Positions 1 to 64,000 of a DNA stretch of 64,000 nt are shown one piece after another. The notes beneath the pieces are model-generated. The model ran no database searches, was not told where the DNA came from, and saw only the letters and a program-made list of their open reading frames with translations. Every line of letters begins with the position of its first letter. Within the stretch, counting starts at the first letter, position 1. Position numbers and translations under genes: made by a program. The DNA is from Lingula anatina (taxonomy: Eukaryota > Animalia > Brachiopoda): positions 558,001 to 622,000 of the forward strand of contig CM120649.1 in assembly GCA_051362555.1 (NCBI GenBank). Reading direction: 5' to 3'.

Positions 1-1330
1 GTAAGTTGATGAATGAATATATACAGAGGTACGTTAAAATGAGCTGATATTGATGTCGCAAATCACAAAATAATGACTATGATGGTTAGCATGTGACACA
101 ATTTCTTCATCATTCATCTTCTCTTAACTAACGTCACGGGAACATTGCACCAGGAGCTTTGATAAACCTCTGTATCATAACACCCCGCACTATCTTCTTG
201 TTTTGTTGACAAATTGTGTCCAATAATCCTCATTTGAGTCAGAAATGACCTTATTATCACTTCTGTTGTCGCTCTTAGATATTGGAATCAAGGTTTCAAG
301 AGATCGTCTTTCACGCCTGTTGTCTTAAGTCTTTGCATTTTCTTAGTTAAAAGTTTTTACGTCCTTGAGAAACCTTAAATTCCATTTAAGTAAAAAAAGA
401 TTATATATCTTACATTAGCTCTAAAATTGCACGAACTGTGCCTTAAAGGGCTATATGTTGCGTGTGACAGTGCCTAGTAAAATAAAATGATTCTCATCCT
501 TAGAGCTGACTTACCAGAACAGGTTCTAATATACTGTTCACAACATTTTCGCCTGCAGTAGGCAACTTTATATCTCACTCGATGAAGAACGTGAAATTTA
601 CTCGTAAAACACCGATGCTTTCATGAGCACACTGGGCGTTTTAAGAAAAGGTAATCAACACTTTTTTTTTGTCATATTGAAAATTGTTTTTGTAAATCAA
701 CGAAGTGCATTGTGCCCTTCTGAGCAAATCCATGATGTATATTTCAAATATATTGCACGAATGTTTCAAATATAGACGCTTATAACGAACTTGCGTCCAC
801 ACGCTTTAGCTATTTATTATAAATGATCAACCTCTTTCTGAAATGAATATTGTGAAAAAAGTCTAACGGACTCTTTGCCAGACGAAAGTGACCTTAATTT
901 TAATGACACACTGGTTGGTATTTTAACGTTAAAATGAACAGTTTAACATCTGCATAATATCCCCATTATTTTTCATGACTTGGTTTTAGACAAAATTATT
1001 CAAGTATTATTCATAAGTCAATTCTTTGTATCTGTTTGATGTTATATTTACTATTGATTTGATTGCCACAAAATCGATCTCAAAGCCAAACATAACTGTG
1101 ACAGTCCCATCGATTCCCATGGTTTAATAAAGTGGAATTGAATTTCTTTGCAATCTGTGACATTAAGAATGTTGCAAAGGCGTCACATAATTACATATAT
1201 CTGTATACATGTAGCTGTGCATGGGTGATGACTTAAATTATGCTATAATATATGATTAAAAAAATTGCTTCCACAAACGGTTGAGTCAGGGGGAGAGATT
1301 GAAGAACGCTGTATACTAATAACTTCAACT

Positions 1331-1462
<132 letters not shown>

Positions 1463-3564
1463 ACCCAGTTCTTATCTCTGCTAGATGATAAGAACGTGGG
1501 GAATTTCTTCTTAATTCTTTAAGCATAACTAAAATGAAATATGTGAATTAAGAAAAGTAAAAGCAGGGTAATCCCCGGAATTTTTTACATTCAATTTAAG
1601 TGAATTGCACTGACTATGTAAACATGCGAGTTTCCGCACTTACGTATTAGAATTGAGGTATTCCATAAATCAATCAGTAAATAGACGGAAACAGCGGCTT
1701 GTCCTCGACCACAAACCGGCTGGAAACGCGTGTATTTATTAAATGGAATTACTAATCTCACAACAGGCGATACAACATTTCTACCTCTAACCAAACAAGA
1801 GCTGAATACCCACATATGTTAGATTCCCAGATTCAGAAACATTCATCTAGACAAAATCTAAATGTGAATGACGACAGAGAATATGATCAGTGGATGGCGT
1901 ATATATTTTAGAGCAGAAGAAATTTGTATAAATTTCCCAAATTCCAAATTAAAGGATTTTCCTTTTCGATAATTTTTAAATTAAACCGTAGTCTCGGGGA
2001 TATCATTTATGTGAATATATTGCGCCAAACACGTGCTCTATTATAAATAGTACAAGATCTCAAATTTCAATGCTTCTCGTTTGACATGAGACATACTACT
2101 ACTTTATAACAAGCGACGCATTTCATTTTGTCTTTTTAACCAAAAAATCAGCCCTTATCTGTATTATGATTAAAAGCTCATTGCTTAAAAATTAAAACGA
2201 ATGAGATCAACCCGTCTTTTCCCTGTGTAGACGTAGTTCGTACGAGTGCACCAAGTTTACGACATGCTTCGTGTCTGGGAAAGTGAAGCCTTTGGTAGGA
2301 TGTGGTTGGTTTGGAACACGCGAACGTCACATAACGCACCTGTTCCCACGTGTCTATGACGTCAATTCCTACGCCATCTGGAGACGTCGCCTGAAATTAA
2401 TTTTTTTAACGATGAGGATGACATGGACCCAGAACAAGGTAGAAATGTTAGGAGTTTCCCAAAACTTAATCAGCTTAAACAGCTGCCGTTTTCAATTCAT
2501 GTACTTTTTAATATTACTCTACTTTTTAAGTTTGATTTTTCTTGATGAGCTGCTTATTAGCATCAATACACTTTTAATGTTCTCCTAGTGCATTTTAGTT
2601 ATCAAGCTTTATTAATAAATAGCTGTTTCTGTTTAAATTATTAAATTTGTAAATATATCTATATACCAATCTTTGCAATCAAATGGATGACGATTTTACA
2701 ACTGATGTAAATTATATGAGTACCTCTGGTTTTAGGTATCAGTTCATGGACATGTTCAAAATCCTCTCGATTTTCCCCGTTTCTGGAGCAACACACGTCA
2801 CAATTAGTGAAGCAACGCATGGTTCCGTATTACGGGGATGTGAAAAATATCATATCACATATAATAAATCGAGTGTCACATTGGTATAAGATTGTCTGCA
2901 GGTGGCAGCTGTTAATTTGAAGGAAGATTGTGCTTCCTATTAATGAACAGAAAACGCTGTTTTGATGAACCTTGACAATCTTCACATCAGTGAAATGACG
3001 CGGTCCTTTTATGAAACGGTTGCTTTAATTCTATTGTAATTGATATGATCTAAGGTAGGACAACATCCTCTGCCACAAAGGGCAATATGTATAGTCTTAA
3101 TTCGGGTAAAGTTGAGTGTAATATATTGTGATACTTTTTCACCGACAAAATCCACACTTTTGACAGAAGAAATGCGAAAAAGACAACACAAGCACTGAAA
3201 ACGTTAAGTTAGGTGAAATATTAACTATTACTTTACATTCGCGCTGAACATTTAACGGGCCTTAAAAGGTACAAATTATTTACTCTACTTTATGTCAAGT
3301 TAAATCAATACTTGTCCAATAAAATTAAAATTAAATTGAGCACCTGTTATAAAACACAAAAGAGCTACTGTTTCAGTTAAAAAACAGGACATTTAGTACG
3401 CATTTTGACTGCACAGCAGTATATACAGGAGTATATGCAGTTAGTACTTATACATGCAATTAGTACAAAAACGAACTCTCAGAATCCACATGTCTACAAC
3501 CATATTGCAGAACCATGAGCAGGATGCAAGAATGTTGTTAAGAAACCCTGAATACCGCGATAGG

Positions 3565-3760
3565 GTCAGCTTGACTTTCCATAAAGCCTTGATGACTCCA
3601 AATTACGAAAAAAGGGATTGTCTGAAGCCGATACTGGCCTCTTAATTGGCCTGTCGTAGCTCCACTGTCACCGGAAGCCAATGGTGTCTAAAATGTAGTT
3701 CCAATGGTGAAACTGCAATCTTTCCGATGACACCAAACTCTACCTATGTGTTTCAGCAAG
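3565..3760 (+). mobile_element. Decayed non-LTR (LINE, CR1/L2-like) reverse transcriptase fragment
   Basis: cttgactttccataaagccttgat (~3570) restores LDFxKAFD with two 1-nt indels. atctttccgatgacaccaaactctac (~3718) restores IF(A)DDTKLY with one indel. The motifs are in the right order but closer than usual. Confidence 0.5.
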
Positions 3761-4989
3761 TGTATGTCAAGGCGTTGCGAGGGTTTTCACGCAAACCAAT
3801 TGATTGTCTCACCTGCCAAGACTGCGGTATTGCCCACGTATTTATCTGCAGCATACACTATATAAACAATTGTTAGACGTACGATAAGAGATGTGCAAGC
3901 GTCTCCGGCGCTGCTTTGATATTTATGACAGTGTTGTGCGGGCAATGCATTGTGCTCATATGTTTGGTTCTGCTTGATTCTACGTATACGTTCAACATAC
4001 CTAGCAGCAATTAATCAAACCAGAAATCTGGAGCGTTCAGCTTGATTAACGGGCTTTGGCGCGCGTGTGGCGGAATTCGGAAGGCACTTGAGGAATTTGC
4101 AAAGAAATGGCGACTACTATATTTGACAGTGAGCGAGATTTTCAGGCGTATTAATAAGCGGAAGTTGTAGTGGTGAGGCTATAAGACGCGTTATTTTCCT
4201 GAACACTTTTTATGTGATTCAAACTTCGAAGACGTGTTTGATATTTTCATTTTGTCAGAGGAAAGCTTCCCTGAAACAATGTACACTGGTTAATGTGGAC
4301 AGGGCTGCAAAAAGTTTTTCACGACAATCAAACCAGTGGTATTTGTAGGAGACACCGGCAGATATTATAAATATTATCAAAGAACAACGCATTGACATTA
4401 TAGTAAGTATTGCACTAATAAAAAATAATAACCTAATTTTTTTATGAAAATGTTATGTAAAAATCTTTAGTGCACCGGCTATTTATGCGGTATCAAAGAT
4501 ATGTCGCGGAACCTTGTTTAGGAGCGAAATAGGGACGCTCTCTCCACATTTATGTGGCCATGCATTCAATTATTGATAGCGCATTTTTGCCATTTTACAT
4601 ACAAGATATATAGATTCAAAACATCAGGCATTTATATGAAAATATCTATTTGAAATGTTTATGACATGTACGTTTATCAGGTGGTTGTAACACTATAGTA
4701 TATCTTGAAGAAAATAGAACTGAAATTAGCTACAATTTAAGCTGCCAGAAACGTTTTTACTTTTTAATTAAAGCCGAACAGTCTTTAAGCAGTTTAATCA
4801 ACACAGGATCAGGTCGATCGACAAACACACGAAATTGATAGGTAATACATCAACGCAAAACTGATAACACAAAGTCGAAAATAAAAAAGACATTTACGAA
4901 TAAAATTTGTTGGTTATTTACAGGTCGGGAAGAAGAGTGCAAGTGATCGAAGGGCGTTTTTTTTTCAAGGCACGTTGAAAACAGGAGAG

Positions 4990-5534
4990 ATGAAGTTACG
5001 GACTATTCAAAACGCTCTATCAGAAACGCTAGTGATGGTCCTCATGTTCCCGTACTTGGTGGACACACTGTGCATGAAGCAAGCAGAAATGACTGACATT
5101 ACCAAGGAAGGGTACACCACAGTATCCGTAGAGACAAACGCATGTATGGAGATTATATCAAGTGCCATTAAACCCAGCCTGTCTGAGCGGGGGCTTGGAT
5201 TCGTGGACTTCAAAAGGCATTATTCAGATGAGTGCTGCTGCGCTGTCCAAAACTGGGTAGACAAACAGGTTAGTGTGTCTGTTTCCTTCGCTTCTCAGCA
5301 TGTAGTAATCGCTGCATAATTAAGAAGACAGTTAATTAAGAGCGTGTTTTTATCATTTTGATTATAGGCTAGCTGTCCCAACGTCCCCTGCATCTAACTT
5401 AATTAATTATTGAATGGCAATTAGCATTGAGATCTGCTGGCTACATGCCGGAAAATATTTGAATTACGTTATTGCCACACCCTAAATTATACTGTTACTT
5501 GCATCAGCTTTCTTTTCACTGTCGGTCCATTACC

Positions 5535-5592
<58 letters not shown>

Positions 5593-8500
5593 ATTAAAAT
5601 GATATCTATCAGGTGGGCATCATGTTCGTTAGGAAAAGTAAACAAGCATATATGGCTAGGTGTAGATCGGATTTTGCCCAAATTTCCTCATCCTTGCTTG
5701 GGCTCAGTTTCCGGGTTGTTGTGGTTCGATCTTGTTGTCATATTTCATCTAAAAATATGCTGACTCCAGCACGAGAGTGACAGAGCTCACGGTGCGATGG
5801 ACCAACGTCGGGTGTAGAGGTAACAGAGGTCGAAGACTGTGGTCTTAACACGATCATAAATTGTTTTGTATCCATAAAAGAAGGCAATCGAAGTGAACAA
5901 TTTGTTCACTGGAAAAGGGAAGTTGTATTTTACATGGTATATAATTACAGTTATAAGAACGCGTGGTGCAAATCAGAATTCTATCCTTTAGTTTATTTTT
6001 ATCAACTGAAAGCACATAGTGTAGTTAAAAAAGTACACGACATGAAAAATTTTTAGTCGAAGTTAAGTGAAATCACCAGTCGGCTCATTAAATGAAATAT
6101 TGGGCCCGTTTCATACAAAAGACATTTAATTACTTGGTAAGCTGATAAAGCATACCGGCGCATGCGCAGTTGTATTTTTAAACAGTACCTCTGTTCTTTA
6201 AACCTGTCAAAAGCGTCGCCTTCAACATTCATGATAACATCCTTTTTAAAATGTTTGCTTTTCCAACGAACAGAGCGAACATCAAACGGATCTCTTTATA
6301 TTGTTGGAGCGTGATGTAACTTTGAGCTCGTGTATTTCTTTGTTTTTCGGTGAATTCTTGGTGCTATAATCAAAGAGAAAACCGTCAACAGCTTGTACAA
6401 TGATAAAGAAAAATGAATGAACATAATGATTAAGGCTGGAGTAGCGTATCTTTAGTACATTTGATGCCTGCCTTGAAGCAAAATACGTCCGTCAGTGTCT
6501 GCAGAGTCTTTGGTAAAATGAAGGTGAAGCAAATAAGGGAAAAAAATACTATAATGTAGACATTTTGATATCCACATGAGTCAGAAAACTTACAGTGATA
6601 TCACTGTTTTACCAGCATCTAAACCTCGCAGAGGCACGAATTTGTCATCAGATTTCTCTAGAAGAGGTTCCTTTTTTTTAACAAGAGCCATGTTTCACTA
6701 AGATTCAATTAGAGTGCCTTGAGGAATCACCTCTATGTAAGAATGCAACTGTCAGCGTGCGTTCATGTTCAAGTTACGTCACCGAGGATTCCTCGAGGCG
6801 CTGCCTCTTCTAAATGAGGAAAGATTTCATGAGAATTCTTGGAAAAAAGACAGCGAAGACGGTAGGAGTTATTTAAAGTGAACGCTGGTAGACATTTCTC
6901 GGTAAATTGTAACACGTTTTATACTCACTCCCCTGCTTTGCTTTGTCATACTTTTCTGGATCAGCAGACGACAGTTGTGTCAGCATTAAATAGAGGGGGT
7001 GGGGGCCGCTGAGTGTCAAAAAAGGAGCTGTGAAAATCAAACGGATTTAACGATCTCATGCTTTAGAGCTTTAGATGATTCTTTTGTATCTGCGTCGTAG
7101 CGAGCCAAGGAGGCCAATTAAGAGCTTCTCCCAAGTCTGTTTACGCGTCTAGTCTAGCCCTGACCAGCCAAGCCCCAGGAAGTTGCTTTAAAAATATCAT
7201 ACTTTTGAAAATAGCTCCATGCATCAGTTTGGCACACCTTCAACATATACAGAAATAGATGAATAGTTGTCATTCCGACATTCCCATCTTATTAATGAAT
7301 GGTAAAAATCATGCACAGGAGAGATAATTTAGCAAGATGCTATTTGCAGACCACAGAAAACATGTTTTTAAGCTAGCCAGTCTGATTCGGTGAATAAATT
7401 ATGATCAAAGCCATAATTTGTCAAGGTTGAGCATGACTATGAAAAGAATGTAAATTGAAGGCTGATGTAATTGAAATTCAGTCTTTATTAACTGCCAACT
7501 AGCCACTGTACCGTAAGGGCAAATAAATATATCATTTCTCGTCCTGTTTTTCAACTAATACGTGAAATGACGGTGGAAACTTAATGGCGTTCACTAAACC
7601 TTTCTCCTGGCAAACAATGCTTACAGTTCGTTCCGTTTAAGTTCAAAAGGTGAAAGACACACGTGTCTTATCTCTTAGGTTTCTCTGTAATACACAGTAA
7701 CCATAGGGCGCGTTTCTGTGAATCTTTTAAATATGCAATTAACAAAATTGTTTTTAATTTGTGAATAGAAATACTTTGCCTAGCTGCCATGTTACTTTTT
7801 ACCTTTGAAAGTAATTTACATGCAGACTTAGGCCCCATTTCCATAGATTTTAGATCGATCTATCCCTGTGGGGAGTCTCACTAGATTACTATCAGATAAT
7901 CCGGCTTAAATGTCCGTCCCGCCTACTACAAGCTGTAAGGGGGTAATTAACTTTCGTGCCCGCTCGGCTGACAGCTATTTAGCGTGAACCCCCAGGGAGT
8001 TAGGTCGATCTAAAGTAGATCGATCTAATCTCTGGGAATGGGGTCTTAGGCGTGGGTTTAAAAATCGTGGGTCAGAAGTAGGTTTTCGATTCAAGACGAA
8101 ACTGTTGTCCTCTTTAAGACGAGATAAACTCTAAGTGGTAAGTTGAAAAAAAAGCAACAAGGCTTGTTTTTTCAAAAGAATAGAGATGGCTGAAACCTGA
8201 AATTTAATATCGTTTTTCAATTTGACATCTACTTACTTATCCCGGGTAGGAATAGACTAAAATTTCCGGCCTTGCAGTTCTGATCGTTTCGTTTGCATTA
8301 GCCTCTATGAAAATCTTAAACACGCCAGTGCGACCTAAAAGCATCTATTTTAGCTGTAAGTATCAATGGTGTGATTCCTGTCATAAGTCTCTCTAAAGGT
8401 CTACAACATTTGCCTAAGCACTGCAATATCTGCCCCATTAAGGGAGATGATAATTGAAAGAATTATTGGCATAATGCAAGTTCTGTTATTTCATTCTTGT

Positions 8501-8949
8501 ATTTCCGCTATGAACGCTGCCATCATTTCAACTGCACTGTGTTAGATTCCAACGCCAGGTGTATGAAACTCTTTTTCACACCATTCTTTAAAGGGTGACC
8601 TGTGCATTAACCGCCATCAGTAATGAGTCTGTAATGTTAGTAGCTCCATAATCAACATACATAACCATCTTATCCATCTTATTAGTGCAGGGGCGATACA
8701 ATAAAGCTATCAATTGCCGTATTATAAAGGCGTTTCATTTTGAATCATGTGTGGATTTCATCAGATCTTATGACATTATGAGATTATGACATTATGACAT
8801 ATACTGTAAATTAGTCTTCCTCTTCATTCCAGATACTACTGGTCAGTTTTGACAGGGATAAGCCACCGGAAGTGGTGAAGTACAGAAGAATTGAATCATG
8901 CCAATGTGTTCCGTGTAGCGAGGACAGAAGGAGAAGGCGGCGAAGGTGA
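4990..8949 (+). CDS. Divergent secreted cystine-knot protein, glycoprotein hormone alpha-2 (GPA2)-like; 2 coding exons (4990-5268, 8833-8949), 131 aa
   Basis: Exon 1 reads MKLRTIQNALSETLVMVLMFPYLVDTLC...VETNAC...PS...ECCC...DKQ and ends at CAG|GTTAGT (phase 0). Exon 2 follows ttcattccAG in frame: ILLVSFDRDKPPEVVKYRRIESCQCVPCSEDRRRRRRR*. It has a hydrophobic N-terminus, TNAC, CC and a terminal CxCxxC. Several canonical Cys are missing, so a pseudogene is possible. Confidence 0.6.
5537..5590. repeat. (AAT)n microsatellite
   Basis: Directly visible. Confidence 0.95.
7831..8045. mobile_element. MITE, PIF/Harbinger (Tourist)-like
   Basis: TIRs GGCCCCATTTCC...GGGAATGGGGTC flanked by TTA on both sides; a near-identical inverted copy lies at 17273-17487. 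Confidence 0.85.
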
Positions 8950-10358
8950 CATGTGACACTTTAACACAATGAAGCATACTGTCAATGACAATGACACTAC
9001 ATACTGGTGACATGATGGCGAAAGTTCAGATAAAGCGGATTAATTTAAGAACAATGCTTCTAAACAAGCGTGGAAAAGCGTGGAAAAATGCAAAGATCCT
9101 AAGATTATTTCGAAATATTCAAATGACAAACCCGGCGATCCGATTCCATACTTTTCTACTGATCTTAGTCATAGCGCCTTGCTAAATACACAGTTCATAT
9201 ATGGTTCTAAACCAAGACTACCACCCTGCAGGAAATAAAACTATTCAAAACCGCATATTTGGTCGTCTTTTTGGCAGGAAAGCTATCCTGTCTGTCATCT
9301 GTCTTTCTGACCGAGTGCCTGTGATGACGACATAAAGTATTCAAAGGCATTACGACGAATGAGTACTTAGGAAAGAAATGCTCGACGAAAGAAACAGGAG
9401 TATATATAAAGGCTTAAAGAAGTACCAAAAACGGCGTGGTGTGTGCTTGAAACATTAGGTGCCTCCACAAACACACGCACATATTGTAAGGGTATAATAA
9501 GAATGCAAGCTCTGGCCTTGGAACATTAAGGACAGCGCAGAGCCAGCAAAATGCTGAGACGGCATAAATGGGTTAGGCCAATGGAATATTGAGAAACAAG
9601 GGCAAGTAAATCGTTTGAGCCTATGAAATAATTAGAGACCAGGACGAGGTCTTATGAAATAGAAAGTATGATGAAGTAAATAGTTTAAGCTAATGGAATA
9701 GTTAAAAACTAGATCGAAGTGAAGAGTTTCAGCTAAAAAGAAAGATAAACGGAGTAAATGATTTGAACTACTGGTGTATTTTTACACATGCGGCTAATAA
9801 ATTGAAGAAGAGGGATGGTTAGAAACCAGGAGGAAGTAAATGTTTTGAACCAATGAAATAGCTGTAAACAACTTGGAGGAAGTATGATAATTGGAGGCAA
9901 ATTGCTAGGTACTCGGGTAAAGGGCACTAATTTGACGTGTGGCAAATAGGGCTTTATTACGGGTATGTGGGCGGCTATGCTACAGCTTTATTTATTTTCT
10001 GTTACAGCTTATGTGTAAAATTGCATTGATGTACATTGATGTTTCATTTTCGAATTTCGCCAGATTCATATTATCTTACATAGATATCCAATTCTCCGCC
10101 ATTAATGTTCATGTAATCCTTTGGGCATTGAATAGACCGAATGCCAAGGAATGTTCAATTATTGTAAATTGTTTTATCGTGTACAAATATGAGCAAGTTT
10201 GCAGTAAAGAATATCTCATTAATTGATGTTTAGAAGTATAAAAGTCATTACGTATAATGGAGAGTATTTTATTTGTGTTATAGCTTGATAAAAGAAAACT
10301 ATATCTGTATGGAAAATACTTATCCCGGTTGGGAGTAGAGGGAAGCTATGTCAAACAT

Positions 10359-10662
10359 TGATCGCATTCACAACGAGTTGAGCCAGGCTTTACAAATCCC
10401 GGGAGCTAAATGTGGCGGTCGTACATGAAAGAAAAACCGGCTAATCTTTTAATAGTCTCTCCGCCTCTCACACGCCTCCCCACACGTCGTCCCTGCGGGG
10501 GGACAATCATTAAATCTCGGCTCCATTGGGACGACACATGGGGAGGCGTGTGAGAGGCGGAGAGACTATTAAAAGATTAGGCGGTTTTTCTTTCATGTAC
10601 GTTCGCCATATTTAGTCCCCAGGATTTGTAAAGTCAGGCTCAACTCGTTGTGAATGCGATCA
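10359..10662. mobile_element. Foldback/palindromic MITE with ~135-bp arms
   Basis: tgatcgcattcacaacgagttgagcc... pairs with ...ggctcaactcgttgtgaatgcgatca; the inner core (attaaatctcggctccatt, ggggaggcgtg) is shared with 13039-13280. Confidence 0.85.
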
Positions 10663-13038
10663 TTGACATCGACCAAAAAGAGATGAGAAGTATTATGGTG
10701 CTATGGTAGTTTTAATTGGAACCAATAAACAACAGACCTGTTGAGGCGAAACTACTGATACGAACCGAGTCCGATTTCAGAGAAAATTGATTTTCTTGTT
10801 ACTCATTCTTCATTTAACAAAACAATTAGTCATGCGACTCAAAAAATATTTTTGATTGCATATTTTTTTAAATAATCATTCAGTCAAATACTTTTGTTTG
10901 GTTCGTCAAAAGCCAAACGCTACCAAAGCAGATATGGGTGCAATGTCAATTTTCCTGCAATCGATGTCTTGATAGGTTTAGATGTTAGGTAGATATAATA
11001 AGCAGTGTAATGATCAATCGATTTGGCCAAAGTAATGACATGAAGCCAATTGTATTTTAAACATTCCAGTTCTTATCTGTGATGTACAAAAAACAAGCAT
11101 GTAAATAAATTATTAAAAAGACGATGGGTATTGGGTTCATACGTTTGCTTAAGGGGTATGTGAATGCACGCCCTGACAGTCAACTATGGTTAGCGGCGGC
11201 TAATTTGCAATAAACCCGTTCATCTTTATTCGTAGGTGGATCCTCCTTTCATGTAATAGGTGCACTGATGGTGATAAAACTCAATTAGATGGAAATTACA
11301 AGGGACAAACAACTATCTAACATAACCATTACAGGTGGAATTATGCCAATGAGGAAAATTATCGCCTACATTGTATAAGAGAATTTTACGTAATTTGCAA
11401 ACTCCCCTCCCCCTTCTCTTTCTGGCAGTCTGGAATTGAAATGTTTAAGTTGCGAAACAGAATACATCGTCATACAGATATTCAATGGGCAATGTGATTC
11501 TAGAGGGCTTTCTATTTGTATTGTTGCTTGTGTTTGCAGTTCATTTAGTTTGCTCATATCAACTAAAGACCAAACATATTTGACGGGGAAACCATACATA
11601 ACTACTTCATCAGTGCGTCCTCGATTCTAGTACTTACCGTGCATGCTCACGAATATTGCGTTTTCTTAAATTTATATAGGTGTCTTTTTCTCACGTTGCA
11701 GATGAAGCGTGCGAGATTTTATCTCAGTAACATCGGTGCCATATTTATAATTTTATACGCATGCACAACGAAATCAACTCTTTAAAGGTTAACGTTGAAC
11801 CGGCTCATAAGATACAAACCCGATACTTTTTGATTATAGAGCTCAAGTGGAACTTTTCAATGAGAAAAGGACAAAAATATAACAGTTTGGAATGTCCGTC
11901 TTACTTGATCGGTTTGAAACGTCAGGATTAACAGACCATAAATTTGAAAACACGTTTTGTTTTTAAAGTGTTTATGGTTACCACAGTATTTCACTTTAAT
12001 GTGACCTTTTGAGAGATGGAAGGCAAAATATTTCAAGAGGATTTGCTCTTTAAAAGGACAAAAAGGAAGGTTTTGACTTTGAAAGTTGGACGGAATACAA
12101 AATGAATGGAAGGTCGAACGTTTTAGAATGCAAATGATTTTTAAATGGCTTCAGAAACTATTTTCTCACTTTAGATTTTTTAAAATATACAATGAATGTA
12201 TCGCTTTGGCGAGTTTCAAAATATGACCATATAATTTTCAAAACGCTTGAACAAAATTCCATATTCATAATGAAAATTATATTATAATACAAAAATTCCA
12301 CTGTATTTCCTTGGCAATAAAATTTTTAAAAAATGGAATATACGGCGCAATGTAACAAAAAAAAAAAAAAAAAAAAAAGGCAAGAACAGAACAAACAACA
12401 ACTGTAAAATGGAAAACTCATTTTGACACCTATTGTTTGCTTTTTTTCATAAAACCAATTCGGTATTTAAGCTCCTGTTAATATGTACATTCTGTTGCAA
12501 GTGTCTGCAAGTCTTCAAGAACGAATGCTATGTAATTACCTTCAACGCAAGTATCAATCATGGGTTACCCCGCAAGATTTATACCCTCTGATTTCTCCTG
12601 GTTTGATAGCCAAAACAACATGGGCTTCCACCTGTTTCCAAATGTACCATCCACCATCTGTCTGCGAACTTTTTCCGCCAAGCAAACATCTGGAGTAAGC
12701 ATTAAAATTCATTCATAAAACCAGACACAGGAGTGGACGACAAGAAAGAACATGTGGTTGAAATCACAAGAGCGAAATTTTATTTGACAAAATTAGGCCT
12801 GTTTCAAAGCCAGCAAATCTACATTTGAGGCATTGAATACGCACATGTACTTCGTTGCCCGTTCGAACATAGAAAAAGAACATATTTACACATGTTGTTA
12901 ATGAGAAATGATGACATTTAATAAGTACAGAAAACTACACGGAATCAGTACCACAATAAATTCGTGTCCTTCCAAAAGGTACACAGGTATTTCATACTGA
13001 CCACCTCGATGGATGTGATCTTACTACATATCACAGTG

Positions 13039-13280
13039 ACCATTCAGAATAGAAGATCCGAGTATCAACTGGCCCAAGGCTCAAATATGGCGAACCCTAC
13101 ATGAAAGGAAGACCGCTTAATCCTGTAATGGTCTCTCCTTCTCTCACACACTTCCCCTCGCACCGTAATTAAATCTCGGCTCCATTCGACCAGACGCGTG
13201 GGGAGGCGTGAGAGAGGCGGAAAGACCGCCATATTTGAGCCTTGAACCTGCTGATACTCGGATCTTCTATTTTGAATGGC
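13039..13280. mobile_element. Palindromic MITE related to 10359-10662
   Basis: TIRs ccattcagaatagaagatccgagtatca / tgatactcggatcttctattttgaatgg plus a shared internal core; accounts for ORFs 13065..13337 and 13169..13414. Confidence 0.8.
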
Positions 13281-16085
13281 CCCCACAGTCGAACCAGAAA
13301 TGACCGTGTTTTGCACGTTTTCTGCATGTTCTCCCAAAGCGACATGTCTGCACAGCTGGCTGGTACAGACCTAAAATAACGTGAGATAAGTCTGGATTTT
13401 GAATCAAAATACATGACCAGCCTAGATTTAGCTTAGTTATTTTCTAAGTACATAAACACAAGAATCTGTGAAAAAAAGCTGTAAGCTCTACGTACGTAAA
13501 TCAGCAACGTCTTGCATTTGGTGCAAACACTGATGTAAGTGATTTTAGACAAATGCTGCGTTTTTCAAAAGAAGATACATACATTGTAAGGCATTCCCTA
13601 CAATATCAATTTGGAACGTTCCGACTTTATCGGCACCTGAGCTTTAAAATCTGCAGTTCACACAAGTAAACTGCAGTGTGACGTTAAATATCGTTTTCTT
13701 CGTCTCCCTATTAATAAGCTAAACATGAGCACGATCAAATAGTTCTTAACTTCGTGCATGTCAACACAAAAATCACTTCAGCGCTCTTGAATGATCAACG
13801 TGCAAAAGCAGCACATTCTCCGAAGGAGCGTGTTTTCAGAGGTAAAAATCTGGAAAGCCAGTACTGGCACCTGACTGAAAAATCGTCAATTGAAGTTCAA
13901 GTGCATTTCACCATATATATGTACTGAATAGCGACAAGTGACACAAAAAGGGAACAAAATCCATAATTGAACAAATATATATATATATGATCAAACAAAA
14001 AAGACAGAAATAAGACGAATCAGACAGAGAAATCTTGTTTATAAATAAATTAACTTAAGATTTCGTTTTGCGTTTATGCAGCGTTCAGTGTCCCCGAAAG
14101 CCAGCCCTGGTTGTGCCGAGGGACTAGACATTCAGCTGCGGCGTTAGTTATATCCATTACTATGATGCTGCCAGCGCTGTCACCCGAAGTCGAGGTGTGG
14201 TAGACTCCAACCTGAAGCCGTATTTCCAATCTGATGTTGTTGACGTGGCTTGGTTTGACCTGGAACAACTGATAGACGGAGTAACATCATCTCATCGCAA
14301 AGAGCACATGTAGTGCCTATGGCATACTGCACACTGGTCACTAAATTGAAGCAGGTCCCAGTTTCAGAAAAAAAACTTTAGTCAGTTAATTGACTAGGAT
14401 TTTCATGAGAGTTCTGTTACACAGCTCCTGATAGGGTAAGATGTGCCCATGTGACCATGTTACCTTGGTTATTAAGTTCTTAGCCAGGGAACCTGACTTA
14501 AATTTTTGTAAAACCAAGGCCAGATCTCATGTCGTAAGCGTGGCGTGCCAACTGCAGGGGAGTCACTTGACAAATCTGGGGGAGGGCACAGAACACTTGC
14601 ACCCCCTCCACTCCCCCATGTTCAAAACGCCTTTCTTCTCTTTCCCCACCAAAGCTACATAGCAGTATAACGTGCAAAACGAGACAAATCAAGCATTTTC
14701 ATAACCCACGTTTTCTTATCCATGGCATAAAATAATCACAAATAAATAAAAAATAACAATAAAAAAGAAATCACTTGCCGTTTACATTTTCAGCTTCGTT
14801 TATTCTTTCAATTTATTATCCTTCTCCTGTGACAGGAAGCCCGAATTAAGCCTACCGTCTGACATCAGGGGGCTCTTATTTAGTATACACAATTAAAGGA
14901 TAGACCGATACAATGTAACAGACTACTAGATGCAGCAGGTTCCATGGTCAGAGTCTGAGTAAGGCCGACCTAATGCGAATAGAGACACGACTCGAATACC
15001 GCGAAAATGAACCTGGGAAATGAAAGTTGTGTGGTATGGACTACACGTAGTTCTCGAAATGATGTGATTCGTGAAACACGTTATTTTGAATAACGCCACA
15101 AGCTGTGATGTAGCTAGTAATGCTGAAATGTCATACAAGGAATACTTGGTCATTTACACTAGGTGCGGTTATTCTACAAAACGTTTAGCCTATAAGCTAT
15201 AGCTAAGCCTATAGCTATTATACTGAGTAAAATGTTAAAGTGATAGTAAATATTGTAGCCATCTGTGACAAAACGGCCTTGGGGCTCTAAATTGTCATTT
15301 GTAGTGCGTTGAATGCAGAGGTTCCAGAAACTGGTCCCTGGAAATCTGCCACTGGTTAAATTTTACTGTGTCAAGATACGAGACGGTCACATCTTAAAGT
15401 ACTTTAAAGTGTATTATTTATGTAAAGGGCAGGGACCTTACAGCACATTTAATACAGTGGAAAAGGAGTGCTGAAACAAACAACATTTATTTCATTTCCA
15501 AACAACAATTAACATGGTTTCTCCTTCAAAGTAATTTTCTTGGAGTTTAATGCAATTCCCCACATTTTAGTGTCACGCTTCTATGAATTGCAGTTAATAA
15601 TCTCTCTTAGTCCATTCATTACGGCGCACTTGACAGGCTCCACTACACTCAATAACAGGTGTCTTGACGTCCTTGAACTTGCAAAAATGAAAACTGTCAC
15701 TCTGCGTAATTGAGATCAGGTGGACGATAGAGCATTATAAGCCACACTGGGGGAACTTTCGTATTCTAATAGGCACCTGGACTTCAAGCCGTCTCTTCGA
15801 GCACAAGGCACCTTGCGTAGATCGGAATCCGTTTTCTACATAACAAGGTATTGGCCACAGTCCAATGAGGGAAATCTGAAAATGGTTTGTGCGTGAGATA
15901 CGTCACATGTACTTGAGGCGGTGTGTTAAAAAATGTACTTCTGGTAATTGAAATCAAATATGCTGTTATTTATGAAGAAAGATTTATAAACTGCAAAAAG
16001 CTAAAAGAAATGAAAAAACATAGCGCGCAGAGTTATTCAATGTTGCAAGTATATTATGAGAGAGAGAGAGAGAGAGAGAGACCTT

Positions 16086-19000
16086 TTATACTTCTTGGCC
16101 ATTGGATCTCCTTTTACGGAACAAAAAGGCAAGGACCATTGCTGCAAGGAATCAGAATGTTGTTCAGTCAAGTATATTTTTATTGCCTGACTGAAGCAAG
16201 ACACACTATTCGTTGTGCCTGCCCCCTCCCCTATCTTCGCAATCTTCTAGAGTCTGAAAATGCCAAGCGCTATGGCATACCCGACTGCAATAACGTGGTA
16301 TGAGATCGCCATTACAAGACTTTCATTTGGCATTAATGCAGACTATTGTGTCTGGTCATATCTGCCTTTCGATAATGAGCGAAATCAAGAGTGTTACAGG
16401 ACAATACGGAGCAAGTGTTAATATTTTTGACGTCAAGATACATCTCCTTTACTGAGTTTTAGTATTAGTTATAAATCAGTTCATCATCTATATTTTTTTC
16501 ATTTGCTCATGCACCAATCACAAGTTGCACTGATGACATTAGAATGGATTTGTGTCGTTGTACATGTATTCTCCATAAAATTTATTGCAAAGATTCTTCG
16601 TCGCATGAAATTTCAGATATGTACAGTACCTGAATATCTGCGCCAAAGAACTGACACTGGACAATGCCACGTTAGACTAAGATATCACTTAAGTTCCAAT
16701 AACATGAGCGCTATTCAAAGATCAAATACTCATATTCAATAACAATAAATTGAAATAAAGGCCAAATGAACCTACAATTAGTGACTTTCCAAGTAAAATA
16801 AATTATACAACAATAACAGCACAGCGCGATACACATATAATCTCACTTCGATACTATTAATCAAGGTTCGGTAGTTAAAACACAATGATTTCGCCTTGAT
16901 ATGCGTTTTGCAAGGATGGCATCGGTAAGATGTTTTTTTTTATCTGTGGCGAAAAGCAATGAACTTCACGGCTGGGAACGGGCGTCATTATGCAGCATCA
17001 AAGGCCGAACATTTTCCAAATCCTCGCGTAAGACGCGATTCATTAACTAATCACTACCCGCCAATTTGCGCTTCCTGTTATAAAAACAAATTGTGTAAAT
17101 TATTAAGGCCGGCATTTCTGCCAATTTTCTGTCAATTTTCCCAGGGTAAATCACAAAAAAATATTGTTGACATTATGCCCCTAAGTATATAGCAGCACGC
17201 TTGAAAATAATAAGCTTTATTGTCCAGAAAGCGACGTAACGAAGCTACTGCCCATAACAGAGAGCTTTCTTACACCCCATTTCCATTGATTAGATCGACC
17301 TACTTTAGATCGACCTAACTCCCTGGGGGTTCACGCTAAATAGCTGTCAGCCGGGCGGACACGAAAGTTAATTACCCTCTTACAGCTTGTAGTAGGCGGG
17401 ACGGACATTTAAGTCGGATCATCTGACAGTAATCTAGTGAGACTCTCCGCGGGGATAGATCGATCTAAAATCTATGGGAATAGAGCCTAAAAGCTGCATG
17501 TGTTCCTTTTATTAGCAATGGCAGGTCCTGGGGGGGGGGGGGGGGGGGGGGGGCTCAGAGGGTCACCGCGAGAGGGTGAAATAATAAATAAACTTAAAAG
17601 GTTTACAACTGTTCATTTTGGCCAAAAAACGACAATTTTCCCATACTTACCAATGGTTAATGATTCCATTTTCACATTCAAAGTTAGTCCCTGTTTTTTT
17701 ATGTATAAAGTTAAAAAGTTTTTCTTTTTCAATAATCTATTAAGAGATTATTACAGAGTTTAGCCATCATGTGGTCCGCTGACAAGCACAATTTTCAAAA
17801 TAATGGCTATAACTGCCGTTTTTGTGGAAACATAGGATATATTATATTTCTGTAAGTTGTTAACAATGTATTGATTGTGAAATACAGATCTCATAGGAAG
17901 AAATGTTATCCCTTTAATACCCTGGTTAGCATATGAGCGTCATTTAACCAGAGCCTAAGCTTGTGCAAGAGAGTAAACCTCTCTGTGTGTAGTTGCACGT
18001 TGGGAGCTGCCAAACTGAGCAGTTATAACCTGTATCGCTTTAGTGTATCAATGTGAAAGAATCTAAGAGTACTGGGCTCCTATGGGCTCCTAACACAGGC
18101 CTACCCAACTACCAGACTCGGCACCTAAGGATCCTGAATTAACCGGTATATCGGACCACACTACCCGTTTTCAAGGTGTGTGTCAGATCGTATTTCGGAG
18201 TATCATACCCAGAACAAATTTTGTAGGACGACTGCGAGCTCATCCACGCTCGACTGAACAACCTGAAACAGTACTCTTACTTTAGAGTACTCTATTTCAT
18301 TGTCTCTATGGGGGTATATGGGGACTTTACGACATTCGGTTTGAATGTTTTAACCACTTTTGATAGGGCTATTTTGCATTGTATTAGATTAATGTGGCAG
18401 TCTAAGGTTCATCTAGGTGGCTTTCAAATTTATGCACCCGGTTTTAAAATCATATAGCGATTAAATACGACAATCATTTACTATCCAATCAAGGTGACAG
18501 CCGAGCGTGGGCTCATCCTGTCGGTGTTCTGACTGATACTCCGAAATGCGATCTGACACACACCTTGAAAACGGGTAGTGTGGTCCAATATACCGGTTAA
18601 TTCAGGATCCTTAGGTGCCGAGTCTGGTAGTTGGTTAGGCCTGTAACAGGATCGGTCCATCTCCAGGGGGTTTCTCGCTAAATCGCCTCCAGCTTAAGCG
18701 GCTTAGATGTCTGCCACGCCTACTGAAGCTCCTATTAAAAGATAGTTAATTACCCCCTAGCTTCAGTATGCGTGTCAGACATCTAAGTTGATTGCAAATG
18801 AACGAGAATCCCCTTGGAAATAGTTCGATCCAAAGATAGTACGATAGGTTCTGGGAATGGTCCCTAAATAGAAAACCCATCCAGTACTTGCCCAGAAACG
18901 TGCAGCCTGCCACGGTTCCATACAGAGTGTACCACGGTGTATTGACGAAGATTTCTGCAGCAAGTGTGGCAGCAAAAGGGTCGTTTAAAACCTAGAAAAA

Positions 19001-22000
19001 ACGACGAGAGTGCAAAAGGATAAGAATATTTAACCTCATGCGAAAAGATAATTGAAAATTGAGTTAGAAATGATAAAGAACGGATATGTGTGTGGCGCCT
19101 TGGTTAATTTGTTTGTTGCAAATAAATAAAAAGCTAACAAGCAAATAAACTGTGCATAAAAACCGTTGGATTAAAACACGAGCTAATAGAAGACTGAAGT
19201 TTATTAACAAGAGACAGTACAATATGGAGGAGTTGGTTACACAGAAGAACAAGTAAACGTAGAAAGCAAATCATCATGCGACAAATCATAAGAACGCATG
19301 CACTGTAGGTCTTCTAGCCTGAAACACCTTACTCAATTTAAGCCACGACACTATCGCGTGAAGATATATATAAGTTTCATTACAGTTTATATTTGGTTGC
19401 TTTCTATTATGTTGCTAAATTGAGCTTTCACAATTGCTTTTTGCTTATAAGATACCAACCCCAGAAATCTTGAGGACATAGCCCTCTTTATGCAATATTC
19501 TTTGTGTTGTATTAGAAAGTGATTATGAAGTTAGAGAGTGGGTGTTCGCGGGGCTTGTTATCTCACTTATCCCAGGTCTGACACTTCGAAAAATAGCACA
19601 CGCGATATTATATTTGACTTATCACATAAACTGAATATCAAAACAGAGTATTCCACACATATGCTATTTCCGTTTCTTTAAGAATTGTTTTCGGACACAG
19701 TTTCTATAATTTGTTTTCCAATTTATTTTCTTGATTCTACTGAAAGAATAAGAGATGTTCAAGCGTCTACCGTACCTGTGAAGAAAACAACAATCCATAT
19801 TTCAATGACAGCTCAGCCACGCCATAGCCCCGCACAATAGCAACGGGATACAAGGAATAAATGCCAGAATACGCGCCAAACAAGAGACAGTTCCAGATGA
19901 GAAACATGTATTTCCCGCCATATTCTGTGGCCGGCATGGTGAGAGACAGGGCAATGACGGCTACATCTAAAACAAGGATGGTCGTCTGCAGTGAGAGAAA
20001 GAACGGTTTTAGAAAAAACGACACCTAAAAATGTACAGTTGAAAGAAAATATAATTTAAAGGTGAAGAACGGAACCAAGTGGCAAGAATTGTAATCTGCA
20101 AAGTAAAAATATGAGTATATCGTGTCTTACGAGGATTAAATAAATATATAAATAAATAAATAAATAATTCAATGAATAAACAATGGGCGGAACAGTTGGA
20201 AGGTTTCAAATCAGAAGTGGGATATTTCTGAAATCTCCATATTGTAAAAGTGGTGTTGACAGCTGACAAACAAATGAAGGTGATAACTGACAGGGAATAA
20301 CAACCCTTTTCTTTTCCATATTCTGTCCTCCATATTCTGGAAAAGAAAAGGGCTATTAAGATTAGTTTTATGTGACATTAAAAGTCAGAAAGGTGAGAAA
20401 AACAAATAATTGAAACACGTACGGACAGGACTCAAAGAAAAACAGCGTGAAAATGTTATTGCCTTTTTCTGTTTTGGAATCCAACATCACTGAAACCTTA
20501 ATCGCCCACGGCCCTTTCCAGTACGTGTAAATTGCGTCTAGGTGTGAAAGACGTTATTAACAAACAGAAATGAAGATGTGTGATCTAGTAATTGTTATAA
20601 ACACCGATATTATTTTCTGATTAATCCACTTGTACTTCTTGTTAGTAGCTCAGGTAAAACAAAACACCAGGCAATACTTTGAAACATAATTTCAAAAGAA
20701 GAAAAACAAAAACAAAAACACCAGGTGCCTTTTGATCAGCGTCGACCCACCAATAAAACAACTTGTAGCGTCTGCTTCACACCATCCAGTCATCCCAGTG
20801 CTCTTGCATGTAGTTAACAGAGGGGTTTAATGTTCTGATTTACAAGATGCATCTTTTAGATTAAATTAAACAGTCTGTGGAATGGTGGTTGGGGGGGGGG
20901 GGGAGCCGCTGTGTTTTAAACCCACTGTAATAAACGTTTTACGCGTGGTGCAACATCAACCCGTTCCTAAGGTTAATGTTCTGAACACGAAAACACTGAA
21001 CCTGTCAAAACAAATGCAAAATTCACAACGGTAAACACTTCCCCGGTTCATACATCATAATAAATGTTCAGCAAGTAAACACAAGATGTGTGAAAACAAT
21101 ATCAAAGTCTTTGGTGTGAATTGGCGGCTGATCGATCCTCCTACCGTAGGCTGTGAAGTTCTCCGACCTTGTGAGGGAGGACACTTTTTGTTTTGGGACC
21201 GGTGTAATGCAACTGAGGGTCTGTGTAGCAGAAAGTCCGCCATCCATTTTATTATACAGATGTGGGGTTCCCTGACATAAGTGGGTCAAAATCTAGGGCG
21301 AGGCTTAATTGTGCAAATGACTGGGGAGCAGATTCGCTATCATGGGGGACTCTCTGTCACGTTATTTTTTTTCAATGAGATGTTAAGCTCGAAATTGGCC
21401 AAAATTCTTAAATCAAACATTTGGTTACTGCCGTTCAATATGAATTCACAGAAATGCACTTTAATATATAAAGTAAGTAGTCTGAACTATTACCAATACC
21501 TTTTTTGTGACCAAATGTTTAATTCTATTATATTTCACCTATTTCCCTTGGGTCAAAGTAAACTGAACCTTTAGTTGAAAATTATAGTCGAATGCTTTGA
21601 ATTAAAATTAATTCTTAAAACAAAGACTTGGTCACAATTTGGAATTCCACTACTTGACCTAACACGAAGTCTTTTGTGCTTGGTGCTCCTATATAAAGTC
21701 TGTACATGTACAGGTAAGACTATACCTATGCGAATGTGCTAGGTAGACTATTCCCTATATAATCAAGGTAAGCTAATTGCTTCCGGAACAATGTTTAGAA
21801 GCTACAATAGTTTATTTACCTCTAAGGAGCGTTGCATATTGGAGCGACCACATTATAACTGCTATGAACTTTTTAAAATATCAGTAACGGATTTAGGGGG
21901 GGTGTAAGGGGGGTCCTGACACACCTTTCGATTTCTGAAAAAAATCACGACAAAGGTCCCCTCTTCAAATAAAAAAGACTGACTAGCTGAATCATAGTTT

Positions 22001-25000
22001 TGAGCCGCACCATATGGCGCCGTTCGCCCTCTAAAATACCAAAAAGTTTCCCCATGCCAATGGGTGGGTGAGGTGGGTGGGGTGGGGGCGTCAGCTTCGC
22101 ATTTGCGGACCACCGCTTCAAATAATCTTGGATCTACACCTGACTATGGTGATACGAAAGGTATCAGGTTTTAATAGTTATAAATATACAACTTTTGCAG
22201 CTGTTTGTTGTGTTGTGCACAGAAGAGAGCGCAATGGTTATTTTCAACAGACATCCAAAGTGTATAAGTTCTTTGCTCAGTAACATTATGTGTGAGATAA
22301 TACACTGTCACCCGAACGATATATGCCATAACACCTCGAGCGTCAGTGAGAGGTGTTCGTGGCATATATCGCGAGAGGGTGACAGTGTATTATTTGATTT
22401 AAATACCGAGAAAAAATACAGTCATTTCATCCTAAAACACCCCTAAAACCGAATAAAGTGACCCTATATCACGCTCTAAAGATGTTATACGGAATAAACT
22501 CGTCCACGTGCGCTGGTCACGTCCCGCCAAATTCTTACGTAATATCTGGCCAATTTTGGTCAATTTTTGCTAAATACTTGTCGTGAAAAGTATTTAATCA
22601 ACCGTCGACACTGACTATGCGCGTCTCAGTTGAGCCACACCTATCTGGGACTGCTGCGGAAAAAAGATCCCAAGGCAAAATCTCTACTTTTTAGTGACAT
22701 TTCTGATAAACAAGGATCGTCGGACCGGAATAAAGTCAAACTAATTTTTCACAAGTGCAAAGGATAAAGAAATTTACTTTTTGGTGATATTTCTGACAAC
22801 GAGGCAGTTTCGGAAGATAGTCAAAGTCAGACGGATGTTTATTACAAGTTCACGGAAGTTATAATTCTAGTTTTTATTGTTATTTCTGACGACGAGGCGG
22901 TTATGGAAAATAGTCAAATCGAACGGATGTTTATTTCAAGGCCACAGGAGTAATAATTCTACGTTTTGGTGACATTTTTTACTACGAGGCGGTTTCGGAA
23001 TATACATGTGCTGGTTTTCAGAGCATTCACGATGTAATTACAAGTTCAAAGGGGAATATATTTGATTTTTACCGATGTATCTGATAAAGAGGAAGAATGA
23101 ACAGCTTAAAAACAAAAGGTAAATAACACAACCCTCGTTAAAAAGTGTGGCGTAAATGTAAACTTATTCCAGGGGGTGGAAACGCGCTACTCATATGATT
23201 ATGACGAGCCTAACCGTCAGTACCGGATATAAGTTTGTGTCCTTGAGGTGTAATTAGGCTTGGTCTTTGCGGCACGCATGAACAGTAGTCGATCTACCAC
23301 GCCTGGGTCTTTTGTTATTGACAACTGTTCACTCGTCAACGAGGTGCTTGTTCAAGACTACCGACTGATATCTACTAGTATTACAAGTGGCTTCATTAGT
23401 AATGTTCCCACAATACATGGTTTTCTGTCTGTGCGTGCATACCCTGAATTTGGTTAGCCTCACTGACAAGAACAATGGACGTTTCTCACCCCTCTCTAGG
23501 ATTACCCCTGCTTATTCCCGTTTTCAATCCATACCCATATGATATGACTTAGTGTAATAAAATTTTAATTAATAATTGTTAAACGTGAAAAGTTTATGCT
23601 ACTTTTTAAAAGTGTGAGAGATTTTAAATTTGTCTACTGGTAGGTATATAACGCAAGCAACGTCACTATTCTCTTGATTCCAAGAAGGTCACATGATCAC
23701 TCTGTCTTTGGCTTTCAGCATTTAAGAGACCTCGACTGATTTAACCAAGATGTAGTCGTGAAATTCTAGAGTTTTCCGAGAGACACTACGCAGAAATGTC
23801 GAGTGAAGCGAGATATTTTTGGGTAGCGGCTCGAGGTTGCCCTCGATCTTCACTGAAGCTTGGCTAAATGGACAGGCCTCAGTGATCATCATATCGCCAC
23901 GGTCACATAACATCCCTAGGTATGTATTATCAATAAACGTTGATTTACTAGTAACTTGCCATCATTTAATCTATTATAAACTATTTGAATAATACACTGT
24001 ACTCAAACAACTACATAAAAACCAATCTGTGAAAAGTATGAACCTTTCCACTCACTAGAATGTAGACTACTACATATCAATTTAACACTTCATTAAACAA
24101 ATTGATAAAGCGTATATGAATTTGTCTCATTTCACGCTCACTTACGGTTCTCAATCTGATCTATAACATAATATTTTTTCTTTTAATGAAAAATGGTCTT
24201 AATCTGTTCTAGGAAATTCTGAAGGACTTCCCAAAAACAGTTCTCGAACTGTTACATTCATTACAGAACAACATTTAGAACCATAAAAAATACACCAAAT
24301 GTTCTAGAAGAGATTGAGAACCGTAAGTGAACGTGAAATGAAACAAATTTTCGCAGGGTCCGTTATTTTCATGCCTACCCGGAATGAGAACTGATCCACG
24401 ATAATGCCCCAGAAAATCCGGCCTCCCGCGTTGAAGAGCGCCGCCAAGGATCCACAGAGCGCCAGAAACTGGTCGTCTTTTATGAACGTTTGCCCATAGA
24501 CCTGCCGGGTATGTGACATAAAGTGTGAGGCGAAAAATTCACTACGTTTTCAAATATGTTCATATCAAAGAAAATATTTGTCGGAGAAAAACATTCAAAT
24601 TCTACGCACCACTGCATCAATATTGGTAAAAAAACGTACCAGAAAACCTCCGATTAGTCACCTGTCATTGTTCAAAACAAATCGGTAAAGAATGGGTCAA
24701 AAGGGAATCTCCAGTCCCCCCCCTCTTCTTTTTTTTTTATCTTTTTTAGCTGATTGGCTAGCACGCCCCACATTTTAAATGTGCTTCCTAAGCGGGTGTT
24801 CTATACATGTAAGAAAACCGATGTTTTACCTTGTAGAGACTAGCGTGCAAGGTGCACTCTCCGTTCAAGAAGTACATAAACCAAAGCACCCAGAACCAAC
24901 GGTCACAGAGCAGGGTCGACACTTTGAAGGTCTCTGCGCTCTCTTCTAGGAAGCTAAGGTTAGTGCCGCTGCTAAAATACACAAAATAAATATGGGTAAA

Positions 25001-25289
25001 TTGTCTATTGTAAATTCTCTATTAAAACGGATATTGTTTTACATAAAACCTTATCAATAAGGTTTCTCTCTCTCTTTCTTGCATAAATCTTTCACACTTT
25101 CATATTTTAAGTTTTCCTCTCTATCTTTCTCTCACTCTCTGTCTGTCTATTGCTGTAGGTTTTCCTCTCTTCTCTCTCTTATTTCAGGTTCTATTCCCTC
25201 ACTCTCTCTCTCTTAAGATTTTTATCTCTCTCTCTATCATTCTCTCTCTCTATCTCTCCTATTTCTCTCTTCCTCTCTCTCTTATCCTG

Positions 25290-25328
<39 letters not shown>

Positions 25329-27927
25329 CCTGTTTTCCTCTCTCTCTCTCTCTCTCTCTCTCCTCACTGTGTAACCCTGTATAACTTGGGTCCAGGCATA
25401 AGGCTGTCCGTGCTGTCATCTGTCCTCCCAGAAGCCTCGTAGTCGGTGTTGGTGGACCGGTACGTACAGCTGTCCACCACACTGCGAGTGAGGGTAGGCA
25501 CCACGGCAAACATTTCACTCTAAAAATATAATTAAAAAAGAGTAAATGTGAGCGCACATCGAGAGATCTCAAGCTTCCGCCAATGCAAAATGTAAATAAT
25601 AATTTTAAAATAATTAATTTTTAAATTACACAAGAGGTGGTGAAGGTAGCTCAAAATCTAAGGTAGGGTCCTTGAACGCTGTGTACCCTCCCCCAGGGGC
25701 CAGTCATTGTATGGCCTACTCACGTCTGACACTGGGGAGCACAACAGCAGTGTTCCCAGCCCCTGAAGAACAGCAAACGCCACAGCAAGAAAAAGAAATG
25801 AACGCGGAACCCTCTCCAACACTTCATCTTGACTGAAATAGCTTGGGGAAAAAAAAACAAAAAAATTTATATATATATATTTAGAAATTATACTTGTATT
25901 TTCATGTTTAATCTAGCTGATTTCAATGTCTTTGATATATTGGTGGACGTTGTTCGTATCAAACGGTAGTGAATTAAGGTATAAAACGTCGCGTGCTTAC
26001 TCCACTTCGGTGTTATGAAAATATTCCGCCCTGTCTGGCTTCAGATTATTTGGGTTGATGTAGAACGTCTGTAACTGGTCAAATACAGCGGCACCTCCTC
26101 CAAATGCGGCCAACACAATGCCAGCAACCAAACCACGATGATTGGGAAACCACTGGAATAAAGGAACTCTGTGCAATAAAAATGTAAATGGCATTTATGG
26201 CTCCTTTTCCAAAGACAGTTTCGGTCTATGTAGATCGATCCAACTCTGTGGGGACTCTCGCTTAGTGCAATCAGCTTAATTGAATGACACGCCTCCTCCT
26301 GGCTTGAGTAAAATACAGAAAAGCTGTTGTGATTATAAAAGAACGTTGGAAAAAGAGGTGGTGTGCATTCAGTTACGATCACTGCACTCAGCAAAGTTGG
26401 ATCGATATAAGTAGACCGAGGGTGTCTTTGGGAATGGGTCTTATGGGATCTAAGATATATATATATATATAAATTAATTATATGTATAAGACGCACTGTA
26501 TACGTCTTACCCTTATTCATTTATCCTATTTTCAGTTGGTAGGGGTCAATCTAAAGAGACTAAAATGTTCGGAACAAATATGATGTCTCTGAGTTCATCT
26601 GTGAATTACTTAACTTCATTCATTATTTAAATATAAATAATCAATTAATCATAAAGTAAATACCCTCATTGTAATGGACATGGGTATGGGGTAAGCAATG
26701 CCAGCACCCAGCCCCATTACGATACCATAGGTTATCAGACAGGTACCAAAACCGCCCTTTATGCTGTAATACGTGAGGCCAACGCCCAAACTGAAAGTGG
26801 TAGAAAATACTGATTATTTTGGGAATACAGTTACGAAAGTGACACAAATATTAACAGCTGATAAATCGAAATACTGTAGATCGTTATTTAGCCAGTGGTT
26901 TTGGGTTGAATTTACGCTGCTGATAAAATGAAAATCGCTTTTTTTTAATTTCTAGAAAACTATCCTTGCAATGTTAAAGTCTAACGCTCATTCTGTTCCT
27001 TTATTCCAAAAGGTGGATTTTTGTTATACACTGAAAGTGTTGTCCTGATTACACCAGGGTAGCTCTATTATAAATGAAATGACTATTTTTTTAATAAGAA
27101 ATGATTATCAGATAAATTCAATGTAGAAAACGGATGCATTACTACCCTTAAGAAATCCCCTTTAGGGCCTAGAGGACGTCCTTTGAAACAAGTCCCATAC
27201 TGCCCTATATAATTCCTATAAAGTTCCATACCCCGGTACAATCCAATAGGAACAATCCTATTAGAAAATTTTGACATACAGTCAAGGTTTTTCATTGTTC
27301 CTACCTCATTGTCCAGCCTCCAACTAGCGCAGCCAGACGTGCCCCAAATCTCCTCTCCACCATACCACCCAGAAACCCTGTTAAGTCTATACACATTTGG
27401 GTAATGCCGTACAGAAACACGCTTTTGTGATAATTCATTTCTGTAGAGACCGTCTTGAATCTCAGGTATGACGTCACGTACACTGTCATATTTCCTAAAT
27501 TAAATATCAACCATAATATATTCCTTTAGTTTATATTGACGCCAATAGACGTCGCTACTGAATGGCTGCCCATCCGGTAATTTTTTTTCTAAAAGACAGG
27601 ACACGAACAGGCGTAAACTAGAACAATCTTGCCAATTTTCTCTCATTTTTTAAATTAAAATAGACTGGTAAAGAATACGGAATAGAGCTGCAAAACATTG
27701 ACTTTTGATAAGCTACAGTGGGTTTAATGAATGATGTCTCCGTAATGTTTCTTGCTGACCCTACATTCAATACAAGATAATAATAATAATAATAATAATG
27801 CGGTAAATTTTGGTGTCGGAACACACCAATAGATGTCGCCACCATACCTACCAAACGAGTAGACTGCTCCAAGTGTTAAATGCAGCAAAATGCCGCCGAT
27901 GAGTGCTAACACGCCTTTGCATTCCAT
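16086..27927 (-). CDS. MFS transporter, oxalate:formate antiporter-like (paralog 1); 11 coding exons
   Basis: Exons approx. 27852-27927, 27304-27495, 26664-26790, 26001-26153, 25724-25841, 25369-25519, 24830-24972, 24379-24501, 19776-19987, 18892-18991, 16086-16141, with consistent phases. Motifs KGVLALIGG..HLTLG, GNMTVYVTSY, WFPNHRGLVAG, FNAGGRIFWG..D.F; ends AMVLAFLFRKRRSNGQEV*. The last intron is GC-AG. Confidence 0.9.
17273..17487. mobile_element. MITE, inverted copy of 7831-8045
   Basis: Reverse complement matches 7831-8045 along its full length; TTA/TAA flanks. Confidence 0.85.
17580..17916. mobile_element. Kolobok-like MITE, partial inverted copy of 33431-33769
   Basis: Shares ttcccatacttaccaatggttaatga, aaagttagtccctg and tataactgccgtttttgtgg; ends ttatccctTTAA. 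Confidence 0.7.
18096..18643. mobile_element. Non-autonomous DNA transposon with long (>110 bp near-perfect) TIRs and 5-bp TSD
   Basis: CAGGCCTACCCAACTACCAGACTCGGC...GCCGAGTCTGGTAGTTGGTTAGGCCTG flanked by TAACA at 18091-18095 and 18644-18648. Confidence 0.9.
18650..18865. mobile_element. MITE (Harbinger-like), left end truncated; second copy at 53773-53992
   Basis: Shares ggtccatct..ggggtttctcgctaaat..gcttagatgtctg..gagaatcccct with the 53.8-kb copy; right end gggaatggtccc-TAA. Confidence 0.75.
24120..24358. mobile_element. MITE, copy of 36071-36323 (left terminus eroded)
   Basis: tttgtctcatttcacgctcacttacggttctcaatct ... agattgagaaccgtaagtgaacgtgaaatgaaacaaa..cgcaggg. Confidence 0.85.
25060..25364. 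repeat. Degenerate (CT)n pyrimidine tract
   Basis: Directly visible; intronic in MFS paralog 1. Confidence 0.9.
26198..26443. mobile_element. Diverged Harbinger-like MITE
   Basis: Imperfect TIRs ccaaagaca..tcggtcta..gatcgatccaact / agttggatcgat..tagaccga..tgtctttgggaatgggtc-TTA, with the same terminus as the 7831 family. Confidence 0.65.
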
Positions 27928-29569
27928 ATATCCTCCTTATTGTCGATTGATCTTTATCTGATCTTCAAATTCAAAATAAAAATATATGACAATTAATAAC
28001 CACCGTTCTTTGTCATAAATGAAAGCCCAAATGTCACACTTTGATGAAAAGATTTCACATGCTGATTTTCACTATCACCTAATGTCACCTAATGTCCTTG
28101 TCGCCGATCACGTGATAAGGCATTTTGTGTAATGAAATTGTCATTGAAGGCGAATATCAAACCAAAAGTACATCGTGACATTGCACAGTCCTTCCCTCTA
28201 TTTGACGTCTGCTACATCAGGTTAGGTTGTTTAGGCCTAAAGTATTTCATTTTTCAGTTAAGCTTCGACGATCCTGGGAAGTTTCAGTCAATAATGTCCA
28301 CTGCTCCTAAAAATTGTTGTCCGCACTGGTCCACTGAGACAAAATACCAGAGAAATTTTATTATGATCCTTATTTCCTATTATACGGCAAGATCGTCTAC
28401 AAAGAGTCTCGAATCTCTGTCATCTAGAATGAATCTTGTTTTAAACACATAAACTTAAGCAAGCGATCCATTGCCTTGTCGTACAGAGGTCCAACAGAGC
28501 TAAAAGTGTCCTATCGTGATGAAACAACTTGGACGGATTGCAACTCCAAAACGATTCTCCAAATTGCCTGCTCTTTCCCAGAATGTGTTCGCCGTTAAGT
28601 CTCTCATATAGCACCTAAACTTTGTTTAAAGCGTTTAAAGTTTAAAAATAGAATCAAAGCAGATCTGTTGGTCTCATATTAGAAAATACTCAGATTCTTC
28701 TGGACTCAATGTCACCTATTGTAGAAGCTTTTTTGAGGGCGTAAAATACAGATATATAAAACCCCTCTGAGTCAGCAGTTCCTGCTTTGGGTGTAATGTT
28801 GATGCATGACGCGTTCGACAAATCCACATACTGGGGTAGCGCGGTGCCATTAAGTGAAATCAGCGCTACCAAGAGCTTATCTACACTGACAAACAGGACT
28901 CTGTTGATAACGGGTCCTCAAATAGATAGCTGCGCACGTGGATTGCATTTATCTGTCGATACATCGATATGTGGAACAACTCAGGGATCACCTTAACGAT
29001 TGACTATTGTCACCAATAAACCTGCAGTCGACATGTGAAATACAAAATATTATTAAATATATTGTTTAACATATGCCACTGCTACTATTGTATATAAGTC
29101 AGAAACTACTTTTTGCAAGACGTGTGAAATGGAGTTAAGTATGGTCATTTCAATTCAGTTCAAATTCAAATAAATGGGTGTCATATCCATGTAAAAAGTC
29201 GGGATATAACACCCAAATTATAGTCAGACTATACACACAAAATGCTTCGAACAAACTAAATGGCTTTTGAACAAAACGGATTTGAATGTTCCACAAAACA
29301 TATTGTATGAGGGTGATCCAGGACTAGTGTTCCCATAATGTCAAAGTTTTATACTCTTCTGGCTTTCCCCCAAAGATGTGCATTCCAGATCCAACTTAGA
29401 CAAGACGGTCTCGGCAGCTGCTTTATTTTATTTGTCCGAAATTCCTGTCAGGTGCACCTTTAGTACTTTTCTCCCGTCATCTCCGTCACTCTTAACATCG
29501 TATACACTAGCGCTTCATAGTTTGATTAAATCTATATCAATACCATGTCATGAATTGATTACATACACA

Positions 29570-29571
<2 letters not shown>

Positions 29572-29630
<59 letters not shown>
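29572..29630. repeat. (TA)n microsatellite
   Basis: Directly visible. Confidence 0.97.
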
Positions 29631-29634
<4 letters not shown>

Positions 29635-31265
29635 TACTGTATTACATATGGCATCACGCGTCCCAACGCAATAGGTCGAGCAGTTAGGAGAGTCATTGCA
29701 TAAAGTCTAAGAATAATGCCTTGACTACGGTCTTCGTTTTCTTGTCTAGCCGTATTTGATTACAATATCAAAGGCAAAAAGGCGGTGCACATTCATTATA
29801 CACTTGCTTTACGAATGCAACATCTGGAAATGAGTCTATAACAACGTATCGGAAAACGAAAAATTACAAGTTGTGAAATTTACTGACAAAAAATTAAAAC
29901 AGACAAATGGCTTAGATCGAGGAAAAATTGTACTTTTTTATTCGGAGTCCCATGGCCCCATAGAGAAAATCTAGTTTGGTTGCCATGTTGGCAACCTCCA
30001 GCAAATTTGAAAATCATAGATGACTACCAATAACCCACAAATGTGCTTCCTTGAGTACCAGTATGCAAAGTTCTTGCCGTATTATTCTAAATCAAAAATG
30101 AAAAAAAAAAAAAAAAAAAACGTCAAAAAGTGCCAAAAATATGTCGAGTAGGTAGGTTAGTCATGCCCCATTTGTAGCCTATCCTGAGAATTCAAAATTA
30201 TTTCATTAAATCTTTCCATAACATTTGGCGCTTTGTTTTTAACTAACAAACTGACAGAAGCAAAAACATATTAATCATGCATTGTGTAAACTGTTCGTTC
30301 CTTTGTAGTAAGAAATATAGCAATATAAATCATTTATATTCTTGTATTTTTTTGCATGAATAGCGATCAGTCTCGGAGGAACACACACTGAGGAAGGTCA
30401 CAGTTCAGATCGCAAGCTTTGTTTAGGTACAGCTTAAGTAAGTGTAAAAAGAGAAAAGTTAAATATAAAAAAAAACTGCACTGATGAATTTCCAAAAAAA
30501 AAAAATAATAATAATAAAATGTGTAGTACAGTGAGATTGCCCTTATCCACTGTTGTAGGTATTCTGATTGACGCCATGCTGACAAGTGCCCAGTCTTAGC
30601 AAACCCCTTGGTCTACCTGCATCGTCGATTACTTTTAGATGTTTAATTTCATCATGTCTTGGACGACTAACGTCGTTCAGGTACGTGCGTTTTATTTTTC
30701 TACTCCCTTTCTAATTACACATTTATTTTGAAACCTGGAATTTATCCACAGATTCAGTCACGTTCATGAAGAACATGATTTTACTTTGAAACAGTTTTAT
30801 TGCTAATTAAGAAAAGATATGGCCATCTTTTCATTCCAATAACTCGAGTCTATAACTCTGAATATTTTTAATGTTCGCAATCGCTTGAATTGTCTTGAGA
30901 AAATGTAGACCTAAATAAAAGCAAAACCCGTTTTTTAATTTTTTTCTTTGGAAAAAGAATTTAAACATATACGATTTGCTTGGTTTTCAGGAAAAAAAAA
31001 CTAGTCATCACATTTTATTTAAAATTGATGTATCTTACGAAGTACAGCGTTTAACGTCCGCCAGCAAGTTTTTAAACTACTCTTGTTTATGCCCGTCCTC
31101 ATCTCTAAGAATAAGTCGTCCTATTTTATCTTATCAGTAGTGTGAAACTAATGTCTTTATACAAACGTTTACTTTTAAGGTTTGACATATTGTTATATCC
31201 TTGGTTACGGACTGTCCAAACTCATTTCCATGGTGATACACGCACAGTTCCATTGACCTTGACCT

Positions 31266-33128
31266 TCATATGTCACTACCGTCCCATCTCTTGGCATCGA
31301 AGAAAAAGGCCGTGACCAATCCTGGAACAGATAACTCAAATATATCATTGACTCAACATGAATTAAATCTCCACCGTATAAATTTACTTGTGAATTGTAA
31401 TATACTACAATGTAGCATTATAAAAATTGAGATAGAATGTAAGTTTATTAGGAGCATCTAAAAAAATTCAAAGAATGCAAACCTTACGACATAATAATAA
31501 CTATAATAATAAAATAATAACAGAGATATGAAAATTTATGCTCTACCTAAGAAAGAGAATCCAGCGACGCAGAGGAACATGGAGGACCAGATCATAGAAC
31601 TGTACACATACTGTGTTAAGAGAGCTCCAACTATAAATGCCGCGATCTGGAAATCATCACATGGTACTCTTATCAATGTATATGCTTCCATGTGGATAAC
31701 CAAGAGGAAAGTTTCCAAACTATTCTCACCTTTAATATTTTTTATCTAAGACGTTTTTTTGACCAACGGCGGATTCAGAGGGGATACTGGGGGGGGGGGG
31801 GTCCTGCGACCCATATTTACCTTCAGAAATACCCTCTTTCTTTATTCTTCACAACCCTTAACCCCCCTCCCCTTCCCTAAAAAGAGTAAAACGGTTTTTA
31901 AACCAAAACTTCGATTTCCCATTTGTAAATCCTTCCTACCTGAGATGAAAAGACAAAACTGTAATTTAAAGCAGCATGCTTGAGGCCGAACGTCTTCGCC
32001 GTCCCCATCGGGAACAAAGTAAAGCTCCCGCCTGTAGCCATGTAAATGAGACAGAACCAGATGAAGAACATGCTCTGTGCCGCCGTAGAAGAATGAGTGT
32101 CACGGCAGAAGTCAAGCGTGGTGATGAGAACCATTGTGAAGGCGCAGAGACACATTAAGCAAACCTGAGGAGAAATAATGAAAAATAATAATATATAAAT
32201 AACTAATATATGAAAACACACCCCAGCTGACACAGAACGTTACCATAACGTTACCAATACGTTTTTGGGCTAAATATAAACGTTCTGGCAACGTAATAAT
32301 TCCGTTGTGTTTGCTGGGATGTACAGAAACCAGAGAGCACTCCAAGATCGAAGACTTCCACAAGCAAAATTGAGAATGAGAATTCTGAAAAATAATTTTT
32401 TGGAAATTGTAACCTCGACATTACTTTCTAAATAACTGCCTATCCTTAAAATTGCATTAGAATTTGTAAATATTTCTAAATATCTTGTCCCTTATAAGAC
32501 TGAAAAATTACCGCTGATGAAAACGTAGATCTAATAACTTTCCTTTAAAGAGGTTAGAAAATAATAACAGCTACTGAGGAGCATGTCCCTCGGTTTGTAT
32601 TCTACCCACACTGAACAGAAAGTACATTATTACGTCAGCAGTATCTGACGTCACGCAGTATTTTACGTCACGTTATATGACGTCAAATTATGTATAAATA
32701 CAACATTCACCCTGAAACCATATCTGTCTGCCATATATCCCCAAAACACACGTCCTCCGGCATTGAATAATGAACCCACGCTTAGGACTCCGAGCAGAAA
32801 TAAGTCGCTTTGTATGAAGTTTTGTCCGTATACCTGGTCAAGAAATATAAATGTTAGTTTGTTTGACTCAAAACATCTCATTTTGACCTTTACAGTATAT
32901 AAATGTTCATAACATAGAATGTTAGTTTACAATGTAATAATACACCCCTGCACAGACGAGCGTTAAGATTTTCAACATTATTAATGATAAAGTTTTATCT
33001 ATAAATTATAACGTAATGTTTCCACTACTGAGACACACATGTTGCGTTCACCAACGATTGTTTTAGTAGATATACTTTGGCTTTTTTGATTAGGCCCTAC
33101 GTGAACAGATGATTATAAATACCCCTTA

Positions 33129-33174
<46 letters not shown>

Positions 33175-36100
33175 AGAGAGAGACCATGTGCGTCCGCCAA
33201 AGTGAGCATTCACATACAGAAGAGCCGAGGTTTAGCAAGGCCGAGGCCTAAACATGGCTGACCTACATAAAAGGAAGACCGCGTAATCATTTGATGGTCT
33301 CTCAATGTATGTCAGAGAATTTTAATAATTAGACCGAGTATCGATCTGACATGACCTTGTGTGAATGCAACTAATATAGCAGTGCATTCTTTATGCTTGA
33401 ACACCCACAAACACATCCACACCCACTTAAAGGGATAATAACTCTTCGTATGAGATCTATATTTCACAATAAAAACATTGTGAATAACTCATAGAAATAT
33501 AATATATTCTGTTTTACCACAAAAACGGCAGTTATAACTATTATTCTGATATCTGAGCTTGTCTTTAGACCAGGTGACCTCCATTGATGGCTATACTCTG
33601 TTATAATCTCTTAAGAGATTTTAACAAAACAACCAAACTTTTTAGAAAAAAAACAGGGACTAACTTTAAATGTAAAAATGGATTCATTAACCATTGGTAA
33701 GTATGGGAAAAGTATGTTGTTTACTCCAGGAAAATTCATTTTTGGCCGAAACGAAGAGTTATTATCACTTTAAAGAAAAAGAAAAGATATTGTGTGAAGA
33801 TAGAGTACAGATACCTGATTCTTACCTTATACGAACCGGCAGCTTCCAGTAAAACTTGACTATTGAAGAAGAACACCAGCCACATGATATAAAATGATTT
33901 GGTTTTCATCATTGCTATTGGTGTAAGCGACCTTTCCTCACCTGGGACCTTGGAGCCGCTTCTAATTAACAGAGAATAAAATTTTAAAAGAACGTTTGGC
34001 TCCGACACGCGCAAAAGTCATGAAGACCAAATTACCATATCAAGTAAAATAGAAGAACTATAAGTGTAGCAGACAAAGAGCGTTGAGAAACAATTATTTC
34101 ATAAGTGATGAACGTTAATTGTACGAGAGTGCGGTTTTTCTTCTTTTTTAATCGATTTCAGATCTTTTTAAAATTCGCATCTAAATTTCGTTAAAAATTG
34201 GCAGATTTTTAAAAACGGGGAGGCAACTGGAGCTGAGAAGAAAAATTTGCCTCATTTCTAGAGGTTTCTTCCTTTTCTTCATCTCCAATGACGTGATACA
34301 CTGCTGCCACTCTTTTAGGCTGTACTAGAATATTGAATGATTTTAATTAATTTGGTAGGCATGTCTGTTGACAACAAAGCAGTTAAGGGAGGCTAAATGT
34401 TAAGGACTGGTGCTATCAGCTGCTTCCCCTCCATCTGGATCCTACTGAGTATAGTCAGGCAACTTACGCTGTTATTCTGGTCGTACGGTGGCCGGGCAAC
34501 AGACTGTCTGACTCATTAGAACTGTTACTGTTGCCTATCACTATAGCGTACAAGTCTCCACTGTCCTGAAATAAGAACGAATTCGTGTAACAAGATCGGG
34601 GCAACTCGGCAGGTTTCGCACCTCAGCGGAATGACACGAAGTTGACCGAATAAGTACGAAGGATCACAATTATGCCTTATAAGAACTTCAAACTAGGCAC
34701 TTAATTTTAAACTTAATATAGGCGTGATTGTTATAAATAATAATAAGAAATAATTCCGAACACGTCGCAGTTATAAAACAGTAGAATATTACATTTCACT
34801 ACTACTGATTTATCTTAAAGGTACTTTTTAAAGTTTACACCAATTTTACGAGCTCTTTTGCAAAGCAATTAAGCCTCAGCAGGTCACGCCAGGTCACGCC
34901 AAGACAAGCCACTCTAGTATGTCACAAAAAGTCACGATAGTCACGAAAGTACGTACCAAGTCCGCTTGTCCCCTTTCAAACATGAGGAGAACTCCTATGA
35001 GCTGTACGACGGCGTACGATACGCCAAGGATAAGAAATACACTAGGGACCTTGTTCAAGATGACAAGTTGATTGAAGTACCTAGGAAGGAAAATGATTAG
35101 TTGTCCAGAATACTTATCTCATTAAATTACTAAATTATTAAATATTGTTAAATAGACTAAAGTCACTTTGAAATTTTAAGAGAATGGAATTCAAGAGGGT
35201 GGAACACCGTCCATTTTTTGGAACAACATACAAACTTTTTTTATTGGGGTCTATGCTGTGGAACAATAAATTTGACAGTGACTGATGATGAAATAATGAT
35301 AAAGGACTTGCTTTAAAAAAGCAATACACAGTTCTTTAGAATACAAGTCAGTAGTGGAACGAAGAAATAGGGAAAAAATATTCTGTTACGTATCCTCAAA
35401 CCAATATAAACCAAATTTTCAGTAATTCATTAATTTTTTCGTGTTAATAAAGTACATCTAGAATACACCATTTATCAGTTAAATTATTTATTAGATTCTT
35501 ATATAATACTTTTTTACTATATCATTCACCAAAATTAGTTCTGAACGAGAGTTCGGTCGGTAGTGGTCCAAATGAGACCAATTTTTCTATGAAACACTTA
35601 TTTTTAACAAATAGAAACCCACCTTTCTGTATGGCAAGGTTTGGAGCTGTTGGCAATAGGGAAGGGACAGATGATATCAGACGGTTGTTTGTTGTCGGGG
35701 TTCATATAAAGCGTCTGTACCCAGGCGAAGAGAAACGGACCACAAGCAAAGCCGGCAAGAACCAGCCCAACGGCCAAACCTTTCTTTTCAGGAAACCACT
35801 GAAAGATATGTTGTTCAAAATGATACCAGTAAATGATGATCTGAGAAAATAAAGTTACAAAACTTTTGGAACCATAACACCCTGTATGTACAAATATGTG
35901 CATTGTTTGTCTAATGTTTACTTGCATAATCTGTACATCCGTGGAATTACTGAAGTAATTAAAATCGTTGTGGAATCAGTGACTGAGACAATTCACTGGC
36001 TCCTATGTAATACGTCCGTAAGTTGCCCGGCCATGAGGAAGAAGTCAACGCATGGGCACTAGTGCAATATCCCCTGCGAAAATGTGTCTCATTTAACGCT

Positions 36101-37598
36101 CACTTACGGTTCCCAATCTGTCCTAGAACATAAATTTTTTCTCTTTTCATGAAAAAATGTTCTTAATCTGTTCTAGGACATTCTGAAGGACTTCCCCAAA
36201 ACAGTTCTCGAATTGTTACATTCATCACAGAACAACATTAGAACTGTAAAAAAAAAAATTAAATGTTCTAGAATAGATTGAGAACCGTAAGTGAACGTTA
36301 AATGAGACAAATTTCCGCAGGGGATGTGTGACGTCCAACTCGGGATCATTATTCCTTTCGTTATGACGACATACTCTCATCGCTAACGTCATGGGTACAG
36401 TGTAAGCCAAACCGCCGCCTATCCCCACCAAGACTCCGTAGGTAGCTACTGTCGCCAAAAAGGAATGTTGGATGGCCTCAAAGGTCAGAAGAACTCCAAG
36501 ACTGAAGTATGAGAATTAGACAAATTGTGACTTATTGGATACTGATAGCAAATATTACTTTACTGGCATAAAGGGAACATGAGAAATTCACCCAGAGCTT
36601 CAGAGAACTTTAATCAAACCTCTACACTACATCATACTCTTGACTGATCTCCAAGTTAAAGAAAAGATATCAGGAAATACCCAATGATTCCAAAATAACA
36701 TGGGAATTTGACATGGATTCAGCATGAAGTTTCTTGTTTATCGATTTATCTTATTATAAGGTATCTACCACAAGAACTCCATTAAGTTGAAGTTTGTGAG
36801 GTTTGTTTTACGATTTTTTTCGTTCAAAGTGATAGACCGCGTTCAGATCGAGACGTCGTACTGAGTCGGTCTTCAATTCTCTGTAAGTGCAAGCAGTGGA
36901 ATCAGGTCACCGTCTGATATTAAGCCGAGCGCACAGGAAAGTTAATTTCCCCCTTGTTGCTCGAGGAACTGATTCTACTGATTGCGCCTAGGAAGAATCC
37001 CTCACACGGTTGGACCGACCCAGGTAGTACGATGCGTCTATCTGAATGCGTCCTTTAAGATGGGCATTTGAATATCAAACTAAGCATTCACGCCATATAA
37101 AATACCTCATAACCCAGCTTCCTATGAGTGTAGTTATTCTGGCACCAACAGTCCTCTCCAGGGCCCCGCCTGCAAACATGGCGAGCCCGGAAAATGTGTA
37201 TTCAGCGGCAAATATCCAGTTTGTGCTGGCGTACGTCACAGGAAACGAGGCACGGTCGAATTCCCTCATATAAGACGTCATGTAGGTCGTTATGTTACCT
37301 GTGAAATAGCCATATGCGTACTATTGCTAAAGAGAAAGCTCTGTAGTTGGTTTGGCAGCATTATTTCGATATATATAGGAAAATAGGGGCAATATATGGA
37401 CCTGTTTTGAAGATATTTAATGAGAGTGGTCGAACTGACAGATTGATAACAGATAATCAGGCAGCCATGCATGTAAATGGACGGACAGTCTGTACAGGCA
37501 GACAGACAGACAGACAGACAGGCAGACAGACAGGCAGAGCGTGGCAGAGAGACAGACAGAATGACTTCTGACAGACGTCATAGAGACAAACATAACTG

Positions 37599-37689
<91 letters not shown>

Positions 37690-38209
37690 ATAATCGAATG
37701 GGGACGTCTCGATAGTAATACGTTTTTATGACGGTAAATCTATATTTTAGGACAAAAAGGTAATACAAAAGTGAAATAAAAAAAACCTACACACACACAC
37801 ACACATCACATTACCAAATGTATACACAGTCCCCAGGGTCATATGTACTAGTACCCCTCCGAGTACCGCCAGGACCCCCTTCACTTTGATTTCACTGTTA
37901 TACGGCGGCTGACGTCTACGGTTCCGGAAGAACCCCTTGGCCGCCCTGTCTATGATCTCGGAGTCCGTCATCCCCTTTTTATCCACGATGAAAGTTCCAC
38001 TACTGTCGCCGTTGATGCTCCCATGATGTAGCTCTGGTATTGGAGATTGAAGTATTGGTTGTATAATAATATTGGTATCATTGCAAAGCGACAAAGTGGT
38101 ATAACCTTGAGATGCGGGTGTACGGGTGTGTTTTGACAGCTTAGGCCTTTTCTCATCGGGCGGTATACTTTTTACAAAACTTTTTTAACTTTTCTAACAT
38201 GGGTTTCAT
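31266..38209 (-). CDS. MFS transporter, oxalate:formate antiporter-like (paralog 2); start either 38209 (needs a 1-nt frame correction) or 37971
   Basis: Same exon architecture as paralog 1: KGVLAVLGGVLVHMTLG (~37815-37890), TTYMTSYMR (~37105-37297), WFPEKKGLAVG (~35625-35798), FNAGGRVFWGYMADRYG (~32711-32833), NYSFVFSSQ (~31940-32165), VAGFSFLG (~31547-31646). Last exon LVTAFFFDAKRWDGSDI* with stop at 31266. Confidence 0.88.
33431..33769. mobile_element. Kolobok-like MITE with TTAA target site
   Basis: TTAA-AGGGATAATAACTCTTCG...CGAAGAGTTATTATCACT-TTAA; other copies at ~17580-17916 and ~49470-49630. Confidence 0.8.
36071..36323. mobile_element. MITE with CCC termini and 2-bp TSD (CMC/EnSpm-like)
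   Basis: CCCCTGCGAAAATGTGTCTCATTTAACGCTCACTTACGGTT...AACCGTAAGTGAACGTTAAATGAGACAAATTTCCGCAGGGG, flanked by AT/AT. Confidence 0.85.
37495..37686. repeat. (CAGA)n, (CA)n and (GA)n microsatellites
   Basis: Directly visible. Confidence 0.95.
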
Positions 38210-39790
38210 TTTAAGATTGTCCTCTAAGTTATAATAAACTGAAATAGCCAAATATATCTCTAAAGATCATAACTCCTACATCTTTAACTTTTTTATACAA
38301 ATTTAATATTGGATATCAAATAAGGACTATGTTGAAACAAAGACTTAACCTAAAATCTGAAGCCATACCCTGAATAGAGTCACGAGGACCATCCATCGAA
38401 GTAGAGTTCAACATTTCACGAATTCATGGCCTGATCTATTCTCCAAAATGGTCGAAGTGGTCTCCAATCCGAATCAGTCAAATTTGGAGACGCGCCGTTT
38501 TATTACTTTAGGGGGATCTGACGGTTGCGCTTTTCGAGACTTTATAGGAACGAAGTTTGTAAGTATGGCGGCGTATATATGTATAATATTCATATGTTTG
38601 TGACAAGGCATGTTGATAAAGCCAGATGTTATATGAAAAGTGATAACGTTTATTTTGAAGCGCTAACCTCACTTATCAATGCACGTGATAGTTATATCTG
38701 TCTTTATCTTCCATGCCGTCAGAACTAACTGAAATTATCACCTGTCATCGGCAATATACAATTAGATCGATATATTTTTCATTATATTTTTGATAAGATC
38801 AAAAAAACATTTTAGGACGCAAATCCTGATAAAACAGGTCTTCACACCTGCAAATTAGTTATTACATCTGACAGGTTGCTAGGATGTCAATTCAGTTTTG
38901 TCACGTCTCGTCTCTAACAAACTCTTGCTCCTAATCTTTTTCGTCGGCCACCACCTTTCACATTTTATCACGAAAACCTCTGTAACGGTCAGTTACAAGA
39001 ACTCTGAAGCATACGTTAACAATTGATTCTTTTTCATTGTTTTGATTTCTCTCTTCTGGTGAAAGAGGTGGAATGTTGGTTTCAAATGCCCAAAGCGTTT
39101 TATAAAAAAAAAATATCAAGATTTATTTTGATTGAAAGTAAAGCGTTTCTATGGAGATGAAACGTGTATTATTTTCTTAAGGCGTGGCCTTTTTTGAATC
39201 CACGACCTGCGAATCTACAGGACATTTAGAGCTCCCCAAGTAGTAAAATCATGTTAGGTCTCATTAGAAACGATTTACTTTTTTATAATAATTACGTAAG
39301 ACACAACCAAAGACCTATTTCAGAAGATTTATTATATTTTAATATGCCTTAGAGGCACGATATTCATACAGTCCGACATAGTCTGACAAGTATGATGTTC
39401 ATTCACATAGGTTAAAGCGAAACAAACACTGTAATAATAATACAGTGCCATAGTCCAGTCCCAGTCACCAGTCCAGCAGTATTCCATCTGAAAGTGTGAA
39501 GCAGCTGACCAAACGTGGGGTATTGCTGGGCTGGAAACTTTCTTATACAAATTATAATATACCTCACACAAAATGCTCCGATGAACATTTTAATTTTTAC
39601 TTGAAATAACGCAGTTCATTTCTGTGTAGTCTTAGTAGGTCAGCTTTTAGTAACAATGTTAGTAGGTGGTCAGGAATAATCTTCTTTAAAAAGTGTGACA
39701 TAGTTCAAAATTTCCAGTGAACTATTTCGTTTGCCGTTTAAGCCAGTGTTCGCCCCTAACACCTGTCACGGAGACGTTTTGTTTTCATCC

Positions 39791-42400
39791 TCAGACAGTC
39801 TTTCCATCCCAAGTTTTGCCATTAAAGACAAATGCAAGCATCATACCTTAAAACGTTACAAAAAACAATTAACATTTGCATAGTTTAAACATTTAAGTCA
39901 TGCATTTATTTAAGACAAACAGGGGAAGGAGCAAATTAATGATTTAATATGCTCCAATTTGAGATTTTACTTTCTTCTTGATCTCTGCACCTTTTTTTTC
40001 TCTTGTTTATTAGGGCTTTCCACAAAGAGTATTTCAATCTGTTTACTCTTGGTGAACTGTTTCAATATTGTCTTTTGTGTATTTATTAAATAAATAAATA
40101 AATAAGGACTAAAGGAGTCACCTATACAAGAGAACCCTGCCACAATATCGGAGGCGAAGGCATAGCCCGACCACTTGTATAACTGTGCTGACAGTAGCGC
40201 CGCTGTGGCTCCAGTGATGGCCTGGAAAATTACACCAAAAAATTATGTCTGACGTCCTCTTTAATAATATAACAGCATTCTCTTTAATAAATAAATATAA
40301 CTACATTGACAAACAAAATCTTTTAGTGGTCTTCTTGTCTATTGGAAGTTTGAAAGTTAATATCATCAACAACAACTGCGTGATTTCAATTTCCAATATA
40401 TTTAATAAAGTAGGTTGCTTACTACATTACTTGTGTAAATATGGTAAAAAAAGTAAATCATTTCTACAGGAATTTTAACACATTTGTACCTGAGAGACTA
40501 ATTTTGACCCCTCAGCAAGGAGCCCAGATCACATGGCTGACTTGCCAACGTGAGCATGCCTCTCAGCTTTTAAGCTTTTAAAAAACACATTTAGTCTGTT
40601 AATTACTGATTTCCTGGTTCTACCAACCCTACCTGAGAAGTGAATAACATCCCGTAGTTACATGCTGCATACTTCAAGCCATACATGTTAGCAATGACCA
40701 CCGGGTAAAGAACATAATTGCCACTATATACAGCATGGAGGAGACAGTCCCACACAGCAAACAATATGCCACTGTTAAAATATCTGGACAACTCAAATGT
40801 TGACAGCAGAAAGACCATGCAGGCACTTTGGGAGATTAGTGTCAGCTGAAGAGAATAATAAATTATATATTATATAATAAATCATATTTGTTACAGTATA
40901 AATATTCACTTACAGGTACTCACCAGCACTTTAATTAATTAAGCCAAAAGTATATTGAGAAAAGAATTTCCATCAACTGTTTTATGTACTAAATACTGTA
41001 TATAAATGGCTATTTCAATGCTAGCTGTTTAATGAATAAAAATTGCAGCTTTATTTAAGGGCATTGTATTGTATTATTACAGTAGTATCTATTACTTTTA
41101 TAAATTATCACCTTAGCTGAGAAAATACAGAACACTAGTGGCATTCAAGTGTACTTAAATACAACTTTGTCTTGGAAAAAAAAATGAACTGACCAACATG
41201 TGTACAGCAGCTAGGAAAGTAGAAAATTCCAGACACACAACCCTAATTTCCTTGTGACATGTATCTGTTTGAAATAAGTCAAATAGTCTTGATTTCCTAC
41301 CCACCCTAATCCCAATCTTGCTAGCAATGCAACCAAGAACCACTTTTCCTGCAGCAAAGCAAACATGCGACACGGATCCCACTGCAGCTAGAAAGTGGTC
41401 AGACATGTCAAAGTCTGGACTCTGTCCATATATCTGTAGAAAATAAGTTCTTTTACATGTTAGACTTTTATATAACAGAAGAAAATGTGCTTTTTTTTTT
41501 TTTTGGGGGGGGGGGAGGGGCGATGATGTCCACAATTTACCATTAATCATCAAAGTATATGTATATACTGCAATCCAAAAAAACTTTGCGAAATTCATAT
41601 GTTTTAAAACTGTTCTAGATTTTTATTTTGCAGGCCCGAAGCCAGGGGAGGGAGGGGGGTTCAGGGGCTTCAAAAGAACCCCCCTTTTTGCTGGGAAAGG
41701 TTCACTCTGGGTAAATTTGCTCAAAGTAAACTAAAGTTCCATGAAAAAAGGTCCACACCCTTTTGCAATAGCTGGCTACGGGCTTGTAAATTTGATAGCA
41801 AATGAAACTTTGAATATGCCAGTAATAAAAAAACTTGCTTTTGGTCTTACTTTGAAAATACTAGTAATGAAGAAGAGTGCTTGCGTGTTACACATGAACA
41901 TCAGCCATAAGACATAAAACTCCTTTTTTCTGAGAACTTCTAGGGGCTTTGTGTTAGGCTCCTCTAGAGGAATTCTTGAACCATCTCTGTAATATAAAAT
42001 GATTATATATAGAAAGATCAACACCTTTGCTTCATTATCTGTTCAACAGACAAAAATTGAATAAAATTCCAAGTTTTACATAATTTGAATGGAAATGGTC
42101 AGTTTTGATAACTTATTTCACCACAACCATGAGGTATTTAGAGCATTTAAAATAACTATTAAAATATTTCATCAAAAAATAATTCCAACAAGCAGACAGT
42201 ACATAAAAGTTGTCAATCTCTCAAATTGATCTAGACCAGTTAAACGTGCTACTTGGCGTGAAGAGGACCTTACGCTAGAATTCTTCCTGTCCTGTGCCCC
42301 GGCATCAGGCTGTCCTCCATACAACTGGGGCTTCTTTTCTTGTAATTACTATTGCCTGATAATATCACCACAGCTGCCACATCTAAATATTCCTGGAAGA

Positions 42401-42447
<47 letters not shown>

Positions 42448-45400
42448 ACTAGTAGCAGAAAATCACTCAGAGAGCATTGCACCTCTACCAAAGAAGCTTA
42501 ATCCCTGATAAATTAATGAATTAACAGATCCTGATTAAGATCAAACCGATTCTAAGTTAGCCCATTTATAAACTATCCATGTTTTACAAAATCTGTCTAT
42601 AACTGCTTGAGTTAGGGTTTTACCTAGCAAACAAAGGCAAAATCATAACCTCCTTGGCATAAGAAGTAAATATAGGCCCCATTCAGAATAGGGGACTAAC
42701 TAGTCCAAGGGTCAAATATGGCAACCCACTACAAAGCTTGCCATCTAACCCGCTAATAGATACTGAATAGATTTCCAATGGGGAAGTATTCCAGTGGGTC
42801 AGCCATATTTGACACTTGGATTAGTTAGTCCCCTATTCTAAATGTGGCCATAGAAATAAGAAGTTCAGTAATGATGTTAAATGCAGAAAGTTGAGATAAG
42901 AGACCATGCAGTCAAATGGGTCTATTTAAAATCATAATAAAGAACACATTAACTACTATAATAATGATATCAAGCAGTACCTACCTGTATTGCATTGTCT
43001 TCTCTACTGAACAATAGAAAAGTACCAAAAGTCAACAGAATAGCGTAGGTGATGCCAAGACACTGGAAGATACTCGGAACTCTTTCTAACACCTTGTCAT
43101 CCACAAAATATCTGAAACGGAGAGCAATATGTTGATGGTGGTAAAAAAAGATGTTTTTAAGAGAATAAACATGTTTTCTATCTATAGGTATGACATTGCA
43201 ATGCCTCTTCAAATCATCCAATATTCTGGACCTGTATGGGCATGGGTAAAGAAACAGATCTTCCTAATTTACCTGTAAATCAAAACATTTAACATCTATC
43301 TTCACTTGCTTACACTGATATCCAATTGATATCCATTAAGATTATCCATATTTGAACCTACCACTCTGGATATCCAGCAGGATCATTCTTATGTGAACCT
43401 ACCTATCTGGATATGTACCAGGATCATACTTATCTCAACCTACTTGTCTGGATATCCAACAGGATCATCAGAGTCTCTAATAGCCACCGGAGCGATGTTG
43501 TTTGGGTTTGCATACACAGTCAATAAACTTTGGAAGACAGATTTCCCCAAACCAGTGGCGACAATGATAAAAACTATCACGGTGCTCTTCCTGCCTGGAA
43601 ACCACTGAAAAAAAAAAACATTTTAAATTGCAAGAAATTATAAGCATGTACTGGTATATATATCACTTATCCTGAAGAATGATATATTTCAAAATGGCTG
43701 GTCTGTAGAATGAGAACATTTTAGAATACACACTGCCTAAAATATCAATAACTGATTCAGAAATATCTAGAATATCTATGTATAACCACTAGAAGTTAAC
43801 TCTTAAAAACAAAAAACAAAAAACAAGAAAGTAAAACAAGAAAGGTAAACTTAAAATCAAATAATTCCAAGAACACAAAAGTGACCAATTTTGTCTTACA
43901 CACTGGAAGAACAAGAATTTTGCCATGGGTGCATGGAAGGATAAAATAATTGTATCTTTTACTTGCTTTGTAAATCAAATATGAAATAGTAGTAGTAATA
44001 GTAGTGGTGGTGGTATTTTTTTTCTTTTTTTTTTTTTTTTGGGGGGGGGGAGGGGGGGTAAGAACGGGGTACCTCAGACTTTAAGGGAAGGGCAAATGTC
44101 TATTGTGCCCTGTCCCCTGCACCTGATATTTCACACTTACTTTCATAGCACAGACTATAGGAGGCAGATAACAGATACCAATGCCAAACCCATACACATA
44201 TATCATACTTACTTTCATAGCACAGACTATAGGAGGCAGATAACAGATACCAATGCCAAACCCATACACATATATCATACTTTCATAGCACAGACTATAG
44301 GAGGCAGATAACAGATACCAATGCCAAACCCATACACATATATCATACTTACTTTCATAGCACAGACTATAGGAGGCAGATAACAGATACCAATACCAAA
44401 CCCATACACATATATCATACTTACTTTCATAGCACAGACTATAGGAGGCAGATAACAGATACCAATACCAAACCCATACACATATATCATACTTACTTTC
44501 ATAGCACAGACTATAGGAGGCAGATAACAGATACCAATGCCAAACCCATACACCAAACCAAATGACAGCAAAGTGTACAGGTACCCGTGGTCAACATCTT
44601 GGATAGTGAAGTAGGACATGGACACTCCTAGACTGGAAATATATAACTCATGACCTGAAATACTTTAATTAATGCATTAGTACAAGGAACCTATATTTGT
44701 TTTAACAACATTTGTTTTAATTTATTAACTTCTTTTTTCATACAAAAGCAACTGCACCCTAGCTCTTCCTCTGATATTATTACATTTTATTTGCAGATGG
44801 GCACAGTGGCAATTAAGGAATGAAACTGAAATTTTTAAATAAGAAATTTAAAAGAATCAAGAATATTCACATGAACAATTGATATTGGCTATATAAATAA
44901 CCTCAATTCATTCAATGTAGTATGCTAACATGCAAAAAAGATAATAAATAAAGAAATTGTACAGTTTCATTGAATGGGGATTTAAAGAAAAAAAAGATGC
45001 CAGTAAATTTACTCACCATAACAAGAAACCCCCGAGAAAAGTTGTTATTCTTGGTCCAAACCTGTACTCCAGCTTTGCACCTATAAACATGGCGACACCC
45101 ATGCTGACCCACTGGAGGCCATATATCCACGAGGCTTTCTCGTAGGTGAAACAGTCAAAATCATCAAAATCTTCTCCTGATTCAAGGCATATTTTGTTTA
45201 AGCTTCTCATATATGAGGTCATGTAGGTTGTAACATTTCCTAAATAAAGAGAGAAAGAAAAAGAAAGAAGCTGTGAAAAGAAAACTCAAAAACCACAGAA
45301 CTTAATGCAAATTTGAAAACATCACCGAAATTAAAAAAAAATACTGTGATTGCCATTACTGTGCCAATTATTATGTCAGAAAAGTAAAAGTATAACTTAA

Positions 45401-48400
45401 ACAAACTCTCATTATTTTAAAACTTGACTGATTGCTGATTGACAAAATTTACTTTTATCAGTAATATTATCATTTCCAGGATAAAAAAGCCAGTCTATCA
45501 TTACATTAGGCAATGTATAAAGATAACTTTCCGTCCTTTAAAGCAGGTCACAAAATACCATCTTCAGGGGGCCATAGCAATAGTCCGAAGGTTTAATATT
45601 CCGAAGGTTTATTGGTCTGAATGTCCACTATAGAACCTTCGGTTCAAAAACCCTTGATTAAAAAACTGATGAAAATGCTACAATTTTTTGGACCAAAAAA
45701 CCTTTGGACTATCGAGACTCCCCCTCTCTTGATCACTCAGAGTAGAACCTCTGCCAAGGCAGCCCAAGTCTCATAATTAATCAAATCAACTGATAAATTA
45801 ATATATCATTACCAAAATTAAATCAATTCTAGAAAAGCCCATTTCTGAAAGTTTCACTCATCCATTAACTTTTTTTCTGAAATGTTCTATCAAACAAACA
45901 GACAAAACCAAGCCCGCAGAATATAGTTAAAATTTTTGGCCGAGGATGGAATTAAATGTCTCACCAAACAAAAACACTGCACCAACCACCAAGTGCACCA
46001 ACATTCCCCCTATTACTGCCACTATTCCCTTTGACTGGTGGACAACTATCCCATCATCATCCTCCATGTCATATGAACTGTAGGTGGCACTGCTGCCAAG
46101 GGAAAACTCATTTGATTGGATAGAATCTCTCCGCTCATCACAGCGGGGGGTTCTGTTGGAGTTTGTGGGTGTGTCTGATCCCATCTCTCCTACCAGTGAC
46201 ATTTCTCGCTCTTTAATATCGTTTTCTGAACCTGATTGTGAAATAAATTGAATATATCAACAGATCAAATCTATTAAATTACTTTCCCCAATGACTTAAT
46301 TGCAGTGACAGAACCCAGCGGGCACTCAACGTTGATTCAACATTGAGGATAGGTTGAGATGATGTTGAGCCATCAATATTGATAGATCAACAAGATCTCA
46401 ACATTGAATCAACCTTTTCTTGTCAACCAATTGTCAATGTTGATAAATCAGCAGGGTCTCAACATTGATTTAACCTTTCTTTGTCAATCAATTTTCAATG
46501 TTGATAGATCAACAGGATTTCAACATTGAATCAACCTTTTCTTGTCAACCAATTGTCAATGTTGATAGATCAACAGGGTCTCAACATTGATTTTACCTTT
46601 CTTTGTCAATCAGTTTTCAATGTTGATAGATCAACAGGATTTCAACATTGAATCAACCTGTGTTTGTAAACCCTTTGTCAATGTTGACATATCAACTGGA
46701 TCTCAACATTGGGCCAACCTTAACTTTATAACCTTAATCATAACCTTGATAATAGTTTTAAATGATTATCTCACTAGAGAGATATGCATAGGGGTAATTA
46801 CCCCTCATAAAACGCTTGTTTTACCCCTTTTTCATTAAAATTAATTTTGTGAAAAAAGCGGTCGTCAGTTTTTTTAAACTTTCCACAGGTTATCCTTAAG
46901 AAAAAGAAAAAAAACATAGGGTCACCAGCCTTACTTTATGGCATATTGACAAAATTTTACTCAAGGTTGAAGAAAAAGCTTGAAAAAGCCAAAAATGCCT
47001 GTTTTTCTGGAAATTTAAGTTAGCTGTGAGAAAAAAATTAGACTGGTGACCCTTTGTTTTTGTATTCTTAAAATTATCTTAACTACCTGATGTGACGTTA
47101 TAATTATTTTAGTAAAGCTAATTTGTTGTTTAATTTTTATGAGTAATTACCGTATGTGCCTGCATACTTGTATAATGTAAATGAAGTGCGGGACTGTTAT
47201 TAAGTGCGAGACTCCGGATAACATGAACTGATGCAACACGTGAGTGTGGACAGTGTGTAACACTTTTACAGTACAAAAACTGTACTTTATTAACAGTACT
47301 TTGTGAGGCCACACTATCAGGAGGATCGTTCAACAGATAAGGACATGGAAAACGGTGACATTTCGTCTTCAAAACTCCACACTATCAGGAGGAACGTTTA
47401 ACAGAAAAGGACTCGTAAAACTGTGACATTGCGTCTTCAAAACTTAACTGTCTACGAATCTGTCAGAATTGAACTGTATTTGACAAATGTTAAAGTTTAT
47501 GCAACATGATAGTATTACATGTAGTTAGTTTATGTAGTGTATGTTCATTGTTTGTCATATATTATATTCATAGTTAAGTTAGTTGTTGTTTGTGTTTTTT
47601 TTATGTTCGGGCTGTTTTGGTCCGTAACACTGAGCATCAAACTGGAAAGTTTAAAAAGAATCTGACGACCCATAGGTGGATACAGGGGCCGGTCCCGGGG
47701 TCTGGACCCCCCCCTTTCCTTTTCTTCCGAAATTACCTTTTTTTGTAGGTAATTTTCCTAATTTCCCCCCCCTCATTTTTCAGATCTGAGTCTTTTTATT
47801 TCAAGAAATGCTTGATATCTTGGAGAACACCTTCAGCCATCAGGCAAATTTCAATCAAATATCCTGATAGCCTAATTGATATATCAACGTTAATTCAATT
47901 TTCAAATTCAACTTAATTTCAACATTGATTCAACATTGATACCTCAAGGTTGTTTTAACCTTGATGGTTCAAGGTTGATTCAACCTTAATGGTTCAACGT
48001 TGAGTCAACTTTCATAGTCAACGTCATATCAACATAGTTTCAACATTGACCGTCAACGTTGATTCAACATTGATACCTCAAGGTTGATTCAACCTTGATG
48101 GTTCAACGTTGAGTCAACTTTCATAGTCAACGTCATATCAACATAGTTTCAACATTGACCGTCAACGTTGATTCAACATTGATACCTCAAGGTTGATTCA
48201 ACCTTGATGGTTCAACGTTGAGTCAACTTTCATAGTCAACGTCATATCAACATAGTTTCAACGTTGACCGTCAACGTTGATTCAACATTGATACCTCAAG
48301 GTTGATTCAACCTTGATGGTTCAACGTTGAGTCAACTTTCATAGTCAACGTCATATCAACATAGTTTCAACGTTGACCGTCAACGTTGATTCAACATTGA

Positions 48401-49147
48401 TACCTCAAGGTTAATTCAACCTTGATGGTTCAACGTTGAGTCAACTTTCATAGTCAACGTCATATCAACATAGTTTCAACGTTGACCGTCAACGTTGATT
48501 CAACATTGATACCTCAAGGTTGATTCAACCTTGATGGTTCAACGTTGAGTCAACTTTCATAGTCAACGTCATATCAACATAGTTTCAACATTGACCGTCA
48601 ACATTGATTCAACATTGATACCTCAAGGTTGATTCAACCTTGATGGTTCAACGTTGAGTCAACTTTCATAGTCAACGTCATATCAACATAGTTTCAACGT
48701 TGACCGTCAACGTTGATTTAACATTGATATGTCAAGGTTGATTCAACCTTGATGGTTCAACGTTGAGTCAACTTTCATAGTCAACGTCATATCAACATAG
48801 TTTCAACGTTGACCATCAACGTTGATTCAACATTGATTCAATTTTGATTTGCCCGCTGGGAAGATACAGCAATATAATGGGGGATGGGGCAGAAAAGAAA
48901 AGAAAAAATCAAGATAATAACAATTATCATATTCATAAAATAAATAAAATGAAAATATATATATATATAAATATTGTTTACAAAATACATTTTTGCCACT
49001 CCAGTAAAACATTATGACACCATTATCCATTTGATTATGTGGAGTACATGATCTACTGCTGTTTAGAGCAAGAAAGTAGCAGAAAAAGTCCTTACTTGTA
49101 GTACATGTGTAGGCCTCTGACAACTCACTGTCCCAGTCCTCCTCCAT
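39791..49147 (-). CDS. MFS transporter, oxalate:formate antiporter-like (paralog 3); 12 coding exons with acidic N-terminal extension
   Basis: First exon 49096-49147 (MEEDWDSELSEAYTCTT, phase 1) splices in frame to 45965-46231 (SSENDIKEREMSLVG...KGIVAVIGGMLVHLVVG). Then GNVTTYMTSYMR, YGFGIGICYLPP, WFPGRKSTVIV, AAGKVVLG, NYGMLFTSQ, exon 40122-40221 (VAGFSCIG), and last exon 39791-39846 MMLAFVFNGKTWDGKTV*. Confidence 0.9.
42675..42849. mobile_element. Short palindromic MITE (Harbinger-like termini)
   Basis: ggccccattcagaataggggactaactagtccaag...cttggattagttagtcccctattctaaatgtggcc. Confidence 0.8.
44135..44552 (-). repeat. Tandem array (72-bp unit, 6 copies including the native exon end) of an MFS-3 exon 3' end plus donor site
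   Basis: Exon-end copies start at 44141, 44213, 44281, 44353, 44425 and 44497; the unit encodes VSMIYVYGFGIGICYLPPIVCAMK; one unit is 68 bp. Confidence 0.97.
46314..48860. mobile_element. Non-autonomous CMC/EnSpm-type DNA transposon (2547 bp) with subterminal tandem arrays
   Basis: TIRs CCCAGCGGGCA / TGCCCGCTGGG, AA on both flanks. Left array of ~61-bp units (122-bp period), right array of ~8 x 109-bp units, both rich in TCAACGTTGA-type palindromes. No transposase ORF. Confidence 0.9.
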
Positions 49148-50054
49148 GTCAGGAACTGTTGGTGAACAATTCCTTATCAAACCATCCAAAGTGAACAGTT
49201 ACTCATATACATAATATATTTCATAAATCTTAACTTTTCATTCACTTAACCACTGTGACCAATGTCCATTAGAAATGAGATTCAAAACATTCCTCAGTTT
49301 TAATGGTCAACGTGATAAAAAGTTACTACTGAGTTAATAGATACTGATAGCTGACCTGATAAAAGCTTTACATTACTTCAAATAAATCAGCTGTAAAATT
49401 GTCCAGGCATGTTCACACAAGTTGAAGTAAGACTGGATTTTGGGCAAAATGGGGATGAGAAATTTCTTGACTCTCTTAAGAGATTTTTACCAAAAAACAA
49501 TCCAACTGACTAACTTTGAATGTGAGAAAGAATTCATGAACCATTTGTAAGTATGGAAACTCAGTCATTTACCCCAGGAAAATTGGTGTTACGGCACTTT
49601 TACCACCAAAATGAAGAGTTTTTATCCCTTTTACTCACCTTGGCAGTAAAATGGAATATATCTCAACAGTCTTAGTTTCTTCAACCCTTTATATTAATAT
49701 TGCACACAAGCAATGCTTTTTTCTAATGATTGTTTTCTTATTTTCATTTTAACTTTACTACAATTTCTTTCAAGGGCAATATGAAGGCAAGAAAATTTTA
49801 ATTTAAAAATACAGGTGGATACATTTTGGGTCTGATATTAAAACTTTACAGTCGGTTTGACATTTGTTTTGTGGTTTAGGGTACATTCAGCAACATGTTA
49901 TATAAAGGGTGATCAGTATTATACACATGTTACTAATCATGGATTGATAAGTTAGTGAAGATAACAATGTCACAATCAGGAGGGCCATAATGTACGTAGA
50001 CACGTTCACACTGAAACTATATAGGCACAATATAACTGTGTCTGTTCTAGTAAA

Positions 50055-50271
50055 AACCCCTTTACACTGGATGGCGTCCTTTCTGTGTCCTTTGAGCGAC
50101 CATGAAACTGGCATCGCTGTGATCATAGAAAGTGCGCACAAGCATTGATTTGGATGCAGAATGGATGCTCAATGTTCAACCAGTTGTCAGCACGTAAAGT
50201 ATATTTTTTGATTCTCAATCAGAGCCGTACTACAGGATGCAGAAAGGACACCATCCATTGTAAAGAGGGCT
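50055..50271. mobile_element. MITE with imperfect TIRs
   Basis: cccctttacactggatggcgtcctttctg / cagaaaggacaccatccattgtaaagaggg. Confidence 0.7.
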
Positions 50272-51639
50272 TAAAGAAGACTGTATAACAGCAATTTTAG
50301 GATACTTATGAAATCAATCCGATTGGTTCTATAATGAGTCTGTTTGGTCAAATATCCAATGCTGGTGATGGTTATAATAAATGACTGATATACCTAGTGA
50401 AACGTCTTAAATCAGGGACAGTTTAAGCCCAAAGGCACACTTTCAGTCAAGTTGAGAGGCACTCAATTTGGTATATCCCACCTACAGCTTGTTGGACAAC
50501 AATGGGAATCATCCAAAGCCCCCCACACACACACACACACACACACCACCACCAGCACCCTCCCCCAACCACCAAAGTCTGTCAGTCTAACATTTAAACC
50601 AAGATTCCACAGTATTTAGAAAAGAGCAGGACCAAAAATAATGGCAGAATATTTCAGTTTTTTTGGATGATGTTCATTTGGCTAGCTTACCACACTGAGA
50701 AAGTTGAGGCAAATTTCCAATTAAATTAATCCAGCCTAATTCAGCACCTATAATCTTATCAGTCTTTCTGATAACATCATATACCAAAGCATTAACAAAA
50801 ACGGCGTAACAAAAATTAAAACTTAATAACATGTTGCTTTATTGATTCATTTCATAAGAACAAAAAAGTCTGTTGTCTGCAAAAGTCAGTAATGCTCTGA
50901 CGACCAACACAATGACGCATCAACAGAGTCTGCTGCTTACAAAACAACCTGTTGTGTATCAAAATAGAGGCAAGTTCAGATCCTGATAGATGTCCAGTTT
51001 TCCCATTGGTCAATTGTATAAAGGTGACCTGAACCTTAGTAAAGTTTCCTTCATTTTGAATTCTGTTAAACACTCCAAAGATGTTCTTCCCTTTTATAAC
51101 ATTTCATGTCCACATTTGTTAGTACGTTGGTCAGGAGTGCCGGTGAAAACTTTAACACCACACTACCAGCATCTGTTAGCATCAAACCAAATTTAAAAAA
51201 GAATACAATGTATAACAGCCTGTTGAAAGTTCTGTCTATTAACCGGACTGTAGAAGCAGTAAAAAAGTTTCAACATTTTTATATCAGTACTATTATCTAG
51301 TTTACAAATAACCATATTATTAACAATGAAACATGTTTTTCTTTATCTTTCAATGCGATAATGTTCAGAAATCCCAGACTGACTATTGTGTTACATTGCA
51401 ACATAGTCAAACTGCAGCATAAAATATCTGATTTTTGCCAGAATCAACACAATAAAAACAACCATCAGAGATGAACATATGGGCACAATGTTAACCATAA
51501 ACTGAACCACTATGACGCCCGATGTTCCTTGGGAAGAATGTTAATACCTGCTTGGAAACCCTCTATATCTTCAGAGATCAAATGCACCTTGTTGATGTTG
51601 TTTTCATGTCCATCATTTGTCAATCCAAACTTTTTCTTT

Positions 51640-54600
51640 TCATCTCATAAAAACCGATGTATTTCGGAAACTGGAATTATCACTGAAATGAGGAAATTAA
51701 AAAAGTTTTAGGTAAAACCATGCTGAAGCTTCCACTGCATTCTTGGCCAATTGTAAAATTGTATACCTAGATGAAGTTACATGACTGTATACCTAGTAAG
51801 ATGAAGAATAGAAATGTGTTAAAATGAGAGAGAAAGAGAGAAAGAAAGAGATGGGGTGGGCAGGAAAACTTCAAAAGAAATAAAGCAGACAAATGCTGAA
51901 TAACTGCTAGGTTATTGCACATTTTATGTTGGGTAAAATAAATGCCTAAAGCTACTTTTACCCTGTTACTATAAAATACCCTTCATGTAACATATCAACT
52001 TTAAAAGCAACTTACATCAGAGAGAAAAGCTCCCATTAACTACTAAGGAAAAGAATGTTTCCTTCTTTTTTTATTAAAAAAATTTAATGTTTTTAATGGG
52101 ATACTTGTTTTGTAAAACTGTTGATGAAAATACACACCTTAAACTCTCACTGTGTTTCTTATATTCCATTATTGTATTTGGCGGTAGATTTAGTATCCTT
52201 TTCAGCGTGTCCCTAATTCTGGATGTCGTCTGCTGATCATGTGCTGTTCTATTCCACAATGATAAAATATCCTCCTGTAAATAAACAAGTATGGCTTAAA
52301 AACAGAATCAATTTAATGGCTGGAGGGAATACTGCAAAATTACATTTTTACCTTTCTAAGGCTTAACAATATCAGGGGCGGATTTAGGCCGCCTTCTGGG
52401 TTTTCCGGAATATGGTCAGATTTTCAAGTTTACATTGACAGGTATCCAATTTTTCCTGTTGGAAAACGGTCAAAATTGGAGGATGAATCAACAAAGATAA
52501 TTTGGAAGACTGTCAGCAAATAGCTCTGGATCTGCCCCTGAATATTAAGTGTATAAACAATACCACAAGCTGACAACTTTTTTATTTTCAAGATTAAACA
52601 ACACATGGTGAATAAACAATGTCTGGTTGGTTGGCCTTGCTTGGGTTGGACTCCCTGTAACTCACTGACCAAATTACATATTCACATTTAGGACTCCCTG
52701 TACGCCAAATCCTGTAGAAACCCCCTGACCTAGTCCTAGTATATTACCTGATATCTTATTGAGATCGCAGCTCCACATATTTCCTCTCCCACCATAAACT
52801 GTTCACCTATCATAGCAAATACCAGGTTCTCCCAGCACCTGTAGAAACCCCTGACCTAGTCCTAGTATATTACCTGATATCTTATTGAGATAACAGCTCC
52901 ACATATTTCCTCTCCCACCATAAACTGTTCTCCTATCATAGCAAATACAAGGTTCTCCCAGCACCTCGACGCTAACCCCTTCTTAAGACGAACAATCCAC
53001 TTGCCGCCATTTTTATTTGCATCATCCTGAAAAGAAAATTTAAATTACATTATAACAAATGTTCCTTTTGAAACATAATATAATAAATCTTTATTTATAG
53101 TGTATATGATTTTCTGTTATATGCTTTTTCAATTCCAATTTTTGTCTTCGTTCCTCCCTTTTTCTTCTTTCCTATTCTGTGTTTCTTTCTTTTTCGTATC
53201 CTACAATGTTTTCCTTACCTATTTTTCTATACACCATCTTTAATATTCTGTCTGCACAGGGACTAGTATGTAGATATATTTCTGGAGGTCTCCACTCATT
53301 TTCCTTACCTCCCACAAGGGTCTGACTCCCTCCTTAAACAGATGATAGTCACTGTGTCCTTACCTCCCACATGGGTCTGACTCCCTCCTTAAACAGATGA
53401 TAGTCACTGTGTCCTTACCTCCCACATGGGTCTGACTCCCTCCTTAAACAGATGGTAGTCACTGTGTCCTTACCTCCCACATGGGTCTGACTCCTTCTTT
53501 AAACAGATGGTAGTCACTGTGTCCTTACCTCCCACATTGGTCTGACTCCTTCTTTAAACAGATGGTAGTCACTGTGTCCTTACCTCCCACATTGGTCTGA
53601 CTCCTTCTTTAAACAGATGGTAGTCACTGTGTCCTTACCTCCCACATTGGTCTGACTCCTTCTTTAAACAGATGATAGTCACTGTGTCCTGACAAGTCAC
53701 CAGGTCTGGCAATGTGACTGTAGTTGGCAAAAAACTGTTCCACCTATAATGAAATTAAATTAAAATCTAACAAGATTGGTCCATCTACGAGGGGTTTCTC
53801 GCTAAATTGCTTATAGCATAAGTGGCTTAGATGTCTGGCACGCCCACTGAAGCTGTTAAATGATAATTAATTACATACTAGCAGCTTCAGTAGGTAGACA
53901 TCTAAGCTGCTGAACTTGATTACAATTTAGCGAGAATCCCCTCAGAGGTAGATCGATTCAGTTAGTATGATAGGGTCTGGTTATGGTCCCTGAGACTGAT
54001 ATTCAGGTAGTGATACAAGCAAATCATGTGATGCACAGGCTCTAGGTACACGCTGCACTTGGGAGCTGTGCCAAGTATGGGAGCTCTCTGTTTCAGTGGT
54101 TCTCTTATATCAAAGACTGGGTATAAAACTGTCCTCTTCTCTAAACACAACACTTCAGATCCAAGAATGAAGTACCGTAATATTTCTTCAGTGACAGGTT
54201 AATATGGAAATAGTTTTTCCCTCCAAATTTTACCTCCAAAAGAAAAATTACTTAATTTTTATAACATGACACAGCTGATGAAATTCTTCTCTGACTTAAG
54301 ACCCAATAATCAATACAAAAAGGCCTACTAGTATATACTCACAGATGCAAAAGTTCCTATATTTTTCAAATTCTGGTCATAGCTGGAAGAAGATGTCTGT
54401 TTTCCTGGTGTGCGTCGTGAGAACCAAAAACAATAGTTGAACTGGAGTGGATGTTCACCTTTTCCTGGTTTTACCACAGGCTGGAAGGAGACAGTCAGAT
54501 ATTAAATGAAAACATTTAATGAAGCCTAGGATATACTGAAAGAACTTACAACAACTACACTTTGCCTGGTATTCACCTTTTCATAGTGAAAACACAGGCT

Positions 54601-54829
54601 GGAAAATATTATATTTGTAACATTTTTTAAAATCAAGCAAAACATTTTAATATGCATATAAATGACAGTACTAGTATGTAAAATTAATATATAAAAATAT
54701 ATTTAAATGAAAAGGGCACATAAAGCTCTATACCAGAACAACTTCCAAAATATAAATATAAAATTATCAACATCAAGCAATGAAACTTCCGAGCACTAAT
54801 TTGGTGTCAGTTGAGACATGGCTAAAATT

Positions 54830-54877
<48 letters not shown>

Positions 54878-56416
54878 ACCAATACTAACTGACATCCTGC
54901 AAGACAGATAGACTCTAAATAAAGTTTAAATTGAACACTTATATATAACTATAATTTAATGGAGTAGATGTCCAAGTCAGAAATACCCTTGACTCTTTGT
55001 TTTTCTGTTCTCCATTTTCATCTTCTCCACTGTCTTCTTCATTTTTGAGCCTAAGGAGAAAATAAAATTAAAAATATGAGTGTAAGGCCTACCTTATAAA
55101 GCTTGTGCAAGACATGTAAGAGTAAATGTAACGTCTATGTATCCTAGCTAAATATACATGTATGCTTTGGAAATAGGGAAGTTTAATAGGGTGTTAAAGG
55201 GGAGGGTCTAGCAAGCCATTGTATACAGTACATACATATTGGAAAGGAGGGTGAGGGGGTGAGGAGAGTTGGCTTTGTGGATCAGGAGTCAGCTCCATGA
55301 AAAAGAAAACTGCATAACCTTGAAGACAAAATATGAATTCCTCCATTTCAGTTCAGGATAAGTGTACTGTAGTCCAAACACTTGAACTTTTAACTTTATA
55401 CACTAATACCAGTAAATATTTTAAAACTATTGACCATTCGTAAACATAAGCCACTTCTTTCTATTTTTAGCACAGACATAACATACAACTTTTATAGCCC
55501 ACTATTTGTAATTACTGTAGTGCCAGGGGCAGGTAGAACCGGCCGGGTAGCTCAGTAGGTAAGAGCACTCGCCCTGTAAGCGAGGGGTCCCGGGTTCGAT
55601 TCCTGGCCTGGCTGGTGATTTTTCTGCACTCACCCCAAATCGCTACAATGGTGGCAGCGGTGTTGCGAGATAGGGCTCGCGTCTTTCGGCATTTGGGGGG
55701 GAGGAGTGTAGTGCCAGGGGCAGGTAGAACCGGCCGGGTAGCTCAGTAGGTAAGAGCACTCGCCCTGTAAGCGAGGGGTCCCGGGTTCGATTCCTGGCCT
55801 GGCTGGTGATTTTTCTGCACTCACCCCAAATCGCTACATTACTATTCAATAAAATCACACTCAAAGTTGACTAACATTTAACGTTTGTCTTTAAGTTTAG
55901 ATCAGCTTTAGTGGCACAAACAGTCCGTATTTTACTTTTGAATACAAATACCATACAGCTGGGAAAGGGAGGTCTTTGAAAAATTTTTGACCCAAATATC
56001 TGAACAAAATCTTGGACTTAATCACTGGCATGACGTGGATCAAAATATCTACTGCATGAGCCACGTTCGAAGTTGAAGGAGTTTCTTTTTATAATCCGGT
56101 GCAATATAGACAGGGCAAGACAATATAGTACCTAGCTTTCAAAGTATTATTATCCATGTAGCACCCTATATAGGACCTATTTGTAAAGACAGCCTTTTTC
56201 TGATTCAAAAGTTACACGCTTTATCTTGGTGCACTCTAGTCTTGGTACATCGAATGAAATGTTTTGATCCTGGCGTCAAATGCCCGAGAAAATACGAGAT
56301 CTACCAGGTGAAAAATACGCTCAACTCCCTCAAAAACCACTGCAATCCACGCCGATTGTGTATTCGTGAAAACACACAACCCCATTTTATACTTACGCAT
56401 CAAATTTGTTGTTCAT
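51640..56416 (-). CDS. EIF4E2: Eukaryotic translation initiation factor 4E type 2 (4EHP); 7 coding exons
   Basis: Exons 56397-56416 (MNNKFDA), ~54987-55050, ~54343-54480 (EHPLQFNYCFWFSRRTPG..YDQNLK..GTFAS), 53639-53743 (HSDYHLFKEGVRPMWE), 52874-53026 (DDANKNGGKWIVRLKKGLASRCWENL..EEICGAVISIR), ~52139-52275 (EDILSLWN..RIRDTLKRILNLPPNTIMEYK), 51640-51682 (DNSSFRNT). These are class II eIF4E signatures. Confidence 0.96.
52711..52965 (-). repeat. 126-bp tandem duplication of the EIF4E2 exon-5 3' end plus intron start
   Basis: Two copies of RCWENLVFAMIGEQFMVGEEICGA(V/A)ISIRYQ|gtaatatactaggactaggtcagggg; exon ends at 52874 and 52748. Confidence 0.95.
53303..53690 (-). repeat. Tandem array (55-bp unit, 7 copies) of the EIF4E2 exon-4 3' end plus GTAAG donor
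   Basis: ccttacctcccaca... at 53303, 53358, 53413, 53468, 53523, 53578 and 53633. Confidence 0.97.
53773..53992. mobile_element. MITE, same family as 18650-18865
   Basis: Shared internal blocks, and right end ggtctggttatggtccc. Confidence 0.7.
55541..55613 (+). tRNA. tRNA-Thr(UGU)-like sequence inside the 5' LTR (probably not a functional tRNA gene)
   Basis: Cloverleaf: GGCCGGG/CCTGGCT acceptor, GCTC/GAGC D stem, CTCGC-CC TGT AA-GCGAG anticodon arm, CCGGG-TTCGATT-CCTGG T arm. A and B boxes intact, TTTTT a few nt downstream, C instead of U33. Confidence 0.7.
55732..55804 (+). tRNA. tRNA-Thr(UGU)-like sequence inside the 3' LTR
   Basis: Identical to 55541-55613. Confidence 0.7.
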
Positions 56417-56735
56417 TTTGTACGATTTTGTGAAATATTTACAAAAAATATGTTGTCGATTTGGCACGGTCCTGCTTAGGCTTGGTATTGTCTCTCTCTA
56501 GGCTGACAGGAAGTAAGGGAACGTTTACACCGTGAAAGTGGTGCATTTAAATCTTGACACATCTACTGACATTACATCTATTATGTTTTATTTGTATCTT
56601 ATTAGTATTATATTTATTCAGCCAGGCTAAATATCTCAACAAAGGATAAAAATACGTACAAAATGTAAGTAATATAATTTTTCATATTCGCCACATTGTC
56701 CCTTTACCACTAACAAAAACAAAGATGGCGGCGCC
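56417..56735. promoter_or_regulatory. Bidirectional promoter shared by EIF4E2 and MED4
   Basis: Divergent ATGs separated by 308 bp. ETS-like CAGGAAGT near 56507; YY1-like AAGATGGCGGC overlapping the MED4 start codon. Confidence 0.75.
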
Positions 56736-59700
56736 CGGTACGAAGCAAGTTTTGCTCTCGCTAATCGAAGATGTAGAAATAATCACAAAGTGAGCATTAA
56801 GTTTAATAATTGCTACAGTGCAAGTTGACTCTTAACACGGAATGATTGAACTAAACATGTTGTGCCTATGTTTTGTCGTATTCTTGCTTAATTTATTTTC
56901 ATCGTTTATGTGACTTGGTCTTCTCACGTGCTCAAAATAATTGAACAAAGCCGGAGTGTGGGAGTTTGTTTTGGTGGGGGGTGGGCCCTGGGGGTACATG
57001 ATGATACCCTGTTATAGTTATGGCACTTACAAACCAGGCCGAAGTGTTGCTCACTGCCATGGCATGCAGAATGTACTAAATTAAGATTTGTCACAGTAAT
57101 TTACTAGTATGCAGATTACCTTAATATATTGGCTTTTCGCGACAACGGGTTCTCTGCTTTCGTTAATTTTCTGGTTTCTTGCCCTGTGATTGCCTTTGGG
57201 AATTTGGGGACTAAGGCTTCATTCACATGCAATGTCTATTTTCTAAATTCTATTTTCTATTCGCGGTATGTCTTATGATCGCGGTCTGTGCCCTGAATAT
57301 CCCGCGGCGTAATTACTGGCAGTGCGAGCCAGTTACTATAAGTTACTTTAAGTATATACAAATACGCAATTATATATGCAGAAAATATAGTGTGTAATGC
57401 ATGTTCTTTGTAGTATTAAAGGCTAGTAATGCTATTATATATTATTATAATAAAAAAGGTACTATTTTCAAAATATTTTCTTCAAAGTATGGGCAATCTA
57501 ACTCTATGATGGCTTCGGCATAGCGGGCTGTCGACGCAGCGAACCTTTCGGCACAAAATAAAAACAATCGAGTAGAGAGCCTGTAAAATGTAACTTGTAC
57601 ACATTTTGTGATCAATTCAATTTTCAATTCAATTTATTTCTGTACTGGTACATAGATTGTCATGACCTTGTACAATATGATATATTAATGATGATACAAT
57701 ACAATTGGTGCATTACCATTTCTCTAATTGGTAATTATGTTGCCTAGCCGTTTGTGAATGAAAAAATAATCTTTATATAATGAACATATGTACTAGTAAA
57801 TTTATTCATAAAATATTCTATCTAAGATAAACCTTGGTGTGATTATAAATTTACCATAAACATACTATAAAGATATGGATACAAGCATATGCCACATAAA
57901 AGGATATGTTCAAACTTAAAGGGAGGGAGAACTACAGTTACATAGCTGTTTACATGGCTGTTAAAAGGGGGCCGTAGCAATAGTCCGAAGGTTCAGTAGA
58001 TCAATAAAGATTAAGATTATTATTATTTTTTATTTGCAGAGAACTGTTTGAGCTGATGTCAGCCAAGAAGACTGAGACTTCTACAGAGCCTGTAGCAGAC
58101 ACGGGGCAACTGATGGAGTTGCTGCTGAAGAAAGATGCAGAAATACAGGCTGCTTTGAAAACAGGTATGCACCCAGCCACTTCAGAGTATGACAAAAAGC
58201 TAAAAAATATTAAATTAATGAAAGCTCAGGTTCAGTAATGTGATTAGGTGAGCACAACTCTAATTCTGATTAATACTGTGAGCCTGGAAGATACCAGTCC
58301 CAGAAAATGAAAAATCAATTTTTCTTTCTTTCTCTCTTTCTTTTTTTTTTTTTTTTGGGGGGGGGGGGTGGAGGGATGTTTAGGGGTTTGGACCCTCACA
58401 TTAATGTTTACTGAAAGAAGTGATTAAAATGTTTGTTTCCTATTTTGCTGAATGCTGAATTATCTTTATGGGTAATTTGCCATCTGCAGTTGTTTGCTTT
58501 GAAGTTCCCTGATTATGTAACATCCTCTGCTATCTCGGCTTAACTTGTGAACTGTGGGTTGTTTATAACAGCTGTTTGTGGGAGTTCTTCCTCTGTGAAT
58601 TTTGACATGTGGTCACAGGTTTATCACAGCAGGTCACATGATATGTCTTGTCCAATAGTATTCATGATAACAGGTCACATAGTCTGTCTTGGCCAATAGT
58701 ATTCATCATAGCATACCTCATTTCTGGTCTCAATAGTTTGGATTATAAGATCTCAGGCTACTGGCATTGAAGGCAGTAGGCAGTAGTCTTGTTGGAGGTA
58801 TGGGGAATTGCAGACAGTGGGGAAACTAGAATGTTCTTTTCTCACACAGTCTTGTCTGAAGAACAGAGTTTATATAAATAATTTAGATGAGCAGGATTCA
58901 GGTAAAGATTTTGTTAATGAAAAATTTTATGTTAACTCATTTAATCTAAGAATTTAGAAATGTTTACAGAGAGATGGAAAGGAGAGAGTGATGGAGGTCA
59001 AATTACCTTGTATAGACAGACAAAACAATGTCATAGTTGCACTTTCTCAAACTTGATATATGTTAGAATTATTTTGGACTTTTTTCTGTCATTATTTGTC
59101 TTTTATACCTAGAAAAAGCAAATGAAGGATTAGAAAGTGAGCTCTTTATTTGTGTGGGGGATTTTAAGTAACAATTTTGCTACATTTGAAAAAAGAAAAA
59201 GAAAAAGAAAATGATTTTGGTGTATTTGATGATGGCCATGTCACTGACATATGTATACCACAAAAGAAATAAAAAAGGATTTTTTTACAAGAGAATTTTA
59301 AAAGATTATCAACACATTTTCTGTCACGTTGTTCTTTATTTATTTTTTTAGCAACAGAGCAAGGTGAAGTCCAGAAGAAGATTGAAGCCTTGCAGGTAGA
59401 AGTTGACAGAAGAGATGCTGATATACTTCAGTTGCAGAAGAATCTGAAGGAAGCAGAAACTATTTTGGTTAGAAATTATTCTGTGTGTTAAGTATAGTAC
59501 GGTAATGACTCAGATCTTTTCAATGGGCAAAAATGATCAAACTTTCAGATACATCATTTTAAACCCATAAAATTTATATTTTTGTATAGCAGTTGTGGTG
59601 CTTTTAATGCATAATATAGAACTATAAGGTAGTCTGCTTTTCAATTTTGTTGTCAACACTGAATAGGGTTGCTCTTATTTTAGGAAATTAAGACTTTAAA

Positions 59701-62480
59701 ATAAATCTGAAAAATTCACAATTTTCCCCCATTGAAAAGATACAGTCATTACTGTATACTAGTATATATTTGCATGGACCACAGTATTGAAAAAAATTGT
59801 ACTTTATATTTTTAATGTTTCATACAAGGTGTGGTATTAATTCATTCAGTTGAAGTCTGCTTGAGAAAATTGACATATGGGAAGCTAAGATGTATAAGCA
59901 GATTTAGGTAACATTTCACACCCATTAGTTCAAATTCATGCTCTTGGTTTCAAGCTAGTAATCCGTGAGAGCTTGATCGTATGGAGGTCTTGGGAGTGCC
60001 CACCACTAGGGGGCAGCCTGGTGTTTGAATTAACCAATCAGTTTATGATTTATTTGATTGACAATTTTATTGATACAGTTAAGCATAAAAACCCATGAAC
60101 TTGAATATGAAAGGGAGACTGGAAAGACTAGAAGGAAAGAGGTCATGATTGAAGCTTAGAGTTGACCATGCTTGTACCATGTAACTTTTAGTTTAGCAAA
60201 ATGTATTCTGTTGAAGTTATAACATGGAGTCGTTTCATTCTTTTTGTGTGCAGAGTTTAAGGCATAGAAACAGGGAATCTCTGTAACAGCTTTGCATTAT
60301 CCAAATATATGATCCCATTTTGCCCAACTCCTGGGGGTTAAATTATAAAGGATTATTTGATGTGGTGTGGGGGTCGGGTTATAATAAAAAAAGACCCTTT
60401 TAATGGGTGAAAGTTTTTAGGATCATTATGCCTGATTTAATGATTTTTAGTCTTTATCTTGTTCATTTTGAGAAATTGCAAGCAACATTTTAAAAGGATT
60501 TTCAGTTTTTACAACTGTTTACCACTTGTCCCATGTGTTTGCATTTGGAATTAATGTATAATTATTTAGGGCATTTATTGTTTCAAGAAAAATATATATA
60601 CTGAACCTTCACACTGCATTGTAACTTAACTAGAAATTTAAAAAATCTTAAATTTAATAAGTCTTATGTCAGTTTAACCTCCAAACTACTAGTGCATTTT
60701 TCGTTACTTTTTATCACTGTGACTGCACTTACTTCTTTTAAAAACCTTACACAAGCAAACTTTCAAGATATTACTTTTACAGAATACTAGATTGAAATTT
60801 CTACATATTAAGCAATGCAAATCTGCATCTCTGCAGTGAGAGCCACATATTTCTGCCACTCATTTTATTATCTTTTTAAAAACACTGCCATTCTTGCTTG
60901 AAGCAAATGCCCTGGTGCAGCCAATGATATGGGCCTGTGAGATCAGACATAATTCATCGTTTCTCTCATTTCTAGGCAACAGCCATATATCAAGCCAAAC
61001 AGAAACTGACCTCCATCAAGCAGGCTAATCAGAAGTCCATTCCGTCTGAAGAGCTCATAAAGTATGCACATAAAATTAGCTCTAGTCATGCTGTAGCAGC
61101 TCCTAATACTTGGCAACCAGGTAATGCTGTTATCATATACTATTTATTTTGTCACTGACCCAACTCTGTACAATCTGATATCAACTAACCTCAGGTGTTA
61201 CTAAATATAATGAATAATACTGGACTGTGGGAATCCTTTTTGAGAGCTTCATTATGCAGTGAGTGGCCACATTCATTATCCACATCATTCTTACCATGCT
61301 TTTCATGAAATTAGACTTTCCATTTTGAAATAAACTGCTTTTCACAATGTTTGATCAATGTTTATCAGATATAGCTTTCAGTGCTGATATATTTTTACAA
61401 ATGATTTAATAATGAATTTTACTCAGAATTAGTCACTGGAGGGCATCTTTTGAGTGTTGACCAAACATTGTTAATGAACCCCAATTCAATTCAAATAGTT
61501 ATCACTTCTTTCCTACTCAAATAATTATAAATCCTGAAAATCAAAGGAGTGGAAAAGATGAGTAATGACAAGTTTGTTTTATCACTCAGGTGATCCCAGA
61601 CGGCCATATCCCACAGAGTTAGACATGAGGATGGGATTCCTGGGGCGGCTGAACAACCCTAACTTCCAGTCCCAGCCTGGGTTAGGAGCCGATCCTCAAC
61701 TCTCAAGGCAGCCAGGACAGTTAGGTAGGGTTGCTAGGAAAAATTGCACTACCCACCCCTGCTCTAAATCTCTCTCCTTTGCTCCATCTCTCTCTCTCTC
61801 ACACACACACACATAATACAGACCAAAATCTCTGCCTCTCTTTTTCTCTCACACAAAATAATCTTCTTCACCCCCTCTCTCTCTCTCTCACACACAATGT
61901 TAGCCAAAATCTTTCTCTCTCCCTCTCCCTTTGTCTCTCTCTCACATAATAAAAACTAATATCCTTCTTCATTTCTTCCTCTCTCTCTCACACATTACAG
62001 AAAAAATCTCTCTTCCTCCCCCGTCTCTCTCTCTCTCTCTCATATATTATATTACCAAAGTTAATCAGAGTAGATTCTAAGTGATGTTGTTAATCTCAAT
62101 CCATGGTTATTTTACACACATCACTTCTTTATAATTTCAGACCACACTCCTTCTCATGCAGTATACAATATAGATATCTTTCTCACATAATAAATTATAT
62201 TAGCAAAGTTAAATCAAAGTTAATACAAAGTAATGTTTATAATCTCAGTCCATGATTATTTTACATGTAACATTTTTTGATAATTTCAGACCACACTCCT
62301 TCCCATGCAGCATCGATGCCATGGCAACCACCACCAGAGCTGTCATCCAGCATTTCCATGGCAACGACCAATCAGGCAGCAATGTCAGAGGTCAAAGGGC
62401 TGAACAAAGAGAATGAAGATGTTGAAGTGATGTCCACAGATTCTTCAAGCAGTTCTTCCAGTGATGAGTCAAGACCGTAA
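56725..62480 (+). CDS. MED4: Mediator of RNA polymerase II transcription subunit 4; 6 coding exons
   Basis: Exons 56725-56789, 58040-58164, 59352-59467 ([19 protein letters not shown]), 60976-61120 ([36 protein letters not shown]), 61590-61724 ([17 protein letters not shown]), 62290-62480 ([17 protein letters not shown]). Confidence 0.96.
61765..62041. repeat. Degenerate CT/CA-rich low-complexity repeat in the last MED4 intron
   Basis: Recurrent aaaatct(ct)n-cacaca units. Confidence 0.8.
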
Positions 62481-64000
62481 AAGTAAAGTCAGTAATGATA
62501 TAAAATTATCATCAGGTTAAGATGAGGGTCCATCAACCTTCTTGCTTGTTTTGACCATTTGTGAATGGATAGAAGCAGTTAATACTGTCAAATGCATGTC
62601 AGATTGTGAAGTCCTGAACAGTTAAGTGATAGGATAATGCCGTTTCTATATAAATATATTATTACGTATGTTTATGGAAACATGATGAGATTATACAGGT
62701 TTGTAGACAGCAATTTCAGGAATGGGGTTGTTTTTTTTTCTGAAAAAGTGGACTGCTTTACCGTGTTAGCTGTCCTACACAGAGAATAGTTGTAAACCTT
62801 ATTTTGATTAAAAGGGAAACTTAATCAGTCAAAAGGGCAATTCTTAAAAAAACCTCCCTCTCTGTCTGTCTGCAGGCCTGTGATATGTCGACTGTAAAAA
62901 AAAGCATAATAATTCAACCAACTAAGGGCCATATACTGCCTGCTTGCAGAAGGCAGACAGAAATTAGGCATATCTTTCAAGAGACATCAAAAGATCTTTA
63001 GAGGACCGTATTATGCTTGTTGAACCTCAAACAAAGATTTCCTGTAGTAAAAAGCTGGCTTGACCCAGCACCTGCCTTATTTTAAGGAGTTGATTTCATA
63101 GTTGGTTATGGTTGACTTAACACAGTAGTATGAACTCTATTTAGGTGTTGCAGTTTGGAAATTGAATTTGTTGAAAAACTTATTCCAGTTCATATTTGTT
63201 GAAATAATAACCTTGGTCAAATGTAGGACTGAAAGCTGTATGGTAAAGCTGTGTTGCAGAATCCAGTCAGAATAATTAATGATCACGAAAAAGAAATTCT
63301 AACCAATTCTTGAAATAATTGTTAGTAATGGGACATTTCTTTCCTTTGAATAATGTCATTTTGTTTTTGTTTTGTTGCCCTTATGGTTCTCCTCCAATAT
63401 GAGGGATGTCTTTTTCTTTGCGAGTAGTGATATTCAATAACTCAAGAAATTTTCTTAGCGAGGGGCGTCTTTATTCTGGAAACCAGCTGTTCAGTGAGAT
63501 CTAAGTCTGCTTGCTTTCAGGAGTGAATATCTTTCTATAGGGAATCACCTTTAGTATCATGTATATAAGAAGTGTTCTAAGGGTTACTTATAAGGAGAAA
63601 GATTCTATAATTTCGTGTTAACAACTCCATGGCACTGCATACCCATGAAAGAAACCACATATAAATCCATAAATCACACATACTTTTAGTATAGCTACTT
63701 ATAAGTATCAGGAATCAACTGCTCACTATCAGAGGCAAAACGCAACACCAGTGCTTGGTCAGACCTGCTGCTGCTGCTGCTTGCTGGGGGGCTGGTGGTG
63801 CTGGTGGTGCTGGTGGTGGTATTTGTACTTCAGGTATTTTCAGGCTTTCCTGGTTTTCCCTGTTGGTTGCTCTGGGAGATACTCTCTTGCTCATGGTAGA
63901 TTATTTTGCCCTTGTGGTTACTCTACCAGTATCAGGAATCAACTGCTCACTATCAGAGACAAGACAAAACTCCAGAGCTTGGTCAGGATCTACAGGTTTA

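What the first reader, a model, noticed from the sequence alone, without database searches (positions are those of the whole stretch)
41805..62310. Six splice-junction-spanning tandem duplications in three neighbouring genes, with differences concentrated at third codon positions
Seen: exon ends plus splice sites are tandemly copied into adjacent introns at 41805-41880, 43350-43470 and 44135-44552 (MFS-3), 52711-52965 and 53303-53690 (EIF4E2), and 62057-62310 (MED4). MFS paralogs 1 and 2 show none that I could find. My hand count of variant sites in the exon-derived part of the five well-aligned cases is 13 of 16 at third codon positions (AAA/AAG, GAA/GAG, CCA/CCC, TAT/TAC, CTT/CTG, GGA/GGT, GGC/GGT, TTC/TTT x2, ATT/ATA, TCT/TCC, and the third bases of GTT/GCG and AGT/GGC). 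About one third is expected for neutral intronic DNA. Inference: the copies may exchange sequence with the functional exon by conversion or unequal crossover and be purged of replacement changes by proxy, or archive older alleles, or sometimes be spliced in. A junction-targeted duplication process or a decoy-splice-site regulatory system is possible.
Basis: partly seen in the sequence, partly recalled or inferred. Interest (0 to 1): 0.8.

Follow-up and report, generated by a model that had tools for sequence, protein, structure and literature searches.

The report
Splice-edge repeats hoard exon alleles
In three lamp-shell (Lingula) genes, exon edges with their splice signals are copied head-to-tail into the introns, a repeat type already known from lancelets and humans ("mirages"); in the one array tested with RNA the copies are not spliced in, and most of their silent differences are letters that other individuals carry in the working exon, likely because exon and copies swap sequence by misaligned recombination.

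Summary
The repeats are real. Five of the six arrays are clear, one is marginal, and I found a seventh. The window is Lingula anatina. Such arrays are known as "mirage" minisatellites in lancelets and occur in human F7 and CBS. This scan noted them in three other windows of this genome.

All six give 14 of 23 and all seven 15 of 29. The fair null is about 0.47, not 1/3. The bias sits in the three young arrays (8 of 10), not the four old ones (7 of 19).

For the 55-bp EIF4E2 array, RNA from three studies uses the first donor. Three of its four silent variants are standing alleles of the expressed exon. Another sample's DNA also holds the array. A toy model with no function for the copies gives the same pattern.

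Verdict: neutral mirages that hold exon alleles. A regulatory decoy system is not supported. Back-flow into the exon is inferred, not shown.

The parts
41807..41882 (-). Case 1: MFS-3 exon end 41851-41874 plus donor, one old copy 42 nt downstream; the copy's donor has decayed (GTTTCA). 4 of 5 differences at third positions
   Evidence: marginal score
43328..43468 (-).
44126..44553 (-). Case 3: 72-nt unit x6 (57 nt exon + 15 nt intron; one unit has lost 4 nt of its donor), in frame without stop; one silent variant GGC/GGT; RefSeq model P0121 includes one unit
52711..52966 (-). Case 4: 126-nt unit x2 (91 nt of EIF4E2 exon + 35 nt intron); AGG microhomology at the edges; the copy is preceded by an acceptor-like TTTCTACAG; 3 of 4 differences at third positions; read-through meets a stop
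   Evidence: not tested with reads
53302..53693 (-). Case 5: 55-nt unit x7.1 (51 nt of EIF4E2 exon 53639-53743 + GTAA); AGGA microhomology; proximal copies carry this haplotype's exon letters, distal copies carry the other exon allele (AAG, GAG, CCC); first donor used
54454..54604 (-). Case 7 (new): EIF4E2 acceptor plus 27 exon nt copied 118 nt upstream; would form a 49-nt stop-bearing cassette 54550-54598 ending at GTAAGT; no RNA depth there; 1 of 6 differences at third positions
   Evidence: (D15)
62042..62313 (+). Case 6: 149-nt unit, acceptor plus 21 nt of the MED4 last exon copied upstream; 1 silent difference in 21 exon nt, 19 in 99 intron nt; use of the upstream acceptor would truncate the protein
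   Evidence: not tested with reads
39791..49147 (-). MFS-3 coding span (RefSeq LOC106154417, P0121), host of cases 1-3
51643..56416 (-). EIF4E2 coding span (P0002), host of cases 4, 5, 7
56725..62481 (+). MED4 coding span, host of case 6

Best explanation
These are splice-junction minisatellites ('mirages'): head-to-tail copies of an exon edge that lie in the intron, are not spliced in where RNA was read, and in young arrays likely trade sequence with the working exon by misaligned recombination between the two chromosomes. Step 1 (inferred): a slip at 3-4 nt of microhomology (AGG, AGGA; shown) copies an exon edge. It survives because one intact exon with its nearest splice site remains. Step 2 (shown for case 5): the exon-proximal donor is used. 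Step 3 (shown for case 5): the species is very polymorphic, exon alleles differ at silent sites, and the array holds units of two such alleles in a 5'-to-3' gradient. Step 4 (inferred): unequal crossover or conversion between homologues moves units between array and exon position. Only the exon is under selection, so silent letters circulate and replacement letters are overwritten. Step 5 (pattern shown, cause inferred): once copies diverge too far to pair they decay at all codon positions.
For:: spliced reads carry the distal copies' letters in the exon itself. 53663 AAG: X11 34/34, X14 6/10, X17 3/7. 53660 GAG: 34/34, 6/10, 6/7. 53648 CCC: 20/20, 2/4, 6/6. These letters come with exon SNPs outside the unit (53693/53695: 66/68, 5/11, 15/15), so they are alleles. 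All 11 exonic SNP rows shown are silent; overlap of 3 of 4 SNP sites with array sites has P=0.022. RNA depth over copies 2-4 is about 1, 0 and under 2, against 72, 12 and 19 in the exon. Young arrays 8 of 10 third-position, old 7 of 19 (Fisher P=0.05). Toy simulation without function: third share 0.40-0.49 with little exchange or no recombination, 0.55-0.85 with frequent exchange plus recombination or conversion between homologues, where 65-88% of such differences are exon alleles. Lancelet BflGb6 alignment, counted by eye: all 5 exon allelic differences are silent and all 5 also vary among the copies; 14 of 21 variant sites are third positions. Hint of back-flow: all four combinations of 53672 and 53663, 9 nt apart, occur across the window, X11 and X17 (few reads).
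Against: Allele sharing was tested in 1 of 7 arrays. The fourth silent variant (TAT/TAC) is not among the 40 rows shown (117 hidden) and may be a plain intronic mutation. Direction is not shown: a one-way archive explains the same letters. Over all seven cases the third-position share (15 of 29) does not exceed the 0.47 null. The old case 1 has 4 of 5, which this model does not predict. The intron part of case 4 has 0 substitutions in 35 nt, where allele capture would allow some. RefSeq P0121 includes one 72-nt unit as coding, with a replacement (Ile to His). The simulation is a toy with unfitted parameters (N=100, 3 runs per setting).
Confidence: 0.58

Rival explanations
1. One-way archive. 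Copies are made only from the exon. Distal copies keep an older allele, the exon later changed on this haplotype and seeded the proximal copies, and nothing returns to the exon.
For: Case 5 is a gradient with one switch point (inside copy 4) from this haplotype's letters to the allele that is most common in RNA, and copy 6 equals that allele at all five variable sites. The most diverged RNA sample X17 mostly has the distal letters, which suggests they are ancestral.
Against: TAC spans both sides of the switch (copies 2-5), which needs exchange among copies. The four-combination pattern 9 nt apart hints at conversion into the exon (few reads). Without exchange between homologues the toy model gives only 0.40-0.49 third positions.
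Confidence: 0.27
2. The copies are functional: sometimes spliced in, or acting as decoy or poison splice sites that tune expression, and so kept under protein-level or splicing selection.
For: Donors are intact in 7 of 7 copies of case 5 and 5 of 6 of case 3. Cases 1 and 3 extend in frame without a stop. RefSeq P0121 includes one 72-nt unit. Case 7 has both an acceptor and a donor. Human CBS and 6-16 use proximal pseudo-donors (PMC1557585, Introduction).
Against: No read-through into case 5 and zero depth on case 7 in three RNA runs. Cases 2, 4, 5 and 6 would give a frameshift or stop. Old copies carry 15 replacement changes of 22, including stops. P0002 contains no unit.
Confidence: 0.07
3. 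The third-position excess is chance plus selective counting, and the variants are ordinary intronic mutations.
For: 15 of 29 over all cases; P=0.37 against the 0.47 null.
Against: Three of four silent variants of case 5 match exon alleles letter for letter (site overlap P=0.022). The lancelet alignment shows the same sharing (by eye).
Confidence: 0.06
4. Assembly artefact: two haplotypes merged in tandem, or collapsed repeats mis-expanded.
For: The array mixes two exon alleles. No raw long reads of the window's own individual were laid.
Against: X3 (another sample, another study) has an 85-nt contig with 0 differences across unit joints at about twice flank depth (92 vs 42-46), and its flank contig ends inside the last copy. 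The independently derived RefSeq protein P0121 holds a case-3 unit. Old copies are only 76-82% alike. The exact copy number is not verified.
Confidence: 0.02

Closest known systems
Amphioxus 'mirage' minisatellites (Adh3, globins BflGb6/BflGb9, troponin C, PGBD5). PMC3087553: passages and supplement 4 read. PMC3902484: passage read. The original Adh3 paper (PMC117041) was not held.
   Same: Tandem units of 10-160 bp spanning a donor or acceptor, spare AG/GT signals, normal splicing, concerted evolution with distinct boundary units. By my eye count the BflGb6 copies also share exon allelic letters.
   Different: Different phylum (brachiopod). Here population RNA shows directly that copy variants are exon alleles. 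The globin paper's main text has 0 hits for 'synonymous' and 'gene conversion'. Somatic instability was not tested here.
Human exon-intron boundary VNTRs: F7 IVS7 (37 bp), CBS IVS13, LMNB2, PDGF, 6-16. PMC1557585: abstract and Introduction read.
   Same: The first unit spans the donor, identical pseudo-donors follow, and the most upstream donor is chosen in F7.
   Different: The F7 unit holds only 4 exon nt, so no codon signal is possible. Lingula units hold 21-91 exon nt. CBS and 6-16 also use proximal pseudo-sites, which was not seen in case 5.
Intron gain by tandem duplication at AG|GT proto-splice sites (PMC4974935: search listing only; Rogers model as cited in PMC3087553)
   Same: Case 4 has AG|GT at the duplication edge and an acceptor-like stretch before the copy.
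   Different: No new intron is shown. P0002 has the ordinary exon. Case 4 was not tested with reads.
Gene conversion between a functional copy and a neutral copy (population-genetic theory, recalled; no paper read)
   Same: Predicts an excess of silent differences when exchange is frequent and alleles are diverse; reproduced in a toy model.
   Different: Usually framed for whole duplicate genes or pseudogenes, not for 50-nt exon ends inside the same gene's intron.

Membership tests
Mirage minisatellite | Head-to-tail repeat whose unit spans an exon-intron boundary | tested here: met
   All seven cases; case 1 marginal
Mirage minisatellite | Unit of about 10-160 bp | tested here: met
   41-149 nt; range from PMC3087553
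Mirage minisatellite | Many but not all copies keep AG/GT signals | tested here: met
   intact in cases 2, 4, 5, 6, 7; weakened in one unit of case 3 and in case 1
Mirage minisatellite | Regular splicing is not disturbed | tested here: inconclusive
   Met for cases 5 and 7. Case 4 rests on the RefSeq model only. The RefSeq model for case 3 includes one unit. Cases 1, 2, 6 have no reads.
Mirage minisatellite | Concerted evolution with distinct boundary units | tested here: met
   Neighbouring copies share variants. The last copy has private changes in case 5 (ATG/TTG) and case 3 (2 of 15 intron nt).
Mirage minisatellite | Copy-number alleles between haplotypes | tested here: inconclusive
   X3 contigs show the array but collapse it
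Mirage minisatellite | Somatic length instability (reported for Adh3) | not testable with these tools
   Needs single-molecule reads from one animal
Mutually exclusive or cassette exons from tandem exon duplication | Each copy is a whole exon with its own acceptor and donor, and is spliced | tested here: not met
   Five cases copy one edge only. Case 7 has both sites but zero RNA depth. The case 4 copy has both but is untested.
Poison exon / decoy splice regulation | Inclusion rises when NMD is blocked | not testable with these tools
   No NMD-inhibited run among those offered

The most novel reading that the evidence does not exclude
In highly polymorphic marine invertebrates, mirages form a genome-wide allele reservoir. 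They store exon alleles in the gene's own introns and feed them back by conversion, which raises silent diversity and fine-scale recombination at exon ends, occasionally injects replacement changes, and keeps back-up splice sites. The codon bias is then a readable signature of selection acting by proxy on non-coding DNA.
Probability: 0.3. Interest if true: 0.62.

Novelty: new member of a known kind. Interest (0 to 1): 0.36.

Why it matters
The structure is known. The added piece is direct evidence, in one array, that mirage copies hold alleles of the expressed exon. That makes the long-proposed unequal-crossover turnover of mirages testable with existing population data. There are two practical points. 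Such copies mislead read mapping: exon-end reads of the other allele land on intronic copies (depth 4-7 at 53349-53442). They can also mislead gene models, as P0121 possibly shows. Both bias SNP calls and annotation in polymorphic invertebrates.

Tried and rejected
No whole genome is held, so no genome-wide enrichment test was run. No RNA holder was listed in the index for 51400-54700 (not evidence either way); raw 2026 RNA runs were laid instead. Reads could be laid on one stretch only, so cases 1-4 and 6 have no read test. Two protein searches for transcript-derived MFS-3 forms with or without the 72-nt unit returned only P0121. A poison-cassette reading of case 7 had no RNA depth, though NMD could hide it. 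Leaving out three non-junction arrays that I guessed to be transposon- or tRNA-derived gives 5 of 8, P=0.004; the transposon label was not tested, so I rely on 5 of 11. The lower divergence of the exon part in case 6 is not significant (1 of 21 vs 19 of 99, P=0.19). The '5 on edge' total printed is a loose count; on reading, only the donor array in L056/L058 (99% identical, counted once) spans a junction. Literature: 10 searches found no paper reporting codon bias or exon-allele sharing in mirages, or mirages in Lingula. The original Adh3 paper was not held and may already say so.
Full report
Setting. The EIF4E2 exon is 100% identical to a named Lingula anatina protein (P0002), and an MFS-3 exon matches LOC106154417 (P0121). 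Pfam supports IF4E and Med4, and MFS_1 weakly, below its cut-off. No whole genome was held. I set exon edges by tblastn and by eye: 80 junctions in 35.6 kb of gene span.

Observation. All six arrays are present. A uniform self-scan (periods 18-300, low-complexity masked) found 20 hits scoring 13 or more and 12 scoring 25 or more. In 150 shuffled windows none reached 25. Case 1 scores 14: 0.64 such hits per shuffled window, 0.02 on a junction. A seventh case is an EIF4E2 acceptor copied 118 nt upstream (score 18). Of the 11 clear arrays inside annotated genes (the twelfth, at 63704, lies outside them and was dropped), 5 span a junction against 2.07 expected, P=0.036. The window was chosen for this pattern, so this is weak. 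No hit falls on a junction of MFS-1 or MFS-2.

Codon count. The 13 of 16 reproduces. The omitted case 2 has 1 of 7 and case 7 has 1 of 6, giving 14 of 23 and 15 of 29. One third is also the wrong null. The exon lineage adds silent changes only (silent share of random changes 0.23-0.30), so plain divergence gives about (0.33+0.25)/1.25 = 0.47 (my derivation; the toy model gives 0.44-0.49 at low exchange). The signal lies in the three young arrays (8 of 10; P=0.037 vs 0.47) and not in the four old ones (7 of 19; 15 of 22 changes are replacements or stops). Young against old gives Fisher P=0.05. I made this split after seeing the data.

Reads (stretch 53255-54640; RNA runs X11, X14, X17 from three studies, 6-25% of each read; DNA contigs X3). 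Joints link the exon to the upstream exon. Depth over copies 2-4 is about 1, 0 and under 2, against 72, 12 and 19 in the exon, so the exon is not extended through the array. The would-be 49-nt cassette of case 7 has zero depth in 3 of 3 runs. The exon letters that mark the distal copies occur in spliced RNA: AAG 34/34, 6/10, 3/7; GAG 34/34, 6/10, 6/7; CCC 20/20, 2/4, 6/6. The same samples carry exon SNPs outside the unit, and X14 shows both alleles, so the window's exon is not an error. All 11 exonic SNP rows shown are silent, 10 of them at third positions. The overlap of 3 of the 4 SNP sites in the unit with the 4 third-position array sites has P=0.022. TAT/TAC and ATG/TTG are not among the 40 rows shown, and 117 rows were hidden. 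Reads at 53349-53442 (depth 4-7) are best read as exon ends of the other allele placed on the copies they match (inference). X3 has an 85-nt contig without differences across unit joints at depth 92 against 42-46 in the flanks. That length equals one 55-nt cycle at word size 31 (word size recalled). Only 8 of 1270 pieces were shown. The array therefore exists in a second sample; its copy number is not verified.

Anatomy of case 5. Copies 1-3 read AAA GAA CCA, copy 4 AAA GAA CCC, and copies 5-7 AAG GAG CCC. TAC spans copies 2-5 and copy 7 has a private ATG to TTG change. This is one switch point between two exon alleles, plus exchange among the middle copies. Edges show AGGA microhomology in case 5 and AGG in case 4. 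Use of distal sites would give a stop or frameshift in cases 2, 4, 5 and 6, and in-frame extensions in cases 1 and 3.

Mechanism. A toy forward model had one selected exon copy and one neutral copy (N=100, theta 0.03, 3 runs per setting, unfitted). The third-position share was 0.40-0.49 with little exchange or no recombination. It rose to 0.55-0.85 with frequent exchange plus recombination or conversion between homologues, and 65-88% of those differences were then exon alleles. No function for the copies is needed. Whether letters flow back into the exon is not shown. The one hint is that all four combinations of 53672 and 53663, 9 nt apart, occur, and this rests on 3 of 7 X17 reads.

Against my reading. 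Allele sharing was tested in 1 of 7 arrays. Case 1 is old yet has 4 of 5 third positions. Case 4's intron part has 0 substitutions in 35 nt. RefSeq P0121 includes one 72-nt unit as coding, with Ile to His in the copy. This shows the array in another assembly. It may be a modelling error or real use of the second donor; two protein searches found no transcript-derived form to decide.

Comparison. PMC3087553 (passages, supplement 4) describes exon-intron boundary minisatellites in lancelet Adh3 and globins with normal splicing, length instability and concerted evolution. PMC3902484 (passage) adds troponin C and PGBD5. PMC1557585 (abstract, Introduction) covers human F7, CBS, LMNB2, PDGF and 6-16, with first-donor choice in F7. 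In the BflGb6 alignment I counted by eye 5 of 5 exon allelic differences as silent and shared with copies, and 14 of 21 variant sites at third positions (P=0.056 vs 0.47). The signature therefore looks generic to mirages. Among 29 exon-structured EIF4E2 loci of other organisms (of 80 fetched), one pair (L056/L058, 99% identical) has an independent donor array at the same exon end, decaying mostly at non-third positions (about 1 of 6 by eye). Ten literature searches found no report of the codon bias or of allele sharing. The original Adh3 paper was not held, and supplements of bioRxiv preprints were closed, so prior description cannot be excluded.

Verdict. Real, a new member of a known kind, most likely neutral. 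The allele-sharing result is the part worth following. Interest 0.36.

Noticed in passing
window 55516-55838: Two 100% identical 132-nt copies, each holding a tRNA-Thr(TGT) call (55540-55615, 55731-55806), in EIF4E2 intron 1 on the opposite strand; tRNA gene or tRNA-derived SINE not resolved.
   Followed up: partly
window 56416-56725: EIF4E2 and MED4 start codons lie head to head about 310 nt apart, a likely shared bidirectional promoter.
   Followed up: no
window 44425-44496; P0121: The RefSeq MFS-3 model carries one 24-aa mirage unit as coding, with Ile to His in the copy; possible annotation error or real second-donor use.
   Followed up: partly
window 46373-46711 and 47884-48837: Purely intronic arrays of 61 nt x5.6 and 109 nt x8.7 in MFS-3 intron 1, both rich in a partly palindromic TCAACATTGA motif.
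   Followed up: no
window 53772-54006 and 54242-54335: High-copy dispersed repeats in an EIF4E2 intron; summed X3 contig depth up to 87,000 against about 46 for unique DNA, also present in poly(A) RNA.
   Followed up: no
L056 370-524 and 1-310 (same in L058 for the first): Another organism has an independent donor-spanning array (about 50 nt x3) at the same EIF4E2 exon end as case 5, and a 44-nt intronic array ending exactly at that exon's acceptor.
   Followed up: partly
window 18900-49147: Three tandem MFS paralogs with a shared exon plan; only the third has junction arrays.
   Followed up: partly
window 63704-63986: 57-59-nt repeat at period 224 overlapping a Pro/Ala-rich minus-strand frame of an unannotated downstream gene.
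   Followed up: no
window 54343-54480: RNA run X17 differs from the window at four further silent sites in this exon that X11 and X14 lack, so it may be a diverged population.
   Followed up: no

What the first reader, a model, noticed from the sequence alone, without database searches (positions are those of the whole stretch)
55512..55842. Intact 323-bp LTR retroelement whose LTRs are built around a tRNA gene (Pol III-driven TRIM)
Seen: TTAC-[132-bp LTR TG..CA]-59 bp-[identical LTR]-TTAC in EIF4E2 intron 1. The 59-bp interior holds only a PBS (TGGTGGCAGCGGTG), a small hairpin (GCGAG-ataggg-CTCGC) and a PPT. Each LTR contains a full tRNA-Thr(UGU)-like cloverleaf with A/B boxes followed by T5. 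Known: the PBS is complementary to the 3' end of eukaryotic tRNA-Leu (CACCGCTGCCA-CCA), and plant Cassandra TRIMs carry 5S rRNA in their LTRs. From memory, molluscan TRIMs with tRNA-containing LTRs have been described as Ajax, so this may be a member rather than a new class. Inference: a near-minimal retroelement that uses a captured tRNA as an internal Pol III promoter and is mobilised in trans by a tRNA-Leu-primed, probably Gypsy-type, partner. Zero LTR divergence implies very recent insertion. The T5 in the 5' LTR must be read through to make a full-length RNA.
Basis: partly seen in the sequence, partly recalled or inferred. Interest (0 to 1): 0.85.

Follow-up and report, generated by a model that had tools for sequence, protein, structure and literature searches.

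The report
Recent copy of known Helenus-1_LAn retroelement
This is a real 323-base gene-less jumping element whose two identical ends each carry a tRNA look-alike that likely serves as its promoter; it matches a family already published in 2024 (Helenus-1_LAn of the brachiopod Lingula), and other individuals lack it at this spot, so it is an ordinary, likely recent copy of a known element.

Summary
In detail: TTAC, a 132-bp LTR, 59 bp, an identical LTR, TTAC; each LTR has a tRNA cloverleaf followed by T5. It lies antisense in the first coding intron of an eIF4E2 (4EHP) gene. It is a copy of Helenus-1_LAn (Kojima 2024, PMC10886601): same lengths (132/59/323, 4-bp TSD), identical interior, LTR 129 of 132 identical, compared by eye. 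Contigs of 4 of 4 DNA runs laid (3 studies) hold the empty site with a single TTAC, and depth over the element is tens to over a hundred times the flanks. So the TSD is real, the insertion is polymorphic and the family is repeated. Pol III transcription, T5 read-through and the Gypsy helper remain inferred; I obtained no RNA data. The scan has noted Helenus-type elements before in other genomes (17 findings). Small extras absent from the paper's main text are the empty-site alleles and a weakly supported U5:PPT stem. Already known; low interest.

The parts
55512..55515 (.). 5' target-site duplication TTAC
   Evidence: empty alleles carry one TTAC
55516..55647 (+). 5' LTR, 132 bp, TGTAG...CTACA
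   Evidence: 129 of 132 identical to Helenus-1_LAn-LTR by eye
55541..55614 (+). tRNA-like cloverleaf in 5' LTR (UGU anticodon, C at position 33); box A 55548-55559, box B 55593-55603
55619..55623 (+). T5 run in 5' LTR, predicted leaky Pol III terminator
   Evidence: sequence; leakiness inferred from PMC5725217
55624..55647 (+). inferred U5; 55624-55640 can pair with 55691-55711
   Evidence: folding; weak significance
55649..55662 (+). [quoted passage not shown]
   Evidence: compared by eye with the tRNA end printed in Fig. S2 of PMC10886601
55664..55681 (+). small internal hairpin (5 Watson-Crick pairs plus a U-G, 6-nt loop)
55695..55706 (+). polypurine tract, 12 nt, abutting the 3' LTR
   Evidence: sequence
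55707..55838 (+). 3' LTR, identical to the 5' LTR; tRNA-like unit 55732-55805, T5 55810-55814
55839..55842 (.). 3' target-site duplication TTAC
55051..56396 (-). host intron: first coding intron of an eIF4E2 (4EHP) gene; the element is antisense to it, 465 bp from the acceptor
   Evidence: GT...AG ends and open frame across flanking exons 56397-56416 and 54987-55050; gene identity; no RNA confirmation

Best explanation
It is an intact, polymorphic copy of the published non-autonomous LTR retrotransposon Helenus-1_LAn, which is likely transcribed by RNA polymerase III from the A/B boxes of the tRNA-like unit in its 5' LTR and likely copied and inserted by the proteins of an autonomous Gypsy element. 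Shown: structure, family identity, 4-bp TSD, empty-site alleles, many related copies in the species. Inferred: Pol III starts near 55541; most transcripts would stop at the first T5 as a tRNA-sized RNA of about 83 nt; a minority would read through and stop at the second T5, giving a 274-nt RNA whose repeat (R) is the whole tRNA-like unit, with U5 and U3 of only about 24 and 25 nt. Host tRNA-Leu would prime minus-strand synthesis at the PBS, the long R would allow strand transfer, the PPT would prime the plus strand, and a Gypsy integrase would act on the TG...CA ends and leave a 4-bp duplication. The tRNA-like unit is likely a promoter rather than a working tRNA.
For: Family: lengths 132/59/323 and TSD 4 equal Table S1; interior identical and LTR 129 of 132 identical to the published consensus, by eye. 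Insertion: joints that skip the element and keep one TTAC in 4 of 4 runs laid, 3 studies; one 2022-nt contig spans the empty site. Repeated family: summed contig depth 490-11,200 over the element against about 12-230 on the flanks, and loose ends with foreign flanks at the LTR termini (the tool warns this is no copy number). The three differences from consensus are the same in both LTRs, as expected when both derive from one RNA template. Promoter: intact boxes A and B. Helper: the same PBS occurs in Gypsy-57_CaAu and Gypsy-130_CGi (Fig. S2); the paper links animal Helenus with Gypsy by PBS and reports 4-bp TSDs for them. Leaky terminator: T5 stops human Pol III 74-95% of the time (PMC5725217 passages), which would give 5-19% full-length RNA.
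Against: No RNA evidence was obtained, so transcription, polymerase and read-through are untested; the paper also says Pol III function is not validated for Helenus. The T5 figures come from human type 3 promoters, not from a tRNA-type promoter in this animal. No autonomous partner was seen: the PBS occurs once in the window and no genome is held. None of the contig pieces listed bridges a filled junction at this site with 31 letters on both sides (428 pieces were not shown), so the filled allele rests on the window itself. [quoted passage not shown] TSDs of other copies could not be read.
Confidence: 0.82

Rival explanations
1. Same element and family, but the RNA that transposes is made by Pol II (a cryptic start in the LTR or read-through from host DNA); the tRNA-like unit is kept as a folded packaging or strand-transfer signal, and Pol III only makes short dead-end RNAs that stop at T5.
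For: T5 can terminate up to 95% of Pol III transcripts. The three LTR differences from consensus all face a G in the acceptor stem and keep pairing, which hints at selection on shape; the cloverleaf is complete.
Against: Only 25 bp lie upstream of the tRNA-like unit in the LTR, and no AATAAA is visible in the element. Across Helenus families the paper reports conservation centred on boxes A and B. C-to-T changes opposite G keep pairing by default, so three such changes are weak evidence.
Confidence: 0.12
2. The element also supplies a functional tRNA-Thr(UGU) to the host.
For: ARAGORN and Rfam accept it as a full tRNA; a bivalve family with the same anticodon loop, Helenus-4_PiIm, is listed as able to encode tRNA-Thr in Fig. 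S1.
Against: Position 33 is C where tRNAs nearly always have U (the rule is recalled). Helenus-1_LAn is not among the families shown in Fig. S1. [quoted passage not shown]
Confidence: 0.04
3. A chance local duplication of a tRNA gene, or an assembly artefact.
For: It is the only copy in the 64-kb window, and the filled allele is not bridged in the listed contig pieces.
Against: It matches a published multi-copy family end to end; the empty alleles have exactly one TTAC where the window has two flanking the element, which a misjoin would not create.
Confidence: 0.01

Closest known systems
Helenus-1_LAn (Lingula anatina; Kojima 2024, PMC10886601, Data S1 and Table S1)
   Same: LTR 132 bp, interior 59 bp, total 323 bp, 4-bp TSD; interior identical; LTR 129 of 132 identical (by eye).
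   Different: Three transitions in the 3' acceptor strand (window 55607, 55612, 55613 and the same places in the 3' LTR), all keeping base pairing. The paper gives a consensus only; the words polymorphi-, empty and allele do not occur in its main text, and Table S3 gives no copy number for Lingula.
Helenus-2_LAn and Helenus-3_LAn (same paper)
   Same: Same species, same Leu-type PBS start, similar size (314 and 322 bp), T4-T5 after the tRNA-like unit.
   Different: Diverged LTRs; Helenus-2_LAn has another anticodon loop and lacks the same internal hairpin (by eye).
Ajax (nemertean TRIM, same paper)
   Same: TRIM with a small-RNA-derived putative Pol III promoter; reported tRNA-Leu primer.
   Different: Ajax has a partial 5S rRNA sequence, 5-bp TSDs and 421-434 bp; this element has a tRNA-like unit and a 4-bp TSD.
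Cassandra (plant TRIM)
   Same: Pol III promoter inside the LTR; transcript starts in the 5' LTR and ends in the 3' LTR (as summarised in PMC10886601).
   Different: 5S-derived, 565-860 bp, R of only 18 nt; here the inferred R would be about 83 nt with the terminator downstream of the whole unit.

Membership tests
Helenus (TRIMp3) | Two LTRs, under 1000 bp, no coding capacity | tested here: met
   323 bp, identical 132-bp LTRs, 59-bp interior
Helenus (TRIMp3) | tRNA-derived sequence with boxes A and B in each LTR | tested here: met
   box A has AGG where most families have YGG, as does the published Helenus-1_LAn consensus
Helenus (TRIMp3) | PBS and PPT at the ends of the interior | tested here: met
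   14-nt match to tRNA-Leu(AAG) end of Fig. S2; 12-nt purine tract
Animal Helenus | 4-bp target-site duplication | tested here: met
   TTAC on both sides; single TTAC in empty alleles of 4 of 4 runs
Helenus-1_LAn | Sequence identity to the family consensus over full length | tested here: met
   interior identical, LTR 129 of 132, compared by eye with Data S1; lengths equal Table S1
Helenus-1_LAn | Interspersed, multi-copy | tested here: met
   high summed contig depth and foreign flanks at LTR termini; no copy number or other TSDs obtained, no genome held
TRIMp3 (functional definition) | Transcribed by RNA polymerase III | not tested
   no RNA data obtained; unvalidated for Helenus in the paper
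Animal Helenus | Mobilised by a Gypsy element | not testable with these tools
   no genome held; only the shared PBS with Gypsy families of other animals
Ajax | 5S rRNA-derived sequence in the LTR; 5-bp TSD | tested here: not met
   Rfam search of 55300-56100 lists only tRNA; TSD is 4 bp
Cassandra | 5S rRNA-derived sequence in the LTR | tested here: not met

The most novel reading that the evidence does not exclude
The Lingula Helenus RNA folds its short U5 onto the PPT/U3 junction in a 16-pair clamp that encloses the whole interior and presents the PBS and hairpin as the packaging and priming signal, while a deliberately leaky T5 sets the ratio of tRNA-like by-product to genomic RNA. This family is still moving, so it would be a usable animal model to prove Pol III-driven LTR retrotransposition, which is unvalidated for any Helenus.
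Probability: 0.2. Interest if true: 0.4.

Novelty: already known. Interest (0 to 1): 0.13.

Why it matters
Little as a discovery, since the class and the exact family were published in 2024. It has modest value as a specimen: an intact copy with empty-site alleles shows that Helenus-1_LAn moved recently, and one of the smallest known Helenus elements is a convenient reporter for the open question of whether Pol III drives these elements and how it passes the terminator in the 5' LTR. Copies will also be miscounted as tRNA-Thr genes by tRNA finders.

Tried and rejected
Ajax and Cassandra membership: rejected (no 5S sequence). Genome-wide search: no genome held. Other copies in the window: none beyond the element's own LTRs at E below 2; PBS motif found once. 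Search for a partner by the LTR-end/PBS junction in metagenome contigs: 1 match, a 21-nt hit in a microbial-mat contig with no further similarity, no tRNA and no LTR, read as chance. RNA: no RNA holder listed, which is no evidence either way; no RNA reads were obtained. Kissing loop between the anticodon loop and the internal hairpin loop (5 contiguous pairs): 129 of 3000 shuffles reach it, noticed after the fact, and Helenus-2_LAn does not keep it by eye; not accepted. Fold of the interior and of the U5-interior-U3 stretch: z +1.04 and -1.22, not better than shuffles. Earlier findings by sequence and by place: none. Later work on Helenus: the search Helenus + retrotransposon from 2023 found 5 papers, 4 listed; I read only passages of one further paper (PMC12859917, a one-sentence mention). 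Lingula anatina + TRIM + retrotransposon found 19 papers, 10 listed, seen as listing only.

Full report
Observation. The element is 60% G+C against 35-37% in the flanking intron. ARAGORN finds 2 tRNAs in the window, both in these LTRs, called Thr(UGU); Rfam's tRNA model scores each 61.9 bits, and no other family is listed for 55300-56100. The cloverleaf has all four stems, box A at 55548-55559, box B at 55593-55603, C at position 33, and T5 four bases after the discriminator. The host gene runs on the minus strand: one exon matches human eIF4E type 2 far better than other eIF4Es (E 8e-28 against 1.6e-11), and 3 of 3 exons tested match Pfam IF4E. The element lies antisense in the intron 55051-56396, the first coding intron by sequence; an upstream non-coding exon is not excluded.

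Identity. A paper search gave Kojima 2024, PMC10886601. I read parts 1-4 of 6 of the text (abstract to discussion), the conclusions, the figure and table section, and parts 1, 6, 7, 9, 10 and 11 of 11 of the supplement, plus term searches in it. It defines Helenus as TRIMs with tRNA-like LTRs (4-bp TSD in animals) and Ajax as nemertean TRIMs with 5S-like LTRs (5-bp TSD). Data S1 holds Helenus-1_LAn from Lingula anatina: by eye its interior is identical to the window's and its LTR differs at 3 of 132 positions (window 55607, 55612, 55613), all in the 3' acceptor strand and all facing a G, so pairing is kept. Table S1 lists LTR 132, interior 59, total 323, TSD 4. The element is therefore a copy of a named family, and the host is likely Lingula (inferred from this match). 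Figures of the paper are not held, only legends.

Insertion and copy status. Ten public runs hold part of the stretch, from 4 studies; I laid contigs of 4 of them, from 3 studies. All 4 contain the empty site. X1 and X2 show a joint skipping 327 bases (323 plus one TSD). X3 and X7 show the empty site plus a nearby 13-bp deletion, and X7 has a second empty haplotype; one X3 contig of 2022 nt spans the site. Each empty allele has one TTAC, which confirms the 4-bp TSD. Summed contig depth over the element is 490-11,200 against about 12-230 on the flanks (one bin next to the element reaches 430), and loose ends with foreign flanks sit at the LTR termini, so related copies exist elsewhere; the tool warns that these depths are no copy number, and I could not read other TSDs. 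Against: no listed piece bridges a filled junction here (428 pieces not shown), and in X1 the empty allele's depth (60.9) is close to the flank's (64-65), so the filled allele may be rare. Identical LTRs alone bound divergence only at 2.2%; polymorphism is the better sign of recency. No genome is held, so no partner or copy census was possible.

Mechanism. The PBS (55649-55662) matches 14 nt of the tRNA-Leu(AAG) 3' end printed in Fig. S2, where two Gypsy families of other animals share it; Lingula is not in that figure. The paper links animal Helenus to Gypsy helpers by PBS similarity and states that Pol III function is unvalidated for Helenus. My inferred model: Pol III starts near 55541, mostly stops at the first T5, and sometimes reads through to the second, giving a 274-nt RNA with the whole tRNA-like unit as R. 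Human Pol III stops at T5 in 74-95% of cases depending on promoter (PMC5725217, abstract and passages), which would give 5-19% full-length RNA; this carries figures across species and promoter type. I obtained no RNA data, so this step is open. The rival is Pol II transcription with the cloverleaf as a structural signal. A working tRNA is unlikely: C33 breaks the usual U33 rule (recalled), and the family is absent from Fig. S1, although a bivalve family with the same loop is present there.

RNA structure leads. In the folded 274-nt RNA, U5 (55624-55640) pairs with the PPT/U3 junction (55691-55711) in two 8-pair helices, with pair probabilities of 0.89-0.94 and 0.54-0.58. The duplex (-25.5 kcal/mol) is reached by 186, 72 and 78 of 5000 shuffles in three schemes, and beats U5's best pairing elsewhere in the RNA (-18.8). 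By eye Helenus-2_LAn and -3_LAn keep 12-15 pairs there, in one case in another register. This was noticed after the fact, pyrimidine-rich U5 and a purine tract pair partly by composition, and the enclosing 125-nt stretch folds no better than shuffles (z -1.22), so it is a lead only. A loop-loop match between the anticodon loop and the internal hairpin (129 of 3000 shuffles) is not kept in Helenus-2_LAn and I do not accept it. The paper's main text has no occurrence of hairpin, kissing, read-through, empty, allele or polymorphi-; 5 of 11 supplement parts were not read in full.

Verdict. Real, correctly described, and already known at family level. The scan has 17 earlier notes with these words in at least 8 other genomes, 8 shown, all filed as Helenus-type; I had reached the identification before seeing them. 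New here are only the empty-site alleles and a weak structural lead. Novelty: already known. Interest 0.13.

Noticed in passing
window 53302-53690 (-): A 55-bp unit repeated 7.1 times copies the 3' half of an eIF4E2 coding exon together with its GT donor, giving 7 in-register donor sites.
   Followed up: partly
window 52711-52966 (-): A 126-bp unit present twice copies the end of the next eIF4E2 exon and its donor.
   Followed up: partly
window 44126-44553 (-): A 72-bp unit repeated 6 times again looks like an exon end plus donor (5 GTAAG), in a gene whose reading frames look like a membrane transporter (not searched). Three exon-end-plus-donor tandem arrays in one window is a pattern worth a look.
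   Followed up: partly
window 55857-55869: Empty-site alleles in runs X3 and X7 carry a 13-bp deletion just beside the insertion site; run X7 differs from the window at many flank positions.
   Followed up: no
window 55573-55577 and 55670-55674: The anticodon loop is complementary over 5 bases to the internal hairpin loop, and both hairpins use the same two stem arms in swapped order; weak (129 of 3000 shuffles).
   Followed up: yes
window 47884-48837 and 46373-46711: Satellites of 109 bp (8.7 copies, 96% alike) and 61 bp (5.6 copies); the first is internally palindromic.
   Followed up: no
window 10356-10665, 36069-36325, 42675-42849, 53789-53943: Short fold-back elements, some with related copies elsewhere in the window (24119-24358, 18644-18865, 13083-13226), likely MITEs.
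   Followed up: no
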